Shown here in pieces: positions 1 through 64,000 of a stretch of 64,000 bases of DNA (position 1 is its first letter; the number at the start of each line of letters is the position of its first letter). The notes beneath the pieces are model-generated. The model was given only the letters and a program-made list of their open reading frames with translations, was not told the DNA's origin and made no database searches. This stretch comes from Tubulanus polymorphus (taxonomy: Eukaryota > Animalia > Nemertea), in NCBI RefSeq assembly GCF_964204645.1, contig NC_134027.1:15098485-15162484 (forward strand). Reading direction: 5' to 3'. The position numbers were made by a program, and so were the translations under genes.

Positions 1-1254
1 TTTACTCAACAAAGTAGGAAAGTGTGTGAAACTGAAATTACAGCCTATCGCATTTCTTTCACTTCTTAAGCCAAACGAAGTTTTCTGTATCAAATGAAAT
101 TGCTGATTTCAAAATTACGTGAATATCTCAACACTGCCCTTTTACACGCTAATCTTGTGATCTTTTATAATAAGTTGGTAATTTCATTTCAACCAAACTG
201 TATAACTATGAAATAATATTTGATCAGGCAATCACTTCTGGCAAGCGATAAAACGATTCATGAACAAGCCAAGAACAGCGTGACGAAGTGAACATAACAT
301 TGATTACTTAAAACCCTTTGTATCGAAATAAACAATAAATTCAAGGTTAATTCTTAGTATTTTAGATACATTTTTTTCGGAATATTTTGTATAGTCTTCA
401 TCCAGATAATGAGATAATAAGACGTTATTCATTTCATGAACATATGATTTTATTTGTATATTCCTTTCTCATATATCCTTAAAACAAATTAAGCCTAAAT
501 GACAAATTTATTCTTTTATCTTTCTTTTCTACAAAATCAAAGATTTATGAACGCACCAGAATGTTTTATAATCGTAAATGTAAAACAAAAATCTTAAAAT
601 TCTTAATTAGGACTGGCACTATATTAGTATTAATGGATTTAATCCTTGATGATGTTATATAAATCAATAGTTTTCCTATTGGATATTGCTATTTTGTTGA
701 GCGTAATATAAATTAGGGGAATCTTGGCAACTCCAAAACTTGGATTTTCTATTCACAGAACTGTATTCAAATCATACAGAGTTCTGTATACAAAGCATAT
801 AGGGTTTAACGTAACCTTTGAACCTGTCACGTATCACTGCAAATTTTTAACAGATGCTGCTATTTTGAACAGGAAATTACCAGGCCATCTCAAAATGGCC
901 ACTTTTCAATGGTTCAATGATAGAAACGATATGTTTTGAGAGTAGATGTTATGGTAGGAGTTACTATCACAAAGTCACTGTTTACAGGCGGGTGGTTTTA
1001 CACATCACCTCTACTGCTACTGTGCACTATCAAAACCAGATGTTTTGAAATGGTCACTTTTCAATAGTAGACTCTTCGAAACAGCCACGATAGAAAACCA
1101 ACCGAATTGAAAGGAATACTATTTCAGAGTGACTGTTTTGAAATGTATACTACTGGAAAAGTAACCGATATCGTTAATTGCTTATTGTTCTCAAGTGGCT
1201 ACTAAGTAAATGTAGACGTTTGGGCTCAAAAGTGCGATAGACATGTTCTTGGAT

Positions 1255-2082
1255 TCAGCCTTTCAAATATGTTTCTTTAATATGTCTTTTAAATTCATTA
1301 AATATTTTTCTCTTTTATTTGTGTTTTTCAAATTATTTCTTCAGAGTGTGTTTGAATATTATAATCCATTTTTACTTCTGATTTGATAAAACTTACTTTT
1401 CCAGAAATTCTAAATTTTGGATATTCAACATCTGTTACAAAATCTAGTATTTTTTTCCATGATTTCAATAAATTTACTATAATCTTCTATTGTTGCTCCT
1501 TTAAAAAATCTAAATATAATAACTGCAGGCCCAATTTTACTACGTAATATTTCTGAAATTTCAATTGTATCTTTTATTTCTAGTGAATCGATATAATTTC
1601 TAACATTTTCTATATAAGGTTTATTTGAAATAGATTTAGTTTTTGAAACTGGTTTTTTTACTTGTTTAGGTTTATCATCAAAATAATCTGTTCCTAAAAC
1701 ATTATTACTTAAATTTTGTTTGTGTTTTTGCGATTCGAGATGTCTTTTATAATTCCTTTTTGCTATAAATCCATTACATACTTCACCTTTTATTTCATCC
1801 ACATTCATATTTTCTAATTGTTCTTTTCTTTCATTGGAATTTTCTGGAGTTTCAAAATCTATAACATTTTTTTAATGATTTGCAGTTTTTTCATGCCGAG
1901 ATTTATTAGATTTTTCAATGTATTTTTTACAATATGTACAATAATATTGATTTTCATTAACATCACTTTTTTCTGTCTGGTACTCACTGTCTCCCATTTA
2001 TTAGGGAAAATAATTACTTGTGGTGATGAGTGGTGTGTCGTCCTCTCGTCCTCTGATCTGAAAACGCCATATTCCAATTACT
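1255..2082 (-). mobile_element. Right-end fragment of a Polinton copy from the same family as 4101-20445 (TIR plus 5' part of pPolB, degenerate)
   Basis: 1255-1997 aligns by eye with ~19615-20360 (zinc-finger N-terminus of pPolB, with frameshifts). 1990-2082 is a variant of the 93-bp TIR and ends ...CCAATTACT. Confidence 0.9.
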
Positions 2083-2159
2083 CAAATTGCATCTAAATCG
2101 ATGTGCCCATTCTTTAAGTATTTGAAATTTGATATTGACGTCTTCAGGTTTGGGTAGTA

Positions 2160-2700
2160 GTTCAGTTTTGATTCTCAGTTATTCTGTACAAAAAACACGC
2201 TTCTTCGAGTCTGGGTTCATTCAGGTACCAATTTATCGTATCATTTTGACCATCACTTGTTGGAGTACGCGAAAAGACGGATGAACAGTGCAGTCTTGTT
2301 TTGTTCGCATTTTCGTGTTTTTCGTTGTAGGCGTCCGCGAGCGCTTTGAAAGAGGCACCGAAATGATTCATCGAGACGGAAACATGTTCAAGATAATCAA
2401 TGGAAAACGCGGTTTGAGATGTTGATAGAAAATAGGTTTCGTTTGGATTTTCTTAATAATAACGTTCGTCCTTCATTCCATTAATTGTGAAATATTGCGG
2501 GTGATATGAAAGCTTCTTGTTCACACAATGCCTACATTCTCCAGAAAACGAAGCCGCTATGTGTATTCCGGTTTTGGTAAATACATGTGGAAAAGACGGT
2601 TCATTTCTCAAAGATATTTTTCATTCGCAAAACAAGCACATCTGTAACGGCGGCATTAGCACAATTGGTTCAAATCCATCTCTGCTGGATGACACTGTCC
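2160..2700 (-). pseudogene. CxC5-like cysteine-cluster fragment, KDZ (Kyakuja-Dileera-Zisupton) transposon-associated
   Basis: Reading through two stops gives PIVLMPPLQMCLFCE*...VFTKTG...ECRHC...YHPQYF...YFLSTSQTAFS...ASFKALADAYN, the layout I associate with CxC5 domains. Confidence 0.45.
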
Positions 2701-3092
2701 CATAAATTATATCTTTGTGAATAGTCTCCATCCTAAGTATATCCGGATATTGTTGACTAATGACCCCATCAAGATCACGACAGCACATTTCACTTTTTTC
2801 GAATGTCCTAACAGATGAAGAGCGACTACAGTTTCCTACCAATTATATACGTACTCCCACCATTATATAAGTACTATTCGTCTCAAAATCGTTTGAAATG
2901 TCCTCAGAAGCTCCAAGATATGTACATCCTTCCATAAATGCTTCCATCGATTTGGTACCGGTATACATTTAGGGAAAAGCTCTGATGCTTTCATAAAAGA
3001 ACATTGTTCTCCGAGTCGTACATAAAACGCCATTTTATCAATTAATATTCACACAAAACGGTAAAACTTTGTTATGGTATCCAGGTGACCCT

Positions 3093-3345
3093 CTGGAACG
3101 ATCCGGAAATTTGTGGAAAAATAATTCTGGTTTTCCGGAATTCCGCGGTACACCCCCCCCCCCTCCGTGCCGTTACGCAATCTGCTTTCTGGAGAGATCC
3201 GGAAATTTCTGGAAGAGCAATTCTATTTTATTCTGGAACGATCTGGAAATTTCTGGAAAAATAATTCTGGTTTTCCGGAATTCCGCGGTACACCCCCCCT
3301 CCGTGCCGTTACGCGATCAGCTTTCTGGAGAGATCCGGAAATTTC
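3093..3345. repeat. GC-rich ~140-bp tandem duplication rich in TCCGGAA sub-repeats
   Basis: Two near-identical copies (starting ~3093 and ~3233) of ctggaacgatcYggaaattt...ttccggaattccgcggtacaccccc...gatccggaaattt. Confidence 0.8.
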
Positions 3346-3592
3346 CAAGCTCGTGATAGCCGACACGCTAATTCGGGCATGTGCGGACGGCGACGATAAT
3401 CGCCCGAGAATTCTTGAATTCCGAGAGTTTGGAGAAATTCCTGATGCGTGCGTTGAAGAAATAATAACTGCTATGGACACTGATGAGTCCATGCAAGTGC
3501 TGAAATCACTGATCCTGGACGGATGGCCGAACCGCAAGGACCTCGTGCCAGATTGCGCGAAACCGTATTATGATATGCGTGACGTAATGAGT

Positions 3593-3719
3593 ATGTGTGT
3601 GTTAAGTCCTGTAATAAAGGTTCACTTCATATTGGAAAACCAGTCGAGTTTATCTCTAAATTCGAGTCGTTTTGGGTCGTCAATGTCGACATTTTAGGAT
3701 TCTGTCTTTCGTCTGGACA
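3593..3719 (+). repeat. BEL 5' LTR, left part deleted
   Basis: Nearly identical to the 3' half of the 3' LTR and ends TGGACA. The TGTCACG start and some flanking Gypsy codons are missing. Confidence 0.85.
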
Positions 3720-3747
3720 GAAGTTGGTCCCTCGAGCCGAGGGTATC

Positions 3748-4100
3748 ATGGAACAAATGGAAAAATTGAAGCAGCCAAGGAGAGCCCAAAGAGGGCAGGT
3801 TACAAAATTACGTGGGAATTGCGAGAAACATTTGGAGGAAAAAATGTGCCAAAAGTTATGTCAACCTTAAAGACTCTTTATTCTAAAATTGAATTGTTGG
3901 AATCGCTCGACAATCAAATTCTAGAATCCTCAGAATTATCTGGAGACGAATACGGTGATTTGGTGGCGAAAGGAAACAAGAGATCGATTTGCTTGAAATG
4001 GCCTTCCAGGAATTAGCTGTTCAAGAGACAAATCGGAGCGATTCGAACCGTGCTCAGAAATCCGCGAGAACTGCAAATCTACCAAAAATTAATATACCGA
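3748..4100 (+). pseudogene. gag: BEL gag, N-terminal part (frameshifted)
   Basis: MEQMEKLKQPRRAQRGQVTKL...; ends ANLPKINIP, which continues IFDGNLLNWQTFIDLF after the Polinton (typical BEL gag LPKxxIPxFDG motif). Confidence 0.8.
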
Positions 4101-4193
4101 AGTAATTAGAAAAGTGGGGTTTCATACCAGAGGACGAGAGGACGAGACACCACTCATCACCACAAGTAATTTTTTTTCCTAATAAATGGGAGA
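4101..4193 (+). repeat. Polinton left TIR
   Basis: Reverse complement of 20353-20445 at 92 of 93 positions; includes the ATG of the adjacent gene. Confidence 0.97.
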
Positions 4194-4512
4194 TAGAAAA
4201 GCATTCTTAGCAACAATAAATAACAGAATAAAACCAGCAAAAAAACAATTTGAAATAAAAAAGTTAGTTGATGTTACAAAAGAAATTGAACATAAAATAT
4301 TGAAATTAGAAAAGATAAAAACTAAATATGGAGAGAAAGTATCAGCTAATTTAAGCTACTGTAATGTTAGTACATCGCGAGAATTTAAAGTGTTTTTACC
4401 CGATAAATGGGTTTCATTGAGTACGGAGGAATTGAAAGATTTAGTAGGATTTAAAATAATATATCATGGGAAAAATGAAGACGGTCATCATGATTTAGAA
4501 ATTGTTGATTAA
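4186..4512 (+). CDS. Small conserved Polinton protein, possibly an OB-fold ssDNA-binding protein
   Basis: Intact 108-aa ORF with TAAATG start; homologue at 32984-33325 (TKYG/TNRYG, LPD, GKNExGHHD). The OB-fold call is inference. Confidence 0.7.
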   Translation: MGDRKAFLATINNRIKPAKKQFEIKKLVDVTKEIEHKILKLEKIKTKYGEKVSANLSYCNVSTSREFKVFLPDKWVSLSTEELKDLVGFKIIYHGKNEDGHHDLEIVD

Positions 4513-4650
4513 ATTTTAAAAAAAATAAATTAATAAAAATAATGAATATCTAGAATCCGAAATGACTTACCTGGACAATTTAATTGCTCCACATAGATAG
4601 ACAAAAGTAGTGAGATATTCAATTATTTTTTTTGCTTTTTTTCTAAAATA

Positions 4651-5019
4651 TTAATCCATTTTTTTTATTATCAATTTTGGAATTTCAGAAGTACTTTCAT
4701 TTTTGATAGCAGTTGGTTCAGAATTACTAATATCATGAATTTTATTTGATTTCTTATACCAATTACACCCAATCAAAATGAATACAATTACAAATCCAAC
4801 TGTAAAATATAGATATTTATCAAATATTCTACTATCAGAAGGAGTAGAAATAACAATATTTTCACCATTTTTATTAACATTTTTATTACTTATTTTTTCT
4901 TTTACAGCTTTTTTATATTCTTGTGATTTAATTCCTAATTGTCGAGACCATTCAATTTGTTTCTGAGTTCTCGGTTTTTTCTTCACAGTTAATTCCTTCA
5001 CTTCTTTCACTTCGCTCAT
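4651..5019 (-). CDS. Polinton protein, basic N-terminus and one TM helix
   Basis: 122 aa; hydrophobic YLYFTVGFVIVFILIGC; TAAATG start. Confidence 0.7.
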   Translation of the reverse strand: MSEVKEVKELTVKKKPRTQKQIEWSRQLGIKSQEYKKAVKEKISNKNVNKNGENIVISTPSDSRIFDKYLYFTVGFVIVFILIGCNWYKKSNKIHDISNSEPTAIKNESTSEIPKLIIKKMD

Positions 5020-5557
5020 TTATTATAGAAATATTTTTACTTTCAATATTTGAAAATGTTATAACCCCGGTTGATAATAATGTCATAAATCCTCCTAATT
5101 GAAATGATAAATATCCAATCCATTTATTTAATTCAGTCATAACTAAATAATCATTTTTTAAATCGGAATATAATCTATTTTCATCTTCAATTGGTAGTAT
5201 ATAATTACATAATTTACTATAACCTTTTACTACATTTTCTGATATCGCGTCATTAATTTTAGCTGTTCTCGCGGCTTCATAAATCTTAAATAATCTAATA
5301 ATTTCATCTGATTTCATTGTATCTAATTCATTATAAGTTAAATTTTTACCGACAAAATTTTTACATTTTCCAGATGCTATTAATATTTCTAATTGATGTT
5401 TACAATAAAGATAATATTCATAATTATTATTTGTTGTTACATTATTTAAAGCACCATCATCTGGAGTTAATTTTGTTTCTGTTATTCCTAAATCATCTAA
5501 AGTTTTTTCAATTGGAACATCACCATTTTTAGATTTTATTTTCTTTTCACCTCCCAT
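4952..5557 (-). CDS. Polinton hypothetical protein with a hydrophobic C-terminal segment
   Basis: 201 aa; TAAATG start; WIGYLSFQLGGFMTLLSTGVITF. Confidence 0.7.
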   Translation of the reverse strand: MGGEKKIKSKNGDVPIEKTLDDLGITETKLTPDDGALNNVTTNNNYEYYLYCKHQLEILIASGKCKNFVGKNLTYNELDTMKSDEIIRLFKIYEAARTAKINDAISENVVKGYSKLCNYILPIEDENRLYSDLKNDYLVMTELNKWIGYLSFQLGGFMTLLSTGVITFSNIESKNISIINERSERSEGINCEEKTENSETN

Positions 5558-5574
5558 TTATAAAACAAATAAAT

Positions 5575-5850
5575 TAGTTGTGTTGTTGCAACTAGAATTC
5601 AACTAGAATGTAACTAGAATTCAACTAGATTAACAAGCTTGTTGAAATATTGTTGTTTTTGTTTATTTCTTGTTAAATGTAGTTGATTTTTGTTCCAACT
5701 ACTAACAACTAGAATTCAACTAGAATGTAACTAGAATTAAACTAGATTAACAAGCTAGTTAAAATATTGTTAAATCTATTTGATTTTTGTTACAACTACT
5801 AATAACTAGAATTCAACTAGAATTCAACTAGATTAACAAACTAATTGAAT
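5575..5850. repeat. Intergenic array of 11-bp AACTAGAAT(TC/GT) units in three blocks
   Basis: Blocks start near 5590, 5707 and 5804; each ends AACTAGATTAACAA. Confidence 0.85.
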
Positions 5851-6459
5851 TTAAATAAATTCATATTTAAATGGGTGTTGTAATCTAAATAGTAATTTTG
5901 ATCTTTTAATATTTTTCAACTTATCCATATATTCATTATGTAAATCATGTGGAATAATATCATTTTCCTCAAGTGCATTTTTCATTGATTTTCTATCTTT
6001 ATTGTAGAATAAAACTAGAAATCTAATGTTTTCTCTAAAGTCTTTAACAATTGAATTATATTTTCGATTTAAAACCCAAGTTGTTATCCCAAAATGTCTC
6101 CCAGAGAAAGCTAAATAGCATAACTCACTTTCTCTAACTTTTGAATCATGTAGATTAGCACAATCATCTATAATGAATAATGTATTTGATCCTTTATAAA
6201 TATCAATTGCTATTTTAATACAATTATCTAAATTTTCTTTTACTGTTTTAGGATCAAATATAATAAATTTCTTATTCCTAGTAATATTTCTATCATAAGT
6301 TTGATTAAATTCATATGTTGGACAAAATAATACTATATTATCAAAATAGTTTTCATAAACAGTTTCTAATAAATTTAATATAAAATAAGTTTTTCCACAA
6401 TTTGTTACACCAGAAATTAACATATTATGAGGCTCAAATATGAATAATTCCTTATTCAT
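5851..6459 (-). CDS. A32/FtsK-like genome packaging ATPase
   Basis: Walker A GVTNCGKT, Walker B LFIIDD, downstream SGRH motif, FRENIR. Confidence 0.92.
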   Translation of the reverse strand: MNKELFIFEPHNMLISGVTNCGKTYFILNLLETVYENYFDNIVLFCPTYEFNQTYDRNITRNKKFIIFDPKTVKENLDNCIKIAIDIYKGSNTLFIIDDCANLHDSKVRESELCYLAFSGRHFGITTWVLNRKYNSIVKDFRENIRFLVLFYNKDRKSMKNALEENDIIPHDLHNEYMDKLKNIKRSKLLFRLQHPFKYEFI

Positions 6460-7587
6460 TTATATATTTTTAATTTTACTTGATAATATCCATTCATTAA
6501 ATTTATCTGGCCATCCAACCCATTTTACTAAAGAATATTTTTTTCTTTTAATAGTTTTTGTTTTTAATACTTTTTCAATTTTATATTCTTGTTCTAGATT
6601 TTCAGTAGTTAAACTTAATTCTTCTTCGTAAAAGTAGCCATCAACTTCTTCACCATCTAAATCTTCTAATTGATAGACATATGGTTTTGTTGTTATTACC
6701 TTTTTTATTTTATATATTTCCCTAGTAAAATTTCGATCGTATCCTTTGTCAAATATCTTTTTATACTTAGATATTCTAACATTTTGGCCAACTTTAAATT
6801 TAGGTTCACCAAAATCATCTACAAGAAATGCTCCATATAAATTATTCCAAACAATTTCAGCATTTTCAGATTTTCTAGCATCAATAGGTTTCATTCCAAT
6901 AGAAGAATGATAAGAATTATTATATCCTTCTATCAATTTTGGTAAAACATCAATCCATTTAAAAGTATTATTTGCTGTAAAATATTTCCACATTCTTGTT
7001 CTTAATGTTCTATTAAATCGTTCAACAACTGCTGCTTTTTTATCTGATTTTGTTGAAAAATATTTAATATTATGATTATCTAAGAGTTCATGAACAAGTG
7101 AATTATCAAACTCTTTTCCATCATCAAATTGTATTTTTTCTGGATTTAGTTTATCATCCGAAAGAAATTTTCTTAAAACATTTGATGTTTGTACAGCATC
7201 TTTTCTATAAAGTGGGAAACTCCATACATAACGACTAAAAATATCAATTATATTCAATAACCACCAATAATCATCATTATCTTTCTTAACATTTTTCATA
7301 TCAATTAAATCTCCTTGCCACTGTTGATCTACATAACTTACCATAGTTTTACGAGTTTTATATTTTCTAACAATTTTTTTATGTGTTGTATATGTTGGTT
7401 GTTCTAACATAAATTCATTTATATCTTTATATTTAACTAAATTTTGTGGGATTATCTTATCTAATTTATCTTGTTTTACTTTACGCCATATATTTTTAGT
7501 AGAAGAATAAGCAACCGAACTCTCAGGGTTGTAATATAAATTTCTTAAATATTGTTCTTTAGTATTAGGAGTTTTTTTACCACTCAT
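6460..7587 (-). CDS. Retroviral-like (rve) integrase with C-terminal chromodomain
   Basis: WQGDLIDM, IDIFSRY, QFDDGKEF, KAAVVERFNRTL (DDE triad); EYKIEKVL...LVKWVGWPDKFNEWI chromodomain. Confidence 0.95.
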   Translation of the reverse strand: MSGKKTPNTKEQYLRNLYYNPESSVAYSSTKNIWRKVKQDKLDKIIPQNLVKYKDINEFMLEQPTYTTHKKIVRKYKTRKTMVSYVDQQWQGDLIDMKNVKKDNDDYWWLLNIIDIFSRYVWSFPLYRKDAVQTSNVLRKFLSDDKLNPEKIQFDDGKEFDNSLVHELLDNHNIKYFSTKSDKKAAVVERFNRTLRTRMWKYFTANNTFKWIDVLPKLIEGYNNSYHSSIGMKPIDARKSENAEIVWNNLYGAFLVDDFGEPKFKVGQNVRISKYKKIFDKGYDRNFTREIYKIKKVITTKPYVYQLEDLDGEEVDGYFYEEELSLTTENLEQEYKIEKVLKTKTIKRKKYSLVKWVGWPDKFNEWILSSKIKNI

Positions 7588-7617
7588 TTATATATCCTTA
7601 ATTTTAACTTTATATTT

Positions 7618-8865
7618 CTAATATTGAATACTATCTAATTGTGAATTTACAATATTTAATTGCACGTCAGATATAATATAAATGTGCATTTTAAAATTTT
7701 TGATTCCTTTATTCTTTGTCATGAATAATTGTATTCCATCTTTAGTGTTCTGTAGTTTTTTTCCAAAACCATGTAATGAATTATCTTCTGTTGTTCTAAA
7801 ATCTAACCATAATCCATATTTATTACCGGTATAATAATCAATTTGATTAATATTACAATTTTCAAATGATTTTACTTTTTCATTCATAAAATGTTTTCTA
7901 ATTTCTGACCATTGATGAATCATTCTCATTCCTTGACAAAATATTTTATTCGCTATTCCTTCGATAGTTATTTCTACTTTTGTTATTTCAGGATTATAAT
8001 AATTATCAACATTTATTGCACCATTAGAATATGTTGCAATAGTAAAAAATATTAATATACCTTTAATAGATCTTCTAGGAAAGTTAATATTCTCATTAAT
8101 TATTTCATCATTTGCATTAATAGTTACAGTTTTAAATTTATCAATATAATCATATAATAATGAAAATCCTTGATTGTATTGAGTTTGAATTGTGCTAGCA
8201 ATATTTTCATTAGTTACTGTGTTATATTCTAAACATATATTCGATAATTTATAACCCATATCTTTAACAACGCTAGATAATACAATTTCATTTACAGGAG
8301 CAAATGTTATCTCAAATATAATATCTTCTTGAATTGCGTATTTATATAAAGGTGCATTATTATTTATCAATTCAAAGTCTAATGGAATTTTATATTTGCT
8401 TCCATAAATCTTTTTAATCAAATTATCTACGCCATTATTTACTACTGCGTTATTGGCTTCAGATCTTAATTTATTTTGGTTTTCTGATTGAATTCCTTGA
8501 AATATCATATTATTTCTATTTTCTTTAGTTAACCATAAATCTTTATAATGTGAAAATAAATTATAATCATCTAATGAGAAAACTGTTTCCGGACCAATCT
8601 TTATTGTTAATTTTTTAATCAAATATCTTCCAACATTATCAACAACATAATTATTATTATTACCGATTACTTTTATATCAGCTGATAAATAAATACTATT
8701 TGGAACATAAAAAGTATTTTGTGTTAATCTAGGAATTCTAACATATAAAGTTTCATCGGGATTAATATTTGAAGGGTTATGAGTAATTATATGATGTGAT
8801 CTTTCTGCTTTAATAGCATTAGATATTCTATGATTCTTCGAAGGACTTATATAACTCCCACTCAT
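7618..8865 (-). CDS. Probable major capsid protein (double jelly-roll)
   Basis: 415-aa beta-rich ORF (NPSNINPDETLYVRIPRL...LSNICLEY...GLWLDFR); size and position fit a Polinton MCP. Fold not verified. Confidence 0.75.
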   Translation of the reverse strand: MSGSYISPSKNHRISNAIKAERSHHIITHNPSNINPDETLYVRIPRLTQNTFYVPNSIYLSADIKVIGNNNNYVVDNVGRYLIKKLTIKIGPETVFSLDDYNLFSHYKDLWLTKENRNNMIFQGIQSENQNKLRSEANNAVVNNGVDNLIKKIYGSKYKIPLDFELINNNAPLYKYAIQEDIIFEITFAPVNEIVLSSVVKDMGYKLSNICLEYNTVTNENIASTIQTQYNQGFSLLYDYIDKFKTVTINANDEIINENINFPRRSIKGILIFFTIATYSNGAINVDNYYNPEITKVEITIEGIANKIFCQGMRMIHQWSEIRKHFMNEKVKSFENCNINQIDYYTGNKYGLWLDFRTTEDNSLHGFGKKLQNTKDGIQLFMTKNKGIKNFKMHIYIISDVQLNIVNSQLDSIQY

Positions 8866-8885
8866 TTATTTAACAAAAAAATTAA

Positions 8886-10271
8886 TTATTTATTTTTTGA
8901 TATCATATTTACTAAACCAAAAATAATAGCACTTACAACTGTAATTAAAAATAAAATAATATGTTCAGCAGCAAAGTTAATAATGTTTCCTGCAGATTTC
9001 AATATAAAACCAACAATTGAAGCAATAACTCCTGGCAATGCTGCAGCAGATTTTTTAGATAGTTCCCATAAATATTTTGCTAATTTCTTTAAACCATCTT
9101 TAACTTTATCTTGTATAGAATTATTGCCTGGAGGTTTATCTGGTTTATTGGGAGTGGGAGTAGGAGGAGTAGATTTTAAAGCATTTGATATAGCTAAACC
9201 AATTGTTGTAAATAACATAGTTACAGCTGTTAGAATTGAGAGAATTGTTATTCCTTCTAATTTAAATAATAACTTCATCCTGTCTTTTAATGATATTTCA
9301 GAATTTGGTTTAATCAACAAATCTTTAAAAATAACTTTTAATCTATTAATATTATAATCATATGATTTTAACAATAATTTAATTTCTTCTTTTTGTAATT
9401 CTATGTTATATTCTAAATCATCTTTTTCTTTTTCTAAACGTAATTCTTTTTGCCTATATTCTATTTCATCAATTACTTGATGATCTAAATCAGACTTTAA
9501 TTGTTCTATTTCTTTATTTTTATCAGTTAATTCTTTTTCTAAAGTTCTAATTTTAAAATCTCTTATACTTTTATTATGTGCAATTTTATCAGATGCAAGT
9601 CTTATACTAATAATTTCTCTAATTGCTTTATCAGAAAATATATCTAAATCTTCTAATTCTTGATCTGTTGCATCAAGTAATCCATTCGGTAAAAGTTTTT
9701 CAATTGGAACTTTATTTGATTTAAGTTTACTATTTTTGGAAGTTATATTCTGTTCAGAAGTTGTTTCTGTTTCTGATTTCTTTTTGATTATTTCAAATAA
9801 TTCATTAATTCTTTGTTTAAATACATCTATATTATCATCTATTTCTTTTTGTGTAACATCAGTTATTTCATTACTATTACTTATTATTTTAATTCTATCT
9901 GGTTTTAATTTTTCTAAAGTTGATTCTGATAATATTTTATTTTTATTATTTTTATAAGTGATATCAATATAATAATCACCTTTCAAACGATAATAACATT
10001 TACCATTATCTAAAAATTTTAATTGATCTTCTAATTTAGGTATTTTTTTTAAATTATCTAAATCTTGTTTTACTAAATCTGGGTCTAAATTTTCAGGATT
10101 TAATTGTGATTCAGCATTTTTAATATAATCAGGCATATTTAAATTATTGTTATATTCTGATTCATTACCATCATTAAAACTTGTTTCATCAAAATCAGGT
10201 GGTTGTTCATCAGTTATGTTAGGTTCATCAAAAGGATCCATTCCAATATCTTCTCCACCTTCTACATCCAT
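8886..10271 (-). CDS. Coiled-coil protein with a hydrophobic/amphipathic C-terminus (candidate membrane-penetration protein)
   Basis: Acidic N-terminus, long heptad region, GITILSILTAVTMLFTTIGLAI, Pro-rich linker, AAALPGVIASIVGFIL, C-terminal TM. Confidence 0.75.
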   Translation of the reverse strand: MDVEGGEDIGMDPFDEPNITDEQPPDFDETSFNDGNESEYNNNLNMPDYIKNAESQLNPENLDPDLVKQDLDNLKKIPKLEDQLKFLDNGKCYYRLKGDYYIDITYKNNKNKILSESTLEKLKPDRIKIISNSNEITDVTQKEIDDNIDVFKQRINELFEIIKKKSETETTSEQNITSKNSKLKSNKVPIEKLLPNGLLDATDQELEDLDIFSDKAIREIISIRLASDKIAHNKSIRDFKIRTLEKELTDKNKEIEQLKSDLDHQVIDEIEYRQKELRLEKEKDDLEYNIELQKEEIKLLLKSYDYNINRLKVIFKDLLIKPNSEISLKDRMKLLFKLEGITILSILTAVTMLFTTIGLAISNALKSTPPTPTPNKPDKPPGNNSIQDKVKDGLKKLAKYLWELSKKSAAALPGVIASIVGFILKSAGNIINFAAEHIILFLITVVSAIIFGLVNMISKNK

Positions 10272-10287
10272 TTATATAATAAAAAAA

Positions 10288-11607
10288 TTAAAATTTAAAA
10301 TATAATATTCCTCCTATAACAATTCCTATACAAGTTATAGCTAATTTAGTATTTTCATGGGATTTATTATCATCATTTAGTTTAATTATATCATGTTGAA
10401 TTTTATCAGTTTTTATATCTTCTGATGTATTGTAATCTTTTATTTTAGAATCATTATTTAATTTAATATTATTAGTTTTAGTTTCTGTTGATTGAATATG
10501 TTTTTTATTTTTTTCACCTTCCATTAATTTTGGAGCAGTAATAATCTTTTTATTTATATCATTCAATCCAAATGAATTATTTATTGTTGCAGTTTTAATT
10601 AGATTATTATAACCAATTATATTTCCCATCTTTAATACTAAATCATTAGAAATAATTAATAGATTAGGGCCTATACAATAATCAAGTCTTACATGAGATT
10701 TATCTAAATAATTTTGATATCTTATAATGTTTTCTGGAATCGATCTATTTTTATCATCATGTATGGAATCTTCAAATAATACTTTAAATTGTTTTTGTGT
10801 ATCGAATGATGTATTCAAATTTCCAATTATCGGTGATCTTGTTTCAACTTGCGCACCTAGAATACAAATCAAATAAATTCTAATAGATTGATTTATTCTT
10901 TCTATACCTGATTTAGTAAAACCTTCACTATTTTCTAAAATAAAATAAACCCAACCATTATTGTTTTCTTGTTTTAAATTATCATAAAATTTTGGTAATT
11001 TATTGAAATTTAATGTTTCTTAATCCTTTGTTTCTATTTTACCATAACCTAATTTTTTATTATAGATATTATAAAAACTATTAGATGGTATGGGAAGTGC
11101 ACAATATTCTGCAATCTTTCTAGGGCATGGAAGTGATCTTATTGTTCCAATTTTTGTTCTAAAATCAGAATTATTTATATCTATATTAAATTCATTGCAA
11201 ATCTTATAAAACTTAGATAAATTAATATTATTATCTAATTCTTTGAAATACCTAGATCCTGGTAAAGCGCACTCCAATTCATTTAATATTATTCTGATTT
11301 GAAAGTATGTATGAAATCTAAATAAACTTTGAATTAATTTATATTTAGAATTATTCAAATGATCATTCCAACTAATTCCACATCCTGTTGTTGCACAATA
11401 AACAGCAAAATTTAATTGATTCTGCCAATACTTCATATTAGATTTTAATAACCATTGTTTTTCATCTTTCAATTTTTTAAAATTAATTAAATATACATGA
11501 AATATATTTTCCATCTTTGCATTAAAATTATTAGTTTCAGTAACATAAATTTCTAAATTAGTTAATGAATCTAAAACTTCATTTCTATATGTAATATGTA
11601 TATACAT
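10288..11607 (-). pseudogene. Polinton protein (~440 codons) with a C-terminal TM anchor; one in-frame TAA at 11020-11022
   Basis: ORFs 11020-11607 and 10288-10872 share a frame and the gap is open (GWVYFILENSEGFTKSGIERINQSIR); WQNQLNFAVYCATTGCG motif. Confidence 0.75.
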
Positions 11608-11623
11608 TTATATAATTAAAAAA

Positions 11624-12058
11624 TTAATAATTTATTAATTCTTTTAATAATTTATCTTGTTCTTCAACTGTTATATGGCCATTTAAACTTATTATATAAT
11701 CTAGTGTGTTCTTTAATTTATTAATTTCTTTTATATTAGATTTTATTTTTTCTTTATTACTTTTTATATTTAATTTTGAACTTATACCAGTTAAAACACT
11801 TGAACTTAATCCTAATACACCAATTGATATAGCTAAAGGTGTTAATGGGCTGAATATTGCTAGAAATGTTATTACAGAACTAATTGTAACCGAACCACTT
11901 ATAATCAAATAATATATAATTTTACTTTTTAAATATTTTTTCTTTTTTATCTTTAAGTCACTTTCAAATTCTAATATTTGTTTTTCTAAATATGTTTTTA
12001 ATTTAGTTTTATTTATATCATGAGGAATAATATCAATACTATCAACTTTATCCTCCAT
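11624..12058 (-). CDS. Two-TM hairpin protein flanked by basic coiled segments
   Basis: IIYYLIISGSVTISSVITFLAIF and LAISIGVLGLSSSVLTGI; TAAATG start. Confidence 0.72.
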   Translation of the reverse strand: MEDKVDSIDIIPHDINKTKLKTYLEKQILEFESDLKIKKKKYLKSKIIYYLIISGSVTISSVITFLAIFSPLTPLAISIGVLGLSSSVLTGISSKLNIKSNKEKIKSNIKEINKLKNTLDYIISLNGHITVEEQDKLLKELINY

Positions 12059-12077
12059 TTATTTAGAATAAAAATTA

Positions 12078-12500
12078 CTAATTAGTAAATTTATAAGCAA
12101 CAAATATAACAATAACTGTTCCACCTAAAATCCATATTATTTCATATTTCTGTTGTTCTTTACTTGGGGTATAATAATCTGATAATTTAGGTTTGTATAG
12201 ATGTAATTTTTCTTTATTTGTTACTGCGTTATATAAACTCATTGCATCATCAACTGATTGAAAATCTCTATGTGAAATCTTCTGATCATATAATTCTTTA
12301 TTGATGTAATCCATATAGTTTTGTCTCTTTTCTCTATATTCTTCTGCAGCTTTATTGTATTTCTCTAACGCTAAGTTATGTCTTCTTTGTTCTCCTAATG
12401 AACTATTTTTATCAATATGTTTAAATAAATAACCACCACCAGTAAATGCTAAAGCGTTAACAATTGCTGATCCTATAATAGTTATAATTGCAGAAGCCAT
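12078..12500 (-). CDS. Small protein with N- and C-terminal hydrophobic helices
   Basis: MASAIITIIGSAIVNALAFTGGGYLF ... IIWILGGTVIVIFVAY; TAAATG start. Confidence 0.75.
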   Translation of the reverse strand: MASAIITIIGSAIVNALAFTGGGYLFKHIDKNSSLGEQRRHNLALEKYNKAAEEYREKRQNYMDYINKELYDQKISHRDFQSVDDAMSLYNAVTNKEKLHLYKPKLSDYYTPSKEQQKYEIIWILGGTVIVIFVAYKFTN

Positions 12501-12524
12501 TTATTTAGCAAAAAAATTATGCAT

Positions 12525-12746
12525 TTATATGGGAGGAATATATTTTTGTTTTTCCAAATAATCAATTGTTAAATTAGATAAAGTAACTGCTAATGTTAAC
12601 TTTAAAATATCATTTATATCAAATCTATCAACATTAACACTTCCCATTTTGAATACTTTTTTTAATACCATTGAATAACCAACCGTTCCAACTGATAGTA
12701 ATGCGCCATTATATAATCCAGTTATTATCCACTTATTATCACTCAT
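12525..12746 (-). CDS. 73-aa hydrophobic Polinton protein
   Basis: TAAATG start abutting the upstream stop; two hydrophobic stretches. Confidence 0.65.
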   Translation of the reverse strand: MSDNKWIITGLYNGALLSVGTVGYSMVLKKVFKMGSVNVDRFDINDILKLTLAVTLSNLTIDYLEKQKYIPPI

Positions 12747-13106
12747 TTATTTATCAAAAAAATTACTATCTTCAAAATATTTAGTTAACTTATTTATGAT
12801 TAATTCAACATTTATTTTATTACTAGTTTTATGATTATCATATATTTTGGATAATATGTTTTTAATATCATCGATGATAAAATCTTCATCTAATTCATAA
12901 AATCTTAAAGATTCTCTAATTAAATTAGTAATCTTTTCTACATTTAAAGTTTCTTTATCTATTGTTGTTTCATACTCAAATGTTGTTTCATTAGAAAATG
13001 CAATATTTTTGATATGTGTTATTACATCATTAATGTTAAATTTCATTTCTTTCTCACGTTTAAAATCAAATCCAAAACATATACTCGGTCCAACCGTTAT
13101 ATTCAT
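12747..13106 (-). CDS. Polinton hypothetical protein
   Basis: 119 aa; TAAATG start; tightly packed in the gene array. Confidence 0.6.
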   Translation of the reverse strand: MNITVGPSICFGFDFKREKEMKFNINDVITHIKNIAFSNETTFEYETTIDKETLNVEKITNLIRESLRFYELDEDFIIDDIKNILSKIYDNHKTSNKINVELIINKLTKYFEDSNFFDK

Positions 13107-13122
13107 TTATATAGGTGAAAAA

Positions 13123-13926
13123 TTACTCTTTACATCTTATAACTAATTCATAAATTACAGGAAAGTTATTCAAATCAATTAAATAACCATTATGATTTCT
13201 TATTTCTAATTTAAAATTATTGAAATGTGGAATACAAGGTTTAAAATCACATTCAGCTAAATTATAATTTATTTGCGTTCCAAATTGTTTAACATTCTTC
13301 AATGGTAAAATGTTTAATATACTAGAATTACATGTTGTATCTTTAGTTGCTTCGAATGTTTTTGTAGGATCGATTAAATTGCAATAAATATAAAAGTGTG
13401 TAAAAGGTATTATATTTGAGTTACCGTGTTTGTTTCCACCAAATTGATTTGGAGTAATTCCTAATAGTTTAGCTATAGGTTTTTTTACCGTGTAAGTATG
13501 TCTTCTTGACATCAATACACTATTATCAAGTTTATCAAGTTTAATAAGTTCATCATCAAACTTTATTTTAATTTTATTAGAGCTCTCACTTTTTATGAAT
13601 TTAATATTAAATTTAGAATTACCATTACCTAATCTAATCCGAGCTTTTCTATTAATTTCTTGCTCTAATGTTTCTAAATCATATAATCCTGGTGTAAGCA
13701 TAAGTTGAATCCATTTTTTTTCAAGTTTATCAAAAATAAGAAGGCTTCTATGTTCATCAGTTTTATCCGATATATTGTAAAAAGAATTACATAAACTTAT
13801 ATTTACTAATTTTAAATCTACACAATTCTTAAATTCTCTATCTAATTGTACTAATAAATTATGTGATTTATAATTTGTAAGTCTTCTAGAATCAACAAAT
13901 ATTCTATATTCTTTTAATTCTACCAT
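13123..13926 (-). CDS. Probable minor capsid (penton) protein
   Basis: IFVDS, NSFYNIS, PGLY, AKLLG, IYCNLID, ILNILP, IRNHNGYLIDLNNFPV: the pattern of Polinton single jelly-roll pentons. Confidence 0.78.
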   Translation of the reverse strand: MVELKEYRIFVDSRRLTNYKSHNLLVQLDREFKNCVDLKLVNISLCNSFYNISDKTDEHRSLLIFDKLEKKWIQLMLTPGLYDLETLEQEINRKARIRLGNGNSKFNIKFIKSESSNKIKIKFDDELIKLDKLDNSVLMSRRHTYTVKKPIAKLLGITPNQFGGNKHGNSNIIPFTHFYIYCNLIDPTKTFEATKDTTCNSSILNILPLKNVKQFGTQINYNLAECDFKPCIPHFNNFKLEIRNHNGYLIDLNNFPVIYELVIRCKE

Positions 13927-13994
13927 TATTTATAACATAAAAAAATTACCGCTCATCACTAAAAATTAATTTTAATAAAATTTTTCCTAAATAA

Positions 13995-15291
13995 ATGGAT
14001 GAGAAGATAGCATGTGAAATTTGTGGTGAACTTCTAAGAAAAAGTAATAAGGCTCGACATATGAAAAAACATGATGAAAATTATAAACCCCCTAAAATAA
14101 ACTGCCCAAAATGTAATAAATTATTCTCAAGAAATTATGTTAAAAAACATTCAGAGAAGTGTAGAATTAATGGCGCAACGGCTAATGTTGATAGTAATTC
14201 TGCTGAAGTTGAACCTGAAGTTATTTGGAAAAGACCTTTCTTATTCTATGATAAGGATAATATAAAAGATCATTTCTGTGAGCCTTGTCGAATAAAATAT
14301 AACCCTGAAAATATAGAAGATTGGGAGAATCATCAATTTCGTAAAGTACATATAGATAAAATTTCTAATAAATTTGAAAATGAATTTAATGAAAGAAAAG
14401 ATAATTTATTAGAAAAAATATGAGAAAACATTACCAGATAATGAAGAAACAGTTGAAAAGTTAGAAAAACAATATAATGAATTAACAAGAAAAACATATT
14501 ATTGTAAATATTGTAAATTGATTATTACAACAAGTAATTCAAATCTACATAATAGAACAATAAAACATAAAGAAAACGTAAGAAAATACCAAGAGCTTAA
14601 TGAAGATCTATTACCAAGCTATGATAGAAAAAAATGCCCACAATGTATTTATGAGTACTTAAGACAAGAAGGTCCTGTGATATTTTGTAATGAATGTGGA
14701 TGGCAAAAGAATTTATTAGGTGAAGAAAAAACTAGAGATTTTCTCATAGATCCAAAATTAAATTATCTTGATGAAATTTTTAAAATATTTTCTATAGAAG
14801 ATCATACACCAGAATATATGCAATGGCTTGAAAAAATGAAAATAATAGAAAATGAAAATGGTGAAATAACTAAAAAAGATATTATAAAAACAATTATTCC
14901 ATCAACATTTAACACAAAACAAAAGAAAATGTATTTATATTTATTATTTAACGATTATTATGAAAAACCTAAATTAACAGAAGAAGATATGAAAAATATA
15001 AAAAAAATATTCAAACAAATATTAATGTATCATTTGGAAAATAGAATAACAGATTCAATAAATTATGAATTCTTTTTAAATAAGATTGTAAATTATTTAA
15101 ACCTAGATATTATAATTCCATTTGATGAATTAACAAACAAGAAGAAACAAAGAGAGCGAGATGAAATGTGGAACAAGATAGAACTTTATTTAAATGAGAA
15201 AAATGGAATGGAAGAAGAACCTGAACAATTAAATGAAAATGAAGAAGCCAATAATGATTTCGAGTTTGATGATATTGATTTTATGTTTTAA
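13995..15291 (+). pseudogene. Multi-C2H2 zinc-finger protein fused to a zinc ribbon and a VLTF3-like domain; one frameshift in an A-run near 14415
   Basis: CEIC..H..H, CPKC..H..C, CEPC..H..H and CKYC..H..H fingers; CPQC...CNECG ribbon; C-terminal SINYEFFLNKI...KKQRERDEMWNKI. The two ORFs join by removing one A. Confidence 0.65.
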
Positions 15292-18200
15292 TGGCCATAA
15301 GGTAATGTTTTTATACCATCATCTAAAATATGCCTTTTATCATCAAATGGATTTAAACTAGTTTTTTCAACTTCATTAATGTACATCTCATGATCTTCTG
15401 ATCTTAAACAATTCATTTTGTGTTTCATTACAATTGATTTATATAAACACTTTATATAATCTTGAAATTCTATATGTTTATCAACCACATGTTTTGTTAT
15501 TCCTTTTAACTTTTTAGCTTCATGATCTTTTGTTCTGTAACTATACATTTTACTTCTTATCCCAACAAATTCAATCATTTCATCACCTCCTAATTCATCT
15601 TTAAATTTACCAGGAATCTTTTTATTATCATTGCTAAATAGTTTATGATCTTTGGGATAATTGCTAAAATCAAAATGATGTTTTAATGTTTTTAAGTCTT
15701 TTGTTATGTCATTTGTCTTGATTTTTAGTATGTAACTGTCGGTATTTTTTGGATTAATGGGAACCCAGAATTGAATGTTCCATCATCTGTTGATAAATCA
15801 TAAACATAGTCAGTTGGGTTATATATTTCAAATAAATCTTTAACTTCTTCTGTTAATTCTTTTTCTACATGCCTTAAATTAAAACAATTTGGTTTAGATT
15901 TAATTAATTCTATATTCATATTAAATCCTAATGAACTGCATAATATATTCAATCCTGATATAGCAACTTTTCCTTTTTGAGCAAAGGATATTGTTTTGCG
16001 GTTTTGGAACCTTTTTGAACCATCTGCGGCATAGAATCCAATGAAGAACCACTTTCTTAAATTATTTTTTGCATTCAATACATAATCTGGAACTATCTTT
16101 TCTTTAGTTGAAGTATTACTTTTCACTATTGCATGAATATAGAATTCATCATTATATTTTGTAGCAAAATCTTTAGGATTATTTACAAATATTCTATAAA
16201 CCGCGGATGATTTCATATGATCCATGATTCTAAATGTTTTATATGAATAAACTGTTTCACAGAATTTCTTAATTCTTTCTAATAATTTTAAGTCTTGATT
16301 GCATAAAATACCAACAATATTTATTACCCCAAACATAATTATACACACCTGCTGAACCATCACCCATGAAAAATCCTTTGATAAAATATTCTTTTTCTTC
16401 CAATGTTTCGGGTTCTATATTATAAATATTATCAATTATTTCATCAAATGACATATGATTCATTCTTGGGAAAAATCTTTTATGTAATAATTCATCTCCA
16501 ATTTTTATATCAGTTGGTTTTATTTCATCACCATTTCGTTTAATTAAACTATGATCTTCTGTAACATCTACAAATCCTAATTTAGTTCTAACTCTATAGA
16601 TTTTCTTATTTGTTTTATGTCTAATAATATTCTTTAATTTTTTCCATCCATTTCTTGTCCAAACATCTATTAAACCATTTATTTGTATTAATTCTTTTTC
16701 ACCATATGAAATATAAAGTTCATTTTGTTTTGGAATTATTTCTGAAATTCTTCTTATTAATATTTGGTTATTGTATTTTAATAATATTGGGGTGTCAGCT
16801 GTTACAGAATCAAAATATAATATTTCAATATGCTTTCCCCCAAAAAGTGGTTGCAAAACATTATAATAAAAATCATACATTAATAATTTTGATATTTCTA
16901 AAACAGTTGAACCTGTAAATATTGGTTTATTAAATTTCATGGACGTTCTTTTTAATTTTACCGCGGTTAAATAATCTTCAAACCTTTTATTTCCTAAATG
17001 TCTAGGACTTGATTGTAAATGTCTTAATCTTTCAGAATTATTTACTAATTCAATATCATTTCTATTTCTAATATTTTCACATGTTTTTCCATAAAAACTA
17101 TTGTTCATCAATTTGAAAAAATCTTTTTCAAAATCTGTTTTTGATATTGTTCTCTGTTGAGTATTGAAATCTATATATTTTTCTAACCACTTCGATTGAT
17201 TAAATTCAATATATCTATGTACTTTCTTTAATTTCATTCCTTGTTTTAGATAAAATTTTAACATTCTATAATGAACAATATAATTGTATTTATGATTTTG
17301 AGTAAGTATTAATTTTTCTGTAAAAACATGATCTTTCGGTTTTATTTTCTTCTGGTATTTACTTAAATAACTATCATCTACAGTTAAATGTTCTGGGCAA
17401 TAAGGTAAGTTTCTTGTTTTAAACTATATATTTTCAGAATATTCTAAATCAACTACAAAGAAATAACCAATTGGTGCTTCATCTTTTAAACTCACAATTG
17501 CGCTTTCCCAATCAGTTTTATCACCATTTTCAACTTCTGTTAATATAAAATTTTTATGTGGTTGAGGTTGCATCATTGCCCAACCATATAAATTATTGGC
17601 GTCAATATATAATAATTTATATTCATCATTTGCTTTAAAATACCTATCTCCCATAACACCACTAATTCCACCTCTAATTGATTTTTCAAATAATAAAACC
17701 ATATCTGGTTCTTTTAATAAATCTAATTCTACATTTGTATATTTTAAACCACATTGCCAGGTTAAACCAGGACTAGAGTAGCAATAACAAGGATCAACAT
17801 TAAAATGATTCAAATTAACTTCTCTAAATTTTTCAAATATGTCAGCCAATATCATAACATCTGATTTTAAATATAAATCAACTAATTCACCATGATTTTT
17901 CATCTTAAAATGGTCCCAAATATTTAATGTTCTATTAAAAACTTCGTCTTTCACATACTCCTCTTTTAATTGATCATAAAATTGATCTTTTAATAATTCT
18001 ATTACATTAAAATCATCATGTGTTTTATAAAATGAATAAGGAATTGCGCCTTTATATCTCAATAATTTAAAATCTTGTTCATTTGGATAATAATATCGAG
18101 TTATAACAAAATCATTATCAACTAAACTTTTTGATAAATTATCTAATGAACTTGCTAGAAATCTATAAGAATCTAAAAATCTAATGCAACCAAATTGAAA

Positions 18201-20360
18201 TGAAATATAATTTTCAGATGTTTTAGCTAATAGTTTAAAATCATATTTTCTTACATTTACACCATTCATAGCATTATATTCTTCTATTTCTTGATTAATT
18301 GTACCCAATTTCTTTGATAATTGTTTTATAAATAGATGGGTATCATAACCCGATAAATTATGAAATAATATTGGTACGAAATTAACTTTCTTAGCTTGTA
18401 AATTGCAATCTTCATGAGCAGCTCCACGATATTTTGAATTTAAATGATCATGATCTCTAACTTTTTTATCAAATGAATAAAAACGTTTTTCACAATAACA
18501 ACAATGAGTTGCATAATTAAAATCAATTTCATCTTCTTTTGTCATAACTATTCTTTTATTTTTGTTTAATAATTTTACAAAATCACTTTCTAATTCAATC
18601 ATTTTATCACAAAAATCATTAACTACATTTTCACCTCTAAAAGAAATATATTGACTTTCATATAATTCGGGATAATTTGATTTTATATAAATTCCATAAG
18701 CAGCAGCTCTTTGATGAACTTTTTTAATTGTATTTATAATTGGTGGGTCTTGAATTGTGTCTTCATTTAATTCATTTCCTTTGTCCATTGATTTTAATAA
18801 TTGCTTTTTGTTATATATTTCTTTTCTATCTTGATCAGTTAATTCTTTATTCAACGATTCAAAATCCCCATAAATTACAAATGGAACAATATTCTTAAAT
18901 TTATGATTAGTAAATTTCAATTTATAATCTTTTTCTGTTGGCGTTATTAATTTACAAAAATCTTTATTATCACATAATTCTTTATGTTTTAATAATGTAT
19001 TCTCAGTCATAAATTTAGATAAACATTTTCTACATAGATAAATTTTACGATGATGATCACTTTCTGTTGTTCTAAAGAATAAATCAATTTGTTTTAACCA
19101 CATATAATGTTCATTTTCATCTTTTTTGTAATATAACAAATCTATAGCATTTTCATCATCATAATATTCTGTTAAATATAAAGCTTCCAATGTATAATCT
19201 TTAATATTTTCACCTTTTGTCTTTGGTAATTGCATTAATTCGAATACATTTATTTTTAAATTATTAACTTTTTCTATTTTAGGAATCATTTTTATAGTTA
19301 CTGGATATTGATCAATTTTATATAATGTTTCATATTATCGGTAATTTGTTATTCTAAAACTATGCGTCATATCTTCTGTTTGGTGTAAACAACTAATAAT
19401 TGACCATAGAAAACATTTATTATCTTCATTTTGAACATTTATTACTGCTTTTGTTGTAAATGGTAATTTAATATAAGATGATGCTTTAATATCCTTTTCT
19501 GTTGTAAAGTTTGAATCATTTTTAAACATTTTATTACTTTTTGATGTTTTATTCCTTTTTGTATTATAAACATTTAAATCTAAATATATAATTTCATTCA
19601 ATGTTAAGCCAGAACCCTCAAAATATCTTTCTTCAATATGACGTTTAAATTCATTAAATATTTTTTCTAACTTCTCTTTTATTTGTGTTTTTGAAATTAT
19701 TTCTTCAGAGTGTGTTTGAATATTATAATTCATTTTTTCTTCTGACTTTATAAAACTTACTTTCCCAGAGATACTAATTTTTGGATATTCAACATCTGTT
19801 ATCAAATCTAGTATTTTTTCTATTATTTCATTAAATTTACTATAATCTTCTATTGTTGTACCTTTAAAGAATCTAAATATAATAGCTGCAGGTCCAATTT
19901 TACTATGTAATGTTTCTAAGATTTCAATTGTATCTTTTATTTCTAGTGAATCAATATAATTTCTAACATTTTCCATGTAAGGTTTATTTGAAATGGATTT
20001 AGTTTTTGAAGTTGATTTTTTTACTTTTTGAGGTTTATCATCAAAATAATCTTTTCCTAAAACATTATTACTCAAATTTTGCTGGTGTTTTTGTGATTCG
20101 AGATGTCTATTATAATTCCTTTTTACTATAAATTCATTACAAACTTCACATTTTATTTCATCCACATTCATATTTTCTAATCGTTCTTTTCTTTCATTGG
20201 AATTTTCTGGAGTTTCAAAATCTATTACATTTTTTATATGATTTGCAGTTTTTTCATGTCGTGTTTTATTAGATGTATCGATGTATTTTTTACAATATTG
20301 GCAATAATATTGATTTTTATTAACATTATTATTTTCTGGCTGGTGTTCATTCTCTCCCAT
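15288..20360 (-). pseudogene. polB: Protein-primed family B DNA polymerase (~1690 codons including intein); in-frame stops at 19335 and 17424, two indels inside the intein
   Basis: ExoI VIYGDFES, ExoII FHNLSGYD, ExoIII YLKSDV, motif A YIDANNLYG, motif B KLMNNSFYGK, motif C YFD|TDS, GKFKDE, IRSKMY, FDDKR. Confidence 0.96.
15744..16808 (-). mobile_element. Intein with LAGLIDADG homing endonuclease inserted in PolB motif C (1065 bp, ~355 aa)
   Basis: Block A SVTADTPI, block B VDVTEDHSL, LAGLIDADG blocks FIKGFFMGDGS and FFIGFYAADGS, block F YVYDLST, C-terminal KN followed by extein TDS. Confidence 0.93.
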
Positions 20361-20445
20361 TTATTAGGGAAAAAAATTACTTGTGGTGATGAGTGGTGTC
20401 TCGTCCTCTCGTCCTCTGGTATGAAACCCCACTTTTCTAATTACT
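20353..20445 (-). repeat. Polinton right TIR
   Basis: Reverse complement of 4101-4193; includes the pPolB ATG at 20360. Confidence 0.97.
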
Positions 20446-23400
20446 TACCGATATTCGATGGTAATTTACTCAATTGGCAAACATTCATAGATTTGTTTAA
20501 TACCTCCGTCCATAATCAGCATATCTATCAGATGTTGAGAAATTCACGCATTTAAAATGTTATTTGTCGGGAGAGGCTAAGTCAGCTATCGAAGGGTTAT
20601 CTCTAACCACAGCAAACTACGGTATCGCTAGACAACTCATAGAGGAGCGTTTTGGGCAGTCTTATAAGATTGCAGACGCGCATTTGCAAGTTCTAGCGAA
20701 TTTGGAAAATCCAACTCCTGAGTTGAAATCGCTTCGTAAATTTCACGATAAGATCGAAATAAATATTAGAGCTCTGAGTTCTTTAGGCCGTCAGCCTGAA
20801 ACTTATGGCGCCTTACTCGTACCGGTCATCATTTCGAAATTACCACAGATCGTCAAACTGAATATTTCGCGCAACTATGGCAATTGTGAGTGGGTTTTGG
20901 ATGAATTGCGTGCCTCTATACTTAGTGAAATTCATATTTTAGAATCTTGTGGAAGTTCGTTTTCTTCGCCAGCGCATGTCAGTACCGGTAACGAGTTCGT
21001 GAAAACAACCGAAGATTTTGTTACGCTTCACACTCGACAGTTCGCGTCCGGTGGTCATTCGCGCCCTGCAAGAAAGTGCTTGTTTTGCCAATCCGATAGG
21101 CATAACGCAACGGAGTGTGATATTATCACATCCAGAGATCCTCGTCTTAGCATTATCGGAAACTTGCGTTTGTGTTTCAATTGCCTTGGGAAACACAAGG
21201 CAAGCGACTGCACTTCGAAGTCGCGGTGTAGAGCCTGCAAAAAGAAGCACCATTCTAGTCTTTGTGGTGCGACCTTCACACGTCGAAAAGTCAACGTTGT
21301 AGTCAACACCGGTCAACATAATGCGGGAATTGCGCTCAATTCGGCACGTTCGAGTTCCGTCAGCGACGCCGTCGTCGCTGAATCGACCGATAATTCAACC
21401 GAGAATTCATATTCTAAAACAAATGAGATCAGCACTCGCGCGCTTGCTGTCAAAAGCCTCTATTCGAGAGTCACAACAGAACACACTACAGTTCTTTTGA
21501 AAACTGCTATGGCTTCTATAGATCATAACAGCAATAGATTTTCACTATTTTTATTGTTAGACGATGGTTCACAGCGTACTTTTGTAACGCAAAGTTTGAT
21601 TGACGAATTAGGTATTAAACCTCATAGAAACGAGACCATAAACTTAGCCTGTTTGGGGCCACAACTCCTAGCAGTCGCGAGTTAGACTGTGTTTCTTTAG
21701 ATATTAATTGTAATAACGGTCAACTTTCTATTGAGGCATTGGTAGTTCCAACCATTACGCAACCGTTATCTATTCCATGCAGGGCTATAGCCAATATTCC
21801 TGAATTCAAAACGTTACAACTAGCTCGTCCGTTGTATGAAGATAACGTTCAGATTGTTAGTGTATCTCTCTTAATTGGATCAGACTACTATTACAATTTT
21901 GTTAATTCCGATCTACCAACGATCAAGTCTAAAAGTGGTCCTATAGCAGTACCTACGTCATTAGGTTACATAATTACAGATCCCATGTATCAGAGAAATT
22001 GTATCAGTAATCAAACAACACCAATCTTGCATGTTCTTGCTGAAGCTGATACCTTGGACTTAAAAACTATTGGTCGTTAGAAAACATTGGTGTTGAGTCT
22101 CCTATCGCTGATTCAAAATCATCTTTTTGGAAGAATATTTTGCGAATTCCATTTCCAAGATAGTATAGGGATTTATTATGCCAGACTTCCGTGGAAAGTT
22201 AACCACGGTCCCTTGCCTAGCAATTACGGGATAGCAATGTGTAGAACTAGAAGTTTAGTGTGTAGACTAGGGCACACACCAAATTTACTAGAGAAATATC
22301 ACGGAATTATAAAATACCAATTGGAAAGGGAATTCATAGAAAAAGTACCCGAACCATACATGATCAGTGGAAAAGAGCATTATATTCCACATCACGCCGT
22401 CTTTAGACAGTCGGCTACGACCCCAATTCGTATCGTATTTGACTGTAGCTGCCGGCAGTCTAAAGATTCGCTTAGTTTGAACGATTGTCTGGAGTCGGGT
22501 CCAGCACTGTTGAACGATATAAGTTCTATTATCATGAGATTCCGCCTGTTCAAATACGGGGTTATAACCGATATAGAAAATGCGTTTTTACATGTCGGTC
22601 TACATCCTGATGATCGCGATGTAACCCGGTTCTTTTGGTTAATTGACCCCACGAACCAAGATAGAGCATTCGACGTCTATAGGTTTAAAAGAGTATTATT
22701 TGGTGCATCGTGCTCCCCTTTTATGCTAAACAGCACACTACTTTTTCATTTGACTCGCACTGATGGGTTATTTTTTTATCAGATAGCACGTGATTGTTAC
22801 ATGGATAATGTAGTTACAAGTCTCAACAATGAGCCAGATTTAGCATTATTTTACGAATCGTGCAGATCTCTAAAAGCCGATGCTAATTTTAACTTCAGAA
22901 GTTGGACTTCTAATTCTCAGGTACTTAAACAATTAGCTACGTGCGACGAGATTTGTGACGATTCTAAACTCGTTAAGGTCTTAGGGTTGATATGGAACCC
23001 CGAATCTGATACTCTGAGTTTTCCTGACCGTCGTATTTCGTATGAAACGTCATATCTTGCAAAGGTCAGCTTCAATTTTTGATCCCCTTGGCATTATTTC
23101 ACCGATTAAGGTTCGTTCAAAAATATTGTTGCAAAACTATGGAAAAATAATTTCGAATGGGATGAAAACCTCTCATCTGATCTTTGTAAGGTATGGGAAT
23201 CAATAACCAAAGATCTAAACATAGCATTAGAAATGAAGTTTTCTCGCATGTTTTTACAAGGCGACTGGGCAAATATCTTATTTCAACCGGAGTTGCATGT
23301 TTTTACTGACGCAAGCATCCAAGCTTACGGTGCTTCAGCTTATTTAGTAAGCGGGTCTGAAACTGCTTTCGTAATGGCCAAATCTCGCGTTGCGCCCGTT

Positions 23401-25426
23401 AGAGAACTTACTATACCAAAACTTGGATTGTTAGCGGCGACTATTGGCGCGAGATTAGCGAGCCATATTAAGTCGTCTATCGAAGCGGCAATTCATCGGC
23501 CCGTCAAATTGAATATGTGGTCGGATAGCCAAATCGTTTTGGGTTGGCTTAGGTCCAGTGATAAGAAATCCATTTTTATCAAGAATCGTTGTGAAGAAAT
23601 TAGACATTTAACTGGGATAGAGTCGTGGACGTTTTGTCCGTCGTTGGATAATCCAGCGGATCTTTTGACCAGAGGGATATCTCTTCCAAACTCAAAATTT
23701 GGTGATTTATGGCTTAAGGGTCCTTCTTGGTTACGCGATAGTTCGAAGACACCAGATCAACCCGATATTATTTTGACATCCGCCGATAGTGTGAACTTAG
23801 ATTTCGTACGACACACTAATTACACGGAATCTTTCAATGAAATAGACATAACTACATATTCATCTCTGTCGAATTTACTGAATGTTACCGCTTACGCTCT
23901 GAAATTTGTAAACAATCTAAAATCTAGAAAGGATGACCGTTTGTTAGGTAGTTTAACTCCATCGGAAATTGAGTCCGCTGAATCGTTTTGGATTAGAGAT
24001 GCCCAAAGGAAGTTCTTTTCTGACGTTCTAGCTAATTTGAAAACACCTCATAAGAGAATGCAGATTATAACTCAGTTACAATTATTTCTTGATTCAAAAG
24101 GCATTATTAGGTGTAAAGGGCGAGTCCAGAATTCAGACTTGGACTATGAAAGTAAACGTCCCGTTCTGATTCCTAAGAATTCGAATCTTGCTCGTTTGAT
24201 CGTAAAACAGGCTCATTTCAGTGTACACCATTTTGGTGTTAGTTATACAGTAGCTAAAATCCGCGAAAGATTCTGGATTCCTCAAATACACCTCTACGTA
24301 AAATCATGTATTCGTGGATGTATTGTATGTAAGAGAATCGGTGGTCGGTCTTTTAAACTACCTAGCCCTCCACCATTACCATCGTGTAGAGTGCTAGAAA
24401 GTCCACCTTTCTACGTATGTGGTTTGGATAACTGTGGTCCATTCATTATCAATGATGGTACAAAGTGTTATATTTGTCTTTTTACGTGCACAGTGACCCG
24501 AGCGGTACATTTAGAATTGGTACCCTCTAACTCATCAGACGATTTTCTTCGTGCATTCAGACGATTTTGTGCGAGACGCTCCCTGCCAAGGAGACTTATC
24601 TCTGACAACGGTTCAACCTTTATTGGAGCTAATAATGACTTAAAACGCATTTTCAAATCACTGCACGTGAGCGACTTTATGTCTAGAAAGAGAGTCGATT
24701 GGCAGTTTATCACCAAGAGGGCTCCTTGGCAGGGAGGTTTTTGGGAACGTCTTATTGGTTTGACCAAGTCAGCTCTAAAAAAGATTCTAGGTCTTACTTC
24801 GGTTTCATTTCTTGAGTTTTCTACGATAATTACAGAAGTAGAGTGTATGTTAAACGACAGACCATTAACGTATGTTTCGTCAAATTTTACTGACGGCGAG
24901 GCTTTGACTCCATCACATTTGTGGTGCGGGAGGCGTCTGTCGTCGCTACCCCTCCTTTAGACGACAGTAAAGACCCAGAATACTTACCGAGTATTGATCC
25001 TTTGAAACGAGTATGTTTCAAAGTTGTTAGAGCATTTTTGGTCAAGGTGGAAAAAAGAATACTTGACAAACTTGAGAAACACACAATTATATTGGACATG
25101 ATAATCAAAGCGAATTTCTGAAGCCTGGTTCAATTGTGATTATTCAAGATGAAGGTCCGAGATTAAACTGGAAGTTAGGATTGATAATTGATAATGTATA
25201 TGGGAGCGACGGTCTGATAAGGTCATGTAATCTGAAAACACAATACGGTGTAACGAATAGACCTGTAAACAAATTATGTCCATTAGAAATAGTCGCTTCA
25301 ACTACTCCTGCTGTAGAAGATCATTCTAATGACGGACCCTCGGATGTAACTAATAAAACTAAGCGAAATGCCGCGATAGAGGCAAGACGCAAAATAGAAA
25401 ATTTATGTAAAACAGTGTTGTATTAA
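20446..25426 (+). pseudogene. pol: BEL gag-pol (gag zinc knuckles, aspartic protease, RT, RNase H, integrase) with several frameshifts and stops
   Basis: CLFC..H...C, CFNCLGKH...C, CRACKKKHHSSLC; LLDDGSQRTF; YIPHHAV, RIVFDCS, DIENAF, YMDN; LHVFTDAS; GLDNCGP, SDNGSTF, APWQGGFWERL. Confidence 0.93.
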
Positions 25427-25468
25427 TTTATGCCTATGGATATGAATTTGTTTATTTGGTGGCGGGAG

Positions 25469-25682
25469 TGTCACGACGTACCTACGTGAATTGTATTGAT
25501 CGTTCGCCTATTGGTTCATTTGAATTTGGCGCTATTCTTTGTACTGAAATCCTATATATATGTGTTAAGTCCTGTAATAAAGGTTCGCTTCATATTGGAA
25601 AACCAGTCGAGTTTATCTCTGCTTTCGAGTCGTTTTGGGTCGTCAATGTCGACATTTTAGGATTCTGTCTTTCGTCTGGACA
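25469..25682 (+). repeat. BEL 3' LTR (214 bp)
   Basis: TGTCA...GGACA termini, preceded by a PPT, contains AATAAA. Confidence 0.88.
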
Positions 25683-26879
25683 CCGATATGAAGCGTCGCC
25701 TTCATTCCGCACATCTCGGATACCAAAGTATGTTGCGTCGTGCACGAAACACGGTATTTTGGCCCGGAATAGCGCACGACATAAAGCAGCTCAGCGACAG
25801 TTGTGAGTTATGCCAAGAGATGCGTCCGCGTAATCATAAAGAATCTCTGAAACAACATGCGGATGGTCAACCGTGGGACAAAGTAGGCGTAGACTTATTT
25901 GAGGTGAAAGGGAGAAACTTTTTAGTCTCGATCGACTACCACTCAAATTTCATTGAGGTAGATCGCATGTCGTCAACGACAAGTTCAGCGGTCATTGAGA
26001 AATTAAAGAAGCATTTCGCCAGATTCGGTATTCCGAAGTGTATTGTGTCCGATCCAGGTCCGCAATTTATTGCGTCGGAATTTGCGAAATTTGCGCGACA
26101 GTGGGGATTCATTCACGTTGTCCTCACCCGGTCATCACTCAGCCAACGGAAAAGCCGAGGCTGCTGTGAAAGTGATGAAACACATGATGCTGGAAGCGCT
26201 CAGAGATGGTACTGACCAATCTCTCGCTCTCTTGGAGCAGCGGAACACTCCAAGGCAGAACAACGATCTTAGTCCTGCGCAGATGTTATTCAGTCGTGGT
26301 ACTCGTTCGTTGCTTCCATCTTTGTGGCGAAACGCCAATGGAACCTGGGATTCGCGCGCAGCAGAGAAGCGAGTCAAACGTAAAGCAACCGTAAAACGTC
26401 ACCATGACAAAAGCGCGTGCGATCTCCGCCCTCTCGGAGTGGGTCAAATAGTGTATTTCGAGCATAATGAAGGAAAAAGATGGGTTTTAGGTGAAATCCC
26501 TGATTCGAATGGTGACCGTACTTACACTGTGCGTGGTGTAAACGGTGGCGTATATCGCAGAAACCGTGTGCATATCCGCCCAACCTGTGTCAAACCGCGT
26601 CCGCTAGTCGGTGATCCTAGCGAAACCGTATTATTCGAACGTTCGATAGTTCAGAAACACGCGGAATTGAAAGCAAGTGACACTAGCCGTGGTGCTCACT
26701 CCTCCGTATCTGAGTCTGAAATTCAGAATCGCGAAACGACTGTATCACCCGCTGATCGCGAAAATGACAACCCTGTGGCTGGCGAGAGTCCTGACGATAC
26801 TCTGGAAACCGTATCTGCCCGGCCGCAGCGTATCCGCAGACAACCCCAGCACTTGAAGGGCTATGAAATCGACACATAA
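25683..26879 (+). pseudogene. pol: Gypsy integrase (frameshift near 26120)
   Basis: HHCC zinc finger, VGVDLFE, VSDPGPQF, SSPGHHSANGKAEAAVK, RNTP...SPAQML, YRRNRVHIR. Confidence 0.88.
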
Positions 26880-27107
26880 TTTGAGTTAAGATTGCTGATT
26901 ATTTTAATTAGTATGCATCAAGTCGATACGTTGCCAGTTGCTGTTAGCAATCACCTATGCATGTTTAATTTAGTTATATTAGTATTTTGTTTTAGATATT
27001 GTGTTATGATAAGAAGACAATCATAAGTTTGATTAATTTGCATTTAGAATTTTAGAGATTTGTAGTTTGATAGTTTGCATGGGTCATAATATCTTAGGAA
27101 AGGTTGA

Positions 27108-27296
27108 TGTTGATGAAGTTAGTTCATATTCATATTGCTAGTTTGCCGTAACCCAATCCGTGTATTACTGAAAGCCGGATTCTGTATATGTGTACTGTAT
27201 GCTACGTGGTAGTGATAGTCAAGCAGAAATAAACATAATATGTTCTGTTAAATATATCGTGTTTTGTCCTGTTTGCCGGACCTCGGAAAGTCAACA
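27108..27296 (+). repeat. 3' LTR of Gypsy A
   Basis: Purine-rich tract AGGAAAGG just upstream; inverted termini TGTTGA...TCAACA; internal AATAAA. Confidence 0.7.
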
Positions 27297-27299
27297 ATG

Positions 27300-28020
27300 G
27301 TGTCACCATGATGGTCAGAAACTGACCAATTGAGATATCCCCGAGTCTGAACACTTGACTTCGAATTTCTGAAATTTTTCAAGTCATGTTTCTTTTCAAA
27401 CTACTGAGGAATCATTGCAAATTCATAAACTGACCATCACTGACCACCACTGACCAATTCAAACTTCTCGAATATGAAAACGATATACCGCATTAAGGTG
27501 TCAAACTAGAAAGGATTCGCCATAGATATTGAGAATTCATAAATTGACCATCACTGACCACCACTGACCAATTCATGCTTCTCGAATATGTGAAAGATAT
27601 ACCGCTTAACGGTGTCAAACTAGAAAGATTCGCAATTGAAAATTCATGAATTGACCATCACTGACCACCAGTGACCAATTCAAACTTCTCGAATATAAGA
27701 ATGATATACCATTACCGCATTTGGTGTGAAACTAGAAAGGATTCGCAATTGAAAATAATAAATTGACCATCACTGACCACCACTGACCAATTTCAACTTC
27801 TCGAATGTAAGAACGATATACCGGTACCGCATTTGGTGTGAAACTAGAAAGGATTCGCCATTGAAAATTTATAAATTGACCATCACTGACCACCACTGAC
27901 CAATTTCAACTTCTCGAATGTAAGAAAGATATACCGGTACCACATTTGGTGTGAAACGAGAAACGATTCGCCATTAAAATCCATAAATTGACCATCACTG
28001 ACCCCCACTGCCCAAGTGAA
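27300..28020. repeat. Tandem array of ~120-bp units (5-6 copies)
   Basis: Recurring AATTGACCATCACTGACCACCACTGACCAATT...CTTCTCGAAT...AAACTAGAAAGGATTCGC. Confidence 0.9.
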
Positions 28021-29761
28021 ACTTCGAATACCGTGGTCGAATTCGAAAGTGCTTGTCGTTGTATTGCTATTTCTAGAGACCAGCAGTACGTTTTGCTACT
28101 GTTTGTGAATGGCGTTGACATGATGAAAATATATTACCCATAAATAGGTTACACATCTGGATCACAGCACCTCACTTGCCGCAGTGCGTTATTTTCACTA
28201 CATAGTAATGCTACATAAACTTTTTTACTACTTGACTCGAAGCTTGACTCGAATTATCTGAACCGTACTGCGTTTGAAACTTTAACGCATGGAAAATGTT
28301 TGCGGGAAGCGCCTACAAATAAGTTATGATGAGATTAAATCTATGGTTAATCGATGCTGAAAAAACAATTAAATCACAAAATGACTAACACCCGTCTTTC
28401 AACCAATCAGCGCGATACCAATCAATTAAATCATTAAACGCATTGGGCTCATAATATTTGATATCATTTGTTACAATAGTTGTTCTTTAGACTTGGCCAC
28501 TTTTGTTTCAGAAAACTGCGAACTAGACCAGTGGTCACCAAGGCTTTAAAAAAGTTTTGAAAATTCGACGGTAACGATTTTTCCGTCAAAAAACTGTTTC
28601 GTTAATATTTTTCGTAAAGTTTTTTTAAAATCTTGTATAGAATTCATTATATGAAAAGTGTTCATAGGAATTGAAATTCGGTGTGATATCAGTCACCTGT
28701 TACCCCTTTTTCATTGTCAGTTCTTTATTCTGTATTCTAAAATACTATCGTTATAAACAAGGTTAAATTCCAAACGCACATGAAATATGGAGCCTGTATC
28801 ACACGATATACACATCTCGCATTTTCTCTAACTAGGCCCTTTCCAAATGGCACATCTCACATCGACTCGGCTCGCGGTCGGTTGTTAATGGGAACACATC
28901 TGGTTGACACTAGTTTCACAGTTGACGATTTCAGAAAACTTTTTTTCAATGTCTTTGATAACATCGTAAACATAGTATTCTTCTTAATTACATTTCGCTG
29001 ATTCCATAGATGTGTTTTTTTAATGAAAAATTGCTCCAGTTATAACGGATTTACATACATGTAAAATCATCATTTTCAAAATATTCAATTTTCTCCAATT
29101 TTGAAGAAATTCTGACACAATATCATCTCCACTCGACACATGATTTTACTTCGGCGCCTTTTAAGGGAGTGTCCCTTAAAGTTGAGTTCATACTTAGTGA
29201 AACAAGGAGATATGCTTGATTCCTTTTTGAAATTTAAATTTCGACAGATATCATCAAATTACTAGAAAGGGACAGCAGCTTTCGGTCATCCGCGAAAAAA
29301 CCTAAAATGCAGTCCTTGGGCTATGGAAAAACAGGACACGAAACATACAGAAAAATCCTTTGTTTGGTAGACTGAAATGATTGAACTCTTAAATAGGAAC
29401 ATTCAGAGAAACAAAAACATAAGAAGATTTTCTCGTCCACCCGTTAAAAAAAACATAACGTAATGATATGAGGCCACGTGTCATCTTTAATTGAAATCAC
29501 AATGATATGAACGCAACAGAGCCTATATATTCATTTTCTTACGAAGATGGGTCTCCACATTCATAGGATAGGAGAATTGTGAGTAATCTAGTCAACAGGT
29601 GTGTTTTTAGAAGTCTTTTGAATTTAAATTCAAATCGGGGTTCATGACGAATATTGAGCAATCTAGGGCTGGAGCAAGAAACGTGTGTGATCTTCCGCCA
29701 ATGGTATCGCCAAGGAGATAATAAGGAGCCAGTCCGTGGTGGCTATTGAAAGCGACGACAT

Positions 29762-32700
29762 GTTTGTAAATGTCTAATTCTTTTACCATTACTAACTAAT
29801 TCAATATCATTACTATTTCTAATGTTTTCACAAGTCTTACCATAGAATGCATTATTCATTTGTTTGAAAAAATCTTTCTCGAAATCAGTTTTAGCTTTAG
29901 TTCTCTGTTTGGTGTTAAAATCTATATATTTTTCTAACCATTTAGATTGACTAAATGAAATATATCTATGTACTTTTTTGCAATCATTCCTTGATTCAAA
30001 TAGAATTTTAGAATTCTATAATGTACTACATAATTCTATTTATCTTCCCGAGTTACCATTAACTTTTCTGTATGAATATGATTTGTAGGTTTATTTCGTT
30101 TTTGATAATTTGATAATTCTTCGTGTGTTACAGTTTTATGTTCGGGACAGTATGCTAGATTTCTAGATCTAAATTTAATATGTTCAGGATATTCCAAGTC
30201 TACAACGAAGAAGTAACCAGAATCTGAATCATCTGCAATATCTAGAATTCTTTTCTTCCAATCAAATTTATCATTATTTTCATACTGTAAAACTTCAGTT
30301 ATTTCAAATACTCCATAAGGTTGTGATTCCAGCATTGCCCAGCATATAGATTATTTGCATCTATATATAATAACTTATATCCAGGATTATCATTTACATT
30401 GAAATATCTATCACCTAATACACCTGAAACTCCTCCTCTTATAGATTTTTCAAATAATAGTAATTGATCTATATTTGTTAATAAATCCATTTTCATATAT
30501 GTAAATTTTAAACCACAATCCCAAGTTAAACCTGGACTAGAATAACAATGACATGGATCAATGTTGAAATATTTTAGATTTACATCTCTAAACCTTTCGA
30601 ATATATCAGTTAATAACAATACATCTGATCTTAAATATAAATCTACTAATTGTCCATGATTTTTTATTTGGAAATGATTCCAAATATTCAATGTGCTATT
30701 ATAGACTTCATCTTTAACATATTCATTTTTTTAATTCATCATAGAATTGTTCTTTTGTAAGTTCAGTTATATTGAAATCATTATGCGATTTATAAAATCT
30801 ATACGGTATTGCTCCTTCATATCTCATTAATTGAAAATCATCATTATTTGGATAATGTTGTTTTAATATTTTTAATTCATCATCAATTGATGATTTTGAT
30901 AAATTATCTAATGAACTACTTAAAAATCTATATGAATCTATGAATCTTAGAAACCCAAATTGGAAAGAAATATAATTCTCAGATGTTTTAGCTAACATTT
31001 TGAATTTATAAGTTGGTATTTTATCTTTTGATCTAATTGAATTTAATCTTTCTATTTCATTATTAATTTCTTCTATTCTATGACATAGCTGTTTGATAAA
31101 TAAATGAACATCATACCCTGATAAATTATGAAATATAACTGGAACAAAATTGATTTTCTTAGCATGTAAGTTACAATTCTCATGCGCTGGACCTCTAAAC
31201 TTTCCATTCAAATGATCATGATCTCTAACCTTGTTATCTTTAGAATTAAATATCTTTCCACAATAATAACATTTATCCGCAAAATCGAATTCTTCTTTAT
31301 CTTCTTCTGTCATAATTATTTCTATATTTGTATCTAATAGTTTACTAAATTTCATTTCATATTCAATTAATAAGTCACAAAAATGATTAATAACATTTTC
31401 ATTTCTATAATTATAATATTCACTTTTAATTAGTTCTGGATAATCAGATTTGATATATGATCCAAAGGCTGCAGCTGATTGATGAATCTTTTTAATAGTA
31501 TTTGTTTTTGGTGGTTCTTATATGAAAAATCATTTTCATTAGCATTTAATTTCTTTCTCTTATAATATATTTCTTTTCTATCTTGATCAGTTAGTTCTAT
31601 ATTTAGTGATTCAAAATCTCCATATATTACAAATGGTACTTTATTCTTGTATTTTTGAATTCTAATACTTTATCCTTATCTGTTGAAAGAACTAATTTAC
31701 AATAATCATGATTATCACATAATTGTTTATGATTTAATAATGCACTTTCAATTCTGAACTTATACATTTTCTTCATAGATATATTTTATTATCAAAATCA
31801 TTTCTGATTTGAAATATTGTTACCTTTTGTATTTGGTAATTTGATTAAATCAAATAAATTTATTTTTAGATTATTATCTCTTTCTATTTTTGGAGGATCT
31901 TTAATGCTTACTGGATAATTATCTATCTTATAATTATTTTCAAATGGTATGTAATTTGTTAATCTATAAGTATGTTGATTATAATCTTCAACTGGGTTTT
32001 AACAACTTATAATTGTCCATAGAAAACATTTATCATCAAAATTTTGTACATTTATAACAGCATTGTTTTAAATGGTAATTTGATATAACTTGATCCATTT
32101 ATATTATCATCTTTAAAATATGATAAAGCATTTTCATCAATTGGTTTTGATTTAGTTAATTTATTATATTTTGTGGTATACACATGTTAAGTCATAAATA
32201 TTATTTTATCGAATATCAAACCCGATCCTTCAAAATATTTCTCTTCTATATTTCTTTCTATTTCATTATAACATTTATTTAATTTATCATCTATATGTTG
32301 TTTCGAAATAATATGTTGTGAATGGGAATTTATATTATATATTGCTTTATCTTCAGATTTTATAAATTTAACTTTAACTGATATCCTAATTTTAGGGTAT
32401 TCTACGTCTGTAATTATTTTTATAATATTTTTCATATTTTCTAAATTTTTTTATTTTCTTCTAACGTTTTACCTTTATGAAATTTAATCTCGATAGCAGC
32501 TGGTCCAATATCACTTTTAAATGCTTCAGTTATCTCTATTTCTTTTTTATCATCTAATGAATTAATATAATTTCTAACATCTTCCATGTATGGTCTTTTA
32601 TTGTTTAATTTATTTTTTATTCTTTTAATTGTGCTTTGTTTCTTATCATTATCTTTATCAAAATAATCTTCACCTAAAATATCATTATTCATATTTCTAA

Positions 32701-32947
32701 TATGACTTTTAGATTTTAAATGTTCTTTAAAATATCTTTTGTTACTGAATGATTGATTACATGTAACACATTTATATATTTCTTTTTCATTCTTTAATTC
32801 ATCTAATTTAGTTTCTAATATATTATCATTATATTCTAATTTCAATTTATTCTCTAAGTGAGATTTAGTTTTATCGGGTCTTGCTTTTTGAGATTTATCT
32901 ATATTGATTTTACATGTTGGACAGTAGTACTTCTTATTTGCTTCCAT
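29762..32947 (-). pseudogene. polB: pPolB, heavily frameshifted, truncated shortly after motif B
   Basis: N-terminal C2H2 fingers, VRDHDHLNGKFRGPAH, FHNLSGYD, YIDANNLY, MNNAFYGKTCENIR. Confidence 0.92.
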
Positions 32948-32983
32948 TTTAATATCAATTTTTAAAAAAAAATTGATTTTATA

Positions 32984-33325
32984 CTATTCGGAATCTATAT
33001 CGTGGTGTCCTTTTTCATTCTTACCTTTGTATATGAAATAGAAATCACCAGAACATAATTCTTCTAGATCTTCACTAGACAATGTATGAAATCTATCTGG
33101 TAAATTAGTTATGTTTCTACATTTATTTCCTTTTAATCCTTCATATTCTAAGTGAATAACTAATTTATTACCATACCTATTAGTAACTGTTTCAATATTT
33201 GTAATTAAATATTTATTCTAATTAAATAATTCTGTTAACTTCTTAAATTTATAATCTACTGATTTTACATTTGTAGTATCTTTAATTCTATTTAAGAATT
33301 CAGTGTGTATTTGTTTACTCTCCAT
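32984..33325 (-). pseudogene. Homologue of the 4186-4512 protein, one in-frame stop
   Basis: MESKQIHTEFLNRIK...KKLTELFN*NKYLITNIETVTNRYGNKLVIHL...LPDRFHTLSSEDLEEL...YKGKNEKGHHDIDSE. Confidence 0.78.
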
Positions 33326-33403
33326 TTTAATATCAAATTGTTTATTAAAATTGATTTTAGAAGTTATTCATTTATATGTTATTCATATATATGGAATTAT
33401 TAG

Positions 33404-33555
33404 AGTAATTGGGAATGTGTTTGTTCAGGTTAAAGGTTGAGAGGGCGAGTTCATAAAAAATGAAAAATAAATTCTCGCGTGCGAGAATTTATTTTTCATT
33501 TTTTAAGAACTCGACCTCTCGACCTTTGGCCTGAACCAACACATTCCCAATAACT
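33404..33555. repeat. 152-bp fold-back palindrome forming the Polinton-2 terminus
   Basis: AGTAATTGGGAATGTGTT...CTCGC GT GCGAG...AACACATTCCCAATAACT. Confidence 0.88.
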
Positions 33556-36420
33556 GACTCCTGAACACTAGAACGGAATGCCATCAGGCAAGATGACAGC
33601 TTCGTATCCCAGTCAGTGCCGGTTTCATTCACGGATATGGTCAGCATGGCCTTGATTGATTTATTAAAGGTTTCCACCTGACCATTTCCCATTGGGTGAT
33701 ACGAGGTGGTACGTGTCTTATCGATACCCAACAGTCGACAAACCTCTGAAATTCCTTGGACTCAAAGTTGGCTCCCCGGTTCGAGTGAATGCTTCCTGGG
33801 CAGCCATACCTCGTCATCCATTCGTCCACAACTTTTCGAGCCAAAGTGGGGGCCTTTCATTCCGTACTGGCCATGCCTCCACCCGCTTAGTAAAAGCGTC
33901 TTGGACTACAATAATATGTGTTACCACGTTTAGTACGGTGTAGGGGGCCCACTATATCAATGTGCCACCTCTGCCCTCTACGTCCAACTGGTGTCGACAC
34001 CAAAGGTGCCTTCGGTCGCTTGGGCGGATTTTCGTACTGTTGCCATTTCTGTCACTGTTGGATGTATTCGTGCACAGCTCTAGTAATGCCTGGAGACCAG
34101 AATCGTTCGCGCATCTTCCGTTCTGTCTCATTGCGGCCTAAATGCCTGCCTGAGATACCTTCATAAAGGTGTGACAAAGCCTTAGGCAGTTACACGTAAG
34201 GCAGAACGACACGTGATTTTGAAAGTCTGGATCCAGAGGCAGGTCTTAAAAATAAAACGTCCTTTTCAATAACAAGGCGCTCATATTCACCAAGAAACAC
34301 TCTGGTTTTGGTGCTAAACTGGCGCATAACATCGGCACTAGGTTTAACCTGTTGTCGATAAACTAAGCCCCTAACTATCGATATGTCAGCGTCCTCGTCC
34401 TCTAACCGGGCTATTTCCACTGTCAACAAGCCGGCCTGATCACTACCAAAACCAACTGCTGAAACCTAACATTTTGGGGCGCCGGTCTGGCCACAGCTAG
34501 GGCAGTCTCCATGACGTTTCATTCGTTTCGGGATGCGGGAAAGCGCGTCCACATTTTAGTTGATACACCCGGGCCGGGGTTCAATATCAAAGTCATAGTC
34601 AACCGTTCATTTCAGCGGGCAACTTGTCCAGACTGAATGTTTGAAGATCGGAGCCATTTAAGTGCTGCATGGTCATTACGCACCATAAATTTCAGGCCCA
34701 ACAGGTAATGCCGAAAATGTTCAATCATATCGACTAGGGCAAGCCTCTCTCGCCTGGTGGCACAGTAATTCTCTTCACCAGCCCGTAATGTGCAAAGAGC
34801 ATACGCGATCACCCGTTCGGACGAGTCTGCCTGCACCCGTGAAAGTACGGCACCAATTGCCCAGTCACTAGCGTCACAGTCGGTAATAAATTTGCCTGCG
34901 CCTGTCTCGAAATCAGGGAAGGCCAAAACAGGAGGGGTAGTAAGTGCCATCTTTATGGCGTCAAATGCTCGCTGTTGCTTCATTCCCCATACAAAAACAT
35001 GGCCCTTTTTAGTAAGTTTGTGTAGGTAACGACACATTTGGGAATACCTCTCAATAAACTTTGAATAATAGGTCACTAACCCTGTGAAACTGCGGACCTC
35101 TGAAACCGTGGTTGGAACAGGCCAGTTCATAATTTTCTCAACTATGGACGGGTCAGCCTCTATACCATTTCCACTAACAATATGGCCCAAAAACTTCAAC
35201 CGTCTCCGCAGTAGGTGACATTTTCTCGGTTTAAGTTTAAGGTTTGCGGATCGGAAATATGAGAACACCTCAGCGAGTTTACTGATGTGTGACTCAACAT
35301 CAGCAGCTGAGAGAACAATGACATCATGGAGATATATTAACGCCGTTTTCCACGAAACCTTATCCAGGGCCATAGTCATAAGCCGAGAAAAACAGGCAGG
35401 GGCATTAGTTAGGCCAAACGCCATGACGTTCCACTCCCACAATCGATTCTCTGTGCAGAACGCTGTCTTTGGTTTATCCCTCTCCTGTATAGGCACCTGA
35501 TGGTACCTAGTCAGTTCGTCCCAGCGGATGGCTGTCCGTTATCGTAGCGTCGTTTAACTTCCGATAATCACAACACAGCCTAAGGCTACCATCGGACTTC
35601 TTGGCCAAGACGATGGGACTGGCCATTGGGACTGGAGATTGTGATGGTCGGATGTGGCCGTGACTATGTAATTCGGCAGTATGACCCTCGGCAAACTGTC
35701 TATGACCCGGTGGTAAACGCCTCAGTTGTTGCTTGATTGGGCGATGGTCACTCGTATTGATTTCAAATTCAACTAATGCGGTCCTCCCTATGTCAAAGTC
35801 GTCGCGGGAAAACACATCCCGGTAATCAGAGACAACCTTCTTTAAGGCCTCGCGATCAATGTCCGAAATGTCGATTCCGTCGAGCTGCAGCTCCTTAAAC
35901 AACGAATTTAGATCCTCACTACTAGTAGGGGTTTTGGGGGCATCTGGTCTCTTATCCTGGGTAGTAAGGATTTCAATACTGTTTAAAGGAGAGAAAATCC
36001 TTACAAATTCGCCGCGGTTGACACGGCACGTCACGTTCGAAAAGTTGGCTAAACGAACCGTCACCTTGTTATCATACGGGCTAACCAGTGTCCTACCGAT
36101 ACAGAATGGACCTGGAGCTCTACTAGATACCATTCCGACAGAATTGTTGTTGTGGGTGTACCTCTGCCTAAAATAAGCAGTAGCTACAATTTCGTGTCTG
36201 GCTGGGATCATGCGAGTCTCGGTTAGAAATAGCCGACATGCGGTTGGTCGGGAATCTTTGTTTGTTCCAATGGTATGTGTGACAGACCACAGCTCATGAC
36301 TCTTGGTAATCAATCCCTAACCTTTATGTCCTATGCGCCGGTGTCGAGAAGCGCAGAAATTCTTCCTACACTATTGACTATAGCAGAATAATAGAGGCCA
36401 GTGTCACGGATATCTACATT
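33556..36420 (-). pseudogene. pol: Gypsy pol (PR-RT-RNase H-IN) with multiple disruptions
   Basis: ISALLDTGA, SPIVLAKKSDGSLRLCCDYRKLN, MAFGLTNAPACF, KFLGHIVS, ENYCATRRE, RFWSPG, YHPMGNG. Confidence 0.9.
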
Positions 36421-36713
36421 CTGCACACTTCTCACTAACGGGGTTGGCCCTCGGTCACTGTTCGTTGGTAGGTCTGCTTCCGATTCCGACTCGAGAAGAG
36501 CTTTGACCATTAAGAGATGTGCTCCCCCGACGTGTAAACCACTAGAGCTAGGACAGCTACCCTTCGGGTTGTCATATTCATAATTATTTTCATTTATACT
36601 ATATACAGGGTTATTTGGTCGTCAATGGGAACCAGTTCTATTTACAACATTTATACAGGTATCTAATAGTCTACGATGTGGAGGGATATATTTTTGAACT
36701 CGTGGCTGATGGT

Positions 36714-37660
36714 TTAAAAGCGCTTGCCTCTGCCAGTCGAGGAACGCATCTGCCTGTTTTCCTGACTATTAGGACAGTTCCTCGCGTAATTTCCGGGCTC
36801 AGTGCACGTGTGGCGTACCACTGTAGGACATGCACTAGCAGGGTGGGCCGGCACACGACAGCGCCAACATATGTCAGCCGCTGGATTTCTGGGAGGCTCC
36901 GGATTCCCGACAGGCCTGGTCTGACCTTGACGCTCGAGATTTTCGATGCGGAGGTTTAAGCTCCGGACCTGTTTGACAAGTTCAGAGAGCAGCTCGGTCT
37001 CGACGGGTTTTGGCTGGGCCTCGTTTACCATCCCCCGTTTTCCCCTCGACTCTTGTTTTTCAGCTATCCGGCGAGCTGACTCAAAACCTCTAGCCAGGGA
37101 CACAGCCTCTGACAAGGTTTTCGGCTGGGAAACATACAACTGTTCCCTAGCTGCTAATGGTAGATTAACCCCGGTGAGAAACTGATCACGTGCCAGCTCG
37201 TCTTATAGCGTATATGCCCAGCGTCTGGATAGGCGTTTTGGGCAAGCTCCATAAGCGCGTCGGCGAAACGACCCAGGTTCTCTGGCTGTTTTTGATCGCG
37301 TGCCTTAAGAATGAGCTTATAATCGCCACGCGATTTTGTCAAGGACATACGGTCTTTAATCGGATCCATCGTGTAAGTCAGTTTGTCCGACAGGTAAAGG
37401 TTTTTGATGGCCAGATATGACTCATGGTCCATATACATCAAAAGATGATCCCTCTGCACGGAAGGATCAGTTATCCCCATGAGCTCACGATAACTGTCAA
37501 ATCTCTCGAGCCATACCTTAAAATTGTGGCCAGCGCTGTAGGTTTTAGGCGCAGGTACCTTTTTAATTTTATGTTCCACATATTGTGTTACAGATGTGAG
37601 GAACTGATTCACGTCGAGGTGACTAGCATCTTGTTCGGAATGTTCCCCCGGCATCGACAT
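36714..37660 (-). pseudogene. gag: Gypsy gag (frameshifted)
   Basis: APKTYSAGHNFKVWLERF, QKQPENLGRFADALMELAQNAYP, PKTLSEAV, CWRCRVPAHPASAC. Confidence 0.82.
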
Positions 37661-38639
37661 TATAAGTACAAGTCAGTTAATTCAAGTCAGTCATAATATT
37701 ATAGAAAAAATAAACCCAAAAGTTATTCGTATACCAGTCTCCCCAGCAAGCAATGCCTATAGGCCTAAATTTGTTTTCTAATTTTTTTTTTAGTTCCAAT
37801 TCCGATCAAATACAGAATATGACTAGTTAAAGGTTTCAACTGCTATGAGTGTCCGTTATAAGTCTTTCAAGTATTTTCTAATCAATAATGGTAAACGTGG
37901 GTCGCTCAGACTAGGTTCCCGTGGTAGGGCCGCTAAATTAAAAAGACCATAAAATACACGACAATTGAATTTAAATCCCACTTCGCTGCTGCCACCAGTG
38001 TAACAATCGTTTTGGAGTATCCTTATGGGTTATCGGGGTTAATCGCCGCTGTAATAGGGGACAATCAGAAACTTGAACCGGGACAGTAGAAGCACACACA
38101 ACTCACCACGACAATGGATTCTTTTCAAGAGAACGATAGATACGCCACCTATCGTTAACATTTATTATTACAAATACGAATACAAATACACTATATTACA
38201 ATATAATAACTTCACAGTCACACCGTTACACAACTCCCAACCGAACTATGAAAGCGCCAAACAATTAAGGTACATCAGTATTTTTTACGTGGTAGCCCTT
38301 GTGGATCCACATGTCCCGCATATGTGTCGCTCTCCTCCAAAATCGTCGCATGTTATACACTGATAAGAATTAATTTGGTGAAATCTTTGTGCGCTTCCCA
38401 GTGCGATATTCAAACCAGGAAGGAAACCCGTTGTCGCTGCTTTGCAGCTATATTTCTTTTGTCTGATCTCTTTAGACCTCCTTATCAATTTTAGTCAGGA
38501 GAATAAAGTTTTATCTTCGCTTTTCTTATGACAATCAACACAAGGACGTGTGCGCGCTAGTACGTGTACCCTATGTATAATCGATAAAATAAACAGCATT
38601 TGTTCACCGTATTCACTGACCTACAGCGCTACTCACTTA

Positions 38640-38792
38640 AGTAATTGGGAATATGTTGTTCTAGACCAAAGGTCGAGAGGTCGAGCTCATAAAAAAATGA
38701 AAAATAATTTCTCGCACGCTCGAATTTATTTTTCATTTTTTACGCACTCGCCCTCTCAACCTTTGATCTAGAACAACATATTCCGAATTACT
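38640..38792. repeat. 153-bp fold-back palindrome forming the Polinton-3 terminus
   Basis: AGTAATTGGGAATATGTTGTTCTAGA...TCTAGAACAACATATTCCGAATTACT. Confidence 0.88.
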
Positions 38793-39719
38793 CTAATAAT
38801 TCCATATATTAAAAGTGTGAGTAAAGTGTTAGCATAATAATCTGGATAAATAAGAAAATGTAGATTTCGAATAACAAAAAATCAATTTTAAACATAAAAA
38901 GTGTGAGTAAAGTGTGAGTGCAAACATAAAAAGTGTGAGAAAGAGTAACGAGTAATTAACTCGTTAGATTGTTAGAATTAAAATCAATTTTAACATAAAA
39001 AGCGTGAGTAAAGTGTGAGTGAAATAATTTAGATTAATAAGCCCAAATATAGAGAAATAATTATATATATTAATTAAAAAACTAACGAGTAATTAACGAG
39101 TAAATTAATCAAATTTTTAAATATAAAAACTAACGAGTAATTAACGAATTAATAAATGAATGAACAGACACTACAATTCAAAGATATCGATTTAAATGAA
39201 TTAGAAAAATATTTTACAATTAAAAATTTTATTCCTATTAAAGATTTGATTAAAACTGCACGTTTGCGTTTTTAAGTGACAAATATTACTAAATTAATGT
39301 TTAAAAATCATTATCTAATGATAGAGTTATCGAATGAAAAAGATAAAATCTTATTCAATACAATAATTCCAAAATTCACGACATTTGATGAAATAGTTAA
39401 ACATGTAATAATTTCAGATGAAATACGATCACTTTTCAATAATGAAAATTCACATAAAACATTATTACACTTACGTTATTGCCCTTTCAGAGAATGCTAT
39501 GTAATGTTTTTCAGAGTACAAGAAAAAACATTTATCCCTGGCATTCCAAATGAAAGATGTGGGCATTCAATATAATTTAGACAATAAAATCGAAACACAT
39601 ATATATGAACCTAATGAAAAAGCGTTTTGTAATTGTGGAAAATATCATACTCGAAGCAACAAATCACATCATCTTAAATCAAAATACCATAACTCAAATA
39701 TAATAATTCAACTCTAAAT

Positions 39720-40260
39720 AAATATATTTCATCTCAAATATATAAAACTAGAATATCATAATAAATTTATAAAATGAAATCATAAAATTACATGTTTTAA
39801 ATATATAAAAGTTAAATATTTTAAAAATAATTAATGAAATATTGAAATGAAATCATAGAATTGTATGTTTTAAATGAATTAAAGTTTAATATTTTAAAAA
39901 TGATTTATAAAATATTAAAACTAAATATTATATAGTAAATTTTATGTTTCAAATATATAAAAGTTAAATATTAGAATAATTATTAATAAAATATTAAAAT
40001 GAAATCATAAAATTGTATGTTTAAAATGTATAAAAGTGTAATATTTTAAAAGCAATAAAATACTAGAGTTAATAAAATTATATATTTCAAATAAATAAAA
40101 GTTAAATATTTAAAATGATTAATAAAACATTAAATTTGAATCTTTAATATAAAATAATATGTTTCAAATATATAAAAGTTAAATATTTAAAAAATGATTG
40201 ATAAAATATCAAATTTGAATCTTTGAAATATTGAATCTTTGAAATATTGAAATATTTATT
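39720..40260. repeat. Degenerate AT-rich tandem repeat of ~60-70-bp units
   Basis: Recurring ATGTTTCAAATATATAAAAGTTAAATATT and AAATGAAATCATAAAATT. Confidence 0.65.
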
Positions 40261-42015
40261 AATCTTTTAATTTTTTTTTCATAAATAAATGAATGGTTTC
40301 ATTGCAACCGGAAGTAGTGATTTGAAACATTATTTAATTGCTGAAGGTTTAATATTTGCCGCGCATTACTTTTACTATGAAAATATCAGTAAAGATTTGA
40401 TGAATGAAAATATGAAATTAAGTAAGAAATTAAAGAAGTTAAATAGAAATAATAATAAAAATAAAATGAATAAAAAAGTAAATCTAGTAACTGATTGAGG
40501 GGATTAAGACAGCATCTTTTTATTTAATTTATTTTATATATTTTAACTATAAAAATGAGTGAAAGTAAGGTATTAGAAATATTAAATCTAATATATAAAA
40601 ATCAACAGAATATCAAATCAATTATTATGCTTACAGGATTAGTTTCTTTTTCATTTTTATAGTATAAAACAGTTATTAGAATTCTATGATAACTGTAAAA
40701 TTAAATATGCAGAATTAAAACATAGTATAAATTATTTATCAGATAGAATTAGTAATATTAAATGCTGTGAAATATATAATAAAAGGTATAAAAACTTAAA
40801 GAGTTCAAAAACTCATAGATACATTCATGAATTAAATAATAAATTGTATAATTCAAATTAAGAAACATAAAATATATTGGTTGAAAATATAAAATATATT
40901 AGTTGAAAATGTATGAAATATTGTATAAATTATAGTTCATTAAAAAAGGGGGGTTAGGTATTAATGGTATCTTATACGTATTAAATACGTATCAAATACA
41001 AATTATGCTTTATTTCTGAAATTGAAGCCTCATAAGTAATTTATTCATATATGATATTAGTAGTATCTTTACGCAGCACTAGAATAATATGAGTGATACT
41101 AAGTTAGTTAGTTTATTGTTTTTCTAGTATCATTTTAGTCAATTGTAAAGAAATTTAGTATTAATAAGAAATATTTGAAATCAACAAGAATTATAATAAG
41201 TTTCGTTAACAATACTAACCTTGTCAATTCTAATGTTTTTCTAGTTGAATCTATTTAAAATATTATGTAATCCAGTTAGCAAATAGAAACAATAACTAGT
41301 ATCATTCTAAAGATAAACAACATATTCTAGTGCTGTGTAAAGAATGATTCATCTGATAGATTTTATATATTACTATAAAAATAAATATATATTTGAATAT
41401 AAATTATACATTTCCAGTGTTGAAATATAAAATATATTGATTGAAAATATAAATTATATTAGATAAAAATATAAAATATATTAGTTAAAAAATATGAATA
41501 TGAAAGAATTAATCTTTTTAGCAGATGTGGTAACCGACCCGTAGCCAAGAAATTTGATTTGAGTTCTATGACTATTCATTGACCCAATCTTGGTCGAAAT
41601 TTCACAAAATGAATAAATTCTGAAATTACCCGATCCAAAAGTTGCCGTAATTTTAGTTTAGGCCTATGGGCTGCTGGAGTTTTTTTGTCTGTGACTCAAC
41701 ATTATATAATATGGCCGCATGGGTCAGTCTGGTGTTGAGTTAGCTCCTGATATTTCATGAGTTTAGCCATTTTCTTGTGGTGGTAGTGAGAAAAAAACAT
41801 GACTGGATATACTGTGTATTCATGATGGTTATGTACATTGAGTCATTTAAGTGCGCGAAATGGATTTTTAGCTATTTATGTGGTTTTTTCTTTAAATTAC
41901 ACCTGAATTTGTGGATATTCAGTGTCACTGGCTTTAAAACTGACACCTGACAACTGCTCACTCAACTCAACTGCTCACTCACTTGACACATCAGAGATCG
42001 TTCTATCAAGGAATT

Positions 42016-43158
42016 ATGTCGAAGCAAACTGTTATTACTGATCTTTTGTGTAGCAAGGGAGCTGTTGGCAGCAATCGTTCTGACAATATGGACTCTGTCG
42101 ACAGTACTAATAATGGTATTCATCAAGAAATTAGTGAAATTCAACAAGAAAAACTGAATGAACAAGAACCACTAGAGCAACCAGATATTCAACCAGATAT
42201 TCATCCTACTAATGCGAACACTACTGATAATGATTTGGATAGAGAAGTTTTCACCGATCCTGAGAGTTCTAGTGGTTTTCGCCACTCAAAGAGGGCTCCT
42301 CCAACTAAAAAACGCAAAGAAAGAAGTTCAACGATCGATGATTTAGAACCGGAGAGCACCTCAAAACTGTTCAATATGATGCGCGAAATGACAGAAAAAA
42401 TTGACTCCCTTGCAAACATGAAACAAGACATACTGGATACTTTAAATGTACGGCTCGATAGTCACACTAAAATGATCCATAATTTGATGCATCGTACTGA
42501 AGCGAGACTATATGACCTGGTACAATCGAATAAAGCCAAAATTACAGAAATTACAGATCTGAAGTCCCAACACACACGTGATGTTGCTGAATTAAAACGT
42601 GAAATAGAGCAACAAAAAAGCCAATTGAACGACTTCAAACGATATGCTATTGAAAATAACCAATACTCGAGAAGGAATCACTTAGTAGTCTTAGGAATAC
42701 CCGAGAAACAGGACGAAAATTGTACTAATTTAATTGTCGAAACACTGGGTAATAAACTATCGTCGGAAACACCAAATAAAATCTCTAATGATGATATTGA
42801 AGTGTCCCATAGACTCCGTAGTAGGGCCCCTAAAGTTGATGACGGTGAGAAAAAAAACCCGGATGGCATAATAATTCGTTTTGTGAACCGAGGTGTGAGG
42901 GACTTTATTAGAAAGCGCACATTATTGAAAAACACAAAGATATTGATCAAGGAGGACTTATGCATAGAAATTGTAATGCTCGTAAATCGCGCAGTTAAAT
43001 CGGACCTATACACAAATGTCTGGACTATGAATGGTAAGGTGATCGCGTTGACAAAGGATGGTACCAAAAAAGCGCCTTCAACTTTACGAACCATTACCAA
43101 TATAAACTTTGTATTCACAAATTCTTATTATATATATGTAATTATGAGTAACTATTAA
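42016..43158 (+). CDS. LINE ORF1p (coiled coil and RRM-like domain); C-terminus probably frameshifted
   Basis: NQYSRRNHLVVLGIPE, DIEVSHRL, IIIRFVNR, ILIKEDL, VWTMNGKV. Confidence 0.82.
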   Translation: MSKQTVITDLLCSKGAVGSNRSDNMDSVDSTNNGIHQEISEIQQEKLNEQEPLEQPDIQPDIHPTNANTTDNDLDREVFTDPESSSGFRHSKRAPPTKKRKERSSTIDDLEPESTSKLFNMMREMTEKIDSLANMKQDILDTLNVRLDSHTKMIHNLMHRTEARLYDLVQSNKAKITEITDLKSQHTRDVAELKREIEQQKSQLNDFKRYAIENNQYSRRNHLVVLGIPEKQDENCTNLIVETLGNKLSSETPNKISNDDIEVSHRLRSRAPKVDDGEKKNPDGIIIRFVNRGVRDFIRKRTLLKNTKILIKEDLCIEIVMLVNRAVKSDLYTNVWTMNGKVIALTKDGTKKAPSTLRTITNINFVFTNSYYIYVIMSNY

Positions 43159-43256
43159 TAAGTTACTTTTCATGTATTATCTTGATTATTACTATAATAT
43201 AATCTTAGACATAGAATCTCAAGTAAAACAATAATGTAGATACATTATTCAGATGA

Positions 43257-43261
<5 letters not shown>

Positions 43262-43291
<30 letters not shown>

Positions 43292-43327
43292 CGTACGTAC
43301 ATACATACATACATACATACATACATA
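43262..43327. repeat. Perfect palindromic microsatellite T(ATGT)7 ACGTACGT (ACAT)7 A
   Basis: Read directly from the sequence. Confidence 0.95.
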
Positions 43328-46190
43328 CGTAGATTCATTGAACAATATACCAATTGGTTATAATTTTTCTCTGCTACATGTAAATATGAGGAGTTGTAAC
43401 AAAAATTTTGAGCATTTTTACACCGCTTACAAATCGTTGAATTGTAAGTTTGATATTATTGGCTTTTCCGAAACGTGGACCTCCGATTTAGAAGATAATT
43501 CATCCATATATAATATTGATGGTTTTACAAGTAAATTCCTAAGTAGAAAGTGCAAAGGAGGTGGAGCAGGCGTTGCTCTATATATCAAGAATGATATTTC
43601 TTTTCATACTGATAACCAGTTAAATATACAATTTGACAGTTTTGAACACCTTTTTATTGAACTATCTAATAATGTATGTATTGGAGTGGTATATAGGACA
43701 GGTAGTGGTTTGAACGATTTTAATAGAGATTTAGATTTACTGTTATCAAAACTCACTAAAAATAAGAGATATTTTATCATGGGTGATTTTAATATTGATC
43801 TATCGCATTCATCTTCCCATTTACCTACTACTAAATTTGTTGACTCCATGATGTCAAATTCTCTTTTTCCCCTAATTGATGTTCCTACTCGTGTTACTGA
43901 TACTTCAGCAACTATTATTGACAATATATTTAAAAATGCCTACCTTAATCACAATCTAAGTTCTGGTGCTATTATTTGGAACATAACAGATTATTTTCCG
44001 ATCTTCACTTGTTTGAACTTATCTCAATTTGAACGAAATGCTAATAATAAAGCAAAACCCAAATATTTTTCTTATCGCGAAATAAATGCAAGAAATGTTA
44101 ATAATTTTAGAAGGAAACTATTGATATCTGACTGGCATTGTATAACGTCCTTGACTGATGCATCAGTTGCATATTCAGAATTCTTTCGTATTTTTAAGAA
44201 TTTATATGATGATTGTATACCTATTGTTCAAAAGAAATATTCTAAATTTAAAACTGGTTCGCATCCATGGATGACTAGTGGATTGTTGAAATCACTGAAA
44301 CATAAAGAACAATTATATAAACGTTATGTTACTCAACGAACTCAATCATCAAAAGCACGCTTCACCTCCTTCAGAAACTTGTATAATAGGCTTATCATCC
44401 AAGCAAAAAGAAATCATTTTATTCATAAATTTGATCGAGCCGGTAATAACAGTAAATACACTTGGAAAGTTATAAAGGAATTACTAAATAGAAATTCTGA
44501 TAAGAACATATACCCAGATGATTTTAAAATCAATAATAAACTAATCTCAGATCCCGATGTAATTGCCAAATCTTTCAATTACTATTTCGTAAATGTTGGA
44601 CCAAATCTAGCTAATTGTATTCCTAAGCTATCAGAAAGTTTTGAAAAATTCATGAATCCTCAGCTTGATCATAATTCATTTCTAAATCCAATTGTACCTC
44701 ACGAAATAGAATTAATTGTCAGAAACTTTAAATTGAAAAATAATTGTGGTTTTGATGACATTAACCAAAAAGTATTGAAAAGCGTAATTGATACTATTTC
44801 TAGTCCACTAGCGCATATTTTCAATCTTTGTTTTTCTGAAGGTACCTTCCCAGATGAGCTTAAAATAGCTCAAATTTTTCCATTGTATAAATCAGGGGAT
44901 AAACAAATTGTTAGTAATTATCGTCCAATCTCTATACTTCCATGTATTTCTAAAATTCTAGAAAAACTACTGTATAGCCGCTTAGTTAAATACCTCAAAT
45001 CGTATGACGTTTTAACTAATTCTCAATTTGGATTTAGAGAGGGGTACTCAACTGCTATGGCAATTAATGTAATTACATCTGCTTTAATCGATAACTTGGA
45101 TAACAACAAACACTCAATTGGTATTTACTTAGACCTTTCGCGAGCATTTGATACTTTAGATCATAAAATTCTCCTAGCTAAATTGAATAATTATGGCTTT
45201 CGCGGAGTTGTACTAAAATTATTTTCCAGCTATCTTGAAAACCGATTTCAAGTTGTGAAATTCAAAAATCATATTTCATCTCCGCAAAAATTAACATGTG
45301 GAGTTCCGCAAGGTTCGATTTTAGGTCCTATAATTTTTCTTTTATATATTAATGACTGTATCAACAGTTCAAAATTATTTCAGTTCATAATGTTTGCAGA
45401 TGATACTAATGCCTTCATGTCTCACAAAGATTTAAAATCTCTAGAATTTCTGGTCAATAGGGAATTATCAAATTTAGATCTGTGGTTTAAAGTTAATAGA
45501 CTTTCGTTAAATTTGAAAAAAACTCATTATATGGTTTTCAGTCGAGTAAAAAAGAAAAGTTAATTGAAAATATCTATATGTGGAATTAATATTGAAAGAG
45601 TTTGTAGTACAAATTTTTTAGGTGTTCAGATTGATGAAAATCTCAACTGGAAGGAACATATAATGACTATTTCTAACAAGATCTCAAAAAACATTGGTAT
45701 TATTCGAAGAATTTCATATTTTATTCCCTCAAAACAATTGTTACAACTATATTATAGTTTGATTCACCCATATCTGGATTACTGTAACATAATTTGGACA
45801 AGCACTTACCAGACCTATCTTAATAATTCGTTTTTACTACAAAAGAAAATTGTAAGAATTATTTCTAGAAAAAGCTACTTTGATCATACTTCTCTACTGT
45901 TTAAATCCCTAAAAATATTGAAATTATCTGATATGTCAAAATATTCAATTGGTCAGTTTATGTATCTTTACTGCAATTCCAAACTACCCAATATTTTTAT
46001 AAATTTCTTTAAAAGAAGTTATGATTTACATAACCGAAATTTACGTTCTGCGAAGCAAATTGCTATCGGAAGATTTAATACTGTATTAAAATCACAATCT
46101 TGGAACAATCTAGATAAAACAACTCAAACTTCTAAATCATTAAACATTTTTAAAAGAAAATACAAATCTTACTTACTTTCATCTTATTAA
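43263..46190 (+). pseudogene. LINE ORF2p: AP endonuclease and reverse transcriptase; in-frame TAA at 45561-45563
   Basis: HVNMRS, GFSETW, MGDFNIDL, PTRVT...IIDNIF, YRPISILP, DLSRAFDTLDH, GVPQGSILGP, FADDT, FLGVQID. Confidence 0.93.
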
Positions 46191-48061
46191 AAATAATGAA
46201 CCTGTATGATTCAACTTTATTTGGATATGCATTTATATTCAAACATGCATTTATACGTATGAGAGATTTTGATGTGATTGTGTTGTGTGATTGTGTTGTG
46301 TGAATATGTTGTGTGATTGTTGTATGGCTGTGAAAACTGGGGTTCGGGATGGGTTTAGGGGCCAGTTTCTTACAAGCCTCGGCTTTTTACTGCTCCCTCC
46401 TCTCTATTTCTGTTATATATACTGTGAAATAAATCCATTTATTTATTCATTTATTCATTCACTTATATTGAAATATCTATTCGTGTATATCTGTGTATTA
46501 CCGGTAATAATGATTTTGCATTATATGTAACTGAAATTGTAAAGGAAAATAAAGATGATGATGATGATAGTAACACCGAGAAAATTAATTGTTGTCAATG
46601 AAACTGGAAAGAAACTCAGATTAACTTACTCTTAAAGTCTATCAATTTTATTTCGATATTGAAATTGTTCTGTAGATTTGGGCCCCGAGCACAGGGACTT
46701 ACTAAAGGATTTTGACCCCAGTATCCTAGGTTCCATTTGAGTTCTATGGAATAGTTTAACAATCAACCGCGTTGATCGAACGATTGGAAAATAGCTGAAA
46801 TTCCCTTAGCAACGGGAGCGAATTCATAATAACATTAACCATAGAAGTGTACACTTCTATGCGTTAACAAACGCGGCCGCCGCGCGTGCGGCGCGCAGGT
46901 TCGAATCCCGGAGAATTACGCTTTCGCGAGCGTAGTCAAATCCCAGCCGCAGCACTGAAATGCGTTTTTTTTTATCAAATTTAATGACCCTACAAACTGC
47001 GGCGAGAGTCGCGTTAGAGGTATAAACATTTCACGGCAGCGCGGTGGATCGGCACGGCGTCTCCTCTCGCTCGAGTACTGGAGCAACATCGCGTGAAAAT
47101 GCGTGCCGCTGAAATCGTTTTCACGTAGGTGGAAAAAGCCGCAGGAAAAAGCTAGCTGGAAACCGCTCGTGAAAACCAGCCTTTCGGCAAAAACATTTGT
47201 CCCCGCCCCTTATTCACCAAAAAAGGAATTTGGTACCGCTGGCCCCGTGCACTGCTTATTTTGAACCGTAGATTCCCGGTACTCCCGATACTGCTAATTC
47301 ATTTTTTTCTAGCAGAACATAATTTTCCGATTGATATGCGTTTCAACGCGTATTCGTTTTTTTTTCTCGTAGAAGGTAATTAAGAAATGCATTGTAATCT
47401 TCTCGTCTTCCTTTTATTTCAAAATGGAGCTAATTTCTAAATTAACCACCAGATCAAAATTCTTCAATATTGCAAAAACCTCTCTCAGTTTCCACCATAA
47501 AAATGTCATTGGTTACATTATGGTTTCACAAAGAGTTTAAAACCATTAGAAAATTCTTGACACTTTATCTATACCGAAATATACATCTTTTAAGCAGATA
47601 ATGGCACCGAGACCTAGTTTATAAGAAGTTTATTTCTCGCAAAAAGTAAAAAATTAAATTTCATTTGATCCGTTTCCTCATCATTTTCTAATCTTATAAG
47701 CCCACATTTCAGAAATGAATCAAACCTTAGAGTTACAGATTCATCTTCTTTCCGCCGACCCCTTGTGGCATTAATTTTCAATTTTCCAAGTTTTAACTAA
47801 GAATTGATTTAATTTCTTCATTTATCTAAGACTTTTGGTCCAAATCTACAGTACAATTTCAATATGAAATGAAATTGGAGCTGATTCTCTTTCAGTTTCA
47901 TTGACAACATTTAATGTGTTCCTTGTCGCTGACAATATTTTGAGTGTTTTCGTTACCCCTTACTTGAGGTTGTTTTCAAATAGCTATGATTGCTTATACT
48001 AACTATGAAAAATCTAGTCAAGCTGTGATAAGGCGTCTGTCACTTAGATTTCATATATTAC

Positions 48062-48138
48062 ATCCTTATACAGAGGCTTTAATCTTAATCTTTAATGACT
48101 TTATTTAAGATTAAGATTAAAGCCTCTGTATAAGGATA
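48062..48138. repeat. Short hairpin/mini-MITE
   Basis: ATCCTTATACAGAGGCTTTAATCTTAATCTT ... AAGATTAAGATTAAAGCCTCTGTATAAGGAT. Confidence 0.8.
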
Positions 48139-48174
48139 ATATTTCCTTGTAGAAATATACCTTGTCTTATCTAA

Positions 48175-48523
48175 AGGCGTTTTTATTTAAGCAACTCGAA
48201 CCAACACGGATCGAATCGTCCATTTATCTAAGCAACGCGTCTACAACGATTTGCCTAACAACGTCCATTTATTTAACCAAATCGCCAACGCGAGTACCCA
48301 ACGCGGCCAAATCGCTCATCGAAGCGCTTTGATTCGATTCGCTACGACAGTGGAGCGTTCGGTGATAGATCAAAAACAAAATGGCGGCTTTTTCAATCGC
48401 AGAAAATTTAGGTTCCGGTTGTGGAGAGTAGGGTCATATATTTAAGGCGATTCGATTTGTACCACGTGACAGTAATCGACAGAGCAAAGCGATTTTATAC
48501 GAGTTGCTTAAATAAAAACGCCT
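48175..48523. mobile_element. PIF/Harbinger-type MITE
   Basis: 24-bp TIR AGGCGTTTTTATTTAAGCAACTCG; TAA on both flanks. Confidence 0.82.
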
Positions 48524-50710
48524 TAAATGTACTACGTTACAGAGCAATAAAAATTTGAATTGAATTGCATTACCCTTCGGGTGGTCTACGGGTGCTCGAG
48601 AATTTATCAAAATGGAGGATGCAGGATAGGGCCGAATTTCCAGTTTTATGATAAGATATGGTGAGTTCGTTATTTTGACAATCGTTTCTCCGAAGAAGAG
48701 ACGATGGAGGTATTGTGTAAATGTTGCCGACCTATATCAATTAATCATTCGACGTTTTATTACCAACGAAACCGAATGTGGATGTTCCCAACACTGACAC
48801 ACACACCATCTCACTCACAAGACGCGGCTTGTCTCGCTCTTGTACTTGCAGTAGTAGGCCTACTGTCTGTCACACCTACTCTCCGTGCGACGTTTTGGTC
48901 CGTAATTTCGTTAATAATCGGTTTATCTACCTTTATTATGCATCAATTTGTTCAGTGAGGAATTTGCATTCAGAAATAAACAACAATTTTCACTTAAGTT
49001 GTTTTTGTTTTCATTTATGAGCGATAGTTTACTCAGCATACGCTCGCGTAATGCTGAAAAATCCGCTCCGCGGACGCTCGGAAACGTTACAGTGACGTCA
49101 TCACCTGCTCATTAGCATATCAAAATACAGTAGGTGGCGCCACGTGACGGGCCATAAAAGCCGTTTTTCAGCATTACGCGAGCGTATGCTAGGTAAACTA
49201 TCGCTGATAGAAGGAAACACAAACAAATTTATGCCAGTTCATGATTTATTTCTGAATGCAAATTCCTTACTGAACAAATTGATGCATAATATTTACAGAT
49301 CAACCGATTATTAACGAAATTACGAACCAAAACGTCGCACGAAGAGCATGTGTGACAGACAGTAGTCTATAATATGTAATAGATGAAATCTAAGTGACGG
49401 ACGCTTCGTCACTGCAGCTTGATTTAATTTTTCATACTAAGATTCACACGTATGGAGTGTAAGAAAAAACACTCAAAATAGCGTCAGTGACTAAAGGAAC
49501 ACCGAGAAAATTAATTGTTGTCAATGAAACTGGAAAGAAACTCTTACTAACTCTTACTAACTCTTAAAGTCTATCAATTTTATTTCGATATCGAAATTGT
49601 TCTGTAGATTTGGGCCCTGAGCATTAAATTATTGAAGAAATTAAATCAATTCTTATAGTTAAGGTTGGAAAAATGAAAACTAATGGCATATATATTTAAG
49701 TGGAGGGGGAAAGAAGATGAAACTTCAACTTTAAGGTTCGATTAATTTCTGTTATTAAAAATTTTGGCTTATATTTTGATTAGGAAAATTATGACGAACC
49801 TGTTCATTTGATCTGTAGATCAAATGAAATTCAATTTTCTATGAAAAAAACTTGACCCATTTCTTAACTAAATATAAACTGGTCTATTTGGCTACCCGGG
49901 GTAGGTCGGTTTACCACTGCAAAAAAGATTACTATTTCGATTTAGATTGTATCAGGAATTTTTTAATGGTTTAAACCACTTTGTAAAACCAGAAATGTAG
50001 GGTAACTCCACGTAATTTCGGAAATGTACTGAAAAACCGACATTATGGTGAAACTGAGACGGTTTGTAAGATTGATGAATTTGACCTGGTGTTAATTTAG
50101 AAATTAGCTCCATTTGAGTAAAGGAAGACGAGAAAAAATGAAAGACACGTTGAAACGCATCAATCGCATAATTTTTTTCTGCCAGAAAAAAAATCTAATA
50201 AATTATCAGCAGTAAAATTCAAATGTCAATACAAAAATTGATTTCTCTCGCGAAAAATATTTATTTGTTTCTGATCTTCCGGAAATCTACGGCTCAAAAT
50301 TGATAGTGCACGTGGCCAGCGGTACCGAATTCCTTATTTGGTGAAAGAAGGGGCGGAGACTAATGTTTTTGCCGACCGCGATGTCGCTGCTCCTCGGGAG
50401 CGAAAACGTGCTGCCGATCCGCCGCGATGCCTTGAAATGTTAAGCAAATCGTGACAACGCGACTCATCGCAGTTTTAGGGTCATTAAACTTTATAAATGA
50501 TTACATAATTCAGCGCTGCGGCTGGGGTTGACTGTCGTCGTGTGGGGTTGATCGGCGTCCGTCTATTAAACATCTGCAGTTTAGGGGAAAAGTCAAAGAA
50601 GTTAAGCTAATCCTCCAATATAACAGTAACTTTGTTTGACAAGATGACCATATAGTCCGAGATAGATGCATTTTACTCTTCCACTCATTGAGTGCTTAAG
50701 AACACCACAT

Positions 50711-50855
50711 GGGCTTGTATCAGAGTTGTAGGTAATGTAAAACGATAATCTGTTAATCCAATGTATATAGTATATATAAGTTATTTTATATATACTATAT
50801 ACATTGGATTAACAGATTATCGTTTTTACATTACCTACAACTCTGATACGAGCCC
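50711..50855. mobile_element. Near-perfect 145-bp hairpin MITE
   Basis: GGGCTTGTATCAGAGTTGTAGGTAATG...CATTACCTACAACTCTGATACGAGCCC. Confidence 0.8.
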
Positions 50856-51377
50856 CTGCCCTGTGCTTGAGAAGAAGGGCTTGTCACAATGATGTCGGAC
50901 TGGCTCTTGAATATGGGCTTTGACCTTGTTGGTTTGTTGATAAATAGGGCCAACTCTATTTGGTATGTTCATATTCCCCCGGGGCGCCACTATCGATTGT
51001 GACGACCATTATTGATTAGGAAAAGTGTGATGCGCGTTTTTACTATGTGTTTTGACATCGCCTAGTAAAATCATTCATAAAACCTGTCTATCAATGCAAA
51101 TGAGCTAAAATCTTTTGGAATCAACCAATAAGATAGATCTTCATCACTTGGGGGTTGGTTTAGTGTAGGCCCTATAAATCCGCATTTTAGTCGAAGAAAA
51201 TAGAAATCGAAAAATAACCTTTTTTCAAGAGCAAAATTCGTCAGCTTAGGTCCCCGAATAAGCGACGAATATCAGGAATCGGAAGGTTTAGGATCTTAAA
51301 ATTCAAATACTGAAGACCGCATGATTTTATTTTGCGTCGGGGCTGAGCGATCACTGCCGGAAAAGTTGATGTCTAAT

Positions 51378-52734
51378 CATGGTTCCTACAGCCCCTCAAA
51401 TCCCTCAAAAACCCCTCAAATTCCAAAATCCATTTTTGAGGGTACAAAATCCCTCAAATTCTGAGTTTTAGCCCTTGGTCCCTCAAAATCCCCTCAAATT
51501 CTGACAATTATATCTCTCAGAGAATTTTGTATCACCTATTTCTAAAGTACCTTTCTTCAAACATTCAATGTAGGCCTAGGCCCCTAAATCATGAATTGTG
51601 AGACATAGTGAATTATACATTGTGTTGTTTGATGATAATCACAGCAGATCATTGTTTAATTACTGTGTACACAATGGATTTGCATTTTATACTGCAATTG
51701 TCTTGTTGGGCAGATTAGTTTAAACAATGGTCATATGGGCTATGGGCCTTGTTATCATGATCCCCAAGTGTCCAGACTAACTTTCTCAATCATTTTGGAA
51801 GGCTTGATTATTTGATTGCAAAGAATCAATTAGACATATTTATCAAGGAGTTTAGCAACAGTTACTTGAAGTTCCTAGTTGAGCTGGGACCCAGTTCCAC
51901 AGCTGTGAGTTAGCCTATAGGCCTAGAGTTAACTCTTGAGTTAGAGTTAGATTATTTTCATTGAGTTAAATCATAGTCAAATCTTAACTCCGAACTGTAG
52001 AACTGGACCCTGAATGTAAAAGTCATTCAAAATGCCAAAATCAAATGTTCAGTTTGTGACAGAAAGTTGGCAGCTAATCATAGAAAGAAGGCACTTCAGT
52101 GGTGTGTGGCCTCCTACCGTAGATGATTTCTTTCACTCAAAACAAAGTCCACAGGAAATTGAATTTAGTGTCGAATACAGCGGCGGATCCAAAAAATTAG
52201 CGAGGACTTAAGGGGGTGCACCCCCTTAAGTCCTCGCTAATTTTTTATGGACTGACCTTTTTTGTGAGAACGAAGACAAGCATGTGAAAATCCCTGAAAA
52301 TGCGTAAACTGATGTCGTCGTTCACAATTACTAGCGCTTTTTACGGCAGTCCTACATCGTTCATGAAAGTTGTTAAATTCACTATTCAAATTGTGAGTTA
52401 AATTGTACTCTGATCATGCCCATATCGCATCTCCGCGCGTCTAATTTTTAAAAATTTTCCAGACCCCCCTATTTGGATTTGTGCACCCCCTCCATGGAAT
52501 CCTGAATCCACCGCTGGTCAAAATAGTTGAATTTAATAAGGTTATTCATAGGTGCCTAAATGTATTTTTTGCTTCGTGGTATGGGCTGATAAGTATTCTA
52601 CTGGTACTGTTTTATGTATCAATTAGGTTTTCGTCGTGAAAAATGACCCTCAAATTTGGTGATCATACCCTCATAGCCCCTAAGCCCCTCAAATACCCCT
52701 CAAATTTCATATCGATAGTCCTGTAGGAGCCCAT
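51378..52734. mobile_element. Non-autonomous hAT-like element with CCCTCAAA subterminal repeats and nested MITEs
   Basis: TIR-like GGTTCCTACAG/CTGTAGGAGCC; 8-bp TSD TGTCTAAT/TGTCCAAT. Confidence 0.7.
52178..52516. mobile_element. hAT-like MITE with an internal perfect hairpin
   Basis: TIR CAGCGGCGGATCCA/TGAATCCACCGCTG; imperfect 8-bp TSD; hairpin AAAAAATTAGCGAGGACTTAAGGGGG TGCA CCCCCTTAAGTCCTCGCTAATTTTTT. Confidence 0.68.
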
Positions 52735-53201
52735 TGTCCAATGCAAGCCCTTCATTTAGGCCCTATTGATAAAGTAGACTCCTCTCTCTGAATCCTATTC
52801 AGTCGAAAATCCGATCAACTTGGCATATGTTGAAATTTTTTTTCTGTCTCCTATGTTAAACCATACATTAAAATTCACTATAGGCCTACTCGGAATTGAT
52901 CAACTCGAACTATTTTTGACCAAAACTACGTTCAAACTTCTCTCGACTTGAATATCTGCATGACCTCCCGGGGGCAAACATAATTATTGATCAAAAATAT
53001 GCATGTGTTTACTGCTATAATTAGTAGGTTACCGTAGAACGATCTGCGCTACAATTAAGACGATACATTACATCGCTCACAAAGACATTCAGTCATCCAG
53101 TACGTACATAAACACACTAACTCCAGCACGTTTATTTCTACTTTTTCACGCCAAAATAATACACAGTACATGTAATTCTAGCTGCTGGTTATGAACGTTC
53201 A

Positions 53202-54641
53202 TTTTTAGCCCACTTGGGACTTTAGTCCCAGCAGGCTATTGCGTTCATTTTTCATCTGTCATCCGTCCCTCCGTTCGTCCGTCGTAGCGTTTGTCCGTCC
53301 GTAGACGAAATCCAGTTATTTTGGGAGGTTTTGAAGACGCTTCAAGGTAATGTCTTGATATTTGGTTTATACATGTATCTACCCTCGATACATCTTCAGG
53401 CCAAAAACTGGCCCTGTCAGATTCAAGATGGCCGACTGGCAGCCATTGTTGTTCCCCAAAATCAGCACGTTTTACACATTTTCGAAGTTTTCGAGGGAAA
53501 TTTTGAAGATGCTTTTATCAATTACATTGATTATTTGTATATTTGAATCCCCCAAGGGCCCATCAACATAAGAAAAATTGGGTCGATCAGAATCAAGATG
53601 GCCGTCCTATGACATTTTTAGTGGCCAAAAATGTAAATTTTGGCCCAAATTCTGAGTCCTGTAGCTTCCTACAGGTTTGCCATTTCTCATTGCAATTTGT
53701 GATGGGTATTCTTTGAAAAGGGATGTTTAATACCTGAGACATGTATTTTTGATCAGCCAATTATGGCGCAATTGGCAGCCATCTTGGCATCATCAGTGCT
53801 CATTCGTAGGAAAAAGTTTTTCCACATTATATTGATACCTAAGCATATTGTGTTACCACAATGTATTGAAAAGTTGTAGCTCATAACGTTTTCTATGATT
53901 TTGGTGAGTTTCAAGGTCATTGCTTTTTATATATGGCCACCAGGGGCATTGAATAATACAATAACTTTGTATTTCTATATTATATTAGTACCTACGCATT
54001 TTTTGTTAACAGAATCAATTGCAAAGTTGTAGCTCATGACATCGTCTATGATTGTGGTGAGTTTCAAGGACATAAGTTATTCTATATGGTCACCAGGGGG
54101 CGTTGAATAGTAGAAGAACTTGGTATTTCCTTATTAGATTGGTACCTAGGGATATTTTGTTACCATGATCAATTGCAAAGTTGTAGTTCATGGCATGTTC
54201 TATGATTGTGGTGAGTTTCAAGGTCATTGGGTTTTGCATATGGTCACCAGGGGGCGTTGAATAGTAGAATAATTTAGTATTTCCTTATTAGATTGGTACG
54301 TAGGGCTATTTTGTTACCATGATCCATTGCATAGTTGTAGTTCATGACATGTTCTATGATTGTGGTGAGTTTCAAGGTCATTGGGTTTTCATATGGTCAC
54401 CAGGGGGCGTTGAATAATACAATAACTTAGTATTTCTATATTGTATTTGTACCTACGCATATTTGGTTACCACAATCAATTGGAAAGTTGTAGTTCATGA
54501 CATGTTCTAAGATTGTGGTGAGTTTCAAGGTCATTGGTTTTTGTTTATGGTCACCAGGGGGCATTGAATATTGAAATCGTTAGATTGTTGAGTATTTGAA
54601 ACCACTTCCCAAGTGGGCATGGTGTCCCTGGACCCCTAGTT
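53202..54641 (+). mobile_element. Helentron-associated non-autonomous element (HINE/DINE-like), copy 1
   Basis: 5' TTTTTAGCCCACTTGGGA, subterminal inverted TCCCAAGTGGGC, 3' CCCCTAGTT, (CGTC)n microsatellite, five ~153-bp internal tandem units. Confidence 0.8.
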
Positions 54642-55185
54642 AAGTCTAAGCGCAGCATATTAAAATGACTCGAAACGTAAGAGTAACCTTTTGAACATCT
54701 CCGCGGTAACTGCTGCGAATTGAACGCTGAAATTTCTCATGAATAACCAGTGGGTGGGCGAGCAGAGAGTTATTGTGGCAGATTTTTGATAAATGCCCTC
54801 ATTTTTGTGGGCTGGGGTGTGGGAATTTTTGTATGGCTCAGATCAATTAATGAGTCACTAGCACTAGTGGCGCCACGTTTAGTGTACTATCGGAGATGTC
54901 TAAAACTAAAAAGAGACAATATTGATTAGGTTTGTCAGTTTTATGGATAATCTATTAAAATATAAATCTATCCAACGTATTTGAAATTTTTATACTAATT
55001 CTTTGCAAGCCAGTAGTTATATTGATGAAAAAACTTTACTTTTGATGTGCGGACGATTGCTGCACTGTACTAATTTGCATAATCAAACACCAATCATAAA
55101 CACCAGATTTCTTAAGGATATAAACATAAAATGTATGGCTTCAATAACGCCTTTAGCGCTGCAGGCTCAGGTTTGACTAGGCCTA

Positions 55186-55640
55186 TATCGTATCACTCGC
55201 AACCACCTTTTGATGGCTAGGTCTAGTTCCTATCCATCGATTCTGCTGCCCTCTATATATAGTAAAATATACTAATATAGGGTTAGGGTTCTATGTTAGG
55301 GTCAGAAAACACCTCAAGAGGGTGAGAAAAGGGTCCAGGGGGTTAGGGTTAGGGTCCGTTTTACCCCTAGGGTTAGGGTGAGGTGAGGCTATATGTAGTT
55401 AAAACAATCGGTGGGATTTCGTCGTTGCTCGGTGGTCTAGTGGGGAGACATTATGCTAGCAATCTACTGACTCGGGTTCGAGACTCACTCTATGCACTCT
55501 ATTTTCTCTTAATCATCTTTCCACTTTGGTTGAATTTTCTAAGTCTTACACCTCTGTGCGCATGCGTTAGAGGCACTGAATTGGAATTAGACCTAAGCCC
55601 CCACTAGCCTACTAAAGGTGGTTGTGAGTGATACGATATA
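55186..55640. mobile_element. TA-flanked MITE containing TTAGGG-like repeats and a tRNA-like A/B-box segment
   Basis: TIR TATCGTATCACTCGCAACCACCTTT/AAAGGTGGTTGTGAGTGATACGATA; TGGTCTAGTGG...GGTTCGAGACTC at ~55433-55486. Confidence 0.65.
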
Positions 55641-56418
55641 GTCATACCCTGCAGGCTCTGCGGTTTATGACCGTGCCTGCTCTCTAGATGTTTATCCGGC
55701 AACTGGCGCTGGCTGGCTGGTCGAACCTCAAGGTTGATGCCTTGAGCTGGACAAACTAGAGACGCTTGCCTATGCAATTTCTAATGGCAGGGAATATTGT
55801 CTTGATACGAATGGTAGCAAGTAGTGCGTCATGAATACAACAACTGGGTGGATATTGTGACCAATTAGATACGAGAAATAAAAAGAGTTACCCGATTGTA
55901 AGTCAAGCCGGGCACAAAATGTTTTTCTGATGAAAACATGAAGGACTAAAAGAATTTTTTTGAATTTAATGAATTTTGCAGAATGGGGGAGGGAGAATCT
56001 GTACTGAAAGTCTTTTTAAAATGTCTTGGCTATGCAAAGTACTTCACCTGATGCTTAGACTTCACAAGGCCCGTGGGCCTCTAGTTCATCACACCAAGTA
56101 AAATTTTTGGCGGTAAAAAAATGAGACAAAACACGCTTTATTTTAAAGGAATGTTTTTGGAATTTAGCGTCTAACACACACAAATGAACCATGTAGAATT
56201 GATACTGAATCGTTCATTGAGGTTTATTTTCTTAATAATTTTTGGCCAATTTCGTAAAAATCCCAACTCAAATTCCACTTAACTCGTTGATTTTGTTCTG
56301 GTCCCGATGAATTTGAGGCCTACTATAGGCCTAAAGAAAGGCAGTGGATATTTTACCGTACACAGCAGGGGCCGGTTTTATAGACTGGATTAACTTTAAC
56401 CTGGGGGTTAATTCGCTT

Positions 56419-57108
56419 AACTAGGTGTCCAGGGACACCATGCCCACTTGGGAAGTGGTTTCAAATGCTCAACAATCTAACAATTTCAATATTCAACGCC
56501 CCTGGTGACCATATACAAAAAGCAACGACCTTGAAACTCACCACAATCATTGAACATGTCAGCAGCTACGATTTTGTAATTCATTGTGATAACAAAATAT
56601 GCCCTGTTACCAATATAATGGGAAATACTAAGTTATTCTACTAGTCAATGCCCCCTGGTGACCATATTCAAAACCCAATGACCTTGAAACTCACCTCAAT
56701 CATTGAACATGTCATGAACTACAACTTTGCCATCTATCATGGTAACAAAATATGCCTAGGTACCAAGATAGGCTAATAAGGAAATACTAAGTTAATCTAC
56801 TATTCAACGCCCCCTGGTGACCATATAGAATAACTAATGTCCTTAAAACCCCACAATCATAGACGATGTCATGAGCTACTCCTTAGCAATTGATTGTGGT
56901 AACAAAATATGCATTGGTACAAATATAATATAGGAATTCTAAGATATTGTATTATTCAACGCCCCCTGGTGGCCATATACAAAACCAATGACCTTGAAAC
57001 TCACCACAATCATAAAATGCATTATAAGCTACAACTTTCTAATTCAAAAAATTTTTCCCAGCTACGAATGAGTACTGATAATTCCAAGATGGCCACCAAT
57101 TGCGTCAT
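56419..57108 (-). mobile_element. HINE copy 2, 3' half, inverted
   Basis: Reverse complement of ~53760-54641. Confidence 0.82.
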
Positions 57109-57676
57109 GGGGATCCGGCACACCAGCTATCCCGTCAGAGGGCGCGCGATAGTACGACTCACAAACCCGGAAGTGTCTGACACTTCAATAGAAATCGTAC
57201 AGAATAAATTTAAAAAGGTGTCAATAGCTCGAAATTCTTCAATGCCAGGCCATTGTTGTGTACCCACATGCGTCGAAAAAGATGGTCATCGTTTTCCAAA
57301 GGACAAAGAACTAAAAAAACGGTGGATTCAAGCTGTGAAAAGGGGTGAGCCTGGTTGGCTACCGAAAGCATGGACAACCATGTGTAAGTCCCATTTCGAC
57401 GAAGGCAATTACATCTTGCAAACTAAAGAAAGTAAGTTAAAAGAACCATTACACATGTTTCAATGTGAATACTGAATTGCCTGTATCTAAACTGCTTTTC
57501 TTATTTGCTTATTTAGTTTAAAAAGCAATCCAGCTCTTGCTCCGATGTATGATGATAGGCCTACTCTAGATTCTAGAACAAAACCGTACACTTTAACCCT
57601 CAGAAATCGATAGATGTGAGTGCAACGCCGGTACACTATTAACCGCTGTTGCAACATGCATCACCGCTTGAAATAC

Positions 57677-58951
57677 TTTTTAGCCCACTTGGGACTTTAG
57701 TCCCAGCGGGCTATTGCGTTCACTTTTCGTCCGTCGTCCGTCCATCCGTAGACCGAATCCAGTTATTTTGGGAAGTTTTGAAGACACTTTAAGGTAATGT
57801 CTTGATATTTAGGTCATGCATGTATCTACCCTAGACACATCTTCAGCCCTAAAACTGGCCCTGTCAGATTCAAGATGGCCGACTGGCAGTCATTGTTGTT
57901 CGCCAAAATCAGCACTTTTAACACATTTTTGAACTTTTTGAGGGAAATTTTTTGAAGACGCTTAAATCAATAACCTTTATCTGTTGTATATATTTCAATC
58001 CTCCAAGGCCCCATCACATTAAGAAAAATTGGGTCGATCGGACTCAATATGGCCGGCCTATGACCTTTTTAGTGCTCAAATATTTAAATTTTGGCCCGAA
58101 TTCCGAGTCCTGTAGTTTCCTACTGGTATGTCATTTCTGATTGCAATTTGTGATGAGTATTCTTTGAAAAGGGATCTTTTATACCCGCGACAGGTATTTT
58201 TGATCAGGCAATTATGATGCAATTGGCGGCCATCTTGGTGTCATCAGTACTCACTCGTAGGTGGAAAAAGGTTTTCCCACATTATATTGATACTTAAGCA
58301 TATTTTGTTACCACAATCAATTGCAAAGTTGTAGCTCATGACATGTTCTATGATTGTGATGAGTTTCAAGCCCATCGGTTTTTGTATATGTCCACCAGGG
58401 GGCGTTGAACAATATGATAACTTAGTATTTCTATATGATATTCGTGTCTATGCATATTTTGCTACTAAAATCAATTTGAAAGTTGTAGCTCATGACATGG
58501 TCTATGATTGTGGTAAGTTTCAAGGACATGAATTATTCTATATGGTCACTAGCGGGCGTTGAATAGTAGAATAACTTAGTATTTCCTTATTTTATTGGCA
58601 CCTAGGCATATTTTGTTACCATGATCAATTGCAAAGTTGTAGCTGATGACATGTTCTATGATGATGGTGAGTGTCAATGTCATTGGGCTTCGCATATGGT
58701 CACTAGGGGGCGTTGAATAGTAGAATTACTTAGTATTTTCATATCATTGGCCCTATTGGTACCTAGGCATATTTTGTTACCACAATCAATTACAAAATTG
58801 TAGCTGCTGAAATGTACTATGATTGTGGTGAGTTTCAAGGTCATTAGAATTTTTGAAGGTCATTGGATGGGCATTGAATATTGAAATTGTTAGATTGTTG
58901 AGCATCTGAAACCACTTCCCAAGTGGGCATGGTGTCCCTGGACCCCTAGTT
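57677..58951 (+). mobile_element. HINE copy 3
   Basis: Same termini and internal tandem array as copy 1. Confidence 0.85.
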
Positions 58952-58986
58952 TGCTATTAATTTATTCATTCTAAAAAGGCAAATAA

Positions 58987-59387
58987 GGCCACGCAAAAAA
59001 TACCCTTGTTTCTCGTCAGCCCTTTTTGGAAAAGTGACGAGGGTGGCAGGTCTTTATTTTTACCTCTCTTTAGAAAAAAGGAGAAATAAAAAAGTAATAT
59101 TCCAAATTCCAAAAGTGATGAGGGCAACTATTTTTCAAATGGGGAAAATATAGGCTGAAATACTGAAATACCTGCCACCATGAAGAAAAACATGAACAAG
59201 TGTGATTAGGTTGATTATCAGGATAGGTTGTTTATCAAGGAATGTTTAACTTATTCAAAAAAATGGGAACAAAAACTGATTTCTGCATGTGCGATGCGCA
59301 TTTTATTTTTGATTTTTACTGACAAACTATTTTTTGATGAGCGCAGAAAATGAAATGATGAGAAACAAGCAATTTTTTTGCATGGCC
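58987..59387. mobile_element. PIF/Harbinger-type MITE
   Basis: TIR GGCCACGCAAAAAA...TTGTTTCTC / GAGAAACAA...TTTTTTGCATGGCC; TAA on both flanks. Confidence 0.72.
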
Positions 59388-60537
59388 TAATTAGGGATTG
59401 TTTTTCGTTTTTGTTTACTCCCAAAAAGCTAGATAATTAGGGATTGTTTTCATTTTGTTTTGCAGAGGCGACCGCTGTTAATAGAATTTTAAAAGCTTGA
59501 GTAGTGCCACACATTTTTCCATGGAGACAGGTTTCTTCTTCTGCTGAGAAAAGAAAACAGCGATTTAAGAAAAGGTTGTTTATAGAGGACAGTTTGATTG
59601 TGCCTTTTGACATTGGAGCTGACATTGAAGTAATAAATGAAACACCAGAAACTGAAAAGATAAGTTCTGAGGGTAAGCACTACTAGATCTAAATGGCAAG
59701 CTTTTGACAAAATTTCTCTTAAAATCAAATGGCTCCCCTTTTCAGGTTTCTATAGATATTTTCAAAAAGCTGAAAGTTTTTCTTGTAATTATATTTCAGG
59801 AACTAAAAAAATTGGGAAAACATGCCTGCAAGATAGTTGGACACAGACATTATCAACTGGCGGAATGAGTGTGTTGAATTTCATGTATAAGCCTCAGCGG
59901 ATACAGTATTATACCGGGCTCGAATCCTACGAAACCTACCTGTTGGTATTTAATAGGCCTATCTTAGGAGATGCTGTTGATACACTTCAATACTACTATG
60001 GGGTCAAACCCAGGATGGCTCCCATCGATCAATTATTTCTGTAACTTGTTAAGCTGCGTTTAGCTCAAACTAATTACGAATTGTCGTGTTGTTTGAAATA
60101 AGCAAAATAGAGGTATCAAATATCTTCATTACGTGGATAAACTTTATGTATTGTCATTTTTGCGATATGGACTGGTGGCCTTCGCGTGATTTGGTGCGCT
60201 TTTTTCCACCTTCGGATTTTTAGACAAAATTTCCCTCTACACGTGTTATGATTGATGGAACAGAAATGCTGATAAAAAGCCCCATCAACCCCTCGCGCAA
60301 CAAGCCACATACTCAACCTGCAAAAATCGCAACACGGCTAAAGTTCTCGTTGGTGTTACACCAGGTGGCTGCGTGTCGTATGTGTCGAGTGCTCATGGTG
60401 GTGCTGTAAGTGACCGACAAATTTGTGAACGGGGACACATTTGTCAAATATGCGATGAAGGCGACTCTATGATGGCGGACAAAGGATTTTATGTACAGGA
60501 CTTCCTTACTTACAATGTTCAAATCAACATACCAGAA

Positions 60538-61806
60538 TTTTTAGCCCACTTGGGACTTAAGTCCCAGTGGGCTATTGCGTTCACTTTTTGTCCGTCGTTC
60601 GTCCGTCCGTCCGTCCCTAGACGGAATACAGTTATTTTGGGAAGTTTTGAAGATGCTTCAAGGTAATGTCTTGATATTTGGTTTATACATGTATTTACCC
60701 TAGACACATCTTCAGCCCAAAAACTGGCCCTGTTAGATTCAAGATGGCCGACTGACAGCCATTGTTGTTCGCCAAAATCAGCACTTTTTACACATTTTTG
60801 AAGTTTTCGAGGGAAATTTTGAAGACGCTTTTATCAATTACTTTGATCGTTTGTATATATTTGTATCCCCCAAGCACCCATCAGCATGAGAAAAATTGGA
60901 TCGATCGGACTCAAGATGGCTATCCTGTGACCTTTTTTGTGCCCAAAAATGTCAAATTTGGCCTGTATTCTGAGTCCTGTAGCTTCCTAATGGTTTGCCA
61001 TTTTTCATTGCAATTTGTGATGGGTATTCTTTGGAAAGGGATCTCTTTTACGGGAGACAGGTATATTTGATCAGGCAATTATCACGCAGTTGGCGGCCAT
61101 CTTGGTGTCATTAGTACTCATTCATAGGTGGAAAAAAGTTTTTCCTCATTATATTGATACTTAAAGCAATTTTTGTTACCACAATCAATTGGAAAGTTGT
61201 AGCTCATAACGTGTTGATTTTGGTGAGTTTCAAGGTCATTGGTTTTTGTGTATGGCCACCAAGGGGTGTTAAATAATACAATAACTCAGTATCTCCCTGT
61301 TATATTTGTATATATGCATTTTTGTTACCACAATCAATTGCAAAGTTGTAGCTCATTGTCTATGACTGTGGTGAGTTTTAAGGTCATATGTTATTCTATA
61401 TGGCCACCAGGGGGCGTTGAATGGTAGAATAACTTTTTGTAGTATTTCCTTATTAGATTGGTACGTAGGCATACTTTTTTTACCATGATCAATTGCAAAT
61501 TTGTAGTTCATGACATGTTCTATGATGGCGGTGAGTTTCAAGGTCATTGGCTTTTTCATATGGTCACCAGGGGGCGTTGAATAGTAGAATAACTTAGCAT
61601 TTCCATATTAAATTGGTAACGAGGCATATTTGGTATCACAATCAATTACAAAATGGTAGCTGCTGACATTTTTTATGATTGTGGCGAGTTTCAAGGTCAT
61701 TGGTATTTGTATATGATCACCAGGGGCGTTGAATATTGAAATTGTTAGTTTGTTGAGCGTTTGGAACCACTTCCCAAGCGGGCAAGGTGTCCCTGGACCC
61801 CTAGTT
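60538..61806 (+). mobile_element. HINE copy 4
   Basis: Same termini as copy 1; begins in a T-run of the Harbinger transposase frame. Confidence 0.85.
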
Positions 61807-62014
61807 ATATACAGGGATACTGGTGTCATCCAACCTCCATCAAATTGTGACAAGCTCCTGTGCTTGTGCCCACCCTATACCGGTTGTATAGTACTGGCAT
61901 TAGCCTTGTGGTGATGCCTTATCCCAGGCACTCACTGATGGGCTTGGGATTCATAGTATGTATGAATTGAAAATCGCCCACATGGAGAACTTTGGTTTCT
62001 GCGGCAATGTAACC

Positions 62015-62215
62015 TTCCTTGCATTTGATCATTCAGATCTGTTCTACCCATTATAGCATTTTACTGGACAATGGACAATTTACATCTACCCTCCTATGTT
62101 TCTCTAAATTGTATCGTGGGACTTACGTATTAGGCAAGCTGATTGATGTTGACGCGACAAAATGTATTGGTTTCTTATCATACCATGCAAGCGCAGCACA
62201 TTTGCCATTGTAAAG
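62015..62215 (-). pseudogene. piggyBac transposase fragment
   Basis: AALAWYDKKPIHFVAST ... VNCP ... MGRTDLNDQM resembles piggyBac WxDKKxVxxxST and MGGVDxxDQ motifs. Confidence 0.55.
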
Positions 62216-62249
62216 AATTTCAGAGGCCCCATGCTATGGCGTTTGTTAC

Positions 62250-62720
62250 TTTTTAGCCCACTCGAGACTTTTGTCCCAGCGGGCTATTGCAATCACTTCA
62301 TCAGTCCTTATACTGTCAGATTCAAGATGGCAGACTTGTAGCTATTTTTGTTCACTAAAATAACAGTTTATAATAGTTTAATAGTTATTATAGTTTCAAT
62401 TGAAAATCTGAAGACGCCTCAATCAATTATATTAATCTTTCACATATGTTTGTATCCCCCAATGGTGCATCAGCATGAGAAAAATCTGGTTGATCGGACA
62501 TAAGATGGCCGTCGTGTGACTTCGTTCGCGCCCAGAAAGTTCAGTTTTTCCTTGAATTATTAGACCTCGAGCATCCAAATGGTTTGCCATTTTCATTGAA
62601 ATTCGTGATGGGTATTCCACGGGATGGGATCTTGAACATATCAGATAGATCTTTCATCAGTCAACTGGACGCGATTGCAGCCATCTTAGTGTCATCAGTT
62701 CTCATTTGTAGATGGTTTTT
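62250..62720 (+). mobile_element. Diverged HINE 5' part; a matching 3' end GGACCCCTAGTT occurs at ~63986-63997
   Basis: TTTTTAGCCCACTCGAGACTT, GTCAGATTCAAGATGGC and other blocks shared with copies 1, 3 and 4. Confidence 0.6.
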
Positions 62721-64000
62721 TGAGGAATATATTGACAGGTTTTAACTTGATAGTGATGGTATTTTTCTACGGGGACTGCAAGCAATCATAAAACCCTAAA
62801 CTTACCTCCAGCTACCTGCATAACGTACATCTCATGTAAGTTTCATGTAAATCTGTCAAGCGATGTTTGTATACTAGCAGTCTGTCTGTTATATAGTATG
62901 CACGCTCACATTCGCACGTGCGCACGTGCACGCTCACACACACACACACCATGCTGTGGGAGTAAGACACGTAATACAGATACTCTTTGAATGTCCCTCT
63001 AATTTTGATGTTTAAGGGCCTGTAGTGGGGGTCTGATCAATATTATGCGCTGTATTTGTCAATGCAACAAAGTACTTTTAATAGTGTTCCTACTGAGGCA
63101 TTTTAGCTCGGCGGCCCGCCATGTTACGGCACTTTACCACCACTTAAATAGAAGATAGGCATATGCCATGTTACAAAAAAATGATTGGGAGTTTATTTAC
63201 CTATCTGGCTTTCTAAGACTGTCAGGTCCACATGCTCAATTTTATAACTGGCACATCAAAACACTGACTTCATAGCTACATGTCACTTAGTCAAGATTCT
63301 GTACATCAATAATTGTATAGTTTTGGGCAAGCGCATGTTGAACTACTGGTGGTATTAATATCCAGGGATTTCCCTGTGTGTTAGAAAAATTAATTCCAAC
63401 ACAAAAGGTCACACTGCTACGCTCAGCGCACACTGAACAGACTAACCAGCGGCCTCAAACTTTTCTAGTCTCTTATCGATATGAAAAACTTAATCATCGT
63501 AACTTATCAACGTCACCAAAATATTTTGCAAATCGAAATTAATAAATACTAAGTTTTAATGATAAAATTAGATTATATTAATAGATATGAGAACATGGAC
63601 CTATTTGATGCGCGTAAGCCTACCAATATACAGCAGAGGAGTGCCTCAAGCAAACTGCTGATGATCGCTGCTACATAAGAATCTGAACTAGTTGATTATG
63701 GCCCCCAAATGCTTGGAAACTCATCTGAGAATCTAGATATATAAAATTTGTCTGGGGGGATGCCTGGTTGGGCTTGCGCTTTCGGCGCTCTTTTTCTGAG
63801 CACCGCCATGCTTTAATTTTGACCCAGCGAGGATGTTGCACTTGGAAAAGTGCACAGAAGCGTACCAAGCACTAAATCACAATAGGTTTTCGAAAGCAGA
63901 GGAGACCCTGATAAAATATGTATGTGTAATAGAGAACAAGATTTAAGAATGTCGTCCTTGATAGTACGGATAAAAAATGCACTGTGGACCCCTAGTTAAT

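Follow-up and report, generated by a model that had tools for sequence, protein, structure and literature searches.

Among described systems, the closest to the locus reported here is the intein of the Mimivirus DNA polymerase B (PolB), located in R322 (residues 1053-1403, site III) according to Ogata et al. (2005, PMC549080). Polintons/adintoviruses, whose PolB falls into Alpha and Beta classes (Starrett et al. 2021, PMC8502044), encode protein-primed polymerases (pPolBs), and inserts with HNH and VSR nuclease domains have been described in the pPolBs of Polintons (Jeong et al. 2023, PMC10748475; Krupovic et al. 2024, PMC11161782). Krupovic et al. devote one speculative sentence to the origin of such inserts from intein invasions; in the main text of Jeong et al., the words intein, Hint and LAGLIDADG are absent. 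Nuclear inteins have been reported from fungi and protists, including Anaeramoeba, as have virus-derived inteins in the DNA polymerases of algae (PMC5784728, PMC10710043), and metazoan genomes were described as free of inteins by Green et al. (PMC5784728). The literature searched, mostly by title and with supplements, Repbase, InBase and subscription journals outside its scope, yielded no description of a Polinton polymerase with a Hint intein and, within the same scope, none of a protein-primed polymerase of any kind that contains a splicing intein.

In the window, i.e. the whole 64-kb stretch of DNA that was analysed, motif C of a pPolB is split by a 1065-bp insert exactly between YxD and TDS (Table 1). 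On the minus strand, the N-extein ends in HIEILYFD at 16809 and the C-extein restarts with TDSYILKI at 15743, so the borders given for the insert in a preliminary description, made from the sequence alone, were right. The same description had read from the sequence an initial Ser1, a TEDH block B, two LAGLIDADG motifs, a VYDLST block F, a terminal Lys-Asn and a +1 Thr in the C-extein, all of which were located. Its proposal of a Hint/LAGLIDADG identity was borne out by profile searches: the N-terminal piece of the insert matches TIGR01445 with 36.6 bits against a cut-off of 24.5 (E 6.9e-09), and PF14528 scores above its cut-off in four homologues (P0001, P0006, P0140 and P0149). In the broken pieces of the window insert, the Pfam matches are weak and below cut-off (PF14890 and PF14528, E 0.0011 each). 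On these sequence features, the insert is confirmed, beyond chance, as a Hint intein with a two-motif LAGLIDADG domain.

Intein block F usually contains a His, and a penultimate His is common, although not universal. The window intein has no His in block F, and its penultimate residue is Lys, not His. A penultimate Lys is also present in the Mimivirus intein, Lys-Asn ends 125 of the 229 extracted YGD-site inteins, and a penultimate His occurs in the inteins of P0007, P0140, P0149 and P0150. The frame of the window intein is broken twice, near 16305 and near 15750, both as previously indicated, and the polymerase frame is also cut by two in-frame stops (Table 1) that were absent from the preliminary description. 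Given two frame breaks and two upstream stops, the window copy would be unable to yield a spliced enzyme; judged by its reading frame, this copy of the intein is dead and can neither splice nor home.

Table 1. Features of the intein-bearing Polinton and its surroundings (positions within the window)
Feature	Position	Strand	Remarks
Whole Polinton	4101..20445		16,345 bp; ends AGTAATT...; ~23% G+C
6-bp target site duplication	4095..4100 (left); 20446-20451 (right)	plus (left)	perfect copies
Left terminal inverted repeat match	4100..4193	plus	94 bp; takes in one target-duplication base
Right terminal inverted repeat match	20353..20446	minus	98.9% to left one
A32-type packaging ATPase	5851..6459	minus	PF04665, E 9.2e-13
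rve integrase, weak chromodomain match	6460..7587	minus	PF00665, E 4.1e-10
Likely double jelly-roll major capsid protein	7618..8865	minus	feature score 0.97-0.98 to viral clusters
C-extein, protein-primed PolB	15288..15743	minus	begins with +1 Thr
Intein coding sequence (Hint splicing domain and internal LAGLIDADG endonuclease)	15744..16808	minus	1065 bp
Block F VYDLST	15788..15805	minus	motif position
LAGLIDADG motif 2	16016..16051	minus	acidic residue kept
LAGLIDADG motif 1	16353..16388	minus	acidic residue kept
Block B TEDH	16551..16562	minus	motif position
N-extein, protein-primed PolB	16809..20360	minus	PF03175, E 5.4e-14; stops 19335-19337, 17424-17426
BEL/Pao retrotransposon, right part	20452..25682	plus	DUF1759, Peptidase_A17, rve, DUF5641

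The host element is an integrated Polinton, as had been proposed, and it bears terminal inverted repeats (TIRs), a 6-bp target duplication, a pPolB, an rve integrase and a packaging ATPase. An HNH/EndoVII-like insert is also present in the N-extein, elsewhere than the intein. The likely capsid protein has no Pfam match; some of the viral clusters that it matched carry capsid families on 10-24% of their members, and its recognition value lies below the tool's line. No protease family that could represent a maturation protease was detected among the 20 ORFs scanned in the window. Two zinc-finger-like ORFs (13995-15291, plus strand) lie inside the Polinton and converge on the polymerase end. In addition, the window contains two further Polinton fragments (1265-2082 and 29757-32983), one 89% identical and with a TIR and the polymerase start, the other 72-73% identical; both end before motif C and are uninformative on the intein.

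The Polinton interrupts the gag of a BEL/Pao retrotransposon, whose LTRs are likely represented by two direct repeats of 128 bp (3592-3719 and 25555-25682). Between 3125 and 26879 the insertions are nested: the BEL/Pao element, into which the Polinton has inserted, appears in turn to divide a Gypsy-like pol that runs over 3125-3697 and continues from 25661. The other flanks in the window contain Gypsy-like, THAP and DDE_Tnp_4 sequences and a non-LTR element that has both an endonuclease and an RT. The regions 53288-62593, 27414-28025 and 39712-41491 hold several copies, in either orientation, of a repeated element built internally of tandem units of 153-154 bp, as well as a tandem array of 112 bp and short arrays rich in AT. 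BEL/Pao elements are largely metazoan. Since no host gene was found within the 64-kb window, the animal host is read from these flanking elements, on which the intein-bearing Polinton very likely sits in animal nuclear DNA. A carrier chromosome belonging instead to a protist or symbiont host appears highly unlikely. The lack of a host gene in the window and the derivation of the intein homologues from metagenome assemblies would suit such a carrier, but the BEL/Pao, Gypsy-like, non-LTR, THAP and DDE_Tnp_4 flanks argue against it, as do a named coral match within the polymerase class (P0500) and whole-genome shotgun (WGS) reads of one species label that lie hundreds deep over the stretch.

Independent reads provide a further view of the site. 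Four of 12 listed runs were mapped to positions 14500-19500, and one of these, X7, consists of raw WGS reads with the same species label from another study. X7 covers all 30 bins of this interval, with a mean depth of 206 in five bins inside the intein and 370 in five flanking bins; the resulting ratio of 0.56 is only approximate, since reads from diverged relatives are placed more easily on the exteins. Among the rows listed, at least 17 raw X7 reads skip the intein and join 15735 to 16809, encoding the same T-D-S with four of eight letters different, and a second empty form of the site is present in an X1 contig. Filled and empty alleles, which the preliminary description had proposed to look for, were thus both found in X7 reads, and they also occur in the P0140 cluster described below. 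Most lesions are largely private to the window copy: at the first frame break, about 168 of 215 reads have another length, and 271 of 274 and 230 of 234 reads differ at the in-frame stops. At the second frame break, by contrast, only 33 of 158 reads differ (among the rows listed). A run with another organism label (X6) gave a weak match, a 201-base contig inside the intein with 12 differences and a depth of 3.

These data also bear on whether the locus is an assembly chimera of Polinton and giant-virus DNA, a concern raised earlier that independent raw reads and contigs largely refute. The frame breaks in the window copy could be taken as signs of such an artefact, and no single contig among the mapped runs spans the whole stretch. 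Against this, contigs of two runs, X1 and X3, cross the N-terminal intein junction (16606-16871 and 16775-16958), the raw reads of the other study fill every bin, and the perfect target duplication and matching TIRs lie inside a host retrotransposon. The G+C and GC3 of the intein agree with those of the exteins, and the identical arrangement is seen in unrelated assemblies, leaving a chimera with a practically negligible probability.

The best matches of the window intein are inteins of other Polinton polymerases. The intein of P0001, an uninterrupted metagenomic Polinton polymerase of 1693 aa, is 63% identical to the window insert (215/340); open polymerase-plus-intein frames are found in P0001, P0006, P0140, P0149 and P0150, and P0007, P0464 and P0535 carry an intein at the same motif C site. 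Besides that of the window, at least five Polinton polymerase lineages contain uninterrupted same-site homologues, and in one of these the extein is only about 21% identical. The single entry into one genome that had been envisaged gives way to a clade distributed over several Polinton lineages. Each of the six Polinton homologues checked retains TEDH and the acidic residue of either LAGLIDADG motif, and the extracted inteins measure 337-354 aa, with no mini-intein among them. A structure model of P0009, a natural homologue with 47% identity, has a pLDDT of 91.5 and displays a Hint fold with a nested endonuclease; its best matches are the TliVMA, PI-PfuI and PI-SceI inteins and I-DmoI (E 1.6e-18 to 1e-9), and a sequence search of the PDB returned weak matches (E 0.003-0.08).

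The distribution of the family beyond these polymerases was surveyed with several queries. Of the best 120 of 1242 homologues of the P0001 intein, 114 belong to PF00136 polymerases, that of Mimivirus among them; the others reside in pPolBs (five) and a topoisomerase II (one). With the P0001 extein as query, 116 of the best 120 homologues listed have no intein and four have one; the closest intein-free exteins (P0427, P0429 and P0430, 72-74% identical to the window) read HIEIMYFD-TDSYILK without interruption. Of 165 loci among the listed matches to the intein query, 127 match a polymerase, all 127 best to the RNA-primed type, so that none of these loci displays the genomic surroundings of a further Polinton with an intein. 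A scan of viral contigs with P0001 gave 57 pattern matches, none of which was a relative. Contigs L098-L104, binned in bacterial and archaeal metagenome-assembled genomes, encode inteins 33-50% identical to the query and may represent misbinned large-virus DNA. Related inteins are also present at a DQD-TDG site in viral-type topoisomerase II proteins (P0003, P0037, P0049, P0053 and others), of which P0003 appears to hold three inteins. Their occurrence at this D-TDG site shows that the intein family can change its host protein where sites look alike.

Possible traces of homing come from the P0140 cluster, which comprises 136 members on contigs of up to about 1 Mb. Among the 15 members listed, seven are filled, six are empty and two are uninformative, and filled and empty members are 94-99% identical. 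In a comparison of 13 of the 136 members, conducted at the protein level only, all 10 of the fixed differences between filled and empty members in 1191 columns fall between -7 and +44 residues of the site, and the filled flank resembles another lineage (P0535 upstream, P0059 downstream). This clustering, like the letter differences at the empty sites of the X7 reads, would fit co-conversion, resistant empty alleles or both, and ordinary recombination would fit too. At motif C, the six empty members (among P0379-P0386, a family 97-99% identical) read YFD-TDA, YTD-CDS or YGD-TDA, and these differing sequences could possibly constitute a set of endonuclease-resistant alleles.

Over longer distances, P0006 differs from the other Polintons in a telling manner: its extein is 20-22% identical to theirs and its intein 44-50%, a far greater likeness of the intein, which suggests that it has passed from one polymerase class to the other. 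PF03175 matches the window polymerase weakly (52 bits) and P0006 strongly (111 bits), and these scores would place the former in the Beta class and the latter in the Alpha class of Starrett et al. On an extein tree of 47 of the 128 exteins, the filled state takes eight changes, seven of them forced by starred branches and no fewer than in shuffles, where such counts are blind to gain versus loss. The scatter of the intein over distant Polinton lineages is plain from these comparisons, and it suggests that the intein has moved between them. Of the homing among Polinton copies proposed in the preliminary description, the flank differences may retain traces in relatives; the window copy itself is too broken to take part. 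It could instead be supposed that the intein splices without homing, its patchiness reflecting old inheritance, repeated loss and recombination between Polinton families. Polymerase swaps between Polinton lineages are known (PMC10748475), which would suit this explanation, as would change counts that cannot separate gain from loss. It nevertheless seems unlikely in view of the acidic LAGLIDADG residues retained in the window as well as in the six homologues, the uniformly full length of the extracted inteins, the excess of intein over extein identity between classes, and the concentration of fixed differences at the site only.

The origin of the family was approached with two intein trees, a FastTree reconstruction of 72 rows (from 240 after dereplication) and a quick IQ-TREE mixture tree of 47 rows (the 72 minus 27, plus two archaeal). 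Polinton inteins form one clade in both (support 98/100 and 99, respectively), and in both free trees this clade lies inside the RNA-primed motif C inteins, among which is that of Mimivirus (89 and 93), support around its parent being 84-94. The nearest rows outside the clade (P0021, P0261 and P0368) are all PF00136 polymerases, and the RNA-primed PolB rows are linked to giant viruses only via Mimivirus and GVMAG contig names. The atlas match score to the giant-virus PolB intein family is 0.87, and archaeal inteins are more distant, with 27-43% identity over partial matches. A C-terminal GFPL motif was considered as a Polinton signature and dropped, as it also ends 20 RNA-primed PolB inteins; these form a separate clade that is not the sister of the Polinton clade.

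From this evidence, Polinton inteins probably descend from a giant-virus-type polymerase intein. An approximately unbiased (AU) test did not reject a sister relationship between the Polinton inteins and the entire set of remaining viral rows (p 0.55), the constrained sister tree being 3.3 log units better than the free tree. It is therefore the abundance and diversity of the family, not the tree, that speak for a giant-virus origin. The comparison of intein and extein trees suggested earlier hence upheld one intein clade scattered on the extein tree, but not the direction from giant virus to Polinton, and co-infection, the route put forward in the preliminary description, stays a conjecture. 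An older source common to Polintons and giant viruses, or a flow outward from Polintons, would agree with the AU result, the very long outgroup branch and the fact that all RNA-primed PolB inteins are at most about 49% identical to any Polinton intein. Such a history of a real intein spreading among Polintons is nonetheless rather unlikely, because the free trees nest the clade among RNA-primed motif C inteins, the family is commoner and more diverse in RNA-primed PolBs (114 of the best 120 listed) and rare in Polintons (4 of the best 120 polymerase matches listed), and the archaeal inteins are farther away.

The residues and the fold predict class 1 splicing, in which an acyl shift at Ser1 would be aided by the TEDH histidine, the +1 Thr would attack, and the last Asn would cyclise, bringing the catalytic aspartates of motif C back together. 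As the intein splits a catalytic motif, the element should replicate only if the intein splices. The freed endonuclease would then cut motif C in an intein-free Polinton copy within that cell; with a filled copy as template, repair would convert the cut site and carry flanking sequence along. Multi-copy Polinton families would offer targets of this kind, and a single-copy animal gene none. The least certain step is the first jump, from the RNA-primed PolB of a large DNA virus to a protein-primed PolB, which could have been possible because the D-TD(S) active-site sequence is common to both. The whole chain, namely splicing and homing by unbroken relatives, a single transfer from a large DNA virus to Polintons and later crossings between lineages, is considered likely on the sequence evidence. 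A bolder form of it, to which we give somewhat better than even chances, holds that a homing intein clade taken once from a giant virus circulates in animal Polintons of both polymerase classes, is inherited through the germline in tens to hundreds of copies, and races against empty alleles with changed active-site codons. If so, inteins would not be absent from animal genomes, and animal Polintons and large DNA viruses would once have been present together in one cell compartment.

The locus matters in several respects. It places an intein in the inherited nuclear DNA of a likely animal, albeit in a viral gene rather than a host gene, and it offers a test of why animals lack inteins, namely that homing works where empty targets are many, as in a multi-copy virus family. 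The intein may also serve as a marker, at the sequence level, that animal Polintons and large DNA viruses have met in the past, which bears on whether animal Polintons depend on such viruses, and as a mark of gene flow between distant Polinton lineages.

Compared with known systems, the element resembles the Polintons/adintoviruses of Starrett et al. (PMC8502044) in its TIRs, 6-bp duplication, pPolB, integrase, ATPase and likely capsid; an intein goes unmentioned in the text of that article, whereas here one intein clade occurs in both polymerase classes. The HNH and VSR inserts described by Jeong et al. and Krupovic et al. are likewise nuclease domains within Polinton polymerases, but they are bare domains, whereas the window insert comprises a full splicing domain and interrupts a catalytic motif. 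Fungal and protist nuclear inteins share the setting in eukaryotic nuclear DNA and the proposal of Nucleocytoviricota as carriers; they are known from unicellular eukaryotes, fungi and algae, and the word Polinton appears in the text of neither PMC5784728 nor PMC10710043. The intein of Chilo iridescent virus (PMC549080) is also virus-made in animal cells; unlike the window intein, it ends in Gln and belongs to a free iridovirus, neither integrated nor inherited. The closest likeness is to the Mimivirus PolB intein (PMC549080), which occupies the identical motif C site, as the preliminary description had recognized, and shares Ser1, TEDH, the LAGLIDADG domain, the Lys-Asn end and the +1 Thr; it has 351 residues against about 355 in the window, with 42% identity. 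There, the host enzyme belongs to a free giant virus that infects amoebae and is RNA-primed and Pol-delta-like, whereas here the host is the protein-primed PolB of an integrating element: a known intein family in a new kind of host enzyme.
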